A stretch of 64,000 bases of DNA from a virus (IMGVR_UViG_3300042514_001345), one strand, 5' to 3'. Shown: positions 1 to 64,000, numbered from the stretch's first letter. Program-made: numbers and translations. The notes: generated by a model from the letters alone, not told the origin.

Positions 1-2
1 CG

Positions 3-1097
3 GCAGCATCCGCCGCTGCTAGTTCAGCCGCTAGTTCTGCTGCGAGTTCCGCTGCTAGTAGTTCTGCAAGTTCCGCAGCTAGTAGTTCCGCAAGTTCTGC
101 CGCGGCTAGTTCTGCGTCAACCCCACCGCCAGTGACACCACCACCATCAAGCGGAAGTTCATCATCAACACCACCTGCAACGAGTGGTGGATCATCATCC
201 TCTAGTAGTTCATCTTCTAGTAGTTCATCGTCATCATCATCGGAAAGTAAAACAGAAACTAAAACCGAAGCAAAGACGGAAAGTAAAAGTGAATCAAAAT
301 CGGAAACTAAATCTGAAGAGAAAAAAGAAGAAGCTAAATCAGAAACTAAAGAAGAAAAGAAAGAAGAGAGTAAATCAGAGGAGAAAAAAGAGGAAAAGAA
401 AGAAGAAAAAAAGGAAGAAAAGAAAAAGGAAAAAGCGGCGGTAACTAATCCAATGTTATTGTCATCAGATTTGTCAACAATTGAATCGCCTGACGGTAGA
501 TGGTTACAATCAGCAACTATTGGTGTTTCTAAATCATCGTTAGGTGGCGATAAAAGTTATTCTGCAAATACGGTCATTATGAGCGATTTAAAGACGTTTA
601 TTGTTAGTGGTGGATATACTAAGATGGACTTTAATGGAGGCAAATTAAACGCAATACATTCGTATTCAAGCGCATTTGCTTATTTGAATGGTAATTACAT
701 GAATTTATTGGGGTATACGTGGATTAAACCAACCCCAAAACATGGTGTTTTTGGTTATAACTTAGGTTTGATTAATTTATTTTTGAAATCGACAGATACC
801 ACATATGACTATAACATGTCAACCTCTGTTGTGGCATTTTGGACCAAGCCATATCAGTATAGTAAAAAATTAACCATTTCACCTCAGTTATTTACGATGT
901 TTGCACCAATATCTTGGAATAGTGTTGCTGGAACAACTACGGTAAATAGACATATGGGCTTTTTGGTAGGTGCTTCCTTTGATTATAAAATTAGTAAGAG
1001 GTTTGGATTTAGTTTTAACTATAAACTAAGTGGAAATACCGCTTCAGGAACACCATTCTTAAGTAATTTCTTAATCGGTACTAGAGCTATATTATAA
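3..1097 (+). CDS. 5-prime partial low-complexity protein: Ser/Ala-rich, then Lys/Glu-rich, with a C-terminal beta-strand-rich domain that may be an outer-membrane beta-barrel
   Basis: The frame is open from the window edge, so the GTG at 132 is probably not the true start. Translation gives AASAAASS..., then a (K/E/S/T)n run, then about 220 aa with an alternating hydrophobic pattern (GFSFNYKLSG, GFLVGASFDYKIS). Confidence 0.45.
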   Translation, partial: AASAAASSAASSAASSAASSSASSAASSSASSAAASSASTPPPVTPPPSSGSSSSTPPATSGGSSSSSSSSSSSSSSSSSESKTETKTEAKTESKSESKSETKSEEKKEEAKSETKEEKKEESKSEEKKEEKKEEKKEEKKKEKAAVTNPMLLSSDLSTIESPDGRWLQSATIGVSKSSLGGDKSYSANTVIMSDLKTFIVSGGYTKMDFNGGKLNAIHSYSSAFAYLNGNYMNLLGYTWIKPTPKHGVFGYNLGLINLFLKSTDTTYDYNMSTSVVAFWTKPYQYSKKLTISPQLFTMFAPISWNSVAGTTTVNRHMGFLVGASFDYKISKRFGFSFNYKLSGNTASGTPFLSNFLIGTRAIL

Positions 1098-1154
1098 CGC
1101 TATTTTAATCTAAAACAATTCACTTTTTTGTGTTTTTTTAATATTATTATTAAT

Positions 1155-1892
1155 ATGAAAATATTAGTAATCGGAGACGTTTGTGATGACGTTTTTATTT
1201 ACGGAGTGTGCGAAAGATTATGCCCTGAAGCACCCGTTCCGGTTTTTAAACCGACAAAAGTAACTAGAAATTTAGGGATGGCTGGTAATGTCTATGATAA
1301 TTTATTATCATTGGATGTTGAGGTAGTTGATTTACTATCAAATAAAGAAAAAATAACGAAAACTAGATATGTTGATGAAAAATCAAATCAAATGTTAATT
1401 CGTGTAGACGATAATGATGTTATTGAAAACACATTTAAGTTTGAATCTATCGATTTTGAAAAATATGATGCAGTTATTGTTTCAGATTATGATAAGGGGT
1501 TTTTAACAACTAAAGATTTGGAATTAATATCTAATTCACATAATTTAACATTTTTAGATACGAAAAAAATATTAGGTCCTTGGGCAATAAAATATTCATA
1601 CATAAAAATAAATGAAACTGAGTGGCAAAACTGTGAAAAAGGAGGATTAGATTATAACTACTGGAAAGAAAAACTAATTATTACTAAATCTAGTAAAGGT
1701 TGTTTTTTTAATGGTAAAACATACCCAACTGAAAACGAATTAGTTATAATGGATGTTAGTGGTGCGGGAGATACCTTTATGGCATCATTTGTTGTTTCAT
1801 ATGTGAAAAATAAAGACGTAGATGTTTCAATTAGATTTGCTAATCATTGTTCTGGTATCGTAATTCAAAAAAGAGGGGTTAGTACTTTATGA
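1155..1892 (+). CDS. D-glycero-beta-D-manno-heptose-7-phosphate kinase-like sugar kinase (HldE N-domain / HldA; pfkB ribokinase family)
   Basis: VIGDVCDDVFIYGVCERLCPEAPVPVFKP aligns with E. coli HldE VVGDVMLDRYWYG..ISPEAPVPVVK. A pfkB-family GAGDTF motif lies near the C-terminus. The ATG at 1155 is preferred over the TTG at 1128. Confidence 0.8.
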   Translation: MKILVIGDVCDDVFIYGVCERLCPEAPVPVFKPTKVTRNLGMAGNVYDNLLSLDVEVVDLLSNKEKITKTRYVDEKSNQMLIRVDDNDVIENTFKFESIDFEKYDAVIVSDYDKGFLTTKDLELISNSHNLTFLDTKKILGPWAIKYSYIKINETEWQNCEKGGLDYNYWKEKLIITKSSKGCFFNGKTYPTENELVIMDVSGAGDTFMASFVVSYVKNKDVDVSIRFANHCSGIVIQKRGVSTL

Positions 1893-2305
1893 AAAAAGTT
1901 TGGATAAATGGGTCATTTGATATTTTACATATTGGCCACATACGTCTTATAAATTTTGGGAAATCCTTTGGTTCTATAAGAGTGGGTTTGGACACAGACA
2001 AAAGAATTAATGAAAAAAAAGGGTTATTTAGACCATTTAACACACTATCGGATAGAATGGAGTTTATATCTAATATCAATGGAGTAGATTCGGTAGTATC
2101 TTTTAATTCAGACATTGAATTATCTGAATTAATTATGGATTATAACCCAGATTATTTTATTATTGGTGATGATTATCTGAATAAACCAATAATTGGTTCA
2201 CAATATGCAAAAGAAATTGTATATTTTAATAAAATTAACGGGTACTCAACCACTAATTTAATTTATAAATGTAAAAACGATGTTACCAGAACCACAAATT
2301 ACTGA
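1889..2305 (+). CDS. heptose-1-phosphate adenylyltransferase-like cytidylyltransferase (HldE C-domain / HldC)
   Basis: WINGSFDILHIGHIRLINFGKSFG matches the nucleotidyltransferase motif V-x-GxFDxxHxGH. It overlaps the upstream kinase gene with an ATGA junction. Confidence 0.8.
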   Translation: MKKVWINGSFDILHIGHIRLINFGKSFGSIRVGLDTDKRINEKKGLFRPFNTLSDRMEFISNINGVDSVVSFNSDIELSELIMDYNPDYFIIGDDYLNKPIIGSQYAKEIVYFNKINGYSTTNLIYKCKNDVTRTTNY

Positions 2306-2651
2306 TTGTTGTAAAATACCAAAAGGATGGGGGCACGAACTAATTATTGAGAATAATGAACTTTACTGCGGTAAAATTTTAGTTTTCAATAGCGGTTGTA
2401 GATTCTCAATGCATTATCATTTATTAAAGGATGAAACTTGGTATGTTAATTCAGGGGAATTTATCTATAAATTTATCGATACTGAAAAAGGATTAACAAA
2501 AGAAATAAATTTAAAAAAAGGTGACGTTGTTAGACAAAGACCAGGACAACCGCACCAATTAATAGCACTAACAGATGGTGAGATTTTTGAAGTATCAACA
2601 ACTCATTTCGATAGTGATAGTTATAGAATAGAAAAAGGAAATACATTATGA
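2280..2651 (+). CDS. cupin-fold protein (possible sugar isomerase/epimerase)
   Basis: Small beta-rich ORF with His-containing cupin-like motifs (GWGHELIIEN, FSMHYH). It sits inside the sugar-nucleotide cassette. Confidence 0.45.
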   Translation: MLPEPQITDCCKIPKGWGHELIIENNELYCGKILVFNSGCRFSMHYHLLKDETWYVNSGEFIYKFIDTEKGLTKEINLKKGDVVRQRPGQPHQLIALTDGEIFEVSTTHFDSDSYRIEKGNTL

Positions 2652-3052
2652 CAGAAAGAAAATATTTACCAACCTTAGCAGAATTAGTTGATAGATTATC
2701 AATATCACAATTAAAAGAGGTGTTTATAGCTGAACACAAAGTGGAATACTCACAAGAAATAAAGGATATTGTTCATGATATTCAGTTGTGTTTAAATGAT
2801 ACGGATCAACCGATAACCGCAGAAACAATTAGGGCGATTGTTGTTTTATCTCAAATGAATTTACACATTTGGCATAATGAATCAAATTACCGTAAAGGTA
2901 TTAAAGACGGTAATAACCTAGAATTAACCCACGGAATTAATGGTATTAGAAATACCGCTAAAAATAAAATACAAGAGATTGTTGGCGGTAGAAAAGATTA
3001 CAAAATAGATTGTTTAGCTGCCGATTTCAAAGATTGGGAAATTAGCTGGTAA
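2648..3052 (+). CDS. hypothetical protein
   Basis: 134-aa ORF overlapping the upstream stop codon (ATGA junction). Confidence 0.4.
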   Translation: MTERKYLPTLAELVDRLSISQLKEVFIAEHKVEYSQEIKDIVHDIQLCLNDTDQPITAETIRAIVVLSQMNLHIWHNESNYRKGIKDGNNLELTHGINGIRNTAKNKIQEIVGGRKDYKIDCLAADFKDWEISW

Positions 3053-3812
3053 TATTTTTTAATATAATATTAGCAATCGTCTTATGACCAGTTAAACCCA
3101 TATGGTGATCTGGCATTGTTTTACCTTCACCAAAAAATTCATAATCTTTATGTATTGTCATATATGGGTACATGCTAAAAAGCGTGTCAAAACAACTAAA
3201 TGTATATCCACCATATTCTAAATTTAAAAATTTTTTAGATAACAATTCATCATTTTTAATTAAATTAAGATAATCATTTGTCCAAGAAATAATATTGAAT
3301 TTTATATTTCTATTGTCTAGATATATTGCCAAATCTTTTATATTTAAAACTATTTGTTTTTTAAGATCATAAAGCCAGTCATCAATGTTTATTTTTTCTT
3401 CAATTAGATATTCTTTAAACTCTTTTAATTTATGATTATTATCGTGTAAATTAGACCCGTCTAACCATTTTTCTTCACCTTTATAAAAATAACGATATGG
3501 GGATCTAAATGGTTGTGTTGTTTGAAGTAATACATATTCAACATTTTCATCTATATTGTTTTTTATAAACTCAATACTTTCGAAATCTGAACCACCATTC
3601 TCATCTTTAACAATGTCCACTTTATTTAAGTGATTAGCTACAATTTTAGAATATCGATTTTTCTTTATAAAATCCACATGTTCATCGGTTAAAAATTCTT
3701 TAACATAATGATTTGACGGCATGATTTTAATATCGTTAAATTCACCATAGTATTGTAATCCTTGTCCCCAAGTAAATGAATCACCAGCAAAAATAAATTT
3801 TTTATTTAACAT
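3042..3812 (-). CDS. SGNH/GDSL-like hydrolase family protein
   Basis: N-terminal FIFAGDSFTWGQG matches SGNH block I (GDSxxxG). It is the first of three tandem paralogs. Confidence 0.5.
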   Translation of the reverse strand: MLNKKFIFAGDSFTWGQGLQYYGEFNDIKIMPSNHYVKEFLTDEHVDFIKKNRYSKIVANHLNKVDIVKDENGGSDFESIEFIKNNIDENVEYVLLQTTQPFRSPYRYFYKGEEKWLDGSNLHDNNHKLKEFKEYLIEEKINIDDWLYDLKKQIVLNIKDLAIYLDNRNIKFNIISWTNDYLNLIKNDELLSKKFLNLEYGGYTFSCFDTLFSMYPYMTIHKDYEFFGEGKTMPDHHMGLTGHKTIANIILKNITS

Positions 3813-4557
3813 AGATAAAGTTGTGTAATTCTTTAGCGATATGCTTCATACCCGAAACCGAAAGATGAGAGTCAGTGGGTAAGCAATAGTTATTTTTAAT
3901 AGTATGTTTAAGCATTGAATAATCCCCATTAATATTGAAAAACCCTCGTTTTTTTAATTCGGATAATTCTTTATTTTTATTTATTTCTGGCCAATATATA
4001 AAAATAATTTTAGAATTAAATTTCTCAGCATATGCATTTAACACATCGATTTGATACATTAGATACATGAAAGATTCGTGTTCATTAAAAACATATTTAA
4101 GGTATGTTTCATATGATACTTTTAATTCATTAAGTATGTCATCTGGTATATTGTTATCAATTTTACCATAACTTGATTGTATAACATTTTTAATAAAATC
4201 AATATGAAAAGGAAATTTTAATTCATCGCTTGATTCGTTAATCATTGGGATTGAATTTATAAATTCTGGCTGATAATCAACCCAAGAATTTATGATGTCA
4301 TGATATCCACCTGTTCTATGTAAAAAAGTTAATTGACAAATAAATAACGAATTATTATAATCTTCTTGATTAATTGCGTCATATATTTTTTTTAATATTA
4401 AATTATTACTTTGTCCTGGATATGCATAAGATTTAACCTTAGAATGATCACCTAAGGTCTTGTCATAAACAAGTAATGAAAATTCATGTGGAAAACTAGG
4501 ATTTCCGCATGAATATGAACAACCAGTAAAAAGTATTTTATTCTGCAATGAATTCAA
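3802..4557 (-). CDS. SGNH-like paralog with a GCSY block-I variant
   Basis: N-terminal ILFTGCSYSCG is paralogous to the ORFs at 3042..3812 and 5799..6845. Confidence 0.45.
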   Translation of the reverse strand: MNSLQNKILFTGCSYSCGNPSFPHEFSLLVYDKTLGDHSKVKSYAYPGQSNNLILKKIYDAINQEDYNNSLFICQLTFLHRTGGYHDIINSWVDYQPEFINSIPMINESSDELKFPFHIDFIKNVIQSSYGKIDNNIPDDILNELKVSYETYLKYVFNEHESFMYLMYQIDVLNAYAEKFNSKIIFIYWPEINKNKELSELKKRGFFNINGDYSMLKHTIKNNYCLPTDSHLSVSGMKHIAKELHNFIYVK

Positions 4558-5824
4558 ATGGTTTTAATGTCATGGTTGGAACAAACCTATGGTGATAGTG
4601 TTCTGTATTATGTGATGTTTCTTTAAAATTTGAAAAATACATACCATGCATTTCATCATCAGTTAACTCACATAATTTTTTTATGTGATTCATAAATGAA
4701 TATAACACATATTCTTTTTCAACATATGGATCAACATGTTTAATTTTATTTTCATAATCCTTAAAATATATTGGGTTATCAAAACTAAATCCAGATTCTT
4801 TAAGAAATGGATAATATTTTTCACTATTAATTCCACAAAAAGGTGTGAATGACGCAAGTGGTTTCCAGGTCTTTTCACTAACCCAAGTTCTATCTTTTAC
4901 CCCAAAAAAGGTTTCAATAAAAATCTCAAAATAAGTGGATATTTGCAACGGAAGATTTGATGTGTGAAAACCAACTTGTCTTAATGTAAAAATTTGTTTA
5001 TTTTCTACCCTTTCTCGCATCATTCCAATAAAATCGGTGTCAGATTTTTCAACTACGTCATCTGCCATTGAATCAATTAATAATGGAAACTTTTTAGAAA
5101 ATGGGTGATTGTACATATATTCAACCTCATAATCCGAGTTGTACATTTTTGCTGTTTCGTTTACTGGAAAAATATTTAAATCCGGAAAAGAAATCTTACC
5201 CAAATTTTCAAAACCGTTTTCGTGTATAAACTTAACAACTCTCCATCTTGTTAATTTGGGGTGATGGTTAAAAAATATAAATCTATTTTGTTTTTTAAAT
5301 TGAGTTGTTGACACCATAGATTGTATGAAATTTAAATTGTCTGGTGTTAGGCAGTATGAATGTGGTTTATCATCCCAAAAGAAAACTCTATGTGGGTAAT
5401 CACAAATTAATTGAGCATTACAACTAAAAACAATCCATCTGATATTTGGATATTTTTCCATTATTTTAGTCAATATTCCATGATATACATGATTGTAATA
5501 TTCAATATATGAAAATTCAAAAATAATTTTATTTACATCTGGAACTTCACTTATGAGTTTTTCTATAGCCACTTCCATATTTGTTGACCTTTCTGGAGGG
5601 GTGATATCATTATCTGTAAACATTGTAGCAATCATTAGATTATAGATAATAACAGTGTCATTTGATTTATCCAAATAACTTGCAATGTTTCGATTTTTAA
5701 TTAAACCCAATTCTATTAAACGATTGAATTTCCCAACAAATTTATGGGAATTAATATTGTATTTTGCTTTTTCAATAAATCTATTATGCCCTTCGGTTTC
5801 ATAGAAGTGTAACTTTGCCGCCAT
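4538..5824 (-). CDS. hypothetical protein (428 aa) within the carbohydrate cassette
   Basis: Long ORF that overlaps its neighbours. No motif was recognised. Confidence 0.4.
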   Translation of the reverse strand: MAAKLHFYETEGHNRFIEKAKYNINSHKFVGKFNRLIELGLIKNRNIASYLDKSNDTVIIYNLMIATMFTDNDITPPERSTNMEVAIEKLISEVPDVNKIIFEFSYIEYYNHVYHGILTKIMEKYPNIRWIVFSCNAQLICDYPHRVFFWDDKPHSYCLTPDNLNFIQSMVSTTQFKKQNRFIFFNHHPKLTRWRVVKFIHENGFENLGKISFPDLNIFPVNETAKMYNSDYEVEYMYNHPFSKKFPLLIDSMADDVVEKSDTDFIGMMRERVENKQIFTLRQVGFHTSNLPLQISTYFEIFIETFFGVKDRTWVSEKTWKPLASFTPFCGINSEKYYPFLKESGFSFDNPIYFKDYENKIKHVDPYVEKEYVLYSFMNHIKKLCELTDDEMHGMYFSNFKETSHNTEHYHHRFVPTMTLKPFEFIAE

Positions 5825-6845
5825 ATTCTTTTAAGTTTTTATAATTATCAATTGTTATTTCTTTAAAATTATTGTTTTTATAATCCCAATCCTTTATGAA
5901 TTCATTATTGACTTGGTCTATTAAACCAGAGTCCACAGCATATCTAAAGTCACCATATTGGTTTAAATGATCTCCGAAGGATACTGGTTTAACACCATGT
6001 GTTAAGTACCCGATTGTGCCGATATTTTCTAACGCAAATTCATCAATCCCACCATACTCAATTCTATCATTATTATATAGAATAAAATTACCCCAATCAA
6101 TTAGATTGCGATATTTTGACCACTTTTTATCGTTGTACAAAATAGAATCTTTCCATTTTTTAGGTAATATATATTTGGTGTTATCTACTTCTTCAATTTT
6201 CTCAACCCCTTCAATTTTTTCAACCGTTTTGATTTCAAACTCATTTAAGGGAGTACTTGTCCTATCGAAATTAAAACCAGTTAATGAGGCATTAAAGAAT
6301 AAAAATCGATATTTAATATCGTTTATTTTTAAAAAATTTTGCAAGTTAGTAATGTCAAAATGATACCTTATTGCTCTTTCGGTTGGAGAATTGGTTGGTT
6401 GAGATTTTAATAGAAATTCTTTGAATTCTTTATATTCTTTTTTCTTTTCACGATAAATTGTACCAAGTTGATTTTCAATATTAATAAAACCAATATTGTC
6501 TATTCCTTGACTATATATTTCACAATCATTTCGTAGTTTCCAAGTACTAGCATCAAACGATGTTGTAAATATTTTAACCTCTTCGAATTCAGTAATATCA
6601 TAAGATGTTGTTTCTCTAAACATACTTGACCATTGACAAATAACAAATATATTTTTTGGTTGAACTCCTTTATCCAATAATTTTTGAACAAACATCATTG
6701 CCGAATATAACTGATACTGACTACCTAAAGAACTACCTTGTAAGTTATATACTTTTATATCACCAAAGTAACCAATGTTTATTAAGTCCCGAAAAGCTCT
6801 TGCTTGTTGACCATATGAACATCCAGTAAATACTAAGTGTTTCAT
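5799..6845 (-). CDS. SGNH-like paralog with a GCSY block-I variant
   Basis: N-terminal LVFTGCSYGQQ matches the 3802..4557 ORF. Confidence 0.45.
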   Translation of the reverse strand: MKHLVFTGCSYGQQARAFRDLINIGYFGDIKVYNLQGSSLGSQYQLYSAMMFVQKLLDKGVQPKNIFVICQWSSMFRETTSYDITEFEEVKIFTTSFDASTWKLRNDCEIYSQGIDNIGFINIENQLGTIYREKKKEYKEFKEFLLKSQPTNSPTERAIRYHFDITNLQNFLKINDIKYRFLFFNASLTGFNFDRTSTPLNEFEIKTVEKIEGVEKIEEVDNTKYILPKKWKDSILYNDKKWSKYRNLIDWGNFILYNNDRIEYGGIDEFALENIGTIGYLTHGVKPVSFGDHLNQYGDFRYAVDSGLIDQVNNEFIKDWDYKNNNFKEITIDNYKNLKEYGGKVTLL

Positions 6846-7387
6846 CTATCTCTTTTTTGTAGTGTTGGGTTAGTTGTTGGCCATTCCATTTGATATTCTG
6901 GGTCGTTCCATTTAACAACACCTTGTTCGTTTGCATCAACGTAACCATCTTTATAAAATAAATTATAATGAAACATACAATCAGTTAATGCATAATGGCC
7001 GTTAGCAAAACCTGGAGGTATTAAAACTTGATTTCTATCTTTTTCAGTTATCATAAATGATTCCCAGTCACCAAAAGTATCTGAATTTGGTCTCATATCT
7101 AAAACCACTAGATAGATATCACCTACCGCCGCCTGAACTAATTTCCAGGTTTTATTGTCATAATGTAGTCCCCTTAATACACCTTTATATGATTTAGAAA
7201 AACGACCATGAATACTAATCTCATTTTTTTCATAATGAATATGTCTCATTACTGGATGTTCTTCACTATGAAATGTTGTAAAAATTTCACCCCTATATTC
7301 TCTGTATATTGAGGGTGTAAAAGTAGGTACCTGATACCCGAATTTTTTTGATGGTGTTTCTATGAACTCATCCCATTTATTACTCAT
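6842..7387 (-). CDS. dTDP-4-dehydrorhamnose 3,5-epimerase-like (RmlC-family cupin) NDP-sugar epimerase
   Basis: RGEIFTTFH...KGVLRGLHYD...GDIYLVVLDMRP...VLIPPGFANGHYAL matches the conserved RmlC core (RGLHxQ, IPxGxAHGF). Confidence 0.75.
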   Translation of the reverse strand: MSNKWDEFIETPSKKFGYQVPTFTPSIYREYRGEIFTTFHSEEHPVMRHIHYEKNEISIHGRFSKSYKGVLRGLHYDNKTWKLVQAAVGDIYLVVLDMRPNSDTFGDWESFMITEKDRNQVLIPPGFANGHYALTDCMFHYNLFYKDGYVDANEQGVVKWNDPEYQMEWPTTNPTLQKRDR

Positions 7388-7388
7388 A

Positions 7389-8357
7389 CTATGTGTTGTT
7401 TGCGTATCCTAAAGGAAAACCATTTCTAAATTCAGATGTCATTCTTGGTATGAGGACTTGATATGTTTTCATCAATTCAACAATACCGTCATCTAAACCA
7501 TAATTAGGTTTCCATCCAATAGATTCTATTTTATTGTTTGATACAATATAATCTCGTTTATCCGGATCTTCGTAAAAATCAGAATATGATATGGCAAAGT
7601 CAGGAATGTATTGTTTTATCTTGGTTAAAAGTTCTTCCTTATTTAAATTGGCATCACTTAAACCAACATTATACACATTATTTTTCATTGTGTCATAGTT
7701 CTCAATGGCGAATGTAAAAACGTTTGCAACGTCTTGTATGTGTATGAAATTACGTTTAAAATGTTTTTCAAAAACGACAATATACTTGTCTGTCATCGCT
7801 TTATAAACAAACTCATTAACTAATAAATCGGTTCTCATTCTTGGGGAACTACCAAATACTGTCGCCAATCTAAAACAAACTGCGGATGTACTAAACATCA
7901 ATAAATTTTCAGCAGCACATTTACTTTCACCATAAACAGATATCGGTTTTAATGGGGATTCTTCAGTACATTCAGTTTGATTCTCACCAATACCATATCC
8001 ACTATTTGTGTTCGGATAGAGGATTAGTTGATTTTTAGACAGATGAGGTACTATATTTTTTACTTGTTCAAAATTAACATCCCAAGATAGTTTAGGATCG
8101 GCTTTACATGCTGGAAATCCAACAATGGCGGCTAAAGGAATAATCACATCGTGTGTTTTAACCAGCTTTTCTAATAAACTTTCATTACGCACGTCACCAT
8201 AAATAAAATTATATTTTGGGTTATAAGTGAATTGTAGCGGGGATATTTGTTTGAACATTAGGTTATCTAGTACGGTAACTTGATGACCTAAATCTAGCAT
8301 GTTTTTAGTGATGACGGAACCAAGATAACCAGCACCACCTGTTATAAGAATTTTCAT
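7389..8357 (-). CDS. NAD-dependent epimerase/dehydratase (extended SDR)
   Basis: MKILITGGAGYLGS Rossmann motif with a YGESK (YxxxK) catalytic dyad. Length is 322 aa. Confidence 0.7.
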   Translation of the reverse strand: MKILITGGAGYLGSVITKNMLDLGHQVTVLDNLMFKQISPLQFTYNPKYNFIYGDVRNESLLEKLVKTHDVIIPLAAIVGFPACKADPKLSWDVNFEQVKNIVPHLSKNQLILYPNTNSGYGIGENQTECTEESPLKPISVYGESKCAAENLLMFSTSAVCFRLATVFGSSPRMRTDLLVNEFVYKAMTDKYIVVFEKHFKRNFIHIQDVANVFTFAIENYDTMKNNVYNVGLSDANLNKEELLTKIKQYIPDFAISYSDFYEDPDKRDYIVSNNKIESIGWKPNYGLDDGIVELMKTYQVLIPRMTSEFRNGFPLGYANNT

Positions 8358-8398
8358 AGGGAAATGTACTAAAAAAAAATAAAAAAGTGAATATACGA

Positions 8399-8731
8399 TT
8401 AGTTAATATTTGCAAAATAATCGTGCAGATTTTTAATTTCAGCACATTTCTCATAGTCCTCATTATCTTCGTAATATGGTAATATTTGCTTAATTAAAAT
8501 TTCGTAATCCAACTTCTTAAAACTAAATTCGGTATCCCATGACAACACACCCATATCCGTTGACACCAATAAGGTTAAAACACGTTTTCTGGAATTGTTT
8601 TTAAATTCGGTGTAAATGTCTAAAACACCGCGATAAATTCCGTCTCGATTTGTGTTATACAAATCCTTAAAATCGTTGTACATTCTTTTTTCAATCTCAA
8701 CAACGATGAATGGTTCTTTTTTTCTAGTCAT
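8399..8731 (-). CDS. hypothetical protein
   Basis: 110-aa ORF. Confidence 0.35.
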   Translation of the reverse strand: MTRKKEPFIVVEIEKRMYNDFKDLYNTNRDGIYRGVLDIYTEFKNNSRKRVLTLLVSTDMGVLSWDTEFSFKKLDYEILIKQILPYYEDNEDYEKCAEIKNLHDYFANIN

Positions 8732-9932
8732 TTTTAAAAGGTTTTGAGTGTGATGGGTATATTGAGTTCCAGATCATTTCGTTTAATTGATTTGAGTATG
8801 AATCTAATCTTTTAAAAAGAAATGACCTATTGGGGTTGTCTTTTATTTTTTCAGCAAATTCTTTTTTATCTATCAACTCTTTAAATTGATTTTCCACATC
8901 GGTTTTAATGGTGTCAAATTGATTTTGTAAATCTAGAATTGTGGTTTTAACCCAATTGTTAAATTCATCTGGGACTTTTTCAAGTAGTTCATCAAACGGT
9001 CTGTTATCTTTCAAATATTCCCAAATATCTCTATTTGATATGTTGGTTAAAATCCTATGAAGTCGTACATATTCGTCGCCTTTGATTTTCATTCGAAAAC
9101 CATTTTTAAAACGAATTACATATCCTTCTCTATCTTTCGATATTTCTTCTTTTAACAAGTCATACGATTCCCCCCATGTTTTGTATGTCATAACAACTTC
9201 AAATCCAGAATCTTGCGTCCAAAACAAACTACTATCGGGTATTTCTTCACCTGTTTCTGTATGGATACCACCGAGAACAACTAATTTTTCTTCACCTTTA
9301 TAATCAACAACAATTCTATTTTCGGGATAGATAATTTCAAACAAATATGTATTGTCTTTTCTCCATGCGCTGATGTCATGCCTATCAAGAATTTCTTTTC
9401 CTTTAATTGCTTGTGGTGAGGTAAATGATCCGCGAGTTGCTAATATCCACTCACCCTTTCTTTTTGGTGTTGGTTCGTAATATGGGTTATCGAAATCAGG
9501 TAAGTCATTCGGGTTAAAGAATTTTTCCATACCCGTTTCATAATTGTTATTAAACCAAATATTGTATCTTCTTTCATCCGTTAATTCTTCTTCATAATAA
9601 AAAAGAATACCTAAAGATCCATCCATCTTTTCATAAACAACATAATCTTCATTTGGTATGTCTTCAGGTTTATGTTCTTCGTAATTAAAAAATTTCTTAA
9701 ATGGTCTAGCGATTATCTCACCTTTTGAGTTGGTGACTAACCCGCGACATTGTATTGTAATATCATCCCATAACCTATCATATTGAACCTTTGGAGTATA
9801 ATTCCAAATGAACAAATCATATTTTGGGTGTTTTTGCTTTGAAAGCAAACCATTTTGAAAGTATGTCTCTAATTTTTCTAACACTAAGTTTTTTTGTTTT
9901 GGGGTTAACTGCTTTTGTAAACGATACAACAA
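8724..9932 (-). CDS. RNA ligase (T4 Rnl1-like)
   Basis: YEKMDGSLGILFY contains the nucleotidyltransferase motif I, KxDGSL, as in T4 RnlA (KEDGSL). Size is 402 aa, and a Pnk-like kinase gene lies adjacent. Confidence 0.6.
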   Translation of the reverse strand: MLYRLQKQLTPKQKNLVLEKLETYFQNGLLSKQKHPKYDLFIWNYTPKVQYDRLWDDITIQCRGLVTNSKGEIIARPFKKFFNYEEHKPEDIPNEDYVVYEKMDGSLGILFYYEEELTDERRYNIWFNNNYETGMEKFFNPNDLPDFDNPYYEPTPKRKGEWILATRGSFTSPQAIKGKEILDRHDISAWRKDNTYLFEIIYPENRIVVDYKGEEKLVVLGGIHTETGEEIPDSSLFWTQDSGFEVVMTYKTWGESYDLLKEEISKDREGYVIRFKNGFRMKIKGDEYVRLHRILTNISNRDIWEYLKDNRPFDELLEKVPDEFNNWVKTTILDLQNQFDTIKTDVENQFKELIDKKEFAEKIKDNPNRSFLFKRLDSYSNQLNEMIWNSIYPSHSKPFKND

Positions 9933-9943
9933 ACTTACTCATG

Positions 9944-10372
9944 TCATAATTGAATATCAAATCTACTTATCATTGATTGTAGTTTATTTTCTGGAACATT
10001 GTGAATATTAGAACTACCATGCCTATTTTCCACAATTAATGTGTGAACACGATAACGATATCTCTCAGCCATCTCAAAATACATCTTCATTTCCCATTCT
10101 TCTGTGAAAGTATTTGCAACAACAATTTTAGAAAATTCCATCCTCATTCTTTCAGCACATTTTAACTGGCAATCATTATGTGCTTCTTTTAATTTTGTTG
10201 CGTCAAAATTATAGTTACCCTTATCATCGATAAAGAAATTATCGGCAGATAACACATCCTGAATATTGGATTGATTGGTATGTAGTATTACATCCCCTAA
10301 TGTCGATTTACCGCTACCAGGAATGCCTCTAAGTAGGATTAAATCACCAATATATTTTTCTTCCATATCCAT
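9944..10372 (-). CDS. polynucleotide 5-prime kinase domain protein (T4 Pnk N-domain-like, P-loop)
   Basis: LLRGIPGSGKSTLG resembles T4 Pnk GCPGSGKSTWA. The 142-aa product corresponds to the kinase domain only. Confidence 0.55.
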   Translation of the reverse strand: MDMEEKYIGDLILLRGIPGSGKSTLGDVILHTNQSNIQDVLSADNFFIDDKGNYNFDATKLKEAHNDCQLKCAERMRMEFSKIVVANTFTEEWEMKMYFEMAERYRYRVHTLIVENRHGSSNIHNVPENKLQSMISRFDIQL

Positions 10373-10430
10373 TATTCTAAATTTTACACTAAAATAAATA
10401 TTTTGTTCAAAAAAAACAAAATATTATCCA

Positions 10431-10438
10431 TATAAATA
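10431..10438 (-). promoter_or_regulatory. TATTTATA upstream motif (minus strand)
   Basis: TATAAATA on the plus strand, 58 nt upstream of the Pnk-like gene start at 10372. Confidence 0.3.
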
Positions 10439-10440
10439 TA

Positions 10441-10465
10441 AAATGGGGGCAAAAAACCCCCATAT
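10441..10465 (-). terminator. terminator hairpin downstream of the SPFH gene
   Basis: Stem GGGGG / CCCCC with loop CAAAAAA. On the minus strand it is followed by a U-rich tract. Confidence 0.45.
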
Positions 10466-10488
10466 TATGAAATATTAATATTTTAACA

Positions 10489-11409
10489 CTATTGAATGTT
10501 TTTAAACATTTGGGGTACAGTACCATAAACTGGTAACTTACCATCCCATTTGTTGATGTATTCCAATTGTAATAATAACGGCGTCAAGGTTACTTGCTTC
10601 ATTCTATTTGATTCAGCTTCTGCTTTTGCTGACGTTAACATAGCTTGGGCATTACCCTCAGCAGTTGCCACTTTAATCTTAGCTTGTGCTTCCGCTGTTT
10701 TAACTTCATTCTCGGCTCTTAACGCCGCTTGAACCGCATTGTTCTTAGCTTCGATTGAACGCTTGAATGTTTCAGGGTAAATTAAATTTGACGTGAACTG
10801 ATTAATTGTAAATCCCTCTTTTAATAATTGCCCATCCAATAATCTACGAACTTCGATTTCAAATATTGCTCTATTAGAGATTAACTCATCCGCTGTGTAT
10901 TTGTTAGTGGCTAATCTGAACGCATCATAGACCGCTGTCTTTAAAAATCCCTCTTCAATGTCTTCTAGGGGTCTACGATATTTGGCGAAAATCGCCGGTA
11001 CTTTATCTCTTTGTACTGAATAGTTCATAATGGGCGACACATTAAATTCCGAACCATCCTTACTATTTACAATGAATGAATTCTCACCTTTATATTCTTT
11101 GTGTTGAATGAAAGTAGGAAACTCATAGATACGAGTGGTAATTGGATTATAGAATACCATACCTGTAACTGCGGTTACGTCATCCACACCTTTATTATCC
11201 CCATACTGATTAACTTTAACACCAACATGTCCAGCATCAATTCTCTCACATGAATTAAATAATACTACCAATAGGATAAATCCTAACACACCTGCACTAA
11301 TTGCTTTTATCATTTTTTTAATTTTTAATTGTTTTTGTAATCTTAATTCTTCTCTTTCTTTTTCTTGACGAGCATAACGGTCCTCAAAACTTTCATTATA
11401 AATTGCCAT
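10489..11409 (-). CDS. SPFH/band-7 (prohibitin/HflKC-like) membrane protein
   Basis: An N-terminal transmembrane segment is followed by an SPFH core and a C-terminal Ala/Glu-rich coiled coil (AEAQAKIKVATAEGNAQAMLTSAKAEAE). Confidence 0.65.
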   Translation of the reverse strand: MAIYNESFEDRYARQEKEREELRLQKQLKIKKMIKAISAGVLGFILLVVLFNSCERIDAGHVGVKVNQYGDNKGVDDVTAVTGMVFYNPITTRIYEFPTFIQHKEYKGENSFIVNSKDGSEFNVSPIMNYSVQRDKVPAIFAKYRRPLEDIEEGFLKTAVYDAFRLATNKYTADELISNRAIFEIEVRRLLDGQLLKEGFTINQFTSNLIYPETFKRSIEAKNNAVQAALRAENEVKTAEAQAKIKVATAEGNAQAMLTSAKAEAESNRMKQVTLTPLLLQLEYINKWDGKLPVYGTVPQMFKNIQ

Positions 11410-11410
11410 A

Positions 11411-11761
11411 TTATTTGTTTTTTATTTTTTTTCTTGTTTTTACAAATTTCTCTTCTGTTTTAACATCTGAAAATTGCTTTGGGTTTCGTTTCTTTTTAAT
11501 CACCTCTTCTTTTGGTATGTAATCTAGTTCAGTTTCTCCTGGTTCTAAATGCTCTGAATTAAAAAGGTTTTCAACTTTTAGTAGGTGAAAAAGTAAGACA
11601 AATACAAATACTGCAATTAAAAATGATAATACATTAAAAAATGTATTTGCGGCGGTTAGTCCTGGGTAGATGATATATTCGAATATTGCAACAACCCCTA
11701 TACCGCTAACAATAGGGATAACAATTTTCTTGTCGAATACTTTCTTTAATAGTTCTTTCAT
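11411..11761 (-). CDS. small membrane protein (possible NfeD-like partner of the SPFH protein)
   Basis: Two or three hydrophobic helices. It lies directly upstream of the SPFH gene and is co-directional with it. Confidence 0.35.
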   Translation of the reverse strand: MKELLKKVFDKKIVIPIVSGIGVVAIFEYIIYPGLTAANTFFNVLSFLIAVFVFVLLFHLLKVENLFNSEHLEPGETELDYIPKEEVIKKKRNPKQFSDVKTEEKFVKTRKKIKNK

Positions 11762-11790
11762 ATGACTAATATAATAAAAGAAAGTTGTAA

Positions 11791-11815
11791 AAAAAAATAA
11801 GGGCTACTAGAGCCC
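11791..11815 (-). terminator. terminator hairpin downstream of the lipoprotein gene
   Basis: Stem GGGCT / AGCCC with a 5-nt loop. On the minus strand it is followed by T9 (the A9 run on the plus strand). Confidence 0.5.
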
Positions 11816-11821
11816 TTAAAT

Positions 11822-12004
11822 TTATTTAACAGTTGTTACAGAATCTTTTCCAATTTCTGCTGTTGTTGAATCTGTTGCAGATACTGCTGTAGAATCTAGA
11901 TTAACCGACGTAGAGTCGGTTGTTTCAGTTGTGGTTGACCCTGAACCACATGCCGTTAATGCTAACATAGCACCAATAGCTAAAATCATTGTATATTTTT
12001 TCAT
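11822..12004 (-). CDS. small lipoprotein
   Basis: Signal peptide with lipobox (MLALTAC), then a Ser/Thr-rich mature part. Confidence 0.5.
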   Translation of the reverse strand: MKKYTMILAIGAMLALTACGSGSTTTETTDSTSVNLDSTAVSATDSTTAEIGKDSVTTVK

Positions 12005-12235
12005 AACAGTAAATATATGTAATTAATATCATAAAACAAAATAGAAATAAAAAACCCCAACTGGATGTCGGGGTTTAAGGTCGTTGCGTGGGTTCAACCC
12101 CACTATTAAAAAAACGAAAAGGTAATCGACAAAGAGTACCTCGAGAATATAAATATATAAAAAAACAGAAAAAGTCCACTTTTTTTTATTAATTTCAAGA
12201 AAAAAGTTTATTTTTGTGTTCTAAAAATAATAAAA

Positions 12236-13033
12236 ATGGAAAATCTGGTAAATATCGAGCGTCTAAGTGATTTATTATCAATACCTTCGGTAACATATGA
12301 CGAATGGGACATGGTTGAGTACCTATCAGAGTATTTTGATAAAAAGGGTTATGAGTATGGTGTGGATTCATATGGTAACATTTTTGTTACCAAGGGGACC
12401 GATGTAATAAAACCGTTGATTTGTGCTCACATAGACACCGTCCATAAAAAAACAAAAATCAACATAAAAGAAGAATGGTTACCTAGATTAAGTTGTTATG
12501 GTCAAGTATACCCATACGATGAAAACGTTTTATGTTTAAAGGGTTATGATGATAATGGTGAAGAAACTGGTTGTGGTGGTGATGATAAGTGTGGTGTATA
12601 TGTTTGTTTAGAAATATTGGATCGTGTTGATAATATCAAACTAGCGTTCTTTGTTTCAGAAGAAACAGGTTGTATTGGTTCTAGTAATTGTGAACCAGAG
12701 TTTTTTGAAAATACAAAGTTCGTATTATCCTACGATGCTCCCGGAAATCAATTGGTTACCGAAATTTGTAACGGTGTTAGAATATTTGATAGGGAAAGTG
12801 ATTTCTTTAAAGTTGTTTCAAAAACATTTGAGGAGATTGATTATAAACCATTATATGGTAGTCATCCCTACACAGACATTTATATGATGAAAAAACGATT
12901 TGATATTGATGGGGTAAATTTATCTTGTGGATATTATAATATGCACAGAAAATCAGAATATGTCTGTGTCGACGACGTTGCTAAAGCCATCGACACAGGG
13001 CTTAAATTACTCACTAACCTTTCCAACAACTAA
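12236..13033 (+). CDS. M20/M42-family metallopeptidase-like protein
   Basis: CAHIDTV (HxD), GYDDNGEE..GGDDKCG (DDK) and FVSEETGCIGS (EE) are arranged like the M20 metal-binding motifs. Confidence 0.5.
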   Translation: MENLVNIERLSDLLSIPSVTYDEWDMVEYLSEYFDKKGYEYGVDSYGNIFVTKGTDVIKPLICAHIDTVHKKTKINIKEEWLPRLSCYGQVYPYDENVLCLKGYDDNGEETGCGGDDKCGVYVCLEILDRVDNIKLAFFVSEETGCIGSSNCEPEFFENTKFVLSYDAPGNQLVTEICNGVRIFDRESDFFKVVSKTFEEIDYKPLYGSHPYTDIYMMKKRFDIDGVNLSCGYYNMHRKSEYVCVDDVAKAIDTGLKLLTNLSNN

Positions 13034-15037
13034 TTTAAGAATTAGTTTATCTTCTTTGAATATTATTTTGTAATTTTTATTCTCTTTAATGGTGCCTTTT
13101 AATATTTCATCACTAAGGAAATCTTCACATAGTGATTGAATTATTCTTTTGATTGGTCTAGCACCATATTCTTGTTGTTTATTTCTGTTGAAAATTTCAT
13201 CAATAACAGTTGAATCAAATTTAATTGAATAACTTTTCTCAATTAATCTTTTTGTCAACTTTTCCATTTCTAATGTAATAATTGATTTAAGTGCTGTTTC
13301 ATCTAACGGATTAAATAAAACAATATCATCAATTCTATTTAGGAATTCTGGGTTAAATTGTTGTTTCAATGATTTTTGAATCATAGTTCTTTTAACCTCA
13401 TATGATTGTTGTTCGCTAGATGCTGTAGAGAATCCAATTCCTGCACCAAATTCGGAAACTCTTTTAGCCCCAATATTTGAGGTCATAATAATCAACGTGT
13501 TGGTAAAATTTATTTTTCTACCAAAAGAATCTGTAACGTGTCCTTCATCCAATATTTGAAGTAAAATGTTAAACACATCTTTGTGTGCTTTTTCAATTTC
13601 ATCAAATAGAATCACCGAGAATGGATTGTTTTTAACCTTTTCAGTTAATTGCCCACCCTCATCATAACCAACATATCCTGGAGGCGCACCAACTAATCTT
13701 GATACTGTGTGTTTTTCCATAAACTCACTCATATCAATTCTAATAACATTGTCCGCTGAACCAAATATTAATTCAGCCAAAGTTTTGGCTAGATATGTTT
13801 TACCCACACCAGTTGATCCCATAAAAATGAATGAACCAATAGGTTTTTGTGTTTCTTTAATCCCAACACGATTTCTTCTAATGGCTTTGGATATACTAGC
13901 TAGAGCTTCTGATTGACCAATAACTTTTTCACCTAATCTTTTTTCAAGGTTAATTAAATTTTCAGTTTCTTTGCGGTCTAATCTAGTAATTGGAACACCG
14001 GCCATTGATGTGATCATTTCATAAACATCATCAATACTAATCGGTATTTTATTATTTTTTTCGTTGTCTGCCCATATTGCTTTTTCGCTATTTAAACGAT
14101 TAATAACTTTTCTTTCTTCATCTCTTAGTTTTGCGGCTTGCTCATAATTTTGAGTACGAACAACTTCGAGTTTTTTTTCTTTAATAACTTCGGCATCCTT
14201 TTTTAATTTCTCAATAATTTCTGGAACCTCAATTACTACTCTTTTTTCCGAACCTAATTCATCTAGAACGTCAATTGCTTTGTCTGGGAATTGTCTATCT
14301 GTCATATAACGACCAGCAAGTTTGACCGCAATTTCAATCACACCTTCACCATAAGAAACTCTGTGATAGTCCTCATATGATTGCTTTAGATTTTTTAAAA
14401 TCTCTATTGTTTCCGTTTCTGTTGGTTCTTTTAATATGATTTTCTGGAATCTTCTAACCAAAGCACCATCCTTTTCAATGTGTTTTTTAAACTCATCAAA
14501 AGTTGTGGCACCAATACATTGAATTTCACCTCTAGCTAATGCTGGCTTTAAGATATTTGCAGCATCCATTGCTCCAGAAGCGTTACCAGCACCAACCATT
14601 GTATGTAATTCATCTATGAAAAGAATTACGTTGGGGTTTTCGGCTAATTCGTGTATAATAGCTTTAATCCTTTCTTCAAATTGACCTCGATATTTTGTAC
14701 CAGCAACTAATGAAGTTAAATCTAAGGAAACCAGTCGTTTATCCAATAAATTGGTTGGACAATTACCTTTAACAATCATTAACGCTAATTTCTCAACAAG
14801 TGCAGATTTTCCAACACCCGCATCACCAACAATGACCGCGTTGTTTTTTTTCTTTCTCGAAAGAATTTGTGCAATTCTTTTTACTTCCTTGTCTCTACCA
14901 ACGACCGGATCTATTTTATTATCCTCGGCTAGTTTGTTTAGATCCCTTGAAAAATTATCAAGAATTGGCGTTGTGGAGGAACTTTTTCTGTTCCTAGGGT
15001 TGGTTTTTGGACCGTCTTCAAAAAAATCTACTGACAT
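13007..15037 (-). CDS. ClpA/ClpC-like two-domain AAA+ unfoldase without an N-domain
   Basis: Two Walker A motifs (GDAGVGKSA, GSTGVGKTY), a UVR-like linker between D1 and D2, and an IGF tripeptide (GAGIGFSTASS) after sensor-1 of D2. Confidence 0.85.
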   Translation of the reverse strand: MSVDFFEDGPKTNPRNRKSSSTTPILDNFSRDLNKLAEDNKIDPVVGRDKEVKRIAQILSRKKKNNAVIVGDAGVGKSALVEKLALMIVKGNCPTNLLDKRLVSLDLTSLVAGTKYRGQFEERIKAIIHELAENPNVILFIDELHTMVGAGNASGAMDAANILKPALARGEIQCIGATTFDEFKKHIEKDGALVRRFQKIILKEPTETETIEILKNLKQSYEDYHRVSYGEGVIEIAVKLAGRYMTDRQFPDKAIDVLDELGSEKRVVIEVPEIIEKLKKDAEVIKEKKLEVVRTQNYEQAAKLRDEERKVINRLNSEKAIWADNEKNNKIPISIDDVYEMITSMAGVPITRLDRKETENLINLEKRLGEKVIGQSEALASISKAIRRNRVGIKETQKPIGSFIFMGSTGVGKTYLAKTLAELIFGSADNVIRIDMSEFMEKHTVSRLVGAPPGYVGYDEGGQLTEKVKNNPFSVILFDEIEKAHKDVFNILLQILDEGHVTDSFGRKINFTNTLIIMTSNIGAKRVSEFGAGIGFSTASSEQQSYEVKRTMIQKSLKQQFNPEFLNRIDDIVLFNPLDETALKSIITLEMEKLTKRLIEKSYSIKFDSTVIDEIFNRNKQQEYGARPIKRIIQSLCEDFLSDEILKGTIKENKNYKIIFKEDKLILKLVVGKVSE

Positions 15038-15194
15038 ATGCTAATTGTTCTTTTAACAAACATAACATATTTCATCGTAAAAAAAAAATAAACGTCAAAA
15101 TGTCTAAAAAAATGTCTAACCAAGAAGGGACTATTTTCCTAGATTAGGATTTTGTTTTATGGATTTTTATATTTAAATTATAGGAAAAAACATT

Positions 15195-15440
15195 ATGGCT
15201 ATAATTTCAGAAAGAATTGAAGGTAAAATCATCACTGTTGACATTAATTCAACAAATATAAAATCCGCAAGTTATGATACCGAAAGTCAGGTATTAATAG
15301 TTAATTTTAATAATGGAGGTATTTATGAATACCAAAGCGTTCCTTGGGAATTGTTTGCGAAATTTCGTATGTCAGATTCTCAGGGGAAGTATCTTAACCA
15401 GCATGTTAAGGGGAAATATTCACATACTAAAATTAAATGA
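15195..15440 (+). CDS. KTSC-domain protein
   Basis: The pattern V.S.....SYD.....L.V.F..GG.YEY..VP...F..F fits the KTSC domain. Confidence 0.6.
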   Translation: MAIISERIEGKIITVDINSTNIKSASYDTESQVLIVNFNNGGIYEYQSVPWELFAKFRMSDSQGKYLNQHVKGKYSHTKIK

Positions 15441-16234
15441 GAAAGAAAACATTAATTGAAGAACTGATTGAGGTTTCAGACCCAGAACTTGATGATAAGA
15501 TTGTAAAATCGTTTCATAAGAAAACTGAACTATCTTCAGATATTTTTGAGAAAAATGATTATGGTTATACCATGAATAAAGGTGTTAGAGAAAAACTAAT
15601 GTTAATTTCTGATGCCTTTTTAGATTTTGTGAAGATTAATTTTTTTGTTCATGACGTTGTTTTGACCGGCTCGTTGGCAAATTATAACTGGTCAGAGTTT
15701 TCTGACATTGATTTACACATTGTAGTTGATTTCGATGAATTGGGTAAAGATGCTGAAAAAACATCTGATTCATTAAAAGATATTGTAAAAGAATTTTTTG
15801 ACGCTAAAGAAAGGGTTTGGAACAACAGACACGATATTAAAATTAAAGGTTACGATGTTGAAATCTATGTTCAAGAAATTAATCAGGAGCACGTATCCTC
15901 TGGGGTATATTCTATATTAAATAATAAATGGATTGTCGAACCAGAATATGGGAAAGAATCTATTGATGAAGATAAAATACTAAAAAAAGCAGAATATTTT
16001 GTAAGTACCATCGATAAACTAGTCGAAAATGCAAATAATGGCGAAGACGTTGAAAGCCAAGTTGAGAAGTTAAGATTAAAATTGAAACGTTTTAGACAAA
16101 GTGGCTTAGATGATGGTGGTGAGTACTCATACGAGAACCTTACTTTCAAATTATTAAGAAGAAATGGGTACATTGAAAAACTATTGGGACTTAAAAAGAA
16201 ACTTATAGATAAGAAATTATCTGTGGAGTATTAA
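15437..16234 (+). CDS. Pol-beta-superfamily minimal nucleotidyltransferase
   Basis: LTGSLANYNWSEFSDIDLHIVVD matches the G[SG]x9-13Dh[DE]h NTase signature. Start overlaps the KTSC gene stop (ATGA). Confidence 0.55.
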   Translation: MRKKTLIEELIEVSDPELDDKIVKSFHKKTELSSDIFEKNDYGYTMNKGVREKLMLISDAFLDFVKINFFVHDVVLTGSLANYNWSEFSDIDLHIVVDFDELGKDAEKTSDSLKDIVKEFFDAKERVWNNRHDIKIKGYDVEIYVQEINQEHVSSGVYSILNNKWIVEPEYGKESIDEDKILKKAEYFVSTIDKLVENANNGEDVESQVEKLRLKLKRFRQSGLDDGGEYSYENLTFKLLRRNGYIEKLLGLKKKLIDKKLSVEY

Positions 16235-16262
16235 TAACCTCAATTTTTTTCCATTTCTTTTG

Positions 16263-16270
16263 TATTTATA
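16263..16270 (+). promoter_or_regulatory. TATTTATA upstream motif (candidate late-promoter element)
   Basis: Exact 8-mer, 34 nt upstream of the ATG at 16305. Confidence 0.35.
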
Positions 16271-16304
16271 GGATAAGAATAAGATTATATATAATTTATA
16301 AAAA

Positions 16305-17630
16305 ATGGGAGATATAAAACCTCTAGGTAGCGAAAAGTTGCAAGGTTCTGACAAAATGAAAAGAATTCTTGAACTTACATATTACCACGAAAACAAGAAT
16401 AACCCCAAGTCAACCACTAAATCGGAACTTGTTAAGGAAAGCACTAATGGTGTTTACGGTATCATCAAAGAAAGAGATGGTTACTACGTAAAGAAAGGTC
16501 TAACTGAATCTACCCTTGATTATATTGGTGGTATGTTCATGAAGAATAAAAATAGATTTAATTCATATGCTGAAGCATTGAAAAGATTGGAATTATTAAG
16601 TTCACAAGAGATTCAAGAAGAAGCAACAAAATATGTATTAAAACAAAATACACAAAAAACTGAGGCACCTAAACCAGCTCCAACATTCCCAGAACCAGCA
16701 TCATCTGCACCGGCTCCAGCACCTGCTCCTGCACCATCTGCTGCGCCAGAAGATATGGGTGGGGCGCCAGAGGACATGGGTGGAATGCCAGAAGATATGG
16801 ACGCAGCGCCAGAAGATATGGGTGGTGAAGAACCAACAGATACACCAGAAGGTGGTGACGGCGGTCCTGAACACATGAAAGAAGTACAGAGATTAAGTGG
16901 TAAACTTGGACAAGCAATTAGAGAAATCGAAGATGAAATGGAGAGTGATGACGTAAAATACGTTATTAATATGATTTTGTCTGCTGTTGATATTGAAAAA
17001 TTATCTGAAGAAGATAAAGAAGCAATAATTGATAGATTTGAGCCAGAAGAAAGTTTTGATGATGCTTATACCCCAGAAGAACCAGAAAGTGGGGAAGATG
17101 CTGGTGCGGAACCAAGCGCTGAAGATGAACCAACTGATGAATTAGCTGAAACAATGAAAAAATTGGAAGAGTTAATTAACACTAAGATTGGTGGTAAAAA
17201 AACACCAGAAAAAGCTATAGAAAGTGAAATTGATGAGATGTTTTTCTTTGACGACGAAGAATCATCAAATGAAATGCCAGGTGAAGAATCTTCAAGATCT
17301 GGTTTCCACGCGTCAAAACAAGTTGAAAGACCATCTAGATTAGCTAAAAGCATGAAAACTGGTATTGGTTGGTTAGATGACAAAGCAAAACATTATAAAG
17401 AAGATGATTTCAATTCGGATGATTATGATGAAGAAGATTTTGATGATTATGAAAGTTTTTCAGCAAAGCATGGCGACACATCATTAGATATACGTGATAA
17501 AAAATATTTTAATCACTATAAACCAATGAAAATTAAAACATTGAGAAAATATGATCAAACAGATATTACACCAGAATTAGGTGACATAAATGAAGCGATC
17601 AACACGACATTAAGCAAATACTTTGAATAA
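16305..17630 (+). CDS. acidic low-complexity protein with four APEDMGG repeats
   Basis: Contains APAPAPAP followed by four APEDMGG-type repeats and D/E-rich segments. Confidence 0.5.
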   Translation: MGDIKPLGSEKLQGSDKMKRILELTYYHENKNNPKSTTKSELVKESTNGVYGIIKERDGYYVKKGLTESTLDYIGGMFMKNKNRFNSYAEALKRLELLSSQEIQEEATKYVLKQNTQKTEAPKPAPTFPEPASSAPAPAPAPAPSAAPEDMGGAPEDMGGMPEDMDAAPEDMGGEEPTDTPEGGDGGPEHMKEVQRLSGKLGQAIREIEDEMESDDVKYVINMILSAVDIEKLSEEDKEAIIDRFEPEESFDDAYTPEEPESGEDAGAEPSAEDEPTDELAETMKKLEELINTKIGGKKTPEKAIESEIDEMFFFDDEESSNEMPGEESSRSGFHASKQVERPSRLAKSMKTGIGWLDDKAKHYKEDDFNSDDYDEEDFDDYESFSAKHGDTSLDIRDKKYFNHYKPMKIKTLRKYDQTDITPELGDINEAINTTLSKYFE

Positions 17631-17633
17631 ACG

Positions 17634-18035
17634 ATGTATCTACTCTATATTAATGAACTAGGTCAAGATTACAAAGGGCAAAGACAATATGAATTTATCT
17701 TTGGCGAAGACCCAAGTGTGTTAGTTGAAGAGTGGTTCATAATTCCATCAGCAGGTAGAGCAATACCTCCAGAAGTAGAATCAATCGATTTGGTTGGTTT
17801 ATTAAAAAATTCAGATTTAAAACTAGATTTAGTTCAAAATTCTGATTACTTTGGAGTGATTGACGCGGTTGATGGAATTATTGCTTTAGGATGGGAATCA
17901 TTTGATTTTGAATCGGAAGAAAGACCTGTTAGGGTTTCTTTTCATTTTGGTGAACAAATTGATTCTGTAACTAATAAGCTAGCGTCAAAGGGTTTAAGGT
18001 TGATAAACGAAGAAATAAAATACAAATTAAAGTAA
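17634..18035 (+). CDS. hypothetical protein
   Basis: 133-aa ORF tightly packed in the plus-strand operon. Confidence 0.4.
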   Translation: MYLLYINELGQDYKGQRQYEFIFGEDPSVLVEEWFIIPSAGRAIPPEVESIDLVGLLKNSDLKLDLVQNSDYFGVIDAVDGIIALGWESFDFESEERPVRVSFHFGEQIDSVTNKLASKGLRLINEEIKYKLK

Positions 18036-18036
18036 A

Positions 18037-18732
18037 ATGAATAGAAAAGATTTAGTTGAAAAACTTATTAACGAAGGATTTAGTGAGAAAACATTAGTTA
18101 GTTTTAGTGACAAGAAACTTAAAATGTTATCAGAAAAATTAACAGTTAGCGCTGAAAAATTAAAAGACCCAAAAATTAAATCTGTTATTGATGCTAATCC
18201 AGCTATGGATATTGAAGTTAACGAAACTGCTCCATGGTCATATTATTTTGCAGCTGTTAAAAGATTACAAAAAGAATTAGGTAAAGAGCCAACTAAAAGC
18301 CAGATTGATGCTGAAATGAAAAAATTAGCAAAACCAGTGGCAAAAAAAGACGATAAAAAATCTGAAATGAATGAGTGGGTTAATTCTTTAGTTGAAAATG
18401 GATATCATCCTTTAACAACTAAAGGTGATATGATAGAAACAATAACTAAAAAAATTAACGAATCAGGTAATGCACCTGCAACAAAGCCAGCGCCAAGAGA
18501 AGCACCGGTAAAGGACCCTGGAACAAAAGAACCACCTAAAAGAAGAGATGATCCTAGAAGAACACCTTTTAGAAATCCAAATGAAAATCCTAAGGTGAAT
18601 CCAAATCCAAAAGCAGAAACTGGTAAAGTTGTTCCAATGCCTAACAAAGCAAAAAAGGGACACAATGGAATACCAGAATTTATGACTTATGACGCAATAA
18701 CTGGAAACAAATTTAAAATGGCTGCGGAGTAA
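18037..18732 (+). CDS. hypothetical protein with a basic Pro/Lys-rich C-terminus
   Basis: 231-aa ORF. Confidence 0.4.
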   Translation: MNRKDLVEKLINEGFSEKTLVSFSDKKLKMLSEKLTVSAEKLKDPKIKSVIDANPAMDIEVNETAPWSYYFAAVKRLQKELGKEPTKSQIDAEMKKLAKPVAKKDDKKSEMNEWVNSLVENGYHPLTTKGDMIETITKKINESGNAPATKPAPREAPVKDPGTKEPPKRRDDPRRTPFRNPNENPKVNPNPKAETGKVVPMPNKAKKGHNGIPEFMTYDAITGNKFKMAAE

Positions 18733-18740
18733 TTAAACAT

Positions 18741-20054
18741 ATGAAACTAACTAAAAAATCATTACTATTGGCATTAAAAGAAAATCTTACTGAAATGCCA
18801 ATGACATTTGACACAGACGATAGACCGGCCGACGACGTTACTCGTGACCTAGCTAATCGTGAAACAAATCTTAAGAAAGTCCCTTTACCTAAAGATGTTG
18901 AAGCACCAAACTCGAATTTTGAGGAGATGTTAGCATCTGCTAGATATAAACAAATAGTCGCAAATCTTAGTAGATATGCGGGGATTAATGCTGGAACGGG
19001 TGAACGTAATCTTCATCGAATTATGGGTTTGATGACACAAACTCAAGCGCAAATAGCACAAATTGAGAGTACACATAAACCAGAATTAGAAAGATTGGCG
19101 GTAGAACTAGCAATGGGTCAATTAGGCGTTATTGAAGGTGATATTGAATATGACGCTAAAATAACATCTGGAATGAGTGGTGTTGACCCTGAGGGTTTTA
19201 AAAAGACACCAAGCAATGAACCAAACATTGAAGAAGTTGAAATTGAAACTGAATTATTTGATGAATTATCACATTTAAATTTAGAAAGAGCGAAAAGAAG
19301 ATTAATCAACGCAATGATGCAAGGTGCTTCTGAAAGAGGTCATTACATGTATCATTTGGTTGAGGAAAGAATTAGAGAAATAACTGGATCAGACCGTTTA
19401 TTATCGTTATACGGGATTGTTATGTCAACTGCTGACACAATGTATTGGCAGATGTCAAATAATACCTTACAAATGCTTACAGGCGGTAGTGATGGTGAAC
19501 CACAAGCGGGTGGTAAAGAATCTGTTGATTTAAATTCAAACCCACCAAAGGTTACCGCTAGAGCAATAAATTTTCCAATATTAGTTCACGAATTGGTGAA
19601 AGGTACAATGGAAGTTGTTGCAGGTCTTTATGGTCAACCTGAAGATGCAGATGCTGCTGAAAAGGTACGTGATTTAGAAGACACTGTGGATAAAGAAATT
19701 TGGGATTTAAGATTAGGACCAGCAATATGGGACATTATGCGTTCGCAATTCCCTGAAGATGTTTTAACAGATGAAGATAAAGTTGGGTTACAATTAGTTT
19801 TATTTCAACATATTGTTAAAAAACCAGCTAGAGAATTTTTAATTTTTATGAAAGAGGTTATTTCTGGAAGTGAAAATGGTAAAAGGTTAATGAGTCAATT
19901 AATGGATGGTATTAATCAAATGGTTAATGACTACGATTACGAAGAAGCTATGTCCGCTTTTGACGAGGATTTAAGTGACACATCTGAAGGTATAGATGAT
20001 GACGATTTAGATGACTGGTTAGGGTCCATAGGGATCACTAGAAGTGATGACTAA
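18741..20054 (+). CDS. hypothetical protein with an acidic C-terminus
   Basis: 437-aa ORF followed by a strong terminator hairpin. Confidence 0.45.
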   Translation: MKLTKKSLLLALKENLTEMPMTFDTDDRPADDVTRDLANRETNLKKVPLPKDVEAPNSNFEEMLASARYKQIVANLSRYAGINAGTGERNLHRIMGLMTQTQAQIAQIESTHKPELERLAVELAMGQLGVIEGDIEYDAKITSGMSGVDPEGFKKTPSNEPNIEEVEIETELFDELSHLNLERAKRRLINAMMQGASERGHYMYHLVEERIREITGSDRLLSLYGIVMSTADTMYWQMSNNTLQMLTGGSDGEPQAGGKESVDLNSNPPKVTARAINFPILVHELVKGTMEVVAGLYGQPEDADAAEKVRDLEDTVDKEIWDLRLGPAIWDIMRSQFPEDVLTDEDKVGLQLVLFQHIVKKPAREFLIFMKEVISGSENGKRLMSQLMDGINQMVNDYDYEEAMSAFDEDLSDTSEGIDDDDLDDWLGSIGITRSDD

Positions 20055-20061
20055 AAATAAT

Positions 20062-20087
20062 AAAAAGGTGGTTATCCACCTTTTTTT
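20062..20087 (+). terminator. rho-independent terminator
   Basis: Stem AGGTGG / CCACCT with loop TTAT, followed by T7. Confidence 0.6.
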
Positions 20088-20088
20088 G

Positions 20089-20096
20089 TATTTATA
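20089..20096 (+). promoter_or_regulatory. TATTTATA upstream motif
   Basis: 3 nt upstream of the terminase ATG and just after the terminator. Confidence 0.4.
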
Positions 20097-20099
20097 CAT

Positions 20100-21878
20100 A
20101 TGAATAATAAATTAGAACAATTAAAAGAATATGCTAAAATTATTAAAGATGCTCCGTATGCTTTAAAAACATACTTAACAACTTATGATAATACGCAAAA
20201 GAAATATGTTCCTCTAGAATTATTTCCTGACCAAATTCAATTAATACAGGATTACGAAACATACAACGAAAACATTACAAGAAAGTATAGACAGGCGGGT
20301 GTTACAACAGTAACCGCTGCGTGGATTTCAAAAAAATTACAGACAGCAAAAGAAAGTGAACCTGAAAGAGTTCTTCTTATTGCGAACAAAAGAGACACCG
20401 CGGTAGAAATGGCTAATAAAGTTAGACACTTTATTGAGCAATGGCCGGATTGGATAAATGTGGGATTTTCACCCGATAAGAACTCAGAAAGTAGATTTAG
20501 ATTAAACAATGGTTGTGAGGTTAAGGCGGTAGCTACATCTGCGGATGCGTTACGTGGATATACCCCAACCATACTTGTATTTGATGAGGCAGCATATATT
20601 GAAGCAGGTGACGATTTTTGGGCGGCATCTATGGCGTCCCTATCAACAGGTGGTAAGATTATTCTTATCTCCACACCAAATGGTTATGACCCCATCTATT
20701 ATGGTGTTTATGACCAAGCATTACGTGGAATTAATGATTTCCATATAACGGATTTAAGATGGTTTAAAGACCCGCGTTACACTAGAGACCTATGTTGGGT
20801 AAAATGTCCTGATATATGCCATTACATGTTAAATAGGGAGCAATATAACGACGATGAAGTTGTTTTACATGACTTTGATATTGAAAAATATCAAGAACTC
20901 GTTGAACAAGGATATAAACCATTTTCATCTTGGTTTGAATCTATGTCTAAGAAATTTAAATATGATAGACGTAAGATTGCGCAGGAATTAGAATGTGACT
21001 TCTTAGGTTCAGGAGATGGTGTTATTTCGGGAGATGTTCAAGAGAATATTGCAAAAAATATGATTAAAGTACCTAAAGAAAAATACATGCAAGGTACTTT
21101 TTGGATATGGAATGAACCAGTACAAGGTCATAGATATATTATGGGCGTGGACGTTAGTAGAGGTGATAGTGATGACTATTCAGCTATTAGCATTATTGAC
21201 TTTGATGAAAGGGAACAAGTTGCTGAATATGTTGGTAAAATGCCACCAGATGATTTAGCGGCAGTTGCATATAAATGGGGTATATTATACGAAGCGTTTA
21301 TAGTTGTCGATATTACTGGTGGTATGGGCGTGGCTACATCAAGAAAATTACAGGAATTAAATTATAAGAGTTTATTCATTGACGGAGTTAACACAATGAA
21401 TCCATGGGAATATAATAAAAAAGCCATGGAAAAAATACCGGGAATAAACTTCAATAATAAAAGAACCCAGATTGTAGCCGCATTTGAGGAGCAATTAAGG
21501 AAAGGTTTTGCTATCAGGTCAAATAGATTATTAAACGAATTAAACACCTTTGTGTATATTAATGGTAGACCAGACCACATGAAGGGCGCTCACGATGATG
21601 CTATTATGAGCATGAGTATCGCATTATATGCTGGGGATATATGTTTCACACAACTTAAACGAAATGAACAGCAATCAAAAGCTATGGTTGATTCTTGGAT
21701 GATTGCGGAAAGAACATATGAAACTGGTAAGAATTTTTATTCATATGGAACATCCCTAGATGCAATCGGTTCAATGCAAATGGATGGTTCACAATATAAT
21801 AATACACAATCACAACCTGCAAAACAACAATACCAAGAATATGGCTGGTTATTTGGGGCTAATAAAAAGCATTTATAA
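20100..21878 (+). CDS. terminase large subunit (T4 gp17-like)
   Basis: 592 aa with a Walker B-like ILVFDEAAYI. It lies immediately upstream of the portal gene. Confidence 0.85.
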   Translation: MNNKLEQLKEYAKIIKDAPYALKTYLTTYDNTQKKYVPLELFPDQIQLIQDYETYNENITRKYRQAGVTTVTAAWISKKLQTAKESEPERVLLIANKRDTAVEMANKVRHFIEQWPDWINVGFSPDKNSESRFRLNNGCEVKAVATSADALRGYTPTILVFDEAAYIEAGDDFWAASMASLSTGGKIILISTPNGYDPIYYGVYDQALRGINDFHITDLRWFKDPRYTRDLCWVKCPDICHYMLNREQYNDDEVVLHDFDIEKYQELVEQGYKPFSSWFESMSKKFKYDRRKIAQELECDFLGSGDGVISGDVQENIAKNMIKVPKEKYMQGTFWIWNEPVQGHRYIMGVDVSRGDSDDYSAISIIDFDEREQVAEYVGKMPPDDLAAVAYKWGILYEAFIVVDITGGMGVATSRKLQELNYKSLFIDGVNTMNPWEYNKKAMEKIPGINFNNKRTQIVAAFEEQLRKGFAIRSNRLLNELNTFVYINGRPDHMKGAHDDAIMSMSIALYAGDICFTQLKRNEQQSKAMVDSWMIAERTYETGKNFYSYGTSLDAIGSMQMDGSQYNNTQSQPAKQQYQEYGWLFGANKKHL

Positions 21879-21913
21879 TCTGTCGGTTTTTGTGTACATT
21901 AAGAAAGAAAAAG

Positions 21914-21921
21914 TATTTATA
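21914..21921 (+). promoter_or_regulatory. TATTTATA upstream motif
   Basis: 5 nt upstream of the portal ATG, in the context gTATTTATAtag. Confidence 0.4.
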
Positions 21922-21926
21922 TAGAT

Positions 21927-23738
21927 ATGGCAGACCAAAATTTAACAATATTTCAAAGATTAACCAAAATCTTTGGCTATCAGGGACAAACACCACAACC
22001 GCCATCGTTTAATTTTTCTAAGGAAGAACTCCTTACGACTAGTGACCCGATGGAATATGAGCGTGAAAGATTGAAACTACAACAAAGCCAATATCTTTTT
22101 GATAAATGGGCTAAGGTTGATAATTCAATGTACAATCAATCGGTTTATTATGAGCCAAATAGAATAGCTGCATATTATGATTTTGAATCAATGGAGTTTA
22201 CACCAGAGGTATCAGCAGCATTAGACATTTATGCTGAGGAATCAACTACAATGTCTGAAAAAGGATTTATTTTAAACGTTTATTCAGAATCAAAAAGAGT
22301 TAAGAACATTTTAATTGATTTGTTTGAAAACAAATTAGATATCAACACAAATTTACAAATGTGGGCTAGAGGTATGTGTAAGTACGGTGATGATTTTGTT
22401 TATTTAAAAGTTGATCCAGAAAAAGGAATTATCGGTTGTCAACAATTGCCAAATATTGAAATAGAAAGAGTTGAAGGTTCTTTAGGTTTAACACCATCAC
22501 AAAGAGATAGCAAATTACCGACTAAAGAATTAATGTTTAGATGGAAAAATCGTGACATGGAATTCCAAGCATGGGAAATTGCTCACTTTAGAATTTTAGG
22601 TGATGATAGAAAACTACCTTATGGGACATCTATGTTGGATAAAATTAGAAGAATCTGGAAACAATTATTACTTGCGGAAGATGCTATGTTAATTTATAGA
22701 ACATCTAGAGCCCCTGAAAGAAGGGTATTCAAGGTGTTCGTTGGTAATATGGACGACAAAGATATTGAACCATATGTACAACGTGTTGCTAATAAATTCA
22801 AGAGAGACCAATCAGTAGATGCTAGAAACGGTCAAGTGGATATGAGATATAATCAAATGGCTGTTGACCAAGATTATTTCATACCAGTACGTGACCCAGC
22901 AGCACCAAACCCAATTGATACACTACCTGGAGCACAGAATTTAGGTGAGATAGCGGATATTGAATATATTCAAAAGAAATTATTAGCGGCTCTTAGAATA
23001 CCTAAAGCGTTTTTAGGTTTTGAAGAAGTTGTTGGTGATGGTAAGAATCTTGCATTAATGGATATTCGTTTTGCAAGAACTATTAATAGAATTCAAAAAT
23101 CATTAATTCAAGAATTAAACAAGGTTGCGTTAATTCATCTATACATGTTAGGTTTAGAAGATGAATTAAATAACTTTACATTAGGTTTATCAAATCCATC
23201 TGCACAATCAGATTTATTACGTATTGAACAATGGAAAGAAAAAGTCACACTTTACAAAGATGCGACATCTGATCAATCTCAAGTTGGTATTTTACCAGTT
23301 TCACATACATGGGCTAAGAAAAATATTCTTGGATTTAGTGACAATGAAGTTCTTCTTGATTTACAACAACAACGTCTTGAAAGAGCGATGGGCTTTGAAT
23401 TAACAAACACACAGACCGTAATTAAACGTTCTGGAATATTTGATGAGGTTGATGCTAAGTACGGTATCTCAGAAGATGAAAGGCAAGCAGCAGAGGCGGC
23501 TACCGCCGCTGAAGGTGGTGGTGAAGCGCCTGAATTGGGCGGAGCAATGGGTGCACCACCTGCACCATCAGGACCGCCATCAGGTGGTGGTGAGGAACCT
23601 TTAAGTGAAGGTAAAAAAGCTAAACTTATCTCATCTTTAGGCGGTGGAGATAAATTAGAAGATTTATTTAATATGGAAAAGGCACAAAGGAATATTTATG
23701 AAATGGAGAATAAATTAAAAGATATTTTAAACGATTAA
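21927..23738 (+). CDS. portal protein (gp20-like)
   Basis: 603 aa. Position in the order terminase, portal, protease, scaffold, capsid protein supports the call. Confidence 0.7.
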   Translation: MADQNLTIFQRLTKIFGYQGQTPQPPSFNFSKEELLTTSDPMEYERERLKLQQSQYLFDKWAKVDNSMYNQSVYYEPNRIAAYYDFESMEFTPEVSAALDIYAEESTTMSEKGFILNVYSESKRVKNILIDLFENKLDINTNLQMWARGMCKYGDDFVYLKVDPEKGIIGCQQLPNIEIERVEGSLGLTPSQRDSKLPTKELMFRWKNRDMEFQAWEIAHFRILGDDRKLPYGTSMLDKIRRIWKQLLLAEDAMLIYRTSRAPERRVFKVFVGNMDDKDIEPYVQRVANKFKRDQSVDARNGQVDMRYNQMAVDQDYFIPVRDPAAPNPIDTLPGAQNLGEIADIEYIQKKLLAALRIPKAFLGFEEVVGDGKNLALMDIRFARTINRIQKSLIQELNKVALIHLYMLGLEDELNNFTLGLSNPSAQSDLLRIEQWKEKVTLYKDATSDQSQVGILPVSHTWAKKNILGFSDNEVLLDLQQQRLERAMGFELTNTQTVIKRSGIFDEVDAKYGISEDERQAAEAATAAEGGGEAPELGGAMGAPPAPSGPPSGGGEEPLSEGKKAKLISSLGGGDKLEDLFNMEKAQRNIYEMENKLKDILND

Positions 23739-23740
23739 AA

Positions 23741-24487
23741 ATGAACAACTTTGGAAAAATAAAGTCGAAGTTATTGAAAAAATTAACTGAGGCGTACACA
23801 GATAAAACTTTTAAACAAAATACAAAAAACTTGTTTAAGGTGATTAAGAAGAATAGAGATTTCAAAGAAATGTATCTATTTTATGAAGAAATAGAGAACA
23901 AGTATTTTGAGGATAAAGAAACCGCTAAACTTTATGTTGAACAACTTGGTCAATTATTAAAGGAAAAGGCAACGAAAATTAATAGCTTTTGTCAAGTTAT
24001 CAACATGTCGGTTCATGACACGCAAATAGATGAAAACAAACTTTACGATTCAATTGATCAGTTATTAGAAGATGATAACTTAAATAATATTGATAAGAAA
24101 GTTATGGCTAAAAAGAAGTTGGTAGAACATTTAACAACAAAAAAAGAAAATATTGAGAAAACAACCGAAACTTACACAGTAAATGAAAATTTATTACATG
24201 CTGTTTTGGCAAACAATTTTAACGTTCTTTATAATAACACATTAAATGAAGAGCAAAAAGAAACCTTAAAAACAATTATATCACTTTCTGATGAAGATTT
24301 AAAAACAAAGGTTAACGAATTAAAAGAAAGTTTAACCACTAAAGTAGATACCCTCTTAAGTGAAGCAAAATCTAACGACGCAACATTTGCAACAAAATTA
24401 ACGGATGTTAAAAAAGAAATGGACGAAATGGTCCCGACGAAATTTAACTACTATCGTTTAAAACAATTAGAAAATGGTCTGGATTAA
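23741..24487 (+). CDS. K/E-rich coiled-coil protein (prohead core gp67/68-like?)
   Basis: Position between portal and prohead protease, matching T4. Confidence 0.35.
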   Translation: MNNFGKIKSKLLKKLTEAYTDKTFKQNTKNLFKVIKKNRDFKEMYLFYEEIENKYFEDKETAKLYVEQLGQLLKEKATKINSFCQVINMSVHDTQIDENKLYDSIDQLLEDDNLNNIDKKVMAKKKLVEHLTTKKENIEKTTETYTVNENLLHAVLANNFNVLYNNTLNEEQKETLKTIISLSDEDLKTKVNELKESLTTKVDTLLSEAKSNDATFATKLTDVKKEMDEMVPTKFNYYRLKQLENGLD

Positions 24488-24504
24488 TCTAGACCATTTT
24501 TTTT
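24475..24504. terminator. bidirectional terminator hairpin
   Basis: Stem TGGTCTGGA / TCTAGACCA with loop TTAA and a T8 run, lying between convergent genes. Confidence 0.55.
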
Positions 24505-24675
24505 CTGTTGAAGGTATATCGCTTTCAATACTTCCTTCCTTCTACTTACTGAAGGTTTAACAAATTCTTGTCTTTCTCTTAATTTTTGTATTTGCTTGGT
24601 CTTTTGAACCTTACTTTTATACGTTCTAAGAGCAGATTCGAGATTTCTTTCCTTACTTAAATCAATTATAATCAT
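24484..24675 (-). CDS. rpsU: ribosomal protein bS21
   Basis: MIIIDLSKERNLESALRTYKSKVQKTKQIQKLRERQEFVKPSVSRRKE follows the S21 pattern (M.vI.V...E....ALRrFKr.......l.E.RrR..yeKPs..Rkr). Confidence 0.7.
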   Translation of the reverse strand: MIIIDLSKERNLESALRTYKSKVQKTKQIQKLRERQEFVKPSVSRRKEVLKAIYLQQKKNGLD

Positions 24676-24779
24676 ATATAAATAAATATATCACAAAATT
24701 ACCGTTTTTTTGGAATTTCAAAAAAAATTAGTTAAATTAGTTACTAACACCATAAAATGACAATAACATGAAAAGATAA

Positions 24780-25208
24780 ATGAAATTTGGTAAGTATATT
24801 CAGTTAGGCGAATATGAAAAAATTAAAATTGGCTACGGAACTGTTGACTTTAGAACATTAAAAACAGTATACATAAAATTAAACGCTTGGGTTAAACCAA
24901 CAAATGAATCTGACGATTTCGATAGAACTATATTAAGAAGTAGAAAGAAAATTAAAGATACAATTAGAGAATTTAATTTAAATAACTTTTTTAAGACAGA
25001 AAGTATTGTAGATTTAGACATTAGAACCAAGGGAATTAAATTGGATAAGAAATCATTCATGAACCTTGAAATCACATTATACGCTGAAAAACAATTTGAC
25101 ATAAAGAACAAAGAGGTTACTTTTATGCTCGAAAATCTAGTAAAAAAACTAGTTGACAATTGTTTAATCGATAAAACCTTATTTAATTTTAGTAAAACCA
25201 AGTTTTGA
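24780..25208 (+). CDS. hypothetical protein
   Basis: 142-aa ORF within the head module. Confidence 0.4.
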   Translation: MKFGKYIQLGEYEKIKIGYGTVDFRTLKTVYIKLNAWVKPTNESDDFDRTILRSRKKIKDTIREFNLNNFFKTESIVDLDIRTKGIKLDKKSFMNLEITLYAEKQFDIKNKEVTFMLENLVKKLVDNCLIDKTLFNFSKTKF

Positions 25209-25222
25209 ACTTAATTATGTGA

Positions 25223-25230
25223 TATTTATA
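25223..25230 (+). promoter_or_regulatory. TATTTATA upstream motif
   Basis: 17 nt upstream of the gp21-like protease ATG. Confidence 0.4.
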
Positions 25231-25247
25231 GAATAAAAAATCTATAA

Positions 25248-25931
25248 ATGAAGATATTAGGTCCAAACGAAATAGGTAAGGGAATTTTAATAGAATACGA
25301 CGCTGGACACATTTCTCCTAGTGAAAACAGAGCAGTGTTAAAAGAAATGGAGAATAAAGATACCAATCAGGACTTTATTCTCTATGCCGTTTTACAAAAA
25401 TACGATACACCAAACAAGAACGGTAGAATATACCCACAGGCACTCTTAAAAAGAGAAAACGAAAAATATCAACAAGCTATTAATAGCGGTTCGGCATTAA
25501 ACGAACTAAATCACCCATCATCATCACTTATTGACTTAGACAGGGTATCCCACAGTATTTTAGAAACTTGGTGGGATAGTAAAATCCTTATGGGTAAAAT
25601 TAAACTATTCACATCTCCGGGTTGGAAAAAGATGGGTATTGTGTCAACTAAAGGTGACCAAGCAGCTATGCTTTTATTAAATGGAGCAACTCTAGGTATA
25701 TCATCTAGAGGGGTTGGTTCATTAAAGAATGAAAGAGGTCAAAACATTGTTCAAGATGACTTTGAATTAGTATGTTTCGACTTAGTTTCATCACCATCAA
25801 CACCAGGCGCATACATCTTCCAAGATTTATCTGATAAAGACAAATATCAAGAATCTGTTGAAGAAAAGCCAATTGTTGATGATAGAATGAAAAAACTAAT
25901 GGGAAACCTTAATAGTTTTTTAAGTAAATAA
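25248..25931 (+). CDS. prohead core protease (T4 gp21-like)
   Basis: NKNGRIYPQALL, ALNELNHPSSS, ILETWWDSKILMGKIKL and GISSRGVGSL align with T4 gp21 NRNKRLYPKRIL, ALGELNHPPRA, IEDMWWKGNDVYGRARV and GVSSRGLGSL. Confidence 0.85.
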   Translation: MKILGPNEIGKGILIEYDAGHISPSENRAVLKEMENKDTNQDFILYAVLQKYDTPNKNGRIYPQALLKRENEKYQQAINSGSALNELNHPSSSLIDLDRVSHSILETWWDSKILMGKIKLFTSPGWKKMGIVSTKGDQAAMLLLNGATLGISSRGVGSLKNERGQNIVQDDFELVCFDLVSSPSTPGAYIFQDLSDKDKYQESVEEKPIVDDRMKKLMGNLNSFLSK

Positions 25932-25984
25932 CAATTTTTATTAGGATTATACGATTAAAAACTAACTTTTTTTAAAAACACTAC

Positions 25985-25992
25985 TATTTATA
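25985..25992 (+). promoter_or_regulatory. TATTTATA upstream motif
   Basis: 20 nt upstream of the scaffold ATG, in the context cTATTTATAtag. Confidence 0.4.
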
Positions 25993-26012
25993 TAGTAAAT
26001 TAATCATTACAA

Positions 26013-27179
26013 ATGACTGAAAAATCAATTTTAGAACAAGCGTTACTTCAAGTGCAAACACTTGAGGAAGCAGTAAAGCAAAATGCAAAAGGTATCCTTG
26101 CGTCAACAATGAAACAAGAACTAAACGATTTGCTTAAAGAATCTATGGAAGATGAGGAGATCAAGTTAACTGCTGAACAAGCAGATGATGAAGACGCTCC
26201 TGAAGATGAAGAAGATGTTACCGACCCAGAAGCAGATGCTGAAGGTGAGGGAGATGACGAATTACCAGCAATAAACGATGAACCATCTAAAGACATTGAT
26301 GGTGAAGATTTATCTGATCCTGATGATGAAGAAGGATTTGGTGATGAATTACCAGCAATCGATGACGAGATGCCAACTGATGACAATGACATGTTAGACA
26401 TGACTGGTGCTTCTGATGAAGAAGTATTAAAAGTGTTTAAAGCAATGTCTGACGAAGATGGTATTATTGTTAAAAAAGATGGTGACAACATTAGTTTAGA
26501 AGATGGTGAAGATGAATATATCATCAAATTAAACGAAGAAGATGAATCTGAAGAAGAATTTTCTGAAGGTTATAACGAAGAAGAAGACGCGCCAATGGCG
26601 GGTGACGAAGAATTAGGTGAAGAAGAAGAAACTGTTTATGAAATCGAATTAGACGGTGAAAACGATGACGAAGAAGTTATGTCAACATCAAAAGAAGTTG
26701 AAGCGACTGAATCTGCTCGTAACATCGGACACGGTTATCATAGTGGAATTAAAAGTAAAAAATTACATTTCGCTGGTAACAAAAGAGAAGCAGTAAACGA
26801 AGAAGTTACAACGTTAAAAAAGCAAAATGCTGAATATAAAAAGGCGTTATTACTATTTAAAGATAAACTTAACGAGGTTGCTGTATTCAATGCAAATTTA
26901 GCTTACGCTACAAGATTGTTTACTGAGCACTCAACAACAAAAACTGAGAAGTTGGATATTTTGAAAAGATTTGACACAATTTCTACTATAAATGAATCAA
27001 AAAATCTTTACAATTCAATCAAAACTGAACTTGGATCTAAAAAATCTGTAACTGAGTCAGTTGTTGAAAAAATTGCATCAACACCTTCAACATCTTCAAC
27101 TGAAGTACTTTCTGAATCAAAAGTTTACGAAGCACCTCAATTTGCAAGAATGAAAGATTTGATGAAAAAATTAAAATAA
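26013..27179 (+). CDS. acidic scaffold protein (gp22-like)
   Basis: D/E-rich coiled-coil protein lying between the protease and capsid genes. Confidence 0.5.
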   Translation: MTEKSILEQALLQVQTLEEAVKQNAKGILASTMKQELNDLLKESMEDEEIKLTAEQADDEDAPEDEEDVTDPEADAEGEGDDELPAINDEPSKDIDGEDLSDPDDEEGFGDELPAIDDEMPTDDNDMLDMTGASDEEVLKVFKAMSDEDGIIVKKDGDNISLEDGEDEYIIKLNEEDESEEEFSEGYNEEEDAPMAGDEELGEEEETVYEIELDGENDDEEVMSTSKEVEATESARNIGHGYHSGIKSKKLHFAGNKREAVNEEVTTLKKQNAEYKKALLLFKDKLNEVAVFNANLAYATRLFTEHSTTKTEKLDILKRFDTISTINESKNLYNSIKTELGSKKSVTESVVEKIASTPSTSSTEVLSESKVYEAPQFARMKDLMKKLK

Positions 27180-27211
27180 TAAATAAAAAATTAAAAAACA
27201 AAAATTTTAAA

Positions 27212-28939
27212 ATGGGAGCATTATTAGAATCAGGTATGGTTGGTAACATTGGATTAAAACATTTACGTGTTATCAAAGAAGATACTATTAGAAAATGGGA
27301 TGACTTAGGTTTCTTAGAAAACCTTGACGGTCACCAAAAAGATAACATCGCGCAATTGTATGAAAACCAAGCGTCTTATTTAATCAACGAAGCAGCAGTT
27401 TCTGATGCTTCAGGTTCTTTCGAGACAGTGGTATTCCCTATTATTCGTCGTGTGTTCTCTAAATTATTAGCGAATGACATCGTTTCAGTTCAAGCTATGA
27501 ACTTACCAATTGGTAAATTATTCTTCTTTATCCCTAAGATACAAGAAAGAAACGCAGCAAACGGACATTATTCTCCATACGGTATCCCAGGTGGTGCAGG
27601 TGGAGCTAGCGCAAGCACAGGTTACACAGGTACAAACCTTTACGATCGTTTCTACGAAGCGAATGATGAAGCTACTAGCGGTTTATTTGACTATTCAAAA
27701 GGTCAATTCTCTGGAGTAACTTTAGCAGGTGCATCTTATGTAACTTTCTCTGCTGGACAAGTAACTGAAGTAGCTAACTCAGCAATGACTGGTACTTCTA
27801 AGAGTGATGTAATCATCAAATTTAGTGGTTTCACTAAAACAGCTCAAGGTAAATTAATCGGACCAAACGGTTCTGTAATGGACACTGAAGATTTCTTAGC
27901 ATCAGCTACAGTATCTTTCTCTGGTGAATCTAAAAATTTCAACGTTGTAACTCAACAATACGGTAAAGGTATCGTTGCTTACGGTCAAAAAAGTACAACA
28001 TCAGGATATCCTAGTGGTGGATACCAAGACATTTGCGACGAAGAAGGTGTAATCTATGTAAAAGTAGACGTACAAACTTATTCAGCAACTGCTGGTTTCA
28101 GCGCTGTAACTTTAGCTTCTGACGCGTTAGCATCTGCTTTCGTATTAAACTTCAGAGTTTATGATTCATTAGAATTCGAAGAAGAAATCGGTGAGGTTTC
28201 TTTCGATCTTTCTTCTGTAACAGTTTCTGTAACTGAAAGAAAATTAAGAGCAACTTGGTCTCCAGAATTAGCTCAAGACGTTAGTGCGTTCCACAACATC
28301 GATGCTGAAGCTGAATTAACTGCTTTATTATCTGAGCAAATCGCTGCTGAGGTTGACCGTGAAATCTTACGTGATTTACGTAAAGGTGCTGCTTGGTCTC
28401 TTAAGTGGGATTACAATGAGTGGAAGTACGGTGGTTCATCAGGAGCAACTTTACAAGGTTACACTCAAAAGGATTGGAACCAAACGTTAATCACAAAGAT
28501 TAACCAATTATCGGCTCAAATCCATAAAACAACTTTACGTGGTGGTGCAAACTGGATTGTAGTTTCTTCAGAAGTTTCTGCTGTATTCGATGATTTAGAA
28601 TATTTCCACGTATCAAACGCTCATCCAGAGCAAGACCAATACAACATGGGTATTGAAAAAGTAGGTACTTTAGCTGGCCGTTACCAAGTGTATCGTGACC
28701 CTTACTTCCCTGCTGACAAAATCTTGATTGGTCACAAAGGTAAGTCATTATTGGATGCTGGTTATATCTACGCACCATATGTGCCTTTACAATTAACTCC
28801 AACAATGTATAATCCTTTCAACATGACACCTATCAAAGGTATCATGACAAGATACGCAAAGAAAATGGTTAACAACCGTTACTATGGTGTAATCTCTGTA
28901 AAAGGTATCCAAACATTTGACATGGGAACTTTAAGATAG
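27212..28939 (+). CDS. major capsid protein (T4 gp23-like, HK97 fold)
   Basis: RRVFSKLLANDIVSVQAMNLPIGKLFFF aligns with gp23 RRAIPNLIAFDICGVQPMNSPTGQVFAL. ELAQDVSAFHNIDAEAELTALLSEQIAAEVDREI aligns with ELAQDLRAVHGMDADAELSGILATEIMLEINREV. GRYQVYRDPYF...GHKGKSLLDAGYIYAPYVPL aligns with GKYRVYIDQY...GYKGPNEMDAGIYYAPYVAL. Confidence 0.92.
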   Translation: MGALLESGMVGNIGLKHLRVIKEDTIRKWDDLGFLENLDGHQKDNIAQLYENQASYLINEAAVSDASGSFETVVFPIIRRVFSKLLANDIVSVQAMNLPIGKLFFFIPKIQERNAANGHYSPYGIPGGAGGASASTGYTGTNLYDRFYEANDEATSGLFDYSKGQFSGVTLAGASYVTFSAGQVTEVANSAMTGTSKSDVIIKFSGFTKTAQGKLIGPNGSVMDTEDFLASATVSFSGESKNFNVVTQQYGKGIVAYGQKSTTSGYPSGGYQDICDEEGVIYVKVDVQTYSATAGFSAVTLASDALASAFVLNFRVYDSLEFEEEIGEVSFDLSSVTVSVTERKLRATWSPELAQDVSAFHNIDAEAELTALLSEQIAAEVDREILRDLRKGAAWSLKWDYNEWKYGGSSGATLQGYTQKDWNQTLITKINQLSAQIHKTTLRGGANWIVVSSEVSAVFDDLEYFHVSNAHPEQDQYNMGIEKVGTLAGRYQVYRDPYFPADKILIGHKGKSLLDAGYIYAPYVPLQLTPTMYNPFNMTPIKGIMTRYAKKMVNNRYYGVISVKGIQTFDMGTLR

Positions 28940-28963
28940 TATTCTTAATGTAGTATATAAAAG

Positions 28964-28990
28964 CCCTCGTAGAAATACGGGGGTTTTTTA
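28964..28990 (+). terminator. rho-independent terminator after the capsid gene
   Basis: Stem CCCTCGTA / TACGGGGG with loop GAAA, followed by T6. Confidence 0.65.
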
Positions 28991-29018
28991 TTTTATAGAA
29001 ATTACGTATATTTGACTT

Positions 29019-29333
29019 ATGTCAGAAGTTGATTACAGCAAATTAAGATTGGATGTCCTTGAAAAAATGATTTACACAAGAAGTATTGAGTGTAAAATGA
29101 AAAAGGACGAAATGATTAAAATGTTAAAATTAGATGATGAGGGTAAGTATGAACCCCCTATGAATAATACCACATATGAGAAATGTGATGGTGGCTTTAA
29201 TGTTGGTATTGATATCCGAAGCCATTCTGATTTAGTGCAAATAGGTAAATTAGTGGAAAAGAAAGATGCTAAATGTTTAAATAGATATTCAGATAATAGG
29301 TTGTGGTATTGGTCAAAACAAAAATTAATTTAA
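29019..29333 (+). CDS. hypothetical protein
   Basis: 104-aa ORF. Confidence 0.35.
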   Translation: MSEVDYSKLRLDVLEKMIYTRSIECKMKKDEMIKMLKLDDEGKYEPPMNNTTYEKCDGGFNVGIDIRSHSDLVQIGKLVEKKDAKCLNRYSDNRLWYWSKQKLI

Positions 29334-30203
29334 TTACCAAGTTCTACAAGCCCAATATCTTGGTTTCCAACGCGGTCCTGGATTTGCACAATTGTGTCTT
29401 GCTCTGAATGATTTACGTCTTGCTGGGTTATTCTTCTTAATAACCATTCTTTTTCCTTTAGCGGATTTACCGCCAAAACCAAAGTTTACCTTAACGACTT
29501 TACCTTTATCGTTCTTAACGTACACTTTAAATTTTTTAATATCGCCCTGCATTATCTTACCTAGCTGAACTTTACGTCCTTGATATTCGGCTTCATTTAA
29601 CATATTATCAATAACATAGTTGGTCATTTGTACCGAACCATCTTCATCTTCATATATTAAAACTGGAGTTTCTTCATTATATTCAAATAATCTTTTAAAT
29701 TGTTCTTCCGATATTTGAATAATTGTTCTTTTTTTCACACTTTCAGATAATCTATCCATTTCTTTATATCTAAGAGGATTGGACATTCTTTCTGGTTGAC
29801 TAAACAATCTTTTTTTTCTTGTAAAAGCAAAACTTCTACTTCTTTCATCGACACTACTTTGTTCATCAAACTTGACCATAGTTGGTTTATTTCCTTTACC
29901 GACTTTTGGGTCCTCTTTTTCGGCTCTTCTTTTTTGTGATGTCATTGCTTTTTTTTCTTTTTTATCATAAGATGAAGCAACTTTTGGGGTTTCTTTAGAC
30001 ACTTTTTTAGAAGGTCTACATTTTGGATAGGATTTCCCATCAGCGTCTTTTCGACCACAAGGCGGGTGTTTACCGTCTACCTTTTTACTAACGTCTACCC
30101 ACTTTTCTTTAAACCATCTTCTAAGGTCTTCTTGCAAGACCTCTCCTGATTTTAAAGATTCTTCAATATATTCTTTATCTTCTTTAGATACTATAAATTT
30201 CAT
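29334..30203 (-). CDS. highly basic Cys-containing protein (possible nucleic-acid-binding or internal virion protein)
   Basis: 289 aa, Lys/Arg-rich, with a C-terminal CANPGPRWKPRYWACRTW. Confidence 0.4.
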   Translation of the reverse strand: MKFIVSKEDKEYIEESLKSGEVLQEDLRRWFKEKWVDVSKKVDGKHPPCGRKDADGKSYPKCRPSKKVSKETPKVASSYDKKEKKAMTSQKRRAEKEDPKVGKGNKPTMVKFDEQSSVDERSRSFAFTRKKRLFSQPERMSNPLRYKEMDRLSESVKKRTIIQISEEQFKRLFEYNEETPVLIYEDEDGSVQMTNYVIDNMLNEAEYQGRKVQLGKIMQGDIKKFKVYVKNDKGKVVKVNFGFGGKSAKGKRMVIKKNNPARRKSFRARHNCANPGPRWKPRYWACRTW

Positions 30204-30204
30204 A

Positions 30205-30483
30205 TTATTTAATTTTATCTACCTCATTAACAAATTTATGGCACTTATCGGTTATCTTACCCTTTTCGTGGTCTGTGATGGATAACTTTACATTATCATA
30301 ATGAACCGTCATATCTGGGTGATGATTCTGTTTGTCAGCAATTTTCATAACCTCATTCGCAAATGACATCACCTCTTTATAATTTTTAAAATAAAATGTC
30401 TTAGCTAGTTTACCACTTACTTCCTTCCAATTACTACTATTCATAATTTTATTTTTTTGATTTTCGGTTATAACGATTTTCAT
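30205..30483 (-). CDS. pterin-4-alpha-carbinolamine dehydratase (PCD/DCoH)
   Basis: FKNYKEVMSFANEVMKIADKQNHHPDMTVHYDNVKLSITDHEKGKIT matches the PCD signature (E..HHP, L.THD). Length is 92 aa. Confidence 0.75.
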   Translation of the reverse strand: MKIVITENQKNKIMNSSNWKEVSGKLAKTFYFKNYKEVMSFANEVMKIADKQNHHPDMTVHYDNVKLSITDHEKGKITDKCHKFVNEVDKIK

Positions 30484-30484
30484 A

Positions 30485-31246
30485 TTATAATTTGGTATCT
30501 TTTATAAATTTTTTATGTGAATTTTTATATGATTTTAATGATTCGTCATTTATATCTTTAGTATATTGCCAATTCCAATATAAATCGTCATTTATTTTAA
30601 AACCATAAAATTCATGGATTTTCTTTTGTAAATCATTCACATTTACACCGTTAAAATTCTGTCCAGTACATATAAATCCAGTTTCAATATCTTTAACTAA
30701 ATTGGATTCACCTAACGCCGTGTGTCTGTTTTCTATCCAAGTTAAACGTTCAATTAGATTTTGATAAAACATATTTGTTTGTCCCCATCTAACGGAACTT
30801 AGAAATACAACCGCATCTGACTCAAATAGTTCTTTACTTATTTTCCAAAGTTCATCTTTGGGGTTGTTTATACTAGCCCAACATCTATGGTGACCGGTTG
30901 GATTTTTATCTTTATCCTTAAGTTTTGATTTTAATAAACCACAACTATTACCGTCTTTTCTTGATACATTACCCTCACAAGGAACTATGTTTAATTCTGA
31001 AACGTCTATCAATGTTGATTTATCACCCAATTCATCATTAAGATACATCGCAATCATTTTAGATTTTGGTATATCAATATCGTTTTTATCCCAATTATGT
31101 CTATTAGAACAACTTAATAATAAAACTTTTTTCTTCTTTTTAAGAACGTCCAATGTTTTCTCTATAGATTTCCAAGCATCAGATTGTACCATCTCCTCAG
31201 AAATCATCATTTGTCTAATCCTATGTATGTTCTCTTGTAAGTTCAT
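30485..31246 (-). CDS. flavodoxin-like NAD(P)H-dependent FMN reductase family protein
   Basis: KKVLLLSCSNR and AVVFLSSVRWGQTNMFYQNLIERL resemble the FMN_red fold. Confidence 0.4.
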   Translation of the reverse strand: MNLQENIHRIRQMMISEEMVQSDAWKSIEKTLDVLKKKKKVLLLSCSNRHNWDKNDIDIPKSKMIAMYLNDELGDKSTLIDVSELNIVPCEGNVSRKDGNSCGLLKSKLKDKDKNPTGHHRCWASINNPKDELWKISKELFESDAVVFLSSVRWGQTNMFYQNLIERLTWIENRHTALGESNLVKDIETGFICTGQNFNGVNVNDLQKKIHEFYGFKINDDLYWNWQYTKDINDESLKSYKNSHKKFIKDTKL

Positions 31247-31705
31247 CTATTTACATTTTTTCCAACCACCACCTTTTGCTTTATAGTTTTTGGCAGCCCA
31301 ACCATTAGCGTATGCTGAAGGATAAACGTCAAATTTTCTTTTAGCCGCCGCCTTAGACGCCGACCATTTTGCTGGGTCGGTGGGGCAGTTTTTACTTTCG
31401 TCTATTTCACCATTTTCAGATAAATCTTTTTCTGATTCGGTTAGGTTTTTTTGTTCCATATAACTTTCTATGAAATTTGCAACTTCTTCAATATCATCTT
31501 TCGATGTTGTGATGTGATCACCGGCCCATGCGTGTTCTCCCGTAACTAATTTTGGGAAATCGGGGTGGTGTTTAAATGATAAGATTATTTCAATATCGTT
31601 CTTTATTTGAGTTAAATTACTCAATACCATATATGTACCAGTTTCTGAAATATGCTCTTCTTGAGCTTCTTTGATACATTTTTTAATAAGTTCGTTGATG
31701 TTCAT
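31247..31705 (-). CDS. hypothetical protein, paralog A, with a shared 22-aa N-terminal leader
   Basis: MNINELIKKCIKEAQEEHISETG matches the start of the 31726..32139 ORF. Confidence 0.45.
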   Translation of the reverse strand: MNINELIKKCIKEAQEEHISETGTYMVLSNLTQIKNDIEIILSFKHHPDFPKLVTGEHAWAGDHITTSKDDIEEVANFIESYMEQKNLTESEKDLSENGEIDESKNCPTDPAKWSASKAAAKRKFDVYPSAYANGWAAKNYKAKGGGWKKCK

Positions 31706-31708
31706 TTT

Positions 31709-31716
31709 TATAAATA
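31709..31716 (-). promoter_or_regulatory. TATTTATA upstream motif (minus strand)
   Basis: 3 nt upstream of the start of paralog A (31705). Confidence 0.35.
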
Positions 31717-31725
31717 TTTAGTTAA

Positions 31726-32139
31726 TTAGAAGGATACATCGTAATCATCCTCAGAAAAAGATATATTAATTTGTCTACGAACTGTGTTAATATTCCATCC
31801 GGTTATAATTTCAGATATTCCTTCATCCATATAGTAATTACTTATTTGTTCCATGTATTTTTCTAACCGAGCATAATCTTTCCAGCTAATATTACCCCTT
31901 GCGTCTTCCCAAAAATCAATGATAAGTTCACCATCTTCGTAGTATACTTCGTTAACACCATCACCCACAAAACTAAATAATTCTTTTATAGTATCTTCAG
32001 ACGCTATGTGAACTTCTTTTACATCTTGATTAACCCCACCACTAAGAACAAAAAGGGGTAACGCTGATTCACCACTTTCAGTGATGCGTTCTTCTTGTGT
32101 TTCAATAATACATTTTCTAATAAGTTCTTTAAGGTTCAT
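31726..32139 (-). CDS. hypothetical protein, paralog B, with a shared 22-aa N-terminal leader
   Basis: Begins MNLKELIRKCIIETQEERITESG. Confidence 0.45.
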   Translation of the reverse strand: MNLKELIRKCIIETQEERITESGESALPLFVLSGGVNQDVKEVHIASEDTIKELFSFVGDGVNEVYYEDGELIIDFWEDARGNISWKDYARLEKYMEQISNYYMDEGISEIITGWNINTVRRQINISFSEDDYDVSF

Positions 32140-32150
32140 TTTAAATATTT

Positions 32151-33521
32151 TTATCTTTCTGAAACAATTTCAAATTTTATTAAATCCTTATAGAAGATTT
32201 CCTCATTATGCGTTTTACCCTTTATTTCAACCCAGTATTCTCTAGGAATCATTATTGAAGTGTCTAAAAAGAATGAATTTTCATTGGTTTTATCTAGCTG
32301 AGTCCATTCAAATACATTAACCTGGGTTTTACCCTCTTTAACAAATATTCTATAATAAACCTCGTCAAATAGTACTGATTTTGGATAATCTAAGGATCTA
32401 AACGTCACAACCACCTTTCTATTTTCACCAGATTTTATTTTTTCGTTTAATTGTAACCCGAAAAATTGGATAACATATCTCTGTAATTCAACCGGATTAG
32501 CGCCAATAGTGTATAACGAAGTATATGGCTTAGGTACAAATTTTTGAGTAAGATTATCGATTGATACGCCGTCTATAGACAAACCTTTCCATTTATCAAA
32601 ATAAAAGCGTTTCCCGTCGCATAGAAGCCCCGAAAGACCAAAGGTGACCTTGTATATCCCTTTGCGTATTTTCGTCGTTGTAAGGTTACCTAAACCCGAA
32701 ATAACAGCATTATTATAATCTAAGATATCAACCGTAGGTAAACTATCTAAATCGTAGTAATTTGAACCTTTAGTTACGTATAAATAAAGATTTTGATTTA
32801 CCTCAGCGATAAAGTTATCTCTATTATCATCAATTCTATCGTCAAATACGGTTTCAACGAATGGTTCAAAAAAGGTTTGTGTGTATTTTGTAAAAAATGA
32901 AACAGATTGGTCGATTGCTGGGGATAAATCTTGATATAAAACACTAAATGCTATACCAAGACCATGATTGGTGTTTCCGCTAACCACTATGCTATTAACA
33001 TAGTCAGTTATATCGACATCTAAATTCTCATCACCATTATCCATGCTAATGGTTCCAATAACCGTTGGAGATGTGCTATAAACACCTTCAGAAGACCAAG
33101 AATCTAAAGTAGTTCTATTAAACCAGTTAGACGGTCTCTCGTCGAATGTTTCGTTCCCAGACGTGAAATCATATACTTGTTCGTAATCGAAACCAACACC
33201 CTCATCCCAATATTCGGTTATTTTAAAAATGATTAAATCAAAAGAGGTGGCTCTTTCTCTACCAGAACCTCTTTTTTGCCCCAAAAACGCTTCATCACCA
33301 AAAATGGTGTTTGTCATTTTAAGGTAATGTTTTGTGTTACCATTAACAACGTAGTCCCCGCCATCAACTTTTGCTTTTAAATCTGTTAAATCGACTTTAA
33401 AAATAAATTTTGAGAATCCGGAACCATAAAATATCTCAGTATTAGGGTTTTTAGCCGTGTTAATCTGAGAATTTTTTATTATAGTGTTGTTTTTTTCAAA
33501 GTATGAACGAAAATATGACAT
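32151..33521 (-). CDS. putative tail/baseplate structural protein
   Basis: 456-aa beta-rich ORF adjacent to the spike-like gene. Confidence 0.3.
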   Translation of the reverse strand: MSYFRSYFEKNNTIIKNSQINTAKNPNTEIFYGSGFSKFIFKVDLTDLKAKVDGGDYVVNGNTKHYLKMTNTIFGDEAFLGQKRGSGRERATSFDLIIFKITEYWDEGVGFDYEQVYDFTSGNETFDERPSNWFNRTTLDSWSSEGVYSTSPTVIGTISMDNGDENLDVDITDYVNSIVVSGNTNHGLGIAFSVLYQDLSPAIDQSVSFFTKYTQTFFEPFVETVFDDRIDDNRDNFIAEVNQNLYLYVTKGSNYYDLDSLPTVDILDYNNAVISGLGNLTTTKIRKGIYKVTFGLSGLLCDGKRFYFDKWKGLSIDGVSIDNLTQKFVPKPYTSLYTIGANPVELQRYVIQFFGLQLNEKIKSGENRKVVVTFRSLDYPKSVLFDEVYYRIFVKEGKTQVNVFEWTQLDKTNENSFFLDTSIMIPREYWVEIKGKTHNEEIFYKDLIKFEIVSER

Positions 33522-33544
33522 CTTTTTATTTAATAAATATCGAA

Positions 33545-35086
33545 TTAGTTGATTCTAATTGATTTATTAACCATGTCATTTGGCATTTTAGTTTTAAGGT
33601 CCCTAATTTTATCTTTTAGGGCTTGTGGCCATGCAGGGGTGGTACCTATCCCGTGCCTATGTTCTAATAACATTTCAACCATTAATTCAAGTATTTCAAT
33701 TAATTTTTCGCCCCTAACTGATGACCAAGTATTTGGTTCAATTCTTTCAATATAATCAAATTGGTCAAGTTCATATTTGTTTAAATTAGGGAAATCTACA
33801 CTTTTACCACTACCACCATTTGTTTCAGTTGAAAGAATAAAAAATTTATCCGCCATAACAGAACCAATGGATTGTTCTATATAATCTTCTCTTAAAATTT
33901 TACCCTTAGCATCATAAACAATGTTTTTATTTCTAACGTATTGATTTGTCTTTTTAAGTTTTGAAATTACAGGATCGGCAGATGTTTCATCAAAAAACAA
34001 TCCGTAATTTTTTCTAGGTTTAACAACTATATTTTCAAGAAATTTAACCTTATTTGATTTACCTAAATTTGTTGGGGTTTCTCTTCTAACTAATGAGTTT
34101 GGTGAAACAACTGGTCTAAAATAAAATGGATGTGCGGTTTTATTTGGCAGGGTTGATGATATCACATTCATTTTTTCATTATCTAAATTAGCAATAAATG
34201 TTCTTACTTCAGCATACGCCTCTTCTATTGAATCGACTTCAATCTCATCTTGATAAATTAATTTAATATTTGCACCAAAATTAGTTGTTTCCTGATTAAA
34301 GATATCTGTTTTATATTTGTCACCTTCACCAGTAATAACCTCGTAAATTGTCATTGTTACACCTGTAGGAGATTCAAAATCGTTTAAATCGTATTCTACA
34401 ATGTGCTTTAAATCCATTCGACTTATTTTATCCACAAATGTTGTTTCAGTGAATAATTCAGCAGTATATGGATATTTCTTTAAAGATAATTTAGCTTCTT
34501 TTCTACCGCGGTAGGGATATATGCTTAATTTTTCTTTTATTGTTTTACTTTTTGTTTCTTTAGATATAAATTTTCCCGCACGTAATTGAGCTCCGCCTTC
34601 AGTTAATAATAAATCTGAACCATAATTACCGTTTATAGCTATATCGCCTAATTTAGCCATTGTACCAACGGATTTGGCTTCAACGTAATTGTCCTCAAAA
34701 GATAATTTAGACCCGCTAAAACTTTTGATATCTGGTTTAGGGATACTACCAACACCATAAGATGTATACGTTAATTGACTACTAAATGATTGTGATGGAA
34801 AATCGTGTGAAGTTGTAAATGGTCCTGGGATATATTCTTGGTTTGTTAAACCATCAGATTCTGCAATGTGTTTTATAATTTTAACAGCACCTTTAACTTC
34901 TGGAATGATATTAATATGTGTCGGTAAAAAAGGTAATGCAACAGTTGGGTCGTTTTTATCCCAAGCAGGACCAGTATATGCTCTTTGTTTTGTAGCAATA
35001 TTATCATCAAAAGAAAAATAGCGTATTCTACCAATTCCTTGTGGATCTAAAATATCTATAACCGTACCAACATCAATTATTTTCAT
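33545..35086 (-). CDS. baseplate central spike/hub-like protein (gp5/gpV-type N-terminal OB fold)
   Basis: N-terminal IDVGTVIDILDPQGIGRIRYFSF resembles the G.V..v.DP...gRvrV motif of baseplate spike proteins. Confidence 0.35.
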   Translation of the reverse strand: MKIIDVGTVIDILDPQGIGRIRYFSFDDNIATKQRAYTGPAWDKNDPTVALPFLPTHINIIPEVKGAVKIIKHIAESDGLTNQEYIPGPFTTSHDFPSQSFSSQLTYTSYGVGSIPKPDIKSFSGSKLSFEDNYVEAKSVGTMAKLGDIAINGNYGSDLLLTEGGAQLRAGKFISKETKSKTIKEKLSIYPYRGRKEAKLSLKKYPYTAELFTETTFVDKISRMDLKHIVEYDLNDFESPTGVTMTIYEVITGEGDKYKTDIFNQETTNFGANIKLIYQDEIEVDSIEEAYAEVRTFIANLDNEKMNVISSTLPNKTAHPFYFRPVVSPNSLVRRETPTNLGKSNKVKFLENIVVKPRKNYGLFFDETSADPVISKLKKTNQYVRNKNIVYDAKGKILREDYIEQSIGSVMADKFFILSTETNGGSGKSVDFPNLNKYELDQFDYIERIEPNTWSSVRGEKLIEILELMVEMLLEHRHGIGTTPAWPQALKDKIRDLKTKMPNDMVNKSIRIN

Positions 35087-35280
35087 TTTATTCTTTTACC
35101 TATTTCGTTATTAACTTCGTTATATAAATCTTCCACACCTTCCATATGTCGAGTTAAGTCAATTATTAATTTTTTTGTTTTTTCAAATTCATCAATTAAA
35201 AAATTTCTAGCATCAATAAGTGATGAATTTGAATGATTTTTCACATCATTAGCTATTTCAATTACTTTATCTTTTTCCAT
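35083..35280 (-). CDS. small hypothetical protein
   Basis: 65-aa ORF overlapping both neighbours. Confidence 0.3.
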   Translation of the reverse strand: MEKDKVIEIANDVKNHSNSSLIDARNFLIDEFEKTKKLIIDLTRHMEGVEDLYNEVNNEIGKRIK

Positions 35281-35284
35281 TTAA

Positions 35285-37165
35285 TTACGACATTAAACCG
35301 GTTCCTCTAACCAATGGTGTTATTAGTGCCGCACCACCTGCTGGTGCGACTGGTATTGATGTGGCGTCTAAACTAATTTGAACAAATGAGTTAGTATTCA
35401 TTTCACTATGCCAACCTTTAAGTGTTTCTTCTAATGTGGCTAGTAAATTGTTATCTCCAGGTTCAAAGAAATCGCCAGTGGTTATACCCCTACTCTCTAA
35501 ACCTTGAGCAACCTCAATTAATGCTCTATCGACACTAAATCCTGGTCGTAGTTTTGCTAATTGTAACATTAAGCTAGGCACCTTTTGACTAATACCAACT
35601 CTAAGTAAATCAATTAATTTTAAAAGTTGTTCATATAATTCAGCACAACTTGATATACCAATAAATGGTATCGCGTATTTTAAGAAAGCGAGTAAACTTT
35701 TAATCACTTTAAGATATTTTTCTTTTGATGTTTTAAAAATTTTTGGGACCAATGAAATAATTAAAGCAATTAGTTCTGGTTTAACTTTAGTCCAAAATAT
35801 TGTTATAAATTTAAAAAACAAATCTTGTAAAATGTTATAAAATAATTTGTAGAAATTTTTAACTAATTGTTTAGCACTAACAAATGCTGACGAAACTCCG
35901 GCTTTAAGTGTTTTCCATAATATCACTAACGGTAAAAATATTTTAGCCGAAAATATTGAACCTAACAATGCTTTTGGTAGATTAAAAATTGACATAAGAT
36001 TCATTGATATGCGTAAATTATCAATTGGAATTGAACCGCCTGACGCATTATACGCATCTTTTGCCATTTTATTTAATATTGAATTATAAGCATCTAATGT
36101 GTTTTTCTTGGATAGTAATGAAAAATCCTCAATATGATTTGGATTAACTGGAACTTCAAAGTTATTACAATCAGTAAACCTCAAAACTCTTTTGAATCTC
36201 AGTGCCTCATCATCTAAATCAATACCATCCAAATCGTCTGTGTCAAAAAACATTTGCTCATCAACATCATCTTCATTAAACTGGTCTTTTGGATTTTGTT
36301 GTAATTCATCATCTTTTTTAGGTTTACCGCAGGCACAAGTTATTTTTTGTAATATTCGATTTAAATTATTCATATTAATATCGAATTCTTTTGGTTGTGA
36401 GCCATCACCAGCTAATAACATTGATACACTATTTTTTAGAATATCACTTGGTTGGGGGAATTCGATTGTTTCATAATATTGTGTTATAAATTGGTCTATT
36501 GTTGTAATACCGGCTCCTTGTAATCCACTTAAATTATATTGTTGACTTCCACTATCCCAATCCATTGTAAATAAATCATTACCTGAATTACTAGTAAATG
36601 TGTAATTAGTACCGCTATCAAAACTTTGATATAGGTCTTTATTCATTTTTGTTTTATTCCTAGATGTGGTATCTTCGTAAACTAAATTACCCATTGTTGA
36701 TGCTGGGTCCATTTTTAAAGTACCTAAAAAATCAAATTCACTTGGTTTTATACTTAATGCGTCCATTGGCATTTTAGAACCTGAACCACAACCAAAATCA
36801 TTATCATTTGCGAATAAAACAGCTTTAACATTATCAATTACAACTTGTTTTATTTGTTTAGTCGTTTCGTTAACCGATTCTCTAGTGTATTTTCGAATCT
36901 TACTCTCACCTTTTACAGGTTCTGTTTTTAAAATTTTATTAAGGTCACCTATTAGGTTTTCAAATACATTATTAAAATTAGGTATTTTTTGTTTTGCTTT
37001 GTCGGCAAAATCCTGTGCTTTTTTACCAACGTTTTTACTTAACTCTTTGGCATCGTCGTCAAGTTTTTTGGTTAGATTTTTTAACCCGTCTTTTTTCTCC
37101 ACAATTGTGGTTAACGCAGCAAACTTACCTTTAGCATCACTCCTTAATTTTTTTAAATCAGCCAT
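35285..37165 (-). CDS. tape-measure-like protein (N-terminal coiled coil, hydrophobic C-terminal segments)
   Basis: 626 aa. Call rests on composition and position next to the spike gene, not on a motif. Confidence 0.3.
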   Translation of the reverse strand: MADLKKLRSDAKGKFAALTTIVEKKDGLKNLTKKLDDDAKELSKNVGKKAQDFADKAKQKIPNFNNVFENLIGDLNKILKTEPVKGESKIRKYTRESVNETTKQIKQVVIDNVKAVLFANDNDFGCGSGSKMPMDALSIKPSEFDFLGTLKMDPASTMGNLVYEDTTSRNKTKMNKDLYQSFDSGTNYTFTSNSGNDLFTMDWDSGSQQYNLSGLQGAGITTIDQFITQYYETIEFPQPSDILKNSVSMLLAGDGSQPKEFDINMNNLNRILQKITCACGKPKKDDELQQNPKDQFNEDDVDEQMFFDTDDLDGIDLDDEALRFKRVLRFTDCNNFEVPVNPNHIEDFSLLSKKNTLDAYNSILNKMAKDAYNASGGSIPIDNLRISMNLMSIFNLPKALLGSIFSAKIFLPLVILWKTLKAGVSSAFVSAKQLVKNFYKLFYNILQDLFFKFITIFWTKVKPELIALIISLVPKIFKTSKEKYLKVIKSLLAFLKYAIPFIGISSCAELYEQLLKLIDLLRVGISQKVPSLMLQLAKLRPGFSVDRALIEVAQGLESRGITTGDFFEPGDNNLLATLEETLKGWHSEMNTNSFVQISLDATSIPVAPAGGAALITPLVRGTGLMS

Positions 37166-37542
37166 TATAATGAGTATTTTTCGCCGCTTTTATCCTTATC
37201 GTCTTCATTGACTAATTTGTCTAGGATTTCCCTATCTTCATCACTTAACGTTAATTTACCAGGTGAAAATTTGTTACTGTCACTAGCACCTTTTTGAATA
37301 AGGTTAGTTTGTATTTTTACAAGTGATATTTTCTTTTCAGTACACTCGTTTAATATCTTTTGCTGTTCTTTAATAACTGGTCCAATAACTGACATATCCT
37401 CAGATTCTTTCATAAATGATAGCATCTTTTTCATTATCAGTGTGGCTGTATTTTTTTGTTCTACAATATCGTTATAGATTTCCTGCATTAGTGCTAAAGC
37501 TGAGTCAGTTTCTAATGCTATGTTTTTTCTTATCGTTCTCAT
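37165..37542 (-). CDS. small acidic protein (possible gp33-like late co-activator)
   Basis: 125 aa with an acidic C-terminus, immediately upstream of the sigma gene on the minus strand (higher coordinates). Confidence 0.25.
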   Translation of the reverse strand: MRTIRKNIALETDSALALMQEIYNDIVEQKNTATLIMKKMLSFMKESEDMSVIGPVIKEQQKILNECTEKKISLVKIQTNLIQKGASDSNKFSPGKLTLSDEDREILDKLVNEDDKDKSGEKYSL

Positions 37543-37557
37543 ACTAATAAATAGATT

Positions 37558-38256
37558 TTAATCCAAAAACCCACCTAAAATTCCTTCATAAAGTGTTCGG
37601 TATCTTTTTAGGGATATTCTAATTTCTTTAGTAGATAGTGATGTCATTTCACGTAATGACAATAAAATTAAGTTTTTGTTGAATTTATTACCTTCCCCAA
37701 CTTGGAATATTTTGTCAAAATTGTTGAAGATTTCTAACAAAGCGTAACCTAGTTTTCTTTCGTTGTCTGTTAGATTTTCAGTTTCAACAAATTTGTCTAA
37801 TTCTATTGTGAATTTAATAATGATATCTCGGTAGTCAATTTGGTCTTCGTCAATATAATAAGCCAAGTCAGATCTTTCCTCAATATCGGAAGAAATATCC
37901 TCATAGGATACACTTCTGTTTTGGTCTTTAGTATCCTTTTGAATAGCCCCCATAAGGTAGTTCTTACATATAGTTCCAAAATAAGAATACGCTTTATGGT
38001 TTTTGGTGTGATCAAATTTGTTCATTTTTGTAATTAAAAAAGACATTGTATCAGTATGTAAATCACTGAATTCATAATCTTTTCTATACAATTTATATCT
38101 TCTGATGATGCTTTCCACCATCGTGATGAGAGGTTCTCTTAAATATTCATTGAATATCTTGTTTCTTTCTGCTTCGTCAGTACTTTCTAAGTAATTAACT
38201 ACTGCCTTTTCTTGATCCTCCCCAAAATAAATTTTTTGGGTACGTTTTCTAGGCAT
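37558..38256 (-). CDS. late sigma factor (T4 gp55-like)
   Basis: ITKMNKFDHTKNHKAYSYFGTICKNYLMGAIQKDTKDQ aligns with T4 gp55 [34 protein letters not shown]. Confidence 0.55.
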   Translation of the reverse strand: MPRKRTQKIYFGEDQEKAVVNYLESTDEAERNKIFNEYLREPLITMVESIIRRYKLYRKDYEFSDLHTDTMSFLITKMNKFDHTKNHKAYSYFGTICKNYLMGAIQKDTKDQNRSVSYEDISSDIEERSDLAYYIDEDQIDYRDIIIKFTIELDKFVETENLTDNERKLGYALLEIFNNFDKIFQVGEGNKFNKNLILLSLREMTSLSTKEIRISLKRYRTLYEGILGGFLD

Positions 38257-38260
38257 TTTT

Positions 38261-39046
38261 TTAATCTACATAGTTTATTTCGCGCTTATTTTTATAAAAA
38301 AATTCTTTTTTAGCCGTTTCTAACCAGAATTTAACTTCTTTTTCCGTCAATTTTTCTTTTTCATCATTTTTATAATTCCAAAATAAAGAATCTTCTCTTA
38401 AATTAACGTGTCTGTAACCAATTTTAGGAACACTCATAACATTTACACCGTTATTTGTTAAACGTAACAATAATTCATATGAAAAAGTCAGTTTAATATT
38501 ACTTTTAAATGATCCGTTATTTTTAATAACACTAGTTCTATATAAACCACCGCTCGTTTGATAGTTTTGATATTCTAATAAAACCTCATTATCTAAAACG
38601 CCTTGCTTATCTGAAAATCCGTAAGCCCAGACAGATTCGTTTGTGAAACTAGCAAATTCACCTTCCGGATCAATGTCTTTAACGATGGTTAAAAAAACAT
38701 CAACATCTGGATATTCGGTTACGTATTCATTCATACTTTTTAACCAAGGTTTTTGATACTCGTCGTCAACTTCTAAAATTGAAAACCATTCAGTATCACA
38801 AGCATCGATGCCCAAGTTTATTTGACTACAAAAATCGGTTTCTTTTGATGTGTTATAAATAACCTCAACCTCTAATTTTTGACCAAAATTGAATTCTTTA
38901 ATTTTTTTATTTAATTTTTCAGGACAAATAATTTTAACTTTAACATCGTTATGAAATTCTTTGACAGAATCTAATGCGTTTTCTAGCATCTTATCATAAT
39001 CATTGTCTAACTTATGTACTGGAACTAAAATTGTTATATTTTTCAT
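38261..39046 (-). CDS. family-2-like glycosyltransferase (GT-A)
   Basis: N-terminal ITILVPVHKLDNDYDKMLENALDSV fits the GT2 start pattern (iiPvyN....l...l.Sv). A DxD-like ILEVDDEY is present. Confidence 0.45.
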   Translation of the reverse strand: MKNITILVPVHKLDNDYDKMLENALDSVKEFHNDVKVKIICPEKLNKKIKEFNFGQKLEVEVIYNTSKETDFCSQINLGIDACDTEWFSILEVDDEYQKPWLKSMNEYVTEYPDVDVFLTIVKDIDPEGEFASFTNESVWAYGFSDKQGVLDNEVLLEYQNYQTSGGLYRTSVIKNNGSFKSNIKLTFSYELLLRLTNNGVNVMSVPKIGYRHVNLREDSLFWNYKNDEKEKLTEKEVKFWLETAKKEFFYKNKREINYVD

Positions 39047-40110
39047 ATTTCTTCTTCTACTTTTAATTTATCTAGTGCAGTAGTAATTGATTCTTTTCTT
39101 TTATTTCTTAATGAATTAAAGATTGAAACAGTATTTTGTGCAGTTATTTCTTTATTATATGGGGTTAAGGTTTCTTTCATTTTTTCTTTAACATCGTCTC
39201 CGATTTCAACACCCTCTAACCAAGCTAAACAATATGTACCCAATAAATCGACTACTTTATTGATGTCATATGTCCACATACCATTCTCACCTAACCAATC
39301 AGGTTCCGTTGTTGGTATTTTACCAATTACCGGTACACCACATTTCATAGATTCTAAAGGGAAAGTTCCAAACGTACTTTCATCATCAATCCAAACAGAT
39401 ACAAAACATTCTTTTAACGATTCAGCAAATTCATCATAGGACATTTGAACCATGTCTCTAAATGTTACCCATCTTAATTGTGGGTATTTCAAGTAGAATT
39501 CTGAAATTAGTTTTCTGTGTTGTAATCTATCTCTACTTGAAATGGCGATATATGGTTTTAATGGTTTTTTACTTTCACTAAAAATATCATCAATGATTGG
39601 TGGTAATAGGTAAACCAAAGTTTCTGGAAAATATTTTTTAATATATTCCTTAGACGCTGCGGTGGTTGCGATTGCTTTATCAAAACCAAATTCAGCCCAC
39701 TTACTACCAATAGATAATGTTTCAAAAATATATTCTTTTTGCTGTACTAACATTACCTTAATACAACGAATATTAGATAATTGCTGTAAAACATTAGAAT
39801 AATATTCTGGCACAACTATCATGTCGTCAATTTTAATTTCAATTTTATCATCTTTAATTGAAACGACTTCAAGATCGTTATATCTATCACCTAACCAACT
39901 ACTGACACTTGGATAGTTTTTATCTTCAACTAGTATTTTACTATTGAATCCGTTTTGTTTTGTAATTAGCGCTAAATCGTATATATGTTTTACTGCGGCT
40001 CTTGCGTTGCCTTTTGTGTCGTAACATAAAAAATAAACAACACTTTGGTTGTTATCTAATCTACTTAAAGCATCTTCTAATTTTTCGATGTTTTTTAATT
40101 TTTCACTCAT
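39043..40110 (-). CDS. group-1 (GT-B, GT4-like) glycosyltransferase
   Basis: ESMKCGVPVIGKIPTTEPDWLGENGMW resembles the GT4 C-terminal EAMAcG.PVi...gG..E motif. Confidence 0.5.
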   Translation of the reverse strand: MSEKLKNIEKLEDALSRLDNNQSVVYFLCYDTKGNARAAVKHIYDLALITKQNGFNSKILVEDKNYPSVSSWLGDRYNDLEVVSIKDDKIEIKIDDMIVVPEYYSNVLQQLSNIRCIKVMLVQQKEYIFETLSIGSKWAEFGFDKAIATTAASKEYIKKYFPETLVYLLPPIIDDIFSESKKPLKPYIAISSRDRLQHRKLISEFYLKYPQLRWVTFRDMVQMSYDEFAESLKECFVSVWIDDESTFGTFPLESMKCGVPVIGKIPTTEPDWLGENGMWTYDINKVVDLLGTYCLAWLEGVEIGDDVKEKMKETLTPYNKEITAQNTVSIFNSLRNKRKESITTALDKLKVEEEI

Positions 40111-40384
40111 TGTCTTCGATTATTATTCCGTATTTTATTAATGTGTTAAATGCTAACCTAAATGATATTGATGTATTTTTTTGACCAAAGACACCCATTT
40201 CTTCATCGACTTCGTCAATCTCGCCAAGGATTCTATCAATCGCCATTTTTACCATTTCGTATTTAAAGACATTTATCTCTACAATATCTTTTCCATCCTC
40301 ATCTTGAATATTATCACCAGTTTTACAAACCGCAACCGCAGCATCTAAATCTAGATAGTAATTCTTCCCAAAAATTTCTCCCAT
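40103..40384 (-). CDS. hypothetical protein
   Basis: 93-aa ORF. Confidence 0.3.
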   Translation of the reverse strand: MGEIFGKNYYLDLDAAVAVCKTGDNIQDEDGKDIVEINVFKYEMVKMAIDRILGEIDEVDEEMGVFGQKNTSISFRLAFNTLIKYGIIIEDNE

Positions 40385-40385
40385 T

Positions 40386-40994
40386 CTAATTATTTTCTAT
40401 TAATTTATTTTCATCAAAAGTTATAGGTGCTTGACCTTCAATCAATTTATTTATTTTTTTGTCATAAGTAAAGTGTTGGTTATACTTTGTTTCGAACAAT
40501 TGGAACTCCTTACCCTCTGGACAGGATTCCATTATTTGTTTGTTATCACTAATCCATATGTCGACATTTTCCCATTCTTTTGAAATGTTATCAGATGTTA
40601 TAAATTTGACATTATTAACCATGCAACCATTTCTAGATAAGAAAAAGAATGTTGCTGGTCTAGATTTACCAAATTCATCTAAACCGACCAAGGTTACGTT
40701 ATGTGTGGGATTTTCGTGTATGTACTTATTTAAGTCATTTATTGCACCATTATAACTAACTGGTGAATGACCATACAACTCCATAGGATATTCTATATAC
40801 CTGAAAAAATCATACTCTTCTTTTGATTGAAAAGTAAAACAATTCATTAAACTGTCATTAGCTATTGGCTCAATAACTTTATACTCGAAAGATTCATCGG
40901 GATTTTCTACGTCAACATACGCTTGCTCGTAGTGATAATGGAACCGGCTTACAAAATTACGTAAGACACCATCAATTGATATATAAACATTCAT
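40386..40994 (-). CDS. hypothetical protein with a weak HAD/NT5C-like N-terminus
   Basis: ISIDGVL resembles the NT5C DMDGVL motif, but the first Asp is replaced by Ser. Confidence 0.3.
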   Translation of the reverse strand: MNVYISIDGVLRNFVSRFHYHYEQAYVDVENPDESFEYKVIEPIANDSLMNCFTFQSKEEYDFFRYIEYPMELYGHSPVSYNGAINDLNKYIHENPTHNVTLVGLDEFGKSRPATFFFLSRNGCMVNNVKFITSDNISKEWENVDIWISDNKQIMESCPEGKEFQLFETKYNQHFTYDKKINKLIEGQAPITFDENKLIENN

Positions 40995-41031
40995 ATACCA
41001 AATATAGTCCCTACATTATTTAAAGTAAATG

Positions 41032-41766
41032 CTATTCGTATCTATTTAAAATTTCAGAAATGATGGGGTTTCTAACAATATCCTCCATACCAAATTCAAA
41101 AACTCCAATACCTTTAACATCACCTAATCTTTTCTTTGCGTCATAAAGACCTGACTTTGTTTTATCTTTAAATTTGTCAGATTGTTCTAAGTCACCAGAA
41201 AGAAAAAACTTTGAGTTGTAACCGATACGTGTTAACAATAATTTGATTTGTGAAGGTGTAGCATTTTGTGCTTCTTCAAAAACTAAAATGGTGTTGTCAA
41301 CGTTCCATCCGCGCATATAAGCTAACGCTGCAACTTCAATATAACCTTCATCTTTTAGTTTTTCTCTAGCATCCTTACCAATTATTTTGTTTAACAAATA
41401 ATATGATGGGTAAATGTATGGATCTAGTTTTTCTTCTAAACCACCAGGTAAAGAACCTAATTTCTCTTCGGCTTCAACGGCCGGTCTAACAATAATAATT
41501 TTTTCGTATTTGTTGGAATCATCATATAATAAATCAACTGCTCTTTTCATTGCAATATATGATTTACCGACTCCAGCAGGACCAAAACATAATGTGATTT
41601 GATTATCACCTAAAATGTCCCAATATATTTCTTGATTCCTTGTTAAAAACTTTTCTTTTGGTTTTTTAATAATCTCTCGGATTCTTTGTTTATGTGGTGT
41701 TTTTTTCTCTTCAACTAAAACAACAGTATTTGTTGATTCTCTTCTACTTTTCGGTTTTAATGCCAA
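41032..41766 (-). CDS. phoH: PhoH-like ATPase
   Basis: LCFGPAGVGKSYIAM Walker A motif and PhoH-like overall layout. Length is 244 aa. Confidence 0.8.
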   Translation of the reverse strand: MALKPKSRRESTNTVVLVEEKKTPHKQRIREIIKKPKEKFLTRNQEIYWDILGDNQITLCFGPAGVGKSYIAMKRAVDLLYDDSNKYEKIIIVRPAVEAEEKLGSLPGGLEEKLDPYIYPSYYLLNKIIGKDAREKLKDEGYIEVAALAYMRGWNVDNTILVFEEAQNATPSQIKLLLTRIGYNSKFFLSGDLEQSDKFKDKTKSGLYDAKKRLGDVKGIGVFEFGMEDIVRNPIISEILNRYE

Positions 41767-41800
41767 AATTTTTAGTTTTAAATTTCAATTATTATTTGTT

Positions 41801-41808
41801 TATAAATA
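41801..41808 (-). promoter_or_regulatory. TATTTATA upstream motif (minus strand)
   Basis: 34 nt upstream of the phoH start and abutting the dut stop codon. Confidence 0.35.
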
Positions 41809-42417
41809 TCATAGAATTCCACTTGAACCAAAACCACCAGCACCTCTAGTGGTTTCATTTAAAGATTCAGTTGATTCTAAATAAACCTTACCTTCCCCAA
41901 AAACAGGACACAAAACACCTTGTGCTATCCTGTCACCATTATTTATAACAAATGGTTCTTCTCCCAAATTAATAAGTGGCACTTTAACTTCACCCCTGTA
42001 ATGACTATCCACAGTTCCAGGGGTATTTAACACTGTAATCCCGTTTTTAACCGCCAAACCGCTGCGTGGTCTAACTTGTACTTCAAAACCCTTTTCCATC
42101 TGAAAATGAAGCCCCGTAGGTACTAAAAAACGCTTAAAAGGTAATAGTGTAATTGGTTCTTCGAGGTTTGCTCTTAAATCAAATCCACTATCACCTTCGT
42201 TAGCAAATGTAGGGTCAGGGTTTTTAGAATTATTTACAAATTTAAGTGTGAGTTTATTAAATTCTGTTTGTTGCTCATTGAGGATTAAATTACTTATTCC
42301 AGCCAATGTTTCATCAATGTCTTTAAAATAGTCCTCACCAACGTTTTCATCGCTTTGAAGCGTTTCTTCGTATTCTTGAAGTTTCTCGATAAATTTTTCT
42401 AAATCGTCCCTATCCAT
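41809..42417 (-). CDS. dut: dUTP diphosphatase with an approximately 70-aa N-terminal extension
   Basis: dUTPase motifs GDSGFDLRA, RSGLAVKNGITVLNTPGTVDSHYRGEV and GDRIAQGVL are present. Confidence 0.8.
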   Translation of the reverse strand: MDRDDLEKFIEKLQEYEETLQSDENVGEDYFKDIDETLAGISNLILNEQQTEFNKLTLKFVNNSKNPDPTFANEGDSGFDLRANLEEPITLLPFKRFLVPTGLHFQMEKGFEVQVRPRSGLAVKNGITVLNTPGTVDSHYRGEVKVPLINLGEEPFVINNGDRIAQGVLCPVFGEGKVYLESTESLNETTRGAGGFGSSGIL

Positions 42418-42422
42418 AATTT

Positions 42423-42656
42423 TTACTTTTTATAATATTCTGGTGTATTTTTTTCATCGATTACACATTCGATTGGCATTTTAGCGACGCTTAAACTTTC
42501 GCTACCTCTAATATCGCCAGCGCGATAATTCGCAGCAACAATAGTTGCTTCTTCCACTGATTCGGCTTGTAACACGTATTTGACTTTTTTAACACGTGGG
42601 TTACCTTCTCTGTCCATTTGTTCGGTTTCATAACCGATAGTTACTAAGTAGTACAT
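42423..42656 (-). CDS. small hypothetical protein
   Basis: 77-aa ORF. Confidence 0.3.
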   Translation of the reverse strand: MYYLVTIGYETEQMDREGNPRVKKVKYVLQAESVEEATIVAANYRAGDIRGSESLSVAKMPIECVIDEKNTPEYYKK

Positions 42657-42667
42657 AATTGTTTGTT

Positions 42668-43885
42668 TTATTTAATTGATTTAAGAAATTGAACTCTATC
42701 TTGGCAAACTTTTTTTAACGAATATTTGTCTTTAACGGTTTCATATAAACGATTACCTAAATCTTCAATCATATTTGGATTGTCAATTAATCGTTTCATA
42801 TGTTGCGCCCATTGTTTGTGGTTTTTGTTCTGTGAAACTAATAACGCATTACCGTCAGTAAATTCCCCATTACTTACCGCTGATTTTAAATCAAGCGAAT
42901 ATGGATTAGTTTCACTAGCAATTACCGCTTTTTTATGGAATCCCGCCTCAATAACTTTGAGTTGTGATTTACACCCATTAAAAAATGAATCTACCAATGG
43001 AGTCAAAGATACATCAAAATTGTTGTAATTAGATGCGTAAGTGCTAATATTTTTTGTCCATCTTCTTCTATATGGTTGATTTACATCATCGTAATCACCT
43101 TCCTTATATTGTAAAAGATACTTTATGTATTCTGGATCTAAAGTTTTATATTTATCTGTGAAAATATCTTCATATACTTTCCAAACAGTTTCTTCTGGTT
43201 TAATGTCCCTAACCCTTTTTTGACCAGTATTCTTATCAATTTCAGTTACACTTCCTCTAGTATCAAAACCACACAGAACAAATTGAACCTTACCCTTATG
43301 TGAATTATGAATACTTGATATATTACCACGCATCAATTCTAAATCATGCAAATGTGAGGACCCACCAAGCCATCCAAAACGGATTAATTCAGATTTAGTT
43401 GATTTTGGTTGGAATTGAGGTTCTGTATCATCAACGGCGTTTGGAAAAATGTGGATGTTTTTTAATCCTAACCTTTCTTTAATCACCTGAGCAAATAAAG
43501 GAGTTGTTGTTGTAACATAATCCGCCGCTTTTAATAATTGAACTTTTTTTTCTGGTAATTTAGTTGAAACAATTTGATGATATGCTGGATGTCTTTGGTC
43601 TACTAACCAATAGTCATCAATATCGACAATGACCTTAATACCTTTAGCTTTTAACCAAGCGATTCTTTCTAAATTTCTTTCGTAAGTGCTTTTGTGGATA
43701 AAACTATGTAAAACAACTATATCATAGTTCTCAAATATTTTATCATCATCTGCTACGTCCATGACAATATCGACATGGAATTCTTCGCCGTAATTGGAAC
43801 CAATGAATCTGTACGGGTCTAGTACCCTGTACTTACCTACGCCATGGGCGTCTGAAGGAATTGCTAATACTCTTATTTTAGACAT
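42668..43885 (-). CDS. putative GT-B-fold glycosyltransferase
   Basis: 405 aa. The N-terminal MSKIRVLAIPSDAHGVGKYRVLDPYRFI is faintly reminiscent of the T4 alpha-glucosyltransferase N-terminus MRICIFMARGLEGCGVTKFSLEQRDWFI. The similarity is weak. Confidence 0.3.
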   Translation of the reverse strand: MSKIRVLAIPSDAHGVGKYRVLDPYRFIGSNYGEEFHVDIVMDVADDDKIFENYDIVVLHSFIHKSTYERNLERIAWLKAKGIKVIVDIDDYWLVDQRHPAYHQIVSTKLPEKKVQLLKAADYVTTTTPLFAQVIKERLGLKNIHIFPNAVDDTEPQFQPKSTKSELIRFGWLGGSSHLHDLELMRGNISSIHNSHKGKVQFVLCGFDTRGSVTEIDKNTGQKRVRDIKPEETVWKVYEDIFTDKYKTLDPEYIKYLLQYKEGDYDDVNQPYRRRWTKNISTYASNYNNFDVSLTPLVDSFFNGCKSQLKVIEAGFHKKAVIASETNPYSLDLKSAVSNGEFTDGNALLVSQNKNHKQWAQHMKRLIDNPNMIEDLGNRLYETVKDKYSLKKVCQDRVQFLKSIK

Positions 43886-43935
43886 TTTATATTACTTGTA
43901 TGTCTATGATAAGAAATTAAAATAAAAAAGGAAAG

Positions 43936-44499
43936 TTATTTTGCTTTATTTACCCCTGTGATTTTACCTTTAAAAATTGAATCACCAACCTTTAATACTA
44001 AGTTTTCGTTAATAGTACTAGTTTGATGTGCAGCTAATAATTGGTTTAACTTTTCGTCCATAACCTTTCTAACTGTATTTTCAATTAATGTAGCAATTGA
44101 ATTTATATCAACATTTGAAGTTGATGCTTGGGGTTGTCTTTGACCTGTAGGTTTAGATGAAATAACACCTTCTTCTCTCATTAGGTTTTTCGCTTTGTTT
44201 ACGAAATCCATATCCAAAGTTTCTGAAAGTGAAATTTGTGGTATTGGGTTCTCAATCATAGCTTTTTTTATATTATCAGGTAATTTCGACTTATTAATTA
44301 AATCGGGATCATTTGATGGATTCGCTCTTCTAGTCGGCGCTGGTGTATCCATTGACTGTACGTCTTCTGGTGATGATCTTAATATATTTTCATTGATGTG
44401 ACCTCTTTCAAAGTTACCACCATCAACCTTATTCATTACTTTTTTTGCATTAACTAATTTTTGCATTAAGTCGTTTGATGTAATTGCTCCGTTTCCCAT
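43936..44499 (-). CDS. hypothetical protein
   Basis: 187-aa ORF preceded by the TATTTATA motif. Confidence 0.4.
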   Translation of the reverse strand: MGNGAITSNDLMQKLVNAKKVMNKVDGGNFERGHINENILRSSPEDVQSMDTPAPTRRANPSNDPDLINKSKLPDNIKKAMIENPIPQISLSETLDMDFVNKAKNLMREEGVISSKPTGQRQPQASTSNVDINSIATLIENTVRKVMDEKLNQLLAAHQTSTINENLVLKVGDSIFKGKITGVNKAK

Positions 44500-44504
44500 A
44501 ATGT

Positions 44505-44512
44505 TATAAATA
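44505..44512 (-). promoter_or_regulatory. TATTTATA upstream motif (minus strand)
   Basis: 5 nt upstream of the gene start at 44499. Confidence 0.35.
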
Positions 44513-44538
44513 TATTTTATTATTTAATTAAAATAAAG

Positions 44539-45648
44539 TTAAAGATACTCCATTTTATTAAATAGTTTTTTTATTCTACCTAAAACACCTTCATTTAAAT
44601 CCTCATTATCTTCTGGGGCTTCTTCTGGTTTATTGGTTTTAGGTATTTCTGGTAGTTTTGGTTTTTCTTGTGTTTCTGGCTGCTCTGGCTCGGGTTCTAC
44701 CTTTTTACTTTGTACTGGTTTTTTAGGTGGTTTACCAATAGCCGTTGGTAATATGATTTCTGGCTCAGGTTTTTTATTTGCATTCTTTCTCATAAACTCT
44801 TTAGCTTTTGCGGTTTCTTTATCAACAATTGCTTTTGATATGTCATCTACTAAAGAATCGATACTTTTTGTAACTTCTTTTTTCTTATCGGTTAAATCTT
44901 TTAAAATATTAAGGTATTTTTCTTCATCTGGAGTACCGGTACCTTTCACTTTTTTATATTCATTATTATTTAACACCATATCGTTTTGGATATTTGCCAG
45001 ATCATCCTGAAGTGTTCCTATTTCTTTGTCGAAATTTCTTGTTTGTTTTGTAACTGTAACGGTTTTTGTTGGTTTCTTTTCTTTATCAACCTTTTGTAAC
45101 GGCTCTATGTTAATTTTAGTTTTAGGTCTATTCAATTTTTGACTAAAATCAGTTGTAACATAAGTAATACTCATTAAAGCGTCATCACCACCGCCATTAT
45201 AGAGTGGTCTAGGTTCATCAAAAAACTCGTTAGTTTGAATTTGAACAGATGACATTCTAGCTAACATAAACGTTCTCCATCTATGATTTGGTGTGCCGTC
45301 CGGATTTTTAAATCCTTTTTTAGAAACTGATGGAGGATTGATATATGCACGTAAAACTAGATTACCTTTTTTATTTAACCCTAAAGCAACGGCTTCAGCT
45401 TTTACGCGATATCCAGCTTTAACACTATTTTTTTTAGGTTTTCTAGGTCCACTATAATAAAATGTGATTGGATTTCTTGTGATAATAGCTTTTACAATCG
45501 GTCTAGTTTTAGTCGTTTTAAGAATTGAACTATTTTCATAACCCTGTTTAACTTGTTCTTCTATTATCTCTGAAAAATATTCTTCAAGTGTCATATTAAA
45601 AATCTGGGTATCTTTTAGTTTCTCCGTAAGCATTTCTAGCGATACCAC
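44539..45648 (-). CDS. hypothetical protein with a Lys/Pro/Glu-rich C-terminus
   Basis: 369-aa ORF. Confidence 0.4.
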   Translation of the reverse strand: MVSLEMLTEKLKDTQIFNMTLEEYFSEIIEEQVKQGYENSSILKTTKTRPIVKAIITRNPITFYYSGPRKPKKNSVKAGYRVKAEAVALGLNKKGNLVLRAYINPPSVSKKGFKNPDGTPNHRWRTFMLARMSSVQIQTNEFFDEPRPLYNGGGDDALMSITYVTTDFSQKLNRPKTKINIEPLQKVDKEKKPTKTVTVTKQTRNFDKEIGTLQDDLANIQNDMVLNNNEYKKVKGTGTPDEEKYLNILKDLTDKKKEVTKSIDSLVDDISKAIVDKETAKAKEFMRKNANKKPEPEIILPTAIGKPPKKPVQSKKVEPEPEQPETQEKPKLPEIPKTNKPEEAPEDNEDLNEGVLGRIKKLFNKMEYL

Positions 45649-46249
45649 TAGTTCTTTCCTTGATATCTGTTAATGAACCTACACGACCATTATTTTCACC
45701 CTTACCAAATTCATCACCATCAGAAATAGCATCGGGATTTGTACTATTATATTGGTTTTGATTACCGTATCGATTTTTACCGGTTAACGTTTTTCTTTCG
45801 TTGATATCGGTTGACGAACCAACTTTACCATCAAACTCACCTTTACCTTTTTCATCACCATCAGATAACGCATTTCTGTTTACTGTGCTATAAAATCGAT
45901 TTTCATTATAACCATTTTTAGCTAATAGTTTTTCTCTTTCATTGATATCTGTTAAAGTACCGACACTACCATTGCTACCAATTTGACCTTTACCTTTTTC
46001 ATCACCATCAGATAAAGCATTAATGTTTCCGGAATTATACGAGTTATTTTCATTATATGAGTTTTTCCCCACTAATTGTTTTCTTTCTATAATGTCTTTT
46101 GAACTACCGATTTCATTTTTACCTTTTTCGTCACCATCTGAAACAGCATTTGGATGTTCCCTGTTGTATGCACCATTTTGATCATAAGGGTTTCTAGCTA
46201 AATGTTCTTTTCTTTGTTGTTCGGCAATAATTTCTAATTGTGTCGCCAT
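45596..46249 (-). CDS. repeat protein with four 46-aa repeats centred on SDGDEKGKG
   Basis: Four tandem repeats of the form NALSDGDEKGKG....DINER..L.GKN.Y.EN..Y. Confidence 0.45.
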   Translation of the reverse strand: MATQLEIIAEQQRKEHLARNPYDQNGAYNREHPNAVSDGDEKGKNEIGSSKDIIERKQLVGKNSYNENNSYNSGNINALSDGDEKGKGQIGSNGSVGTLTDINEREKLLAKNGYNENRFYSTVNRNALSDGDEKGKGEFDGKVGSSTDINERKTLTGKNRYGNQNQYNSTNPDAISDGDEFGKGENNGRVGSLTDIKERTSGIARNAYGETKRYPDF

Positions 46250-46250
46250 A

Positions 46251-46721
46251 TTAATAATTTATGATTTTTTTCATTCTGTTTATTTCCTCAAACAAAGCAC
46301 TAGCAACTGATTTCTCTGAATTACTTTTAATACCTAAATTAATTCCTTGAGGTTTTTTTGTATGTGTTTTTAAATGGGCATTTTTACGTTGTAGACCAGT
46401 GTTATTATTAATGTTTGCACTAGCATCTTTTTTATCTCTAACCAAATCTCTTTCTCCGTTTAAAAAGGTACTTGCCCACTTTTCCATAACGTCCCCACCA
46501 TAAAGGTTATATGTGGATTTTTCATTTACCTTATCCATTGTTTTTAAATCATGGATAATTCTCTTTAATTGACCATAAGTCACCTTACCGTCTGAAAGTA
46601 ATTTTTCCGCACGTTTTTTACCCTTTGAATTTGTATCATTTAAACCCGTTACAGCGTGTCTAATTTGATTCAATACATTTGGGGGTATTGTATATACGTT
46701 TGATTGTAATTTACTGTTCAT
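46251..46721 (-). CDS. hypothetical protein
   Basis: 156-aa ORF. Confidence 0.35.
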   Translation of the reverse strand: MNSKLQSNVYTIPPNVLNQIRHAVTGLNDTNSKGKKRAEKLLSDGKVTYGQLKRIIHDLKTMDKVNEKSTYNLYGGDVMEKWASTFLNGERDLVRDKKDASANINNNTGLQRKNAHLKTHTKKPQGINLGIKSNSEKSVASALFEEINRMKKIINY

Positions 46722-47451
46722 TTTTAAGGTAATCTAAAATTTGATCTAAGTCAAGATTATTGTCCTCAATAGTGCTTTTTAATGAATTAAGTTGTTTTTG
46801 AACTAATGGGTTCAATTCCTTCTTTTCATTATCTTTTTTAAGAACATCATTATTTGTGTTTTTTCTGTCCAAAGCTGTTTGAATATAATCTTCCATAAAC
46901 TTTTTAGGATTCTCAACTAATCTAACTAATTCCTTTTCCCCAGGGATGTAACCCATAGCGGATAATCTTTCTTTAGCTTCCTCGTCTGATAATCCCAATT
47001 TTTTCGTAAAATGTTTATATGCTTCTTTATATGACTCATCATCTCCTAGGGTATCATCATATCCAAGTGATTTACTCATATTAGCTTCACCCCAAAATCT
47101 TTTTGGTGCTTGCACTGTACCAGCGATGCCGTACATACCCATCATTCTAAACCCTGTTGCGGCCGCTTGGTCAGTAGTGCTATTAGACCCGATAAACTTT
47201 GTTGACAAGTTACCATTTTTTTCGCCTCTTTTAATGTTACCCTTTTCATCCACCACCTCTTCAACATCCTGTTCCGCTTTTTCTGGTATTTTATCAAAAT
47301 CAGTTTTGCTAGAAAATTCACTAGCCCATTTACCCCACTTTTTACGTTCTTTCTTGGGTATTGATTTATCCGACGCTTTTGCGTAGAACAATTTTTGTTG
47401 CTTTTTAGACGCAAATGTCTCCTCAATTACTTTTTTAAAAAAATGATTCAT
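46711..47451 (-). CDS. hypothetical protein
   Basis: 246-aa ORF. Confidence 0.35.
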   Translation of the reverse strand: MNHFFKKVIEETFASKKQQKLFYAKASDKSIPKKERKKWGKWASEFSSKTDFDKIPEKAEQDVEEVVDEKGNIKRGEKNGNLSTKFIGSNSTTDQAAATGFRMMGMYGIAGTVQAPKRFWGEANMSKSLGYDDTLGDDESYKEAYKHFTKKLGLSDEEAKERLSAMGYIPGEKELVRLVENPKKFMEDYIQTALDRKNTNNDVLKKDNEKKELNPLVQKQLNSLKSTIEDNNLDLDQILDYLKNEQ

Positions 47452-47490
47452 TTAAATACTTTATTAATAAATATCAAATCATACGAAAGA

Positions 47491-47498
47491 TATTTATA
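47491..47498 (+). promoter_or_regulatory. TATTTATA upstream motif
   Basis: 5 nt upstream of the ATG at 47504, the first fiber-module gene. Confidence 0.4.
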
Positions 47499-47503
47499 AT
47501 AAC

Positions 47504-48127
47504 ATGAATAGTCAGAATATTTTAAAGTTTTATGGTTCCAGATTGGATATTAAGTTGGATAGTTCAGAGTTTTACGACTATGAGATATCTAAAGTTTCAG
47601 GTGATTATAACACAGATGTCCTAGATTTAGGTTCCCCAATTACATATACTGGGTTAACGATTGATGAAAGTTTAGCATTTTTTAGTTGTTCTAGAATCAC
47701 AATAACGTTAAGTGAATATAATAATACTGTAAATGACCCCAGCTACATATATTCTGGGATATCATTTACTTTGGACTATGATAATTTTGTAAATAATTTT
47801 GGTTCACCATATGAACACATAATTTTAAATAACCATATATACACGTACACAGGTATTACTGGGGAAACCCATTATTTTAGAATTACTCAGTTTAATCAGA
47901 ATTTAAACATTGACGACAACTTATATGATTATTTAACGGATAACCCAACACCTACCCCTACACCAACAATAACGTCAACATCAACACCAACACCAACAAT
48001 AAGTGCAACACCATATCAAACACCAACATTAACCACGACACCAAACCAAACATTAACACCAACACCAACACCAACAACAAATACTAATGGATTAAATACG
48101 GTTTTTGTCTCTTATACAATTTTATAA
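47504..48127 (+). CDS. fiber-module protein with a C-terminal Pro/Thr-rich linker
   Basis: C-terminal run of (PT)n and STPTPT. It is the first gene of the plus-strand fiber cluster. Confidence 0.45.
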   Translation: MNSQNILKFYGSRLDIKLDSSEFYDYEISKVSGDYNTDVLDLGSPITYTGLTIDESLAFFSCSRITITLSEYNNTVNDPSYIYSGISFTLDYDNFVNNFGSPYEHIILNNHIYTYTGITGETHYFRITQFNQNLNIDDNLYDYLTDNPTPTPTPTITSTSTPTPTISATPYQTPTLTTTPNQTLTPTPTPTTNTNGLNTVFVSYTIL

Positions 48128-49359
48128 TGATGAATAGTACTATAAACGAAAAAATAAAAGAACTTTTTGAATCAACACCCAAGAACATTAGTGTTGCTTT
48201 TGGTAAAAAAACGATCGCAGGGGAATTAACCGGTGAACTCGCATTTATGTTTATGGTTCCAGAGAAATTACCATTATCTGAAATCCCAGAACATGAAATA
48301 TTACCATCAACTGTCGTTATTGGTGATGACACATATAAAACAGATGTTATTGAAGTTGGTGAAATAAAACTTATTGCTTGTGATTCAAGCACAAATTCTA
48401 GTTGTTATGGTTGGCAATCAACTCCACCGAGTAATCAAAATACAATCAGACCTATAAAAGGTGGTATTCAAATAAGTTCGCACAATAACTCATTAAATTA
48501 CCCTAGTTCTATTACTGTGGGAACATTGGGGTTTATAGCAATAGATACTGAAACATCCGCAATAGTAGGGGTTTCAAACAACCACGTTTTGGTTAAAAAT
48601 GCGTTTTATACTGGTGAAAGAAATATAAATGGCGCAAGTATAGAAAATGAAATAGATGATAATGTGTATCAAAATGGATTTGACCATTCAACTGGTGGAA
48701 CGATTGGTAAAGTTATTAGATACGTTCCTTTAACCAAATCTGGGGTAAATCAAGTTGATGGTGCTTTGTTTGCAATATATTCAAATGTAATATCTAATTC
48801 AGAATCTTTTTTACAACATGGATTATCAATTTCAACATCGATGCCATTTGCATCAACTTCGGAGATAAATAATGCATTAGTTGGTGATTATCCTTTGGCT
48901 AGTTCTGGTAGAAGTACTGGGGCTAAAATGAACAGCCCATGTGGATTGGTCGTTAATTCTTTAGGTGCCATAACATATGTTGGTCCGTTTTATGATAATG
49001 GCGGATATGAAACGCCATTGTTTAATGATTTAATTGCGTTTAGTAGAGAAAATGCCGATTGTAACTATCCTATTTATCCAGGAGATTCTGGTTCAGGTTT
49101 ACTTGCTAATATTGATGGAACTTGGAAAATTATTGGGCTTTGTTTTGCCGGTAGTAACACAATGGGATACGCTTGTAGAATTGATCATGTGGCTTCACAA
49201 TTAGGAATACAATCTTGGGATGGTACATCAAAACCATTTATCGATATTAATTCAATAGATATAAAAGCAGTGCTTGGCACTTCAACAGATAAAACAATTG
49301 ATTGTAGTGGTACAACATATTGGCAAATGGGGTCAGCTAATAATACAAACTTTTGTTAA
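48127..49359 (+). CDS. trypsin-like (S1 family) serine peptidase domain protein
   Basis: YPIYPGDSGSGLL matches the catalytic GDSGGP signature, and NHVLV is a candidate His region. Start overlaps the previous gene's stop (ATGA). Confidence 0.55.
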   Translation: MMNSTINEKIKELFESTPKNISVAFGKKTIAGELTGELAFMFMVPEKLPLSEIPEHEILPSTVVIGDDTYKTDVIEVGEIKLIACDSSTNSSCYGWQSTPPSNQNTIRPIKGGIQISSHNNSLNYPSSITVGTLGFIAIDTETSAIVGVSNNHVLVKNAFYTGERNINGASIENEIDDNVYQNGFDHSTGGTIGKVIRYVPLTKSGVNQVDGALFAIYSNVISNSESFLQHGLSISTSMPFASTSEINNALVGDYPLASSGRSTGAKMNSPCGLVVNSLGAITYVGPFYDNGGYETPLFNDLIAFSRENADCNYPIYPGDSGSGLLANIDGTWKIIGLCFAGSNTMGYACRIDHVASQLGIQSWDGTSKPFIDINSIDIKAVLGTSTDKTIDCSGTTYWQMGSANNTNFC

Positions 49360-49391
49360 TAAGATTGAAAAATAACTAATTATAATATAGA

Positions 49392-51791
49392 ATGCCATAT
49401 AGTTTAGAATTTGAGGGGATTATTTTATCTGGGTTTAGTAAAACCGTAATCGATTGTTCACAAAAACTTGCGGACCCAAATAACTGTTGCCCAATAACTC
49501 CAAAACTTTCAAATAAACCGTGGGCATATAAATTTGATACAGGGGCAGGTAGTGATAATTGTGACCCAATCATTAAAAGAAGAACTGAAAAAGGTTGGAC
49601 ATTAGATTTTATATTTAACAGAGAAAACTTAAGTTGGGTATTTGGCGGGGTATTTTATTATTTGGGTGTTAGAGGGGATAACGACCCAAATAACTATGCT
49701 GATAATAATCTATCATTTCAATTTACCTCAGATAGAAAAATTAAGTGGGTTGCTCATCATTATTCTGGGTATTGTGCAACTGATTTAGGTTATCAAGAAG
49801 TTTTTTACACAGCTTCTGGTTTAACGCCGACAATTTGTACTACTGATGAAACAAAAGATTTTAACGTCACAATTACATTTGATAGATATAAACATTATAC
49901 GGATTGTGACATAGAGAACGATGGGGGTTGGAATGATTTATTACCTGGACCACGTTTAATACCATATACCCCAACTGACACAGGGGTAACGTCTACACAT
50001 ATTTCTACTGGATATTATTTAACAAATTCAACAGGATCAACACTTTCAGGTGAAACTGAAGTTTATGTATATACTGAAGAATTAAATAAAAAATGGGCTA
50101 ACGAAAGACAAAGAAGATTAGGTACGTTAAAAATTTATTTAAATGGTAGACCAATATACAAATTAGAAGATTGGGAAGAAGTTATACCATCAAGTAGAGG
50201 TGTTCAACCATTCATACAATCTTGGGGTGGTGGGACTGGTTTAATGAATAATATACATGCTGGAGTTTGTTGTTTTAACATGAAATCCATAAAATATTAT
50301 GAAGAACCATTGGATTTTGTTCATGTTAGGCATAATTTTTTAACTAGATTGAATGATTATGATTTCTTTATTTGTGGTGGTACTTGTGATGATGATATAA
50401 GTGGTTTTGTTCCGGAACCAACATCTACTAGAACACCGACACCTACACCGACGGTCACTGCTAGTTCAACTAGTACACCTACGGCAACTCCTACCGCGAC
50501 TCTTACGAGTACACCAACACCAACACCTACGGTCACTGCTAGTTCAACTAGTACACCTACACCTACGGCAACTCCTACCGCGACTCTTACGAGTACACCA
50601 ACACCTACACCAGCTTTAATTATACCAGAAAATGATTTCACATATGTGATTATTCCTGGTAATGATTTACTATATGTCATTATTCCAAATAATGATTTTA
50701 CTTATACATTAATACCAACTAACGATTTAACTAGTACAATAATACCTAACAGTGATTTAGAGTATTTGGTTCTACCATTAAACGATATTAATTATACATT
50801 AATACCAAATACCGATTTAACATATACATTAATTCCAAATTCCGATTTAAGTTATTCATTATTACAACCATCACCAACCCCAACAAGTACACCTACACCA
50901 ACACCAACACCTACGGAGACAAGTACACCAACCCCAACTAATACACCAACACCTACGGAGACAAGTACACCAACTGAGACCAGTACACCAACAAGTACAC
51001 CGACACCAACAATGGTTCCATATAACAAAATTGTTGACTTAAACATAAATGATTCAATATCATATTCTGGAAGTGGAACAACGGTTACGGACATTTTGGG
51101 TAACACAAATGCAAGTATAATTGGTTCACCATCATATCAAAATGATGGATGTACTTCGTCAATAGTGTTGAACGGTACCAGTCAATATATTTTAACCAAC
51201 ACCTCAATTAATACACTTTATGATTCTACAGATACATCTATATTTCTTTGGGTTTATTTAACAGATAATGGTGTAATATTGAGTGAACAAGGTAGTGCTG
51301 TTTTAAACATTGGTTGGCACGATTCACAAATTGAAATGGTTAGTGGAACATTAAAGTTTAGTGTTTGGCCATATGGTAGTGAAATAACATCATCAATATC
51401 AACACCTCTTAATAATTGGTACTATATTGGATTTGTACAGAACAATACAACTTTAACCGCATATGTAAATGGACAAAGTGCTGGTTCATCAACAGTTGTT
51501 AGAGAGGCACCGTACCAAAGTAGTAATGGTTTATATTATGCAATAGGTACCGCAGATAGTACGAACTTAGGTGATGGTACATATTCTGCATTGAAATTTG
51601 GTAGATTAGAAATATGGGATGGTGCGATTTCATCTTCAGATGTTTTACAGAACTATAATGATTCAGTAACCACTTGGATTTGTCCTACACCGACCCCAAC
51701 CCCTACACCAACTATAAATCCAAGTTGTGATATCACATACAATATAGTGCCTTTTGATATGACTTGTGACATAACTTATAATATAATATAA
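49392..51791 (+). CDS. fiber/adhesin with Pro/Thr-rich linkers, 8-aa beta-helix-like repeats and a LamG/ConA-like lectin domain
   Basis: Contains three (T/S)PTPT linker blocks, about ten repeats of (I/L)IPxNDxxY(T/V), and a LamG-like segment (NGTSQYIL...IFLWVYL...NNWYYIGFVQNNTTLTAYVNGQS). Confidence 0.6.
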   Translation: MPYSLEFEGIILSGFSKTVIDCSQKLADPNNCCPITPKLSNKPWAYKFDTGAGSDNCDPIIKRRTEKGWTLDFIFNRENLSWVFGGVFYYLGVRGDNDPNNYADNNLSFQFTSDRKIKWVAHHYSGYCATDLGYQEVFYTASGLTPTICTTDETKDFNVTITFDRYKHYTDCDIENDGGWNDLLPGPRLIPYTPTDTGVTSTHISTGYYLTNSTGSTLSGETEVYVYTEELNKKWANERQRRLGTLKIYLNGRPIYKLEDWEEVIPSSRGVQPFIQSWGGGTGLMNNIHAGVCCFNMKSIKYYEEPLDFVHVRHNFLTRLNDYDFFICGGTCDDDISGFVPEPTSTRTPTPTPTVTASSTSTPTATPTATLTSTPTPTPTVTASSTSTPTPTATPTATLTSTPTPTPALIIPENDFTYVIIPGNDLLYVIIPNNDFTYTLIPTNDLTSTIIPNSDLEYLVLPLNDINYTLIPNTDLTYTLIPNSDLSYSLLQPSPTPTSTPTPTPTPTETSTPTPTNTPTPTETSTPTETSTPTSTPTPTMVPYNKIVDLNINDSISYSGSGTTVTDILGNTNASIIGSPSYQNDGCTSSIVLNGTSQYILTNTSINTLYDSTDTSIFLWVYLTDNGVILSEQGSAVLNIGWHDSQIEMVSGTLKFSVWPYGSEITSSISTPLNNWYYIGFVQNNTTLTAYVNGQSAGSSTVVREAPYQSSNGLYYAIGTADSTNLGDGTYSALKFGRLEIWDGAISSSDVLQNYNDSVTTWICPTPTPTPTPTINPSCDITYNIVPFDMTCDITYNII
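50440..50610 (+). repeat. tandem duplication of an approximately 80-bp unit encoding a Pro/Thr/Ser/Ala-rich linker
   Basis: acggtcactgctagttcaactagtacacctacggcaactcctaccgcgactcttacgagtacaccaaca occurs twice in tandem. The second copy carries a 6-bp insertion. Confidence 0.7.
50617..50865 (+). repeat. 24-bp periodic coding repeat, about 10 copies
   Basis: Encodes (I/L)IPxNDxxY(T/V) octapeptide repeats inside the fiber gene. Confidence 0.7.
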
Positions 51792-51805
51792 AATAAAGAT
51801 ATAAA

Positions 51806-52894
51806 ATGACAACAGTTCAAATATTAACAACAAACTATAGTGGTCAAACCGCCACAATCACATTTTCCCCGTGTAGTGGAGGAACTATAAATTTAGGTTC
51901 ACAAGTCATTCCTTACAATTATATAAGTGATAATTACTTAGGTGAATATTCGCTATATTTTGCGGATTTTAATCAAACCTGCACATTTAATGTTCCGTGT
52001 CCAACAGAAACTCCAACACCTACACCAACGGAAACTCCAACACCAACACCAACACCTACATCAACAGAAACTCCTACACCAACAACAACTCCAACCAATA
52101 CAGAAACCCCAACTAATACACCAACTCCAACTTCAACTGATTCGAGTTCAATAACTACATACACAATTTCAGGATGTACTAATCTAAATGTTTTAGTTGT
52201 CGATTTAGGACCAGGACTTATAGTTCCTGGAGATGTAAACTATTACACATTCACAGGAGCAACACCAAGTGGATGTTATTCAGTCATTGGTAAGATAAAT
52301 GCTCCGATAGACGATGCGTTTACCGCATCATTTGGAACTGGTGGATGTAATGATTGTGAGAGTACTTATATAACTCCAACCCCAACTCCTACGAGTACAC
52401 CTACTCCAACATCAACAAATACCCCAACTCCTACGAGTACACCTACTCCAACACCTACATCAGGTCTTGTGGTAACAATTTTAGAGGTTGGTTCTGACGT
52501 TATAATGTCAGGTTCCGGTTCTCTTAACCTAACAGGATTAATTGAAGGTTCAGTACAAACAGCCGGAGGTATTAACGGTACGTTGGGTTATTGGGTAATT
52601 GGTCAATCTAATCTATTTTTTGCTAGGAAATTTTTTGGAAATAATCTAAATGTTTACCCTAATAGTTTCGGTTCAGGATATACAGCACCAACATCATACT
52701 CGGGACAAACATTTGGTATTCAGGATGGGTCACTAGGTAAAGATATAATTTTACCGATAGGTTATACTTCAGGTAGTCCATTAAGTGGAACTGCAACGTT
52801 TGCAAATAAAACAATATCAGGTATGGGACTAACACCTGGTACTTATTTATATGATTGGGGAAGTGATTCGATAACATTACAAATCGGTTCTTAA
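51806..52894 (+). CDS. fiber-module protein with Pro/Thr-rich linkers and a shared N-terminal domain
   Basis: The N-terminal 60 aa (TTNYSGQTATITFSPCSGGTINLGSQVIPYNYIS...YSLYFADF) are homologous to the N-terminus of the 52965..55067 ORF. Confidence 0.5.
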   Translation: MTTVQILTTNYSGQTATITFSPCSGGTINLGSQVIPYNYISDNYLGEYSLYFADFNQTCTFNVPCPTETPTPTPTETPTPTPTPTSTETPTPTTTPTNTETPTNTPTPTSTDSSSITTYTISGCTNLNVLVVDLGPGLIVPGDVNYYTFTGATPSGCYSVIGKINAPIDDAFTASFGTGGCNDCESTYITPTPTPTSTPTPTSTNTPTPTSTPTPTPTSGLVVTILEVGSDVIMSGSGSLNLTGLIEGSVQTAGGINGTLGYWVIGQSNLFFARKFFGNNLNVYPNSFGSGYTAPTSYSGQTFGIQDGSLGKDIILPIGYTSGSPLSGTATFANKTISGMGLTPGTYLYDWGSDSITLQIGS

Positions 52895-52936
52895 AAATAA
52901 AAAGTAACAAATAATAAAAGATACAACAGAATAAAG

Positions 52937-52944
52937 TATTTATA
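52937..52944 (+). promoter_or_regulatory. TATTTATA upstream motif
   Basis: 20 nt upstream of the ATG at 52965. Confidence 0.4.
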
Positions 52945-52964
52945 ATAGACAAAAATAACAAACT

Positions 52965-55067
52965 ATGGCAGTAGGAGCAAGAATAACAAGTACACACCTG
53001 AGTGGTAAAACGGCAACAGTGACGTTTGTACCATATACAGGGGCAACATCGGGTACAACTCAAAACCTTGGAACTAAGGTAATCCCTTTCAATAACATCA
53101 CCACACACCCGTATGGTGTTTATAATTTATACTTTGCTGAATATGATTACACATACACGTTAACCATACCACAACCAGATGCAAGTGTTCAATCGTTTGT
53201 TTATCAAAATAGAATGGTTGGTTCTGACAACTACGGTGCTGCGTTTTTAAATTTTGATGTTTTAACCGCAGAAATTATTGACTTAGGTGTTGATACTAAT
53301 GTATGGAATAATCAGAATATATATGTGTTAGATAATTCAGGTTATATGCACTATTTCACAGGTGTTGACGATGGTGATGATAGATTAGTGATATTCACAA
53401 ATGCCATTCACGAAGAAATTGGAAGATATAGTGGTACAACTAATGGTTATAGTGGTGACGATTTAGATGGTAAGTGGGTTACATTTGAAGATGAAGATAA
53501 TGGTGTGTTGACTTACTCAGATGGTGTGTCAGTATACACATACACTTGGAATCCAGATATATATAGTATCGATATTGAGTGGAATTATGATGCAACCACG
53601 TCCGATGGTACAATGATTATCGAAAAATGGGAAGTTGAACCTTTAAGTGGGTGGACATACAATGGACCGGGTACATCACACATAGTTAATCCAACTGACG
53701 GTACAACAACTTTATTTAAAACTTGGACAGATGGAACATACATTAGACATAAAATGACAAATTCATCTGATTTTATTGCTGTTTTAACTGAAACTCAAGG
53801 TTCCTCAAACGTGTACACTAATTTTGAAATATATAACACAAGTGGAACCATTTTAGAGACGGTTTCATTAACTGGTGCCACATATAGCAATTATAATGAC
53901 CAATTTCACGGAACAAACAAATATACCATAATACTCTATGATAATGATAATGTAGACACACCATATAAAATAATAAGTTATAATGGTAACACATCAAACT
54001 TAATTGAAACATCACACGCTAGAGGTACAGGATATACAGAAAACAATATAGATGGAGATTCTGGTTTATATCCAGATAGTGATGGAAATGATGGTGGTGT
54101 TGTAATAACTTTTTATGACACTGATAATTGGAATAATTTTGGTTCAGATGTTACATACTGTGACATTATGTATATGTTCAATAATCAAACATCATTTAGT
54201 ACATATACATTCGCAAACAACGAACCAAAAACAATTAATACTTGGGGTCAATTAAGTGACATTTATAGAGTTCCGTGTGTAAATGGTGATGGTATTGCAT
54301 CTATGTTAACCATTATGTCGGGTAGTACTCGTATAGAAAGTATGAATATTAGTGTATCTGGTGTTACTAATTTGAACTGGAATTCATTGGGTAATAGAAC
54401 GGCTGTACAAATTATGACAAACAGTAATAATAACGTAACTTACAAATTAATTAACGAATTAGGTGTTGTAATTGATGAAATAAACGATTACGGTTTAATA
54501 TCAGCTTATGCATCAAGTATGTATTCTTTTGGTGAAACCGCCTATCTTACAATCAGAACGGATGGTGACCTTGGATTTTATGTATATAGTGGTAGTACTG
54601 GATTTACCTCAACAGATTATTATAATGATTTAAGTTCAACAAATCAATATTCTTCAGGTACAGATAAGTACAATGGTGCAATGGTTTTATATAACACCGA
54701 CCAATTAGATTTTAGAGTGTTAACATCAACTGGAATAACTAATGAGTTTAGTTTCCCTGAGTATAATGATTTTGATATTTCAGTTGGTGAGAGCAAGTTT
54801 ATGTTTGTTTATAATGAAACTAACGGTGGTGTAACTAAAATAAGATTGTATAATTTTTCTGGAACACTATTAAACAGTGAAACAACAACTTGGACTAATG
54901 GTTGGGATGATACATATGGTGTTAAAGATAGATTTGTTGTTATGAACTATAATGGGGATGACACGGTTGAAGTTTATTTAGTTAGTGAAAATACTATTAC
55001 ATCAGTAACAACTCAAGATTATAGTAGTGAACAATCTACGAATGATTGGGTTTATCAAAATGACTAA
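52965..55067 (+). CDS. fiber/receptor-binding-like protein (700 aa) with a shared N-terminal domain
   Basis: The N-terminus (TSTHLSGKTATVTFVPYTGATSGTTQNLGTKVIPFNNIT...YNLYFAEY) is paralogous to that of 51806..52894. The rest is beta-rich and rich in Thr, Asn and Gly. Confidence 0.5.
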   Translation: MAVGARITSTHLSGKTATVTFVPYTGATSGTTQNLGTKVIPFNNITTHPYGVYNLYFAEYDYTYTLTIPQPDASVQSFVYQNRMVGSDNYGAAFLNFDVLTAEIIDLGVDTNVWNNQNIYVLDNSGYMHYFTGVDDGDDRLVIFTNAIHEEIGRYSGTTNGYSGDDLDGKWVTFEDEDNGVLTYSDGVSVYTYTWNPDIYSIDIEWNYDATTSDGTMIIEKWEVEPLSGWTYNGPGTSHIVNPTDGTTTLFKTWTDGTYIRHKMTNSSDFIAVLTETQGSSNVYTNFEIYNTSGTILETVSLTGATYSNYNDQFHGTNKYTIILYDNDNVDTPYKIISYNGNTSNLIETSHARGTGYTENNIDGDSGLYPDSDGNDGGVVITFYDTDNWNNFGSDVTYCDIMYMFNNQTSFSTYTFANNEPKTINTWGQLSDIYRVPCVNGDGIASMLTIMSGSTRIESMNISVSGVTNLNWNSLGNRTAVQIMTNSNNNVTYKLINELGVVIDEINDYGLISAYASSMYSFGETAYLTIRTDGDLGFYVYSGSTGFTSTDYYNDLSSTNQYSSGTDKYNGAMVLYNTDQLDFRVLTSTGITNEFSFPEYNDFDISVGESKFMFVYNETNGGVTKIRLYNFSGTLLNSETTTWTNGWDDTYGVKDRFVVMNYNGDDTVEVYLVSENTITSVTTQDYSSEQSTNDWVYQND

Positions 55068-55086
55068 AAATTAAAAAAAATAGATT

Positions 55087-55329
55087 ATGAAAATATTAGA
55101 TATTGATGTTAAAGTCATCAAAGACAAACAAAAAATTAAAAGTTTTCAAAAAACTTTTAACACTAATGAACCATTAACGGTTGAACACATTAAAGGTGTT
55201 ATTAAAAATGAAATGGGATTTCCATTTGAAATAGTAAAAGAAGAATTTTACTGTAAGTCAAATGAATTAAAAAATGAAGATAACGCACCATTTAAATCAG
55301 GTAACGAATTTATTTTAACAATTAAGTAA
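55087..55329 (+). CDS. small hypothetical protein
   Basis: 80-aa ORF. Confidence 0.3.
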   Translation: MKILDIDVKVIKDKQKIKSFQKTFNTNEPLTVEHIKGVIKNEMGFPFEIVKEEFYCKSNELKNEDNAPFKSGNEFILTIK

Positions 55330-55697
55330 TGGAATTTTTTATCAGACAAGGGGCAACAGACCCAATCCTTAAAATGAGATTGATTGATGACGGTAAAAAC
55401 GACAAGTCGTCCTTTAATGATCTATTGGAGAATTCTGACATAACATTTGAAATGTATGATGTTAAAACCGGTAATCCAGTTATTTTAAACGCAAATTGTT
55501 ATTTAACAACTAGAGACAAAAAATATAACCAAACAACCGATGAGTACTATATAACATATAGATTTACAACTCAACAAACAGATATTATTGGTAAGTATGA
55601 AGCTATTATATCAGTTCAATTTTTAGATACAAACTCAAGCCCGACAAACAAATTAATTTTACCAATTAGAGAAAAACTATACATTAACATTATTTAA
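55329..55697 (+). CDS. hypothetical protein
   Basis: 122-aa ORF with an ATGA-type overlap. Confidence 0.35.
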   Translation: MEFFIRQGATDPILKMRLIDDGKNDKSSFNDLLENSDITFEMYDVKTGNPVILNANCYLTTRDKKYNQTTDEYYITYRFTTQQTDIIGKYEAIISVQFLDTNSSPTNKLILPIREKLYINII

Positions 55698-58597
55698 ATG
55701 TTTGTGGTGTGATAAGCATAATCATGCCCATTTGTTTCAATTATCTCCTCATCATCATTATTCTTAACACTTTCTGCTTGAAATGATACAACTTTTCTAT
55801 TGTGTTCAACCCAGTTTTGGTCCACTAGTTGTAAGCTGTCCTCAACATACATAAAGAAAGGGTCTCTATTTATTTTATTCCAAAATAAAACTTCGCTATC
55901 TGATAGTGTCATTACTTCATCGTAACTATCTTGTCCGCCAGTTTTTAATGGAAATCCAGATGTTAATTCACATTGTAGTTTTGTAAAATATTGGCGATCC
56001 TTAGGGTCTTCAATTAAAATCGAGTCACGAATCTCAGGTTTAAACACCACTAACAATGGTTCAATCCTTTTGTTAAAGTTATTAATGTATCTAGCAACAT
56101 TATAATCACCAGTCATATTAGGATTATCCATTAAATCTTTTTCACTAATTCTATAGCAATTAATTTGAATGTAATCAGTTGGCATCGGTTTACCAAAAGC
56201 AAATTCATAATCCTCTTGTTGTTTTTTTGTTGCTTTTGTTATTTTTTGAACATCACCATCTGATTTTTTTACACCATTGTTTATGTAAAATATTGTTTCA
56301 CCCAAACCAGCAGGATAATTTTCTTTTAAAATTAATTCCATATGCGCTTGTCTAGCCATGGAACCACCAGATTTTGTTATCTTTTTAATATGTTTTCTAT
56401 AATCCTCAACACTTTGTTTTACACGAGATTTATTTGCAATCTTAGCTAAAGGTATTTTATTGTCAAACAACAATTCAAGTGTTTCATAATAATATTCTAA
56501 AAAACTATGCCCATCACCATTTAATAAGTAAACCAAACCAGTATCTAAAAATTCAACAACATATGTTTGTAATTTTTTTGATTTAATTGTATTCCCAGTA
56601 AGTTTTATTTTTTCTTTACCTTTCTTGATAAGTTTAATGATATAATTCTTTCTAGAAATATTAATACATGCAGGTGCGATATAATCAATATCTAAACTCA
56701 TTTCACCTCTCATAAAAATATCATTGAACTCAGCAGTATCCGCTTCAATTCCTTTGTATTCATTATCTAAATCAACCATCTCATTTAGACCGCGTCCAAT
56801 ATATGTATGTTCATCAATATCTACAGGTGTCTCAAAGTTAACACCATCGGTATCCATTACTAGTGGTTTGTATCCTTTCTTTTCAAAAAACATAATCATC
56901 ATACGAAGGCATTGACGCCCAGTACAAGTAATTGTTTCACCCATATTCATATCACCCCAGGGGAAAACTTGGGGCGCAGATAATGAACCAAAATATGCAT
57001 TAATAAAAATTTTAATCGGCAATTGTTTACGATCATACATTTCCGATTCGATTGGATTTGTATTTTTTAATTCGCCTGCTAATCTTTTATATTTTATACG
57101 AATATTTCTAAAATATTTTAACATTGATTTTTGTACCCCCATAACATCACATTCGGGGAATACATCATAAACCAATTGAATTGATGGATATAGGGATGCG
57201 TAGTCAAATTTAACAATATTCTTAGAGTAACCAACGTTTAACAATCGAGACAATCCACCAGTAATAGCTCTTTTACTATCGCGCGCGGGGATTGATAAAT
57301 TGTTTTCATATGACCAAGCCAACATTATAATTTTCCATAATGTTGCAGTACCCATTGTAGATATTCTTTCATATGTTGTAGGAACAACCTTGGAAAGTAA
57401 AAAAGATGCTTGGCTAAATGAGTCATCAACAACCATAGTTTCATACAAGTCATCGTCAAGATATTGTTCAACCACTCTTCGACCAGTCCATATTTCAAAT
57501 TTACCTGGATATTTTTCTAAAAGACCATCCGTACCTTTGTCACCAATTTTTTTAAATCCGCCGGTTTTTGGGTTAACATAATACGATTCGTTTTCTAAAT
57601 AAATTTTAGAAATAAATGCACCGTCAACATAAACACGATTTTCTTTTTCTTTCTCCAAATACGTGGTGATATATTTCAAACTCCAAGATTTGATTTCCGA
57701 ATTTATAGCTTGTGCCCTTCTGACTCCGTGAGCGATATCAATAACACTAAAACCCCATAACATAAATTGGTTATAAGGTTCAATCTCATTAGCCAACTTC
57801 AACATCCCCTCTTTGATTTTTATTCCTTGCTTTTCATTGAAAATTTTTGTGTGCTCTTCAATATTAATTCCTAATATTTCCGCACGTTTTAATATAAATG
57901 GAAAGTCAAAAGATGCTGAGTTATAACCTCCAATAATTGTCGGTTTAATTTCGCCAATTATTCTGAAAAAATCCTCAATAGATTTCTTTTCACCGTCATC
58001 ACCAAACGCATCTAATGTTTTAGTGTATCCTCGATTATCTTTAATTCCAATAAGAATTATTTTACATTTTTCAGGTTCTAAACCTGTTGTCTCAATGTCA
58101 AATACAAGTCGATGAACATCATTATAATCTTCAATACCCTTGAACAATCTTTTCTTTTTTTGAATTAAGAATTGTTCAACTGGTGTTAATATTGTAAAAG
58201 ATGATTTGTATTGTTCATCCCAAGGATTAATTCCACCTTCACGAAAAAACGCCATTAAGTTGGTATACGTTTTTAAACTTTTAACCAAATAGTTCAAACC
58301 ATCTTCTAACCTTTCGTTACCATGTGAATCTAATTTTTCAATTATAATCCCATGCTGACGCATTTTTGCTTTTTGTAATGATTTATTACCTTGATAAAAG
58401 TTGAAACCACTTAAATCACCCACCCAAAGAAATGGTGTGAGTGTGTCTGAAAGAATCATTTTACCCTTTTCAGGGTGCTGAATGATTTTAAAAATTGTGT
58501 TTGTTTTGTAATCGTATTCTAACCCAACAATATATTCTTCTGGGTCCGAACCGTTTAAGAAACTTTCGATTACTTCTTGTGATATTACCTCTGGCAT
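55694..58597 (-). CDS. family B DNA polymerase (T4 gp43-like) with 3-prime to 5-prime exonuclease
   Basis: Exo I motif FDIETTGL. Polymerase motif A DYASLYPSI, motif B KIFINAYFGSL and motif C VMDTDGV. Confidence 0.9.
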   Translation of the reverse strand: MPEVISQEVIESFLNGSDPEEYIVGLEYDYKTNTIFKIIQHPEKGKMILSDTLTPFLWVGDLSGFNFYQGNKSLQKAKMRQHGIIIEKLDSHGNERLEDGLNYLVKSLKTYTNLMAFFREGGINPWDEQYKSSFTILTPVEQFLIQKKKRLFKGIEDYNDVHRLVFDIETTGLEPEKCKIILIGIKDNRGYTKTLDAFGDDGEKKSIEDFFRIIGEIKPTIIGGYNSASFDFPFILKRAEILGINIEEHTKIFNEKQGIKIKEGMLKLANEIEPYNQFMLWGFSVIDIAHGVRRAQAINSEIKSWSLKYITTYLEKEKENRVYVDGAFISKIYLENESYYVNPKTGGFKKIGDKGTDGLLEKYPGKFEIWTGRRVVEQYLDDDLYETMVVDDSFSQASFLLSKVVPTTYERISTMGTATLWKIIMLAWSYENNLSIPARDSKRAITGGLSRLLNVGYSKNIVKFDYASLYPSIQLVYDVFPECDVMGVQKSMLKYFRNIRIKYKRLAGELKNTNPIESEMYDRKQLPIKIFINAYFGSLSAPQVFPWGDMNMGETITCTGRQCLRMMIMFFEKKGYKPLVMDTDGVNFETPVDIDEHTYIGRGLNEMVDLDNEYKGIEADTAEFNDIFMRGEMSLDIDYIAPACINISRKNYIIKLIKKGKEKIKLTGNTIKSKKLQTYVVEFLDTGLVYLLNGDGHSFLEYYYETLELLFDNKIPLAKIANKSRVKQSVEDYRKHIKKITKSGGSMARQAHMELILKENYPAGLGETIFYINNGVKKSDGDVQKITKATKKQQEDYEFAFGKPMPTDYIQINCYRISEKDLMDNPNMTGDYNVARYINNFNKRIEPLLVVFKPEIRDSILIEDPKDRQYFTKLQCELTSGFPLKTGGQDSYDEVMTLSDSEVLFWNKINRDPFFMYVEDSLQLVDQNWVEHNRKVVSFQAESVKNNDDEEIIETNGHDYAYHTTNI

Positions 58598-58690
58598 TTT
58601 TATATATTAAAAGTGACACATTATACTCATATCGAATGATATGATTTGTCTTGAACTTCAAATATACATAATTGTTCCTTAAATAAAAAA

Positions 58691-59806
58691 TTAGATTACG
58701 TTAATAGGTGCCGGCATTGCCCTATATTTTAATGCTTTGTTAAGATTTTCTGCCTCGTTACCCTTTCTTTCCATCATTTTGTCTGGGCGCAATCTTTCCA
58801 ATCTTTGCATTAATTCCTCGTTTAATTTTAATTTTTCGTCCTTTCCTTCTGTTAAAAGTGATTGATAATCAAGTGTTACTTCGCTATCTGGCACCTTTAA
58901 TGCACCAGAAAATTTACCATAAATTCTACCCAACGCTTCTTTAGAATAAGCGGTCGTATACTTTCTAACCCAGTTTTGTGCGGGTTTATTTAGTTCATCC
59001 CAAGCTAATTGTTCAACCATAACATCTGAAGGTAATTTTACAATACTTTTGTTGTCATCTATACAAGTATCTGGGTCGTTAAGATCATAGTACCAATACC
59101 AAACCTTATAATTCGTGGATGCTAATTTATTGAAATCGAATCTACCGCCTGGAACATTGTAAAGGTGAATGAATTTTTTACCTTCAGGACCTGCTGTAAT
59201 TCTATATGTTAAATCACCGCCAATTAAACGGTTTTTAATATTTCTGTCTTGCATTCTAAGTAACAAGTCATATGCTGGTAGCATAAAATAAGAGCCCTGA
59301 GCACCTACCTGAGCAAATCCACCAATACCACCAAAACCAACGCCACCTAGTCCACCAAAACCACCTAAAAACGGATCAACAATTGAATCACTCAATTCTG
59401 GTCTGGTAAACCATAATAACTCATTTATTTCTCTACCAGCGGGGATTTCGTAAACCTGAACGTTTTCTTGAATATCAAAATAGTCCTTTTTAAGTATGTC
59501 TTTACCACCGGCCTGTAAACCAACGATTTTAGAATAAGCATGAGAATATTGTGTTTCAAAATTCATATCCCTAGTAGTAAACGCCCTTGTAAGTGACTGT
59601 GTATCAACGTCTAAACCAACCAATGATGACCATTGAGATTCAATTAACCAGTCGTGGACTAGTTGCTCATAGTCGTTAATTGATAATTCTAGGAACGTAT
59701 CCATTTGTTCTTCCGTTAACTCAATACCTCTAACAGGCATACCTAAAAGGTGCAAAATCTGAGTATAAAGTTTTTCTTTTTCGGGGGCGCTAATAACTGT
59801 GCTCAT
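58691..59806 (-). CDS. hypothetical protein with a Gly-rich segment
   Basis: 371 aa. Contains FLGGFGGLGGVGFGGIGGF. Confidence 0.4.
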   Translation of the reverse strand: MSTVISAPEKEKLYTQILHLLGMPVRGIELTEEQMDTFLELSINDYEQLVHDWLIESQWSSLVGLDVDTQSLTRAFTTRDMNFETQYSHAYSKIVGLQAGGKDILKKDYFDIQENVQVYEIPAGREINELLWFTRPELSDSIVDPFLGGFGGLGGVGFGGIGGFAQVGAQGSYFMLPAYDLLLRMQDRNIKNRLIGGDLTYRITAGPEGKKFIHLYNVPGGRFDFNKLASTNYKVWYWYYDLNDPDTCIDDNKSIVKLPSDVMVEQLAWDELNKPAQNWVRKYTTAYSKEALGRIYGKFSGALKVPDSEVTLDYQSLLTEGKDEKLKLNEELMQRLERLRPDKMMERKGNEAENLNKALKYRAMPAPINVI

Positions 59807-59820
59807 ACTTGTTTTATTTC

Positions 59821-59828
59821 TATAAATA
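59821..59828 (-). promoter_or_regulatory. TATTTATA upstream motif (minus strand)
   Basis: 14 nt upstream of the gene start at 59806. Confidence 0.35.
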
Positions 59829-59856
59829 CCTTATTATTGGATAAATAAGTAAAAAT

Positions 59857-60069
59857 ATGAGCATATCAGAATATCTTTTTAACGCATTTAGTTATTGTGG
59901 GCAGAAAAACATCGATTTCCGATTAATCAATTCGGATTTAAAAGAAAACAAATACCATTTCGATGCTGAAAATAATTTAGTGACCGTAACCATAGGGGAT
60001 TACGATGATAAAGAATTTGTTAAAGTTTTAGAAGAAAACATGGAACAATTAAAACAGTCCTTTAAGTAG
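59857..60069 (+). CDS. small hypothetical protein
   Basis: 70-aa ORF. Confidence 0.25.
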   Translation: MSISEYLFNAFSYCGQKNIDFRLINSDLKENKYHFDAENNLVTVTIGDYDDKEFVKVLEENMEQLKQSFK

Positions 60070-61791
60070 TTCAGAAGCGAAGGTATCACTGTATTCACCA
60101 TCACCCATAACCTGATCAATAACATTTTTCTTTTTTTGTAAGATGTTATAGATGTTCATTTCAATTGTATTCTCAAAAACTGGGTAATAAACCAACACCG
60201 AGTTTTTTTGACCATAACGGTATGCTCTATCCTCGGCTTGTGAATGGTGAGCTGGCACAAATGATAAGTCATTCATAATAACCCCTTCTGCGGCAGTAAG
60301 AGTAATACCAACACCACCAGCAATAATGTTAGAAATAAATATTTTTACCTTATCTTCATTTTGAAATCTATCAACACTATCCTGTCTTTTTTCTTTTGAC
60401 ATTCTACCATCCAATATCACAGCATTTTTGCGGTATTTTTCATATAAAGTATCTAGTGTTGCGGTAAAATTTGTAAAAACAATAACTTTTTTACCTTGTT
60501 CAATAAATTTATCAATTAACTCACAAGTATACGGAATCTTCTCGATTGAAATCAATTGTCTAATTTTCATTAAACGATTAATAGTTACAGAAACACTTTC
60601 ATTCTTTTTACTTTCTTTTGAAATTCTCATAAACTCCTCAAGTTCGTCATCATAAAATGTGTTTTTTAGTTCGACAAAAATTGGTGTAATTATTTTTTCT
60701 GGTAAATCTAATATATCGGTTTTCATTCTACGCAGTATTAGATTTTTAGTTCTATCGCGCAATTCGTCCAAGTTACTAGCACCACTAGTGTTCCATATTT
60801 TTTTCATTCCAACATTAAATTGAAATCCTTTACAATAACGTCTAACATAACTTTGCCAGTTTAATGTTAAAGGTGAATTTGCGATTTTCAATAAGTTGAA
60901 ATAGTTAATAGGTCTAGAAGTCATTGGTGTTCCAGTCAATAACCAAACCTTAGGTATCTTATCTAGAATATCATTAAGTAATTTAGTTCTTTGCGCCGTT
61001 GAGTTTGAAATGTAATGCGCCTCATCAACAATTGCCAACTCAAACTTCTCATTCATTATTAATTTATACGCCTCACTATCTTCTGTGTTATCCGTCGTGT
61101 GGAAATTTTTAAGAATATCATAGTTGATTATATAGTAATCAAATGTGGACCCCCATTTCTTTCCTTCAATCAATAAAATTCTACGGTCGGTATAATTTTT
61201 AATTTCTCTTTCCCAGTTAATTTTAAGAGATGCTGGACAAACAATTAATATTTTTTTAACCCCGCTTTCAATTGATGCAATTACGGCAGATGTTGTTTTA
61301 CCTAGACCCATATCATCAGCCAAGATAAAGCGGTCGTTAACTAATAGTTTTTCAATCGCTTCTTTTTGATGATTCATCGGAGGTCTAACAGAATATTTTT
61401 CATAATCAATTACTCTGTTTAACTTTTTTTCTTCAGCCATTATTACCACCTTAGGTACCCATAACGCTTGTAGTTTCTCGGCGTCTAAAACTTTACCCCA
61501 TATGTGGTACGCCTTATCTGATTCACACAATAACTTTTCAATCCAAATTTTTTCTGGGGGCTTAACCAATAGTTTATCTTCCATTAGTTTCTCACCAAAA
61601 GTTTGAACAATATTCACATATTTTCTAGCCACTTTAGGAACCACATTTTGATATTTTATAATATAATCAGCTTGTGTTCTTGTTAATTTATAGTTCTTGG
61701 TGTCAAGTAACTTTTTCTTCCAATCAAGGATTTGGTTATTTGACCCTTCATATATTGCTAGTATTTCTCGAGCTTCAATTTCTGGTAACAT
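60049..61791 (-). CDS. SNF2-family helicase/ATPase
   Basis: Motif I DMGLGKT, a DEAH box (IVDEAHYISN), and a C-terminal helicase domain. Confidence 0.85.
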   Translation of the reverse strand: MLPEIEAREILAIYEGSNNQILDWKKKLLDTKNYKLTRTQADYIIKYQNVVPKVARKYVNIVQTFGEKLMEDKLLVKPPEKIWIEKLLCESDKAYHIWGKVLDAEKLQALWVPKVVIMAEEKKLNRVIDYEKYSVRPPMNHQKEAIEKLLVNDRFILADDMGLGKTTSAVIASIESGVKKILIVCPASLKINWEREIKNYTDRRILLIEGKKWGSTFDYYIINYDILKNFHTTDNTEDSEAYKLIMNEKFELAIVDEAHYISNSTAQRTKLLNDILDKIPKVWLLTGTPMTSRPINYFNLLKIANSPLTLNWQSYVRRYCKGFQFNVGMKKIWNTSGASNLDELRDRTKNLILRRMKTDILDLPEKIITPIFVELKNTFYDDELEEFMRISKESKKNESVSVTINRLMKIRQLISIEKIPYTCELIDKFIEQGKKVIVFTNFTATLDTLYEKYRKNAVILDGRMSKEKRQDSVDRFQNEDKVKIFISNIIAGGVGITLTAAEGVIMNDLSFVPAHHSQAEDRAYRYGQKNSVLVYYPVFENTIEMNIYNILQKKKNVIDQVMGDGEYSDTFASELLKGLF

Positions 61792-61835
61792 AATCTTTAT
61801 ATAGAAATATACGGAAAAACAAATACATTATAAAC

Positions 61836-61843
61836 TATTTATA
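61836..61843 (+). promoter_or_regulatory. TATTTATA upstream motif
   Basis: 4 nt upstream of the ATG at 61848. Confidence 0.4.
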
Positions 61844-61847
61844 TTGT

Positions 61848-62360
61848 ATGGATAATAAACTACCAATAACTAGATTAAGTAAATTTTTCTCAAACGAGGA
61901 TTTTGATTTACAGATACAAATAGGTCAAGAATATTTGCACGGTGATCTTAACATGAAATTGGTCCTTTTTAGAGTTGATAGACAAAAAACAGATACCGAT
62001 GGGGTTTATGGTGAGGTAGGTCTTGATGAAATCAAATATTTCCCACCAATCGAAGTTAACGCCTTGGTTCAAGTAGAAGCGTCTAAAAATAATTCATACA
62101 AAGCTGGTATGATGCGATATAATGAACCGGGTAATTTAACATTCTCAGTTTATATTAAGCATCTAAGTGAATTAGGGGTTGAAATTAAGTACGGTGATTA
62201 TATTGGTTATCCAGAAACCGAAAATAAAATGCGTTACTATACTGTGACAAACGATGGTAAGGTAACATCTGATAACAAACATAACTTGTTTGGTTATAAG
62301 CCGTATTATCGCACAATAACTTGCGCGCCAGCACAGGAACAAGAATTTAGAGGAGTATAA
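61848..62360 (+). CDS. hypothetical protein (tail-associated?)
   Basis: 170-aa ORF upstream of the sheath gene, preceded by the TATTTATA motif. Confidence 0.35.
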   Translation: MDNKLPITRLSKFFSNEDFDLQIQIGQEYLHGDLNMKLVLFRVDRQKTDTDGVYGEVGLDEIKYFPPIEVNALVQVEASKNNSYKAGMMRYNEPGNLTFSVYIKHLSELGVEIKYGDYIGYPETENKMRYYTVTNDGKVTSDNKHNLFGYKPYYRTITCAPAQEQEFRGV

Positions 62361-62361
62361 A

Positions 62362-63597
62362 ATGGGAATACCAAAAAGAAAAAACGACATACAAATCTAC
62401 AAAGGTAAAGAATTGACCGGTAGAAGACAGGAATTGTTAGATAAAATAACAAAGTCGGATACGTATTTACCTGACTCTATTCTACATGACGATTTAGATA
62501 TGGGTATGTTAGATTTTGTTAACACTAATTTTAAAGTTATTAGTGACGGTAAACCTATTCCAATTATTCCAAAAATTTTAACGATACAAAGATGGGCTCA
62601 GGTAATGAATACTTGGGAGTTTTCCGACGATGACGGTAATATGAAAATACCATTTATGGGTATCATAAGAAGACCTGATGTACAACCGGGAACAAATCCA
62701 TCAATACAAAGAACAATCCCAGAAAGATTACCTTTCCATTACGCAACAGTTGCTACTTGGAACGGCACACAAATGGGTGCAGACGTTTATAAGATACCAC
62801 AGCCGGTCGCAGTGGACATTACATATGAGGTTACCATTATTTGTAACAAAATACGTGAACTAAACAGATTCAATAAAATTGTAATGCAAAAATTTGCATC
62901 TAGACAAGCGTATACAACGGTAAAAGGTCATTACATACCTATTTTACTAGATAAGGTTGAGGATAACTCTCCGATTGAACAAATTGATAATCGTAGATTT
63001 TACTCGCAAAATTATCAATTTACTTTGTTAGGTTTATTAATTGACTCTGAAGAATTTGAGGTTAAGCCGGCCATTAGTAGAATGTTTCTATTAAATGAAT
63101 TCATTGCAGGATCTAATTATCAAAAGAAATATATTAATAAAACAATAGAATTGACCGTTGTAACTTTCCCAGGGGATGGTTTGCAAAAACAATTTAGCGT
63201 TGGTGAGAGTATTGGTATTCTATTTAATGTTTCAATAAACGGTCTTTTACAAGAAAGAGATGTAGATTATTTCCATATCGCCGGAACATCTAAAATAACA
63301 TTTGTAGATGCTCCGTTTGAAAATAGTTTAATTGCAATAACATATTATAAAGGTAAAAATAGTGTATTCATAGATAGCTACGGTAAACCAATTCAAGTTT
63401 CCACAGAATATTACACTTACGATGGTTCAACCCTTGTTTTCGAATTATTGAATAATATTGACAGCATTGTTAGTTTAGATATTAACGGTCTTTTGGAAGA
63501 AGAGGGTGGCGGATTTGATATTAGTTCATCAAATGAAATAACTCTCAATTATTCCCCTGTGATTAATTCAAAAATTGGTGTGACATATCTACACTAA
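62362..63597 (+). CDS. hypothetical protein (tail-associated?)
   Basis: 411-aa ORF. Confidence 0.4.
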   Translation: MGIPKRKNDIQIYKGKELTGRRQELLDKITKSDTYLPDSILHDDLDMGMLDFVNTNFKVISDGKPIPIIPKILTIQRWAQVMNTWEFSDDDGNMKIPFMGIIRRPDVQPGTNPSIQRTIPERLPFHYATVATWNGTQMGADVYKIPQPVAVDITYEVTIICNKIRELNRFNKIVMQKFASRQAYTTVKGHYIPILLDKVEDNSPIEQIDNRRFYSQNYQFTLLGLLIDSEEFEVKPAISRMFLLNEFIAGSNYQKKYINKTIELTVVTFPGDGLQKQFSVGESIGILFNVSINGLLQERDVDYFHIAGTSKITFVDAPFENSLIAITYYKGKNSVFIDSYGKPIQVSTEYYTYDGSTLVFELLNNIDSIVSLDINGLLEEEGGGFDISSSNEITLNYSPVINSKIGVTYLH

Positions 63598-63752
63598 GAT
63601 TCTCCGTAAATGTCCCTTTTTTTAGGTTTACAGGTTTCTTCTATTAATTTTTCTAAAAGTTTATAAATTTTTAATCCGTGTTTATCACAGTGGGTTTTAA
63701 CCATTTCGTGATGTTTATCACTTATTTTGACGTTTTTGGTTGTTGTTTTCAT
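63594..63752 (-). CDS. small ribbon-helix-helix-like protein (52 aa), absent from the ORF track
   Basis: Reverse-complement translation gives MKTTTKNVKISDKHHEMVKTHCDKHGLKIYKLLEKLIEETCKPKKRDIYGES. The vkIsdelhe.l...a.k.g.s...l...li.e pattern is RHH-like. The ORF is short, so this call is tentative. Confidence 0.3.
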   Translation of the reverse strand: MKTTTKNVKISDKHHEMVKTHCDKHGLKIYKLLEKLIEETCKPKKRDIYGES

Positions 63753-63803
63753 ATCTAAAGATAAATAACGATAAAAAAGGATAAAATACTATCTAAGTAG
63801 TCA

Positions 63804-63835
63804 AAATCTTGGAAATCTTTGCTAAAAACAAAGAT
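63804..63835. promoter_or_regulatory. direct and inverted repeats (candidate operator) in the divergent region between the RHH-like ORF and the sheath gene
   Basis: AAATCTT occurs twice (63804 and 63813). ATCTTTG-ctaaaaa-CAAAGAT forms a 7-bp inverted repeat at 63815-63835. Confidence 0.3.
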
Positions 63836-63878
63836 ATTTATTTGATAAGAATAAAATAACTTAACCAAACATTTATCA

Positions 63879-64000
63879 ATGGCAAATTCAAACAGAGTTT
63901 TCGTTTCTCCGGGGGTCTACACTTCAGAGAAAGATTTAACATTCGTAGCGCAAAGTGTAGGGGTAACAACATTGGGTTTAGTAGGTGAAACTTTAAAAGG
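63879..64000 (+). CDS. tail sheath protein, 5-prime end only (continues beyond the window)
   Basis: MANSNRVFVSPGVYTSEKDLTFVAQSVGVTTLGLVGETLK matches the conserved contractile-sheath N-terminus (vyVSPGVYt.E.D.S.......G.). Confidence 0.55.
   Translation, partial: MANSNRVFVSPGVYTSEKDLTFVAQSVGVTTLGLVGETLK

Follow-up and report, generated by a model that had tools for sequence, protein, structure and literature searches.

The region at 47.5-55.1 kb of the window (the whole 64-kb stretch of DNA analysed here) is probably a hypervariable surface-adhesin cassette of the virion, dedicated to host recognition, in which Pro/Thr-rich (PT) linkers would serve as spacers, as hotspots of length variation and as joints for shuffling. 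The modular, adhesin-type organization on PT linkers put forward by the sequence-only reading was supported, and the cassette was found to contain lectin-fold domains. The window derives from an uncultured, low-GC, T4-like large phage; its capsid protein was nearest to those of the 'far-T4' phages of Flavobacterium, Rhodothermus and Microcystis, and its relatives sit on contigs of 150-330 kb.

Five adjoining ORFs on the plus strand, g1-g5, occupy positions 47504-55067 and are followed by two small genes:

47504-48127, plus strand: g1, 207 aa
48127-49359, plus strand: g2, 410 aa, no PT linker
49392-51791, plus strand: g3, 799 aa
51806-52894, plus strand: g4, 362 aa
52965-55067, plus strand: g5, 700 aa, no PT linker
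55087-55329 and 55329-55697, plus strand: 80-aa and 122-aa genes downstream of g5

The two small genes travel with g5 in three relatives (L007, L009 and L011), and L015 has the 122-aa gene only. According to gene order in relatives, the cassette lies near the gp13 and tail sheath genes; the fibre and whisker genes of T4 are likewise found near gp13 and tail sheath.

A six-frame census of the whole window detected nine PT tracts, all on the plus strand between 47933 and 52465 and all in g1, g3 and g4, and none in g2, g5 or elsewhere in the 64 kb; 20 shuffled windows used as a control yielded 0 tracts. The tracts are interdomain, rich in Pro, Thr and Ser, and 17-52 residues long. Linker regions were placed as follows:

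47933-48091, plus strand: g1 PT linker, from the six-frame census
50412-50612, plus strand: g3 PT linker 1, carrying a doubled 77/83-nt unit
50865-51020, plus strand: g3 PT linker 2, with repeats of 42-nt period
51669-51791, plus strand: short g3 PT linker 3 and C-terminal tail ...CDITYNIVPFDMTCDITYNII
51992-52141, plus strand: g4 PT linker 1
52364-52465, plus strand: g4 PT linker 2, with perfect 33-nt repeats at 42-nt spacing

Linkers had been attributed to five consecutive genes. Since tracts are absent from g2 and g5, three of the five genes carry them and that claim was wrong: g2 is instead a predicted PA-clan serine protease, and g5 a conserved propeller-like protein.

In secreted glycoside hydrolases, PT linkers are classic O-glycosylation sites. 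Those of the cassette could be O-glycosylated in the cytoplasm by phage glycosyltransferases supplied by a phage nucleotide-sugar pathway, resulting in a glycan-coated fibre. Glycosylation of the linkers is plausible, if on the whole rather doubtful, and it would add to the adhesin reading without replacing it. The window codes the following candidates:

1128-1892: PfkB kinase
1889-2305: cytidylyltransferase-like protein
2280-2651: cupin
6842-7387: RmlC-like epimerase
7389-8357: SDR epimerase/dehydratase
38261-39046: GT2 glycosyltransferase, a firm assignment
39043-40110 and 42668-43885: two GT-B-like proteins, weak assignments

Besides these genes and the long tracts themselves, glycosylation is favoured by a 405-aa GT-B-like gene that precedes the cassette by a few kb in 5/5 relatives with the flank recovered (L007, L009, L011, L013 and L015), and by the L013 cassette being directly followed by genes matching PF11397 (GlcNAc transferase), GT25 and HtrL_YibB. 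Nevertheless, no glycosyltransferase of the window could be assigned to a protein-glycosylating family or to protein substrates, their genes lie 3.6-45 kb from the cassette, and PT linkers also serve as extended spacers without glycans. A precedent is documented in mycobacteriophages, where phage enzymes O-glycosylate capsid and tail-tube subunits (Freeman et al. 2023, PMC10527164, cited in PMC12619734), but DNA or host polysaccharide is the more frequent target of phage glycosyltransferases (PMC12619734), and we found no literature report of PT-linker glycosylation in phage fibres.

In addition to the linkers, g3 and g4 were resolved into the following parts:

49392-50411, plus strand: conserved N-terminal domain of g3 (aa 1-340), predicted ConA-like lectin fold, CBM40-like
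50616-50855, plus strand: eight tandem decapeptide repeats of g3, consensus T-[IL]-I-P-N-N-D-L-T-Y
51171-51644, plus strand: Laminin_G_3 / ConA-like lectin domain of g3 (aa 594-751), Pfam PF13385
51806-52003, plus strand: N-terminal ~66-aa 'anchor' domain of g4, paralogous to the g5 N-terminus
52145-52357, plus strand: middle Cys-containing domain of g4 (aa ~114-184)
52463-52894, plus strand: C-terminal domain of g4 (aa 220-362), candidate exchanged module

The N-terminal domain of g3 was modelled as a beta-sandwich jelly-roll that can be superposed on solved lectin modules. The model thus points to a ConA-like lectin fold (CBM40-like), with identity to the superposed CBM40/ConA-like structures of 8-13% (8-11% for CBM40) and ~100 model residues of low confidence. 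The second lectin-type domain of g3 matched PF13385 with an E value of 1.9e-10 and a score of 41.6 bits, above the gathering cut-off of 27.6. Both domains may bind carbohydrate. The decapeptide repeats between them are 83% identical to aa 682-763 of the 1447-aa L007 protein, and in L009 and L011 they form the N-terminus of separate LamG proteins. Family profile searches returned no match for the middle domain of g4. Its C-terminal domain appears, from sequence comparison, to be a module exchanged between phages: it shares 94% amino acid and 89.6% nucleotide identity with aa 1265-1405 of the 1447-aa protein of L007, against 71-74% nucleotide identity for the backbone, and the similar block begins at the PT linker. 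The fraction of identical codons at conserved residues was 0.79 for this domain versus 0.63-0.67, a modest excess.

In the g1 product, a PT linker connects an N-terminal domain (aa 1-143) to a hydrophobic C-terminal peptide of 11 aa, LNTVFVSYTIL (48092-48124); the stop codon of g1 and the start of g2 share 1 nt. The g1 N-terminal domain and aa 8-147 of the 1447-aa L007 protein share 63% identity; most relatives have this domain fused to the g3 N-terminal domain. L015 shows it split as in the window, with a PT tail; a relative at 88% identity has an unsplit, unextended 489-aa form. The g2 product is most readily read as a PA-clan (chymotrypsin-type) serine protease. It matched phrog_20754 'protease' (E 4.5e-16), and its triad of His153, Asp211 and Ser321 (G319-D-S-G-S323), in the order His-Asp-Ser, was invariant in 49 homologues down to 47% identity. 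A g2 profile gave weak PDB matches (E 0.02-0.2) to peptidase C3/3C proteases, NARROW LEAF 1 and chymotrypsin. Among 402 homologues of g2, some have C-terminal PT linkers and extra domains, the long ones bearing binding-type domains together with the linkers. Upstream of the protease, four divergent phages have a gene whose product closes with a PT/PS linker and then a short hydrophobic peptide.

The ~66-aa domain common to the N-termini of g4 and g5 is previously undescribed. The g4 copy is 46-48% identical to aa 5-69 of g5, and a profile built from both found it in at least 386 protein cluster representatives; these differ greatly in length, up to 1727 aa, and the domain nearly always sits at residue 1. 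A PT/PS tract directly followed the domain in 100 of the 149 best-scoring clusters. Its structure model was of low confidence. In g5, the domain (aa 1-72) precedes a conserved all-beta, propeller-like body, the fold matches of which were generic.

Comparison with related phages, proposed earlier as a check for domain shuffling, revealed it to be extensive. The flanking genes are conserved among these phages, and the cassette between them is replaced:

Window: 207 + 410 + 799 + 362 aa
L007: 1447 + 168 aa
L009: 391 + 351 + 831 aa
L011: 353 + 411 + 359 aa
L015: 214 + 409 + 385 + 581 aa

The same domains recur split, fused or re-ordered, and the junctions are PT linkers. For instance, the 1447-aa protein of L007 unites the g1 N-terminal domain, the g3 N-terminal domain, the decapeptide repeats and the g4 C-terminal domain in a single chain with eight PT tracts. 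PT linkers in relatives also bear proteases, both papain-like and chymotrypsin-like. With flanks and anchor conserved and distal modules replaced among relatives, the locus has the pattern of a receptor-binding or host-range cassette. No homologues of the cassette proteins were found in any isolated phage; a tblastn search of 50,697 phage records with g2, the g3 N-terminal domain, the g3 C-terminal region, the g4 C-terminal domain and g5 as queries hit no fibre gene, and g1-g5 had no sequence or profile match to tail-fibre, tailspike or Hoc families in Pfam and PHROG.

These proteins could alternatively decorate the head or neck, Hoc-like or whisker-like on capsid or collar, and promote loose adherence to particles, mucus or cells and not primary receptor binding. 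The cassette adjoins a gp13-like neck gene and no recognisable baseplate genes, its flexible beads-on-a-string build contrasts with the rigid trimers of tail fibres, and the L011 LamG domain, homologous to that of g3, matches phrog_8510 (E 9.5e-8), filed under 'head and packaging: virion structural protein'. We consider decoration unlikely, however: the Pfam search detected no Ig-like or Hoc-type domain in g1-g5, the same cassette in relatives has tail-fibre-like proteins (an L014 cassette protein matches phrog_9942 'tail fiber protein'), and such strong replacement between relatives is typical of host-range determinants.

The adhesin reading also has the linkers varying in length. The sequence-only reading had noted a doubled ~80-bp unit and deduced length variation from it. 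The two copies are present at 50439-50515 and 50517-50599, differing by 2 mismatches and one 6-nt indel. A second tandem array in g3 has a 42-nt period (50901-50993), and g4 contains perfect 33-nt repeats spaced by 42 nt (52379-52411 and 52421-52453). Polymorphism among near-identical genomes proved to be confined to this repeat DNA, as far as short-read assemblies record it. In genomes from other metagenomes that are 98.6-99.9% identical to the window, all indels fell in frame inside the 825 nt of PT-coding DNA, and none was found outside it in the 16-21 kb compared; the genomes compared are metagenome assemblies from short reads, several of whose contigs end within g3. Each indel in the most similar genomes amounted to the loss of exactly one repeat unit. 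Thus L001 (99.9% identical over 21 kb) is shorter by 84, 42 and 42 nt, that is, by one unit in g3 linker 1 and by 42-nt units in g3 linker 2 and g4 linker 2, which leaves its g4 with 348 aa versus 362 aa in the window. L006 has lost one 42-nt unit from g3 linker 2. L003 (98.6% identical) showed 12 gap openings, corresponding to ~5 in-frame events, with 6-nt indels in g3 linker 1 and several indels in g3 linker 2. Tandem copy number differs here between otherwise near-identical genomes, the mark of a repeat-mediated length-variable locus. All events were multiples of 6 nt, and ORFs stayed intact at 757/791/799 aa and 348/362 aa. Because all indels are in frame, with no frame-shifting unit changes, this is length variation and not on/off phase variation.

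The polymorphism could also be an assembly artefact, with short-read assemblers collapsing tandem repeats and no biological slippage involved. Indeed, the unit-sized deletions were seen in two MEGAHIT (k141) contigs of one ENA project, the full lengths came from five contigs, comprising four NCBI assemblies, of which three are full-length and one is cut in g5, and one in both JGI and NCBI (cut within g3), and the L006 and L018 contigs break inside g3. But L003, at 98.6% identity, represents a diverged haplotype whose linkers contain substitutions as well as several indels of 6-12 nt, a pattern that collapse cannot yield; moreover, the 42-nt arrays are shorter than k = 141, and linker lengths clearly differ in more distant relatives. 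We regard an artefact as improbable overall, although collapse may account for part of the indels.

An octamer upstream of the cassette genes bears on their expression:

47491-47498, plus strand: TATTTATA motif, 5 nt upstream of the g1 start codon
52937-52944, plus strand: TATTTATA motif, 20 nt upstream of g5

In sense orientation, TATTTATA precedes terminase, portal, prohead protease, the gp13-like neck gene and g5 at a distance of 3-34 nt, and 12/19 of its occurrences fall within the 3% of sequence just upstream of starts. For the g1-g4 unit it may act as a late/structural promoter or as a start signal; since it also precedes PhoH, the motif is not exclusive to structural genes. No signal peptide was apparent by eye at the five N-termini of g1-g5. 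Together with gene position and the phrog matches of relatives, these features hint at late, virion-type expression. That the cassette instead encodes soluble non-virion lectins and enzymes that are produced late and freed by lysis or that act within the cell, for instance to digest or bind host envelope material, is very unlikely: the module resembles secreted carbohydrate-active enzymes (CBM, PT linker and catalytic domain) and relatives have PT-linked proteases, but signal peptides are not apparent, the position of the shared domain at residue 1 suits docking to a particle, and the upstream motif is common to structural genes.

The adhesin reading would work as follows. Cassette proteins would be 'beads on a string', their parts joined by extended linkers. 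Attachment may be provided by the ~66-aa domain of g4 and g5, by the g1 N-terminal domain with that of g3, and by the decapeptide repeats; binding would fall to the lectin-fold domains, one CBM40-like and one Laminin-G-like. Small unassigned domains and, in some phages, enzymes would be further beads. As flexible, protease-resistant spacers, the linkers would keep binding modules away from the particle, and the ACN-CCN repeat DNA encoding them could gain or lose whole units in frame, altering reach. The linkers would also offer common sequence where phages split, fuse and exchange modules. The g2 protease probably belongs to the same system and may be tethered by the PT-linked C-terminal peptide of g1 or act on it, and g5 would be a conserved, non-swappable member on the same N-terminal anchor.

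Several known systems offer parallels to this phage or its cassette. 'Moraphages' are large aquatic phages with predicted Bacteroidota hosts (PMC12619734); they and this phage are alike in being large uncultured aquatic Caudoviricetes that encode PolB, chaperones and several core glycosyltransferases. The sample identifiers of the relatives compared here do not occur in that paper. Mycobacteriophage O-glycosylation combines phage-encoded glycosyltransferases with modified virion proteins, but the glycans there are on the C-termini of capsid and tail-tube subunits, not on fibre PT linkers. To the CBM40/ConA-like lectin superfamily and to virion-decorating carbohydrate-binding modules, the N-terminal domain of g3 is linked by the likeness of its modelled fold, at the low identity given above.

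PT-box linkers also occur in modular glycoside hydrolases of bacteria and fungi; Cellulomonas-type cellulases, for example, are built of a CBM, a PT linker and a catalytic domain. There too, Pro/Thr linkers from repetitive DNA (known O-glycosylation sites in those enzymes) join carbohydrate-binding-type modules and enzymes, and domains are shuffled at the linkers. Unlike these hydrolases, the cassette proteins are phage-encoded, have no apparent signal peptide, begin with a dedicated N-terminal domain and lie among structural genes; the window yielded no glycoside hydrolase domain. A conserved N-terminal anchor with exchangeable C-terminal modules characterises receptor-binding-protein loci of tailed phages such as T4 gp37/gp38. 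The cassette resembles such host-range loci in its kept flanks and N-terminal attachment part, its replaced distal modules and its place near neck/tail genes of a T4-like genome. It differs from them in that neither sequence nor profile comparison links it to gp34-38, gp12 or wac, in its flexible PT-linked beads in place of trimeric beta-helical rods, and in containing a protease. Lectin-type domains joined by PT linkers, together with a protease and a shared attachment domain, are an unusual build for phage fibres.

A six-frame census of the whole 64 kb found Pro/Thr-rich (PT) tracts confined to 47933-52465 on the plus strand, with none in the rest of the 64 kb and none in 20 shuffled windows. 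The sequence-only reading had described a fiber/adhesin module with such linkers in five consecutive genes. The census found tracts in g1, g3 and g4 only, and the five-gene claim was therefore cut to three, g2 and g5 having none. The PT-linker cassette is real and more general than that reading saw; the details given there were inaccurate.

Genes g1-g5 and their PT linker regions
47504-48127, plus strand: g1, N-terminal domain, one PT linker, hydrophobic C-terminal peptide of 11 residues
48127-49359, plus strand: g2, predicted protease, no PT linker
49392-51791, plus strand: g3, conserved 340-residue N-domain, PT linker 1, eight decapeptide repeats, PT linker 2, Laminin_G_3 domain, short PT linker (three in all), tail
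51806-52894, plus strand: g4, N-domain of ~66 residues, PT linker, Cys-containing domain, second PT linker, 143-residue C-domain
52965-55067, plus strand: g5, N-domain as in g4 (46-48% identity), conserved all-beta body, no PT linker

The g2 protein matches a PHROG annotated 'protease', and its His153, Asp211 and Ser321 (GDSGS) are invariant among 49 homologues; profile matches to 3C proteases, the plant trypsin-like NARROW LEAF 1 and chymotrypsin were marginal. We called it a predicted PA-clan serine protease. The g3 repeats share the consensus T-[IL]-I-P-N-N-D-L-T-Y, its Laminin_G_3 (LamG) domain scores above Pfam's threshold, and the protein contains two ConA-like lectin-fold domains. The g5 model reached pLDDT 88; fold searches gave generic beta-propeller matches only, the full-length matches being two uncharacterised proteins of uncultured phages. 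Single-sequence PDB searches with g2, g5 and the g3 N-domain returned nothing useful, and PDB profile searches with the g3 N-domain and g5 families no matches. Against isolated phages, tblastn of g5, the g3 N-domain and the g4 C-domain found no matches; the sole g2 match was an archaeal-virus 'putative serine protease' (E 4e-3), and the g3 C-terminal region including the LamG domain matched weakly (E ~1e-3). The only blastn match of the cassette in these phages, to Xanthomonas phage XacN1, was discarded as trivial low-complexity similarity over 87 nt of PT-coding DNA.

The N-domain common to g4 and g5 proved widespread. A profile built from the two sequences matched 386 proteins among 1.84 billion cluster representatives at E <= 1e-3 (202 at E <= 1e-10), ranging from fragments up to 1727 aa, and the match nearly always started at residue 1. 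Among the 149 best-scoring of the 386, 106 carry PT/PS tracts, directly after the domain in 100, and some hold up to 11 tracts in ~1200 aa. Six of eight long proteins scanned against Pfam had no match at all and two matched Fib_succ_major only, so that the beads between their tethers appear to be mostly unknown domains. The N-domain region itself was modelled at pLDDT below 50. A conserved N-terminal piece, a tether and a variable cargo are what would be expected of a particle-docking adaptor, and we regard the domain, hereafter N-anchor, as a putative, undescribed N-terminal adaptor domain. The cassette includes it together with an integrated protease.

Comparison with relatives separated a stable frame from a replaced interior. 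With 175 full-length homologues of ~700 aa at identities down to 46%, g5 is a conserved core gene. In phages with g5 at 53-64% identity the flanks are syntenic, with three small minus-strand genes upstream and, downstream, 80-aa and 122-aa genes, a family B DNA polymerase (PolB), gp13, the tail sheath and an SNF2 helicase. What lies between the upstream flank and g5 is replaced from relative to relative, and L015 is devoid of g5, a 581-aa tail-fibre-like protein occupying its place.

Cassette proteins (aa) of the window and four more distant relatives
Window: 207, 410, 799, 362
L007: 1447, 168
L009: 391, 351, 831
L011: 353, 411, 359
L015: 214, 409, 385, 581

Domain shuffling, raised by the sequence-only reading as a matter for comparison with related phages, was borne out: the same domains are split, fused and rearranged in these four. 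The 1447-aa protein of L007 holds four window elements, namely the g1 and g3 N-domains (63% and 65% identity, respectively), the decapeptide repeats (83%) and the g4 C-domain (94%), with eight PT tracts between and several extra domains. Among the 470 homologues of the g3 N-domain, most measure ~485 aa and have the g1 and g3 N-domains fused without a PT linker, including one at 88% identity. In L009 and L011 a separate LamG protein begins with the decapeptide repeats. These arrangements imply that an ancestral protein was split in the window lineage, with the protease gene now sitting between the halves, and that the second half, the g3 N-domain, was joined through a PT linker to a repeat-plus-LamG protein. 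The same split with the protease between the halves occurs in L015 (58-70% identity). The alternative that g1 is a decaying fragment was rejected, since L015 keeps the N-domain, PT tail and conserved C-terminal peptide followed by the protease (66% identity). The g4 C-domain and its preceding linker share 89.6% DNA identity with L007 versus 71-74% for the backbone, the block starting at the linker, and codon identity at conserved residues is 0.79 versus 0.63-0.67; this modest but consistent evidence points to a more recent exchange of the domain.

The conserved lectin proteins of ~485 aa end in sequences like …IITENDNIVLF and …LLTEDNNNVIIY; the sites compared are the g3 tail (51726-51788) and the C-termini of P0122, P0123, L009 5182-6357 and L011 6537-7598. 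The tails of the lectin proteins resemble the decapeptide repeat (IIPxNDLxY) which opens the separate LamG proteins. This hints at a possible strand-docking code between neighbouring gene products, which fusion would bypass in window g3. In the cassette of L013 (3723-7172 and 9255-10991), a PT linker in a 1149-aa protein is followed by a papain-like peptidase (phrog_16701, E 1e-46), and the 578-aa neighbour of this protein has an uninterrupted PT tract of 180 residues.

A recurrent C-terminal peptide was found beside the protease. The gene immediately preceding the g2-type protease in four divergent phages terminates in a PT/PS linker and a short hydrophobic peptide.

Upstream genes bearing the peptide
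48092-48124, plus strand: window, g1 C-terminus
6351-6995: L015
7178-7996: L013
2891-7999: L014

The peptides read ...GLNTVFVSYTIL, ...GLNTIFVSYTTL, ...SVYTVFLTFDII and ...FRTIYKYLDIQ, with the endings …TVFVSYTIL, …TIFVSYTTL, …TVFLTFDII and …TIYKYLDIQ. One such upstream protein consists of the N-anchor, ~200 residues of PT tract and the peptide, and nothing else. The C-terminal part of long protease homologues (583-673 aa) itself contains PT or Ser/Thr linkers and, behind them, small domains; such homologues close with …FTSFVTFGPYNCP behind a PT linker. These observations suggest that the peptide may act as a docking strand or cleavage site, docking the protease or being cut by it, and that the g2-type protease is probably part of the PT-linker system.

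The PT-coding DNA is also where close relatives differ in length. The reported doubling of a unit of about 80 bp was confirmed (50439-50515 versus 50517-50599, with two substitutions and one 6-nt indel), and further tandem arrays have a 42-nt period. Relative to the window, L001 (99.9% identical over 21 kb) lacks 84 nt, that is one copy of the doubled unit, and twice 42 nt; L006 (~99.9%) lacks 42 nt; L003 (98.6%) shows 12 gap openings, or about five in-frame events. Every indel in these three contigs falls within 825 nt of PT-coding DNA, with none elsewhere in 16-21 kb, and by our own arithmetic the chance of four independent random events all hitting this ~4% target is ~2e-6. The reading frames stay open (757, 791 or 799 aa for g3; 348 or 362 aa for g4). 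This supports slippage, as the sequence-only reading proposed, in the form of variation in linker length, not of an on/off switch. Assembly collapse could mimic such variation: the unit-sized deletions come from MEGAHIT contigs of a single ENA project, and g3 is a frequent place of contig breaks. The indel pattern of L003, however, cannot arise by collapse. The contig breaks inside the g3 linker/repeat region (at the end of L006 and the start of L018) fit either population heterogeneity or assembly difficulty.

Indirect arguments would place the cassette proteins on the virion. Signal peptides were not apparent in them; the docking-type N-domain stands nearly always at residue 1; the cassette is replaced between relatives and lies near neck and sheath genes; and cassette proteins of relatives match PHROGs 'virion structural protein' and 'tail fiber protein'. 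A PHROG scan of the other large window ORFs for baseplate and tail genes found no matches except the gp13-like one. A further argument is the octamer TATTTATA, which in sense orientation precedes 12 start codons by 3-34 nt, among them those of terminase, portal, prohead protease, the gp13-like gene, PhoH, g1 and g5 (nine of the sites: 16263-16270, 20089-20096, 21914-21921, 25223-25230, 25985-25992, 47491-47498, 52937-52944, 59821-59828 and 61836-61843). Of its 19 copies, 12 are these start-proximal sites, which fall in 3% of the sequence. The octamer is the reverse complement of the T4 late-promoter box TATAAATA, and it is this form that is enriched; the T4 box in sense orientation is not. Since it also precedes PhoH, the class of genes it marks is a regulatory one that is not confined to structural genes, and it is probably a late promoter or leaderless-start signal.

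The window has a GC content of ~31% and encodes PolB besides a T4-type terminase, gp20 portal, S77 prohead protease, gp23 capsid protein and gp13-like neck protein. The nearest relatives of the capsid protein belong to 'far-T4' phages of Rhodothermus, Flavobacterium and Microcystis (29-40% identity); the best identity of the polymerase among 50,697 phage records is only ~26%. The exact g2 protein occurs in 58 metagenome-collection blocks and the exact g5 protein in 42. Gene content, capsid affinity and metagenome occurrence therefore indicate an abundant, uncultured, large T4-like phage; contigs carrying relatives measure 150-330 kb. A search of IMG/VR for loci related to g2 found no relative. 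Similar large aquatic phages (moraphages) are described in PMC12619734, in which the sample identifiers of our relatives were not found. From these phages and the capsid relatives, a Bacteroidota host is our guess.

Several neighbouring features were also recorded. A ClpB-type two-ring AAA+ chaperone (13007-15037), an SPFH/Band 7 protein (10489-11409) and a T4 Rnl1-type RNA ligase (8724-9932), all on the minus strand, are auxiliary genes of an unusual kind and may be of use in placing the lineage. A 217-aa protein, encoded upstream of the cassette in a position kept in relatives (45596-46249, minus strand), is built of ~49-aa repeats with four copies of the motif SDGDEKGKG; TRF reported a tandem repeat in its gene at 45839-46110 (147-nt period, 1.9 copies). 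The PolB gene (967 aa; 55694-58597, minus strand) is precisely inverted in the window lineage, likewise in L001, L002 and L005, relative to four relatives with the gene on the plus strand (L007 12831-15734, L009 12857-15760, L011 12812-15709, L015 11649-14546). Both its neighbours keep their orientation, and a search for inverted repeats flanking the gene found no convincing ones.

The window holds more sugar enzymes than the sequence-only reading named when it suggested glycosylated fibers.

Sugar genes of the window
1128-2651, within 1128-3052, plus strand: PfkB kinase (split), cytidylyltransferase-like protein, cupin
6842-8357, minus strand: RmlC-like epimerase and SDR

The PfkB kinase and the nucleotidyltransferase, with the cupin beside them, recall the bifunctional HldE of the ADP-heptose pathway. 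The best NCBIfam matches of the SDR were GalE, dTDP-glucose dehydratase and ADP-heptose epimerase, all below curated cut-offs, and four adjacent ORFs (3042-6845, minus strand) had no family match. Together, the two gene groups may form a predicted nucleotide-(deoxy)heptose pathway. One firm GT2 (38261-39046) and two weak GT-B-like proteins (39043-40110 and 42668-43885) were identified as candidate glycosyltransferases, and a PDB search with the 405-aa GT-B-like protein found nothing. In L013, genes matching PF11397 (GlcNAc transferase), GT25 and HtrL_YibB directly follow the cassette. Phage-directed virion O-glycosylation is known in mycobacteriophages (Freeman 2023, as cited in PMC12619734); a literature search for phage fibres with PT linkers or O-glycosylation turned up no relevant report. 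None of these transferases could be tied to the linkers. Glycosylation of the linkers by phage enzymes seems doubtful, and the idea could be tested on recombinant proteins without a cultured host.

These elements could be combined into a large, undescribed surface-protein 'construction kit', which we consider improbable as a joint proposal. A ~66-aa docking domain would carry Pro/Thr tethers of up to 180 residues, at which members of a pool of mostly unknown 80-150-aa modules, lectins and proteases would be exchanged. A PT leash with a short C-terminal docking peptide would retain a chymotrypsin-type protease at the particle, and the phage nucleotide-sugar pathway (possibly heptose-type) and phage glycosyltransferases would O-glycosylate the tethers in the cytoplasm.

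Were the cassette proteins on the virion, host range in widespread large uncultured aquatic phages would evolve by linker cut-and-paste and by tether length, and those phages would carry leashed proteases and lectins. The N-anchor offers a means of searching metagenomic phages for adhesin genes, and it gives access to many unannotated small domains, which may bind glycans.

We read the locus as a host-recognition or adhesin cassette, for which we infer location, ligands and glycosylation. Its PT-linker design is familiar elsewhere from carbohydrate-active enzymes that are secreted. The usual description of receptor-binding proteins in tailed phages is one of rigid trimeric fibres or spikes. 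In contrast, this cassette and hundreds of related metagenome proteins combine a short shared N-domain, long flexible Pro/Thr tethers and exchangeable lectin-type or enzymatic beads. If the whole kit were true, the particles would resemble glycosylated bacterial adhesins or mini-cellulosomes.
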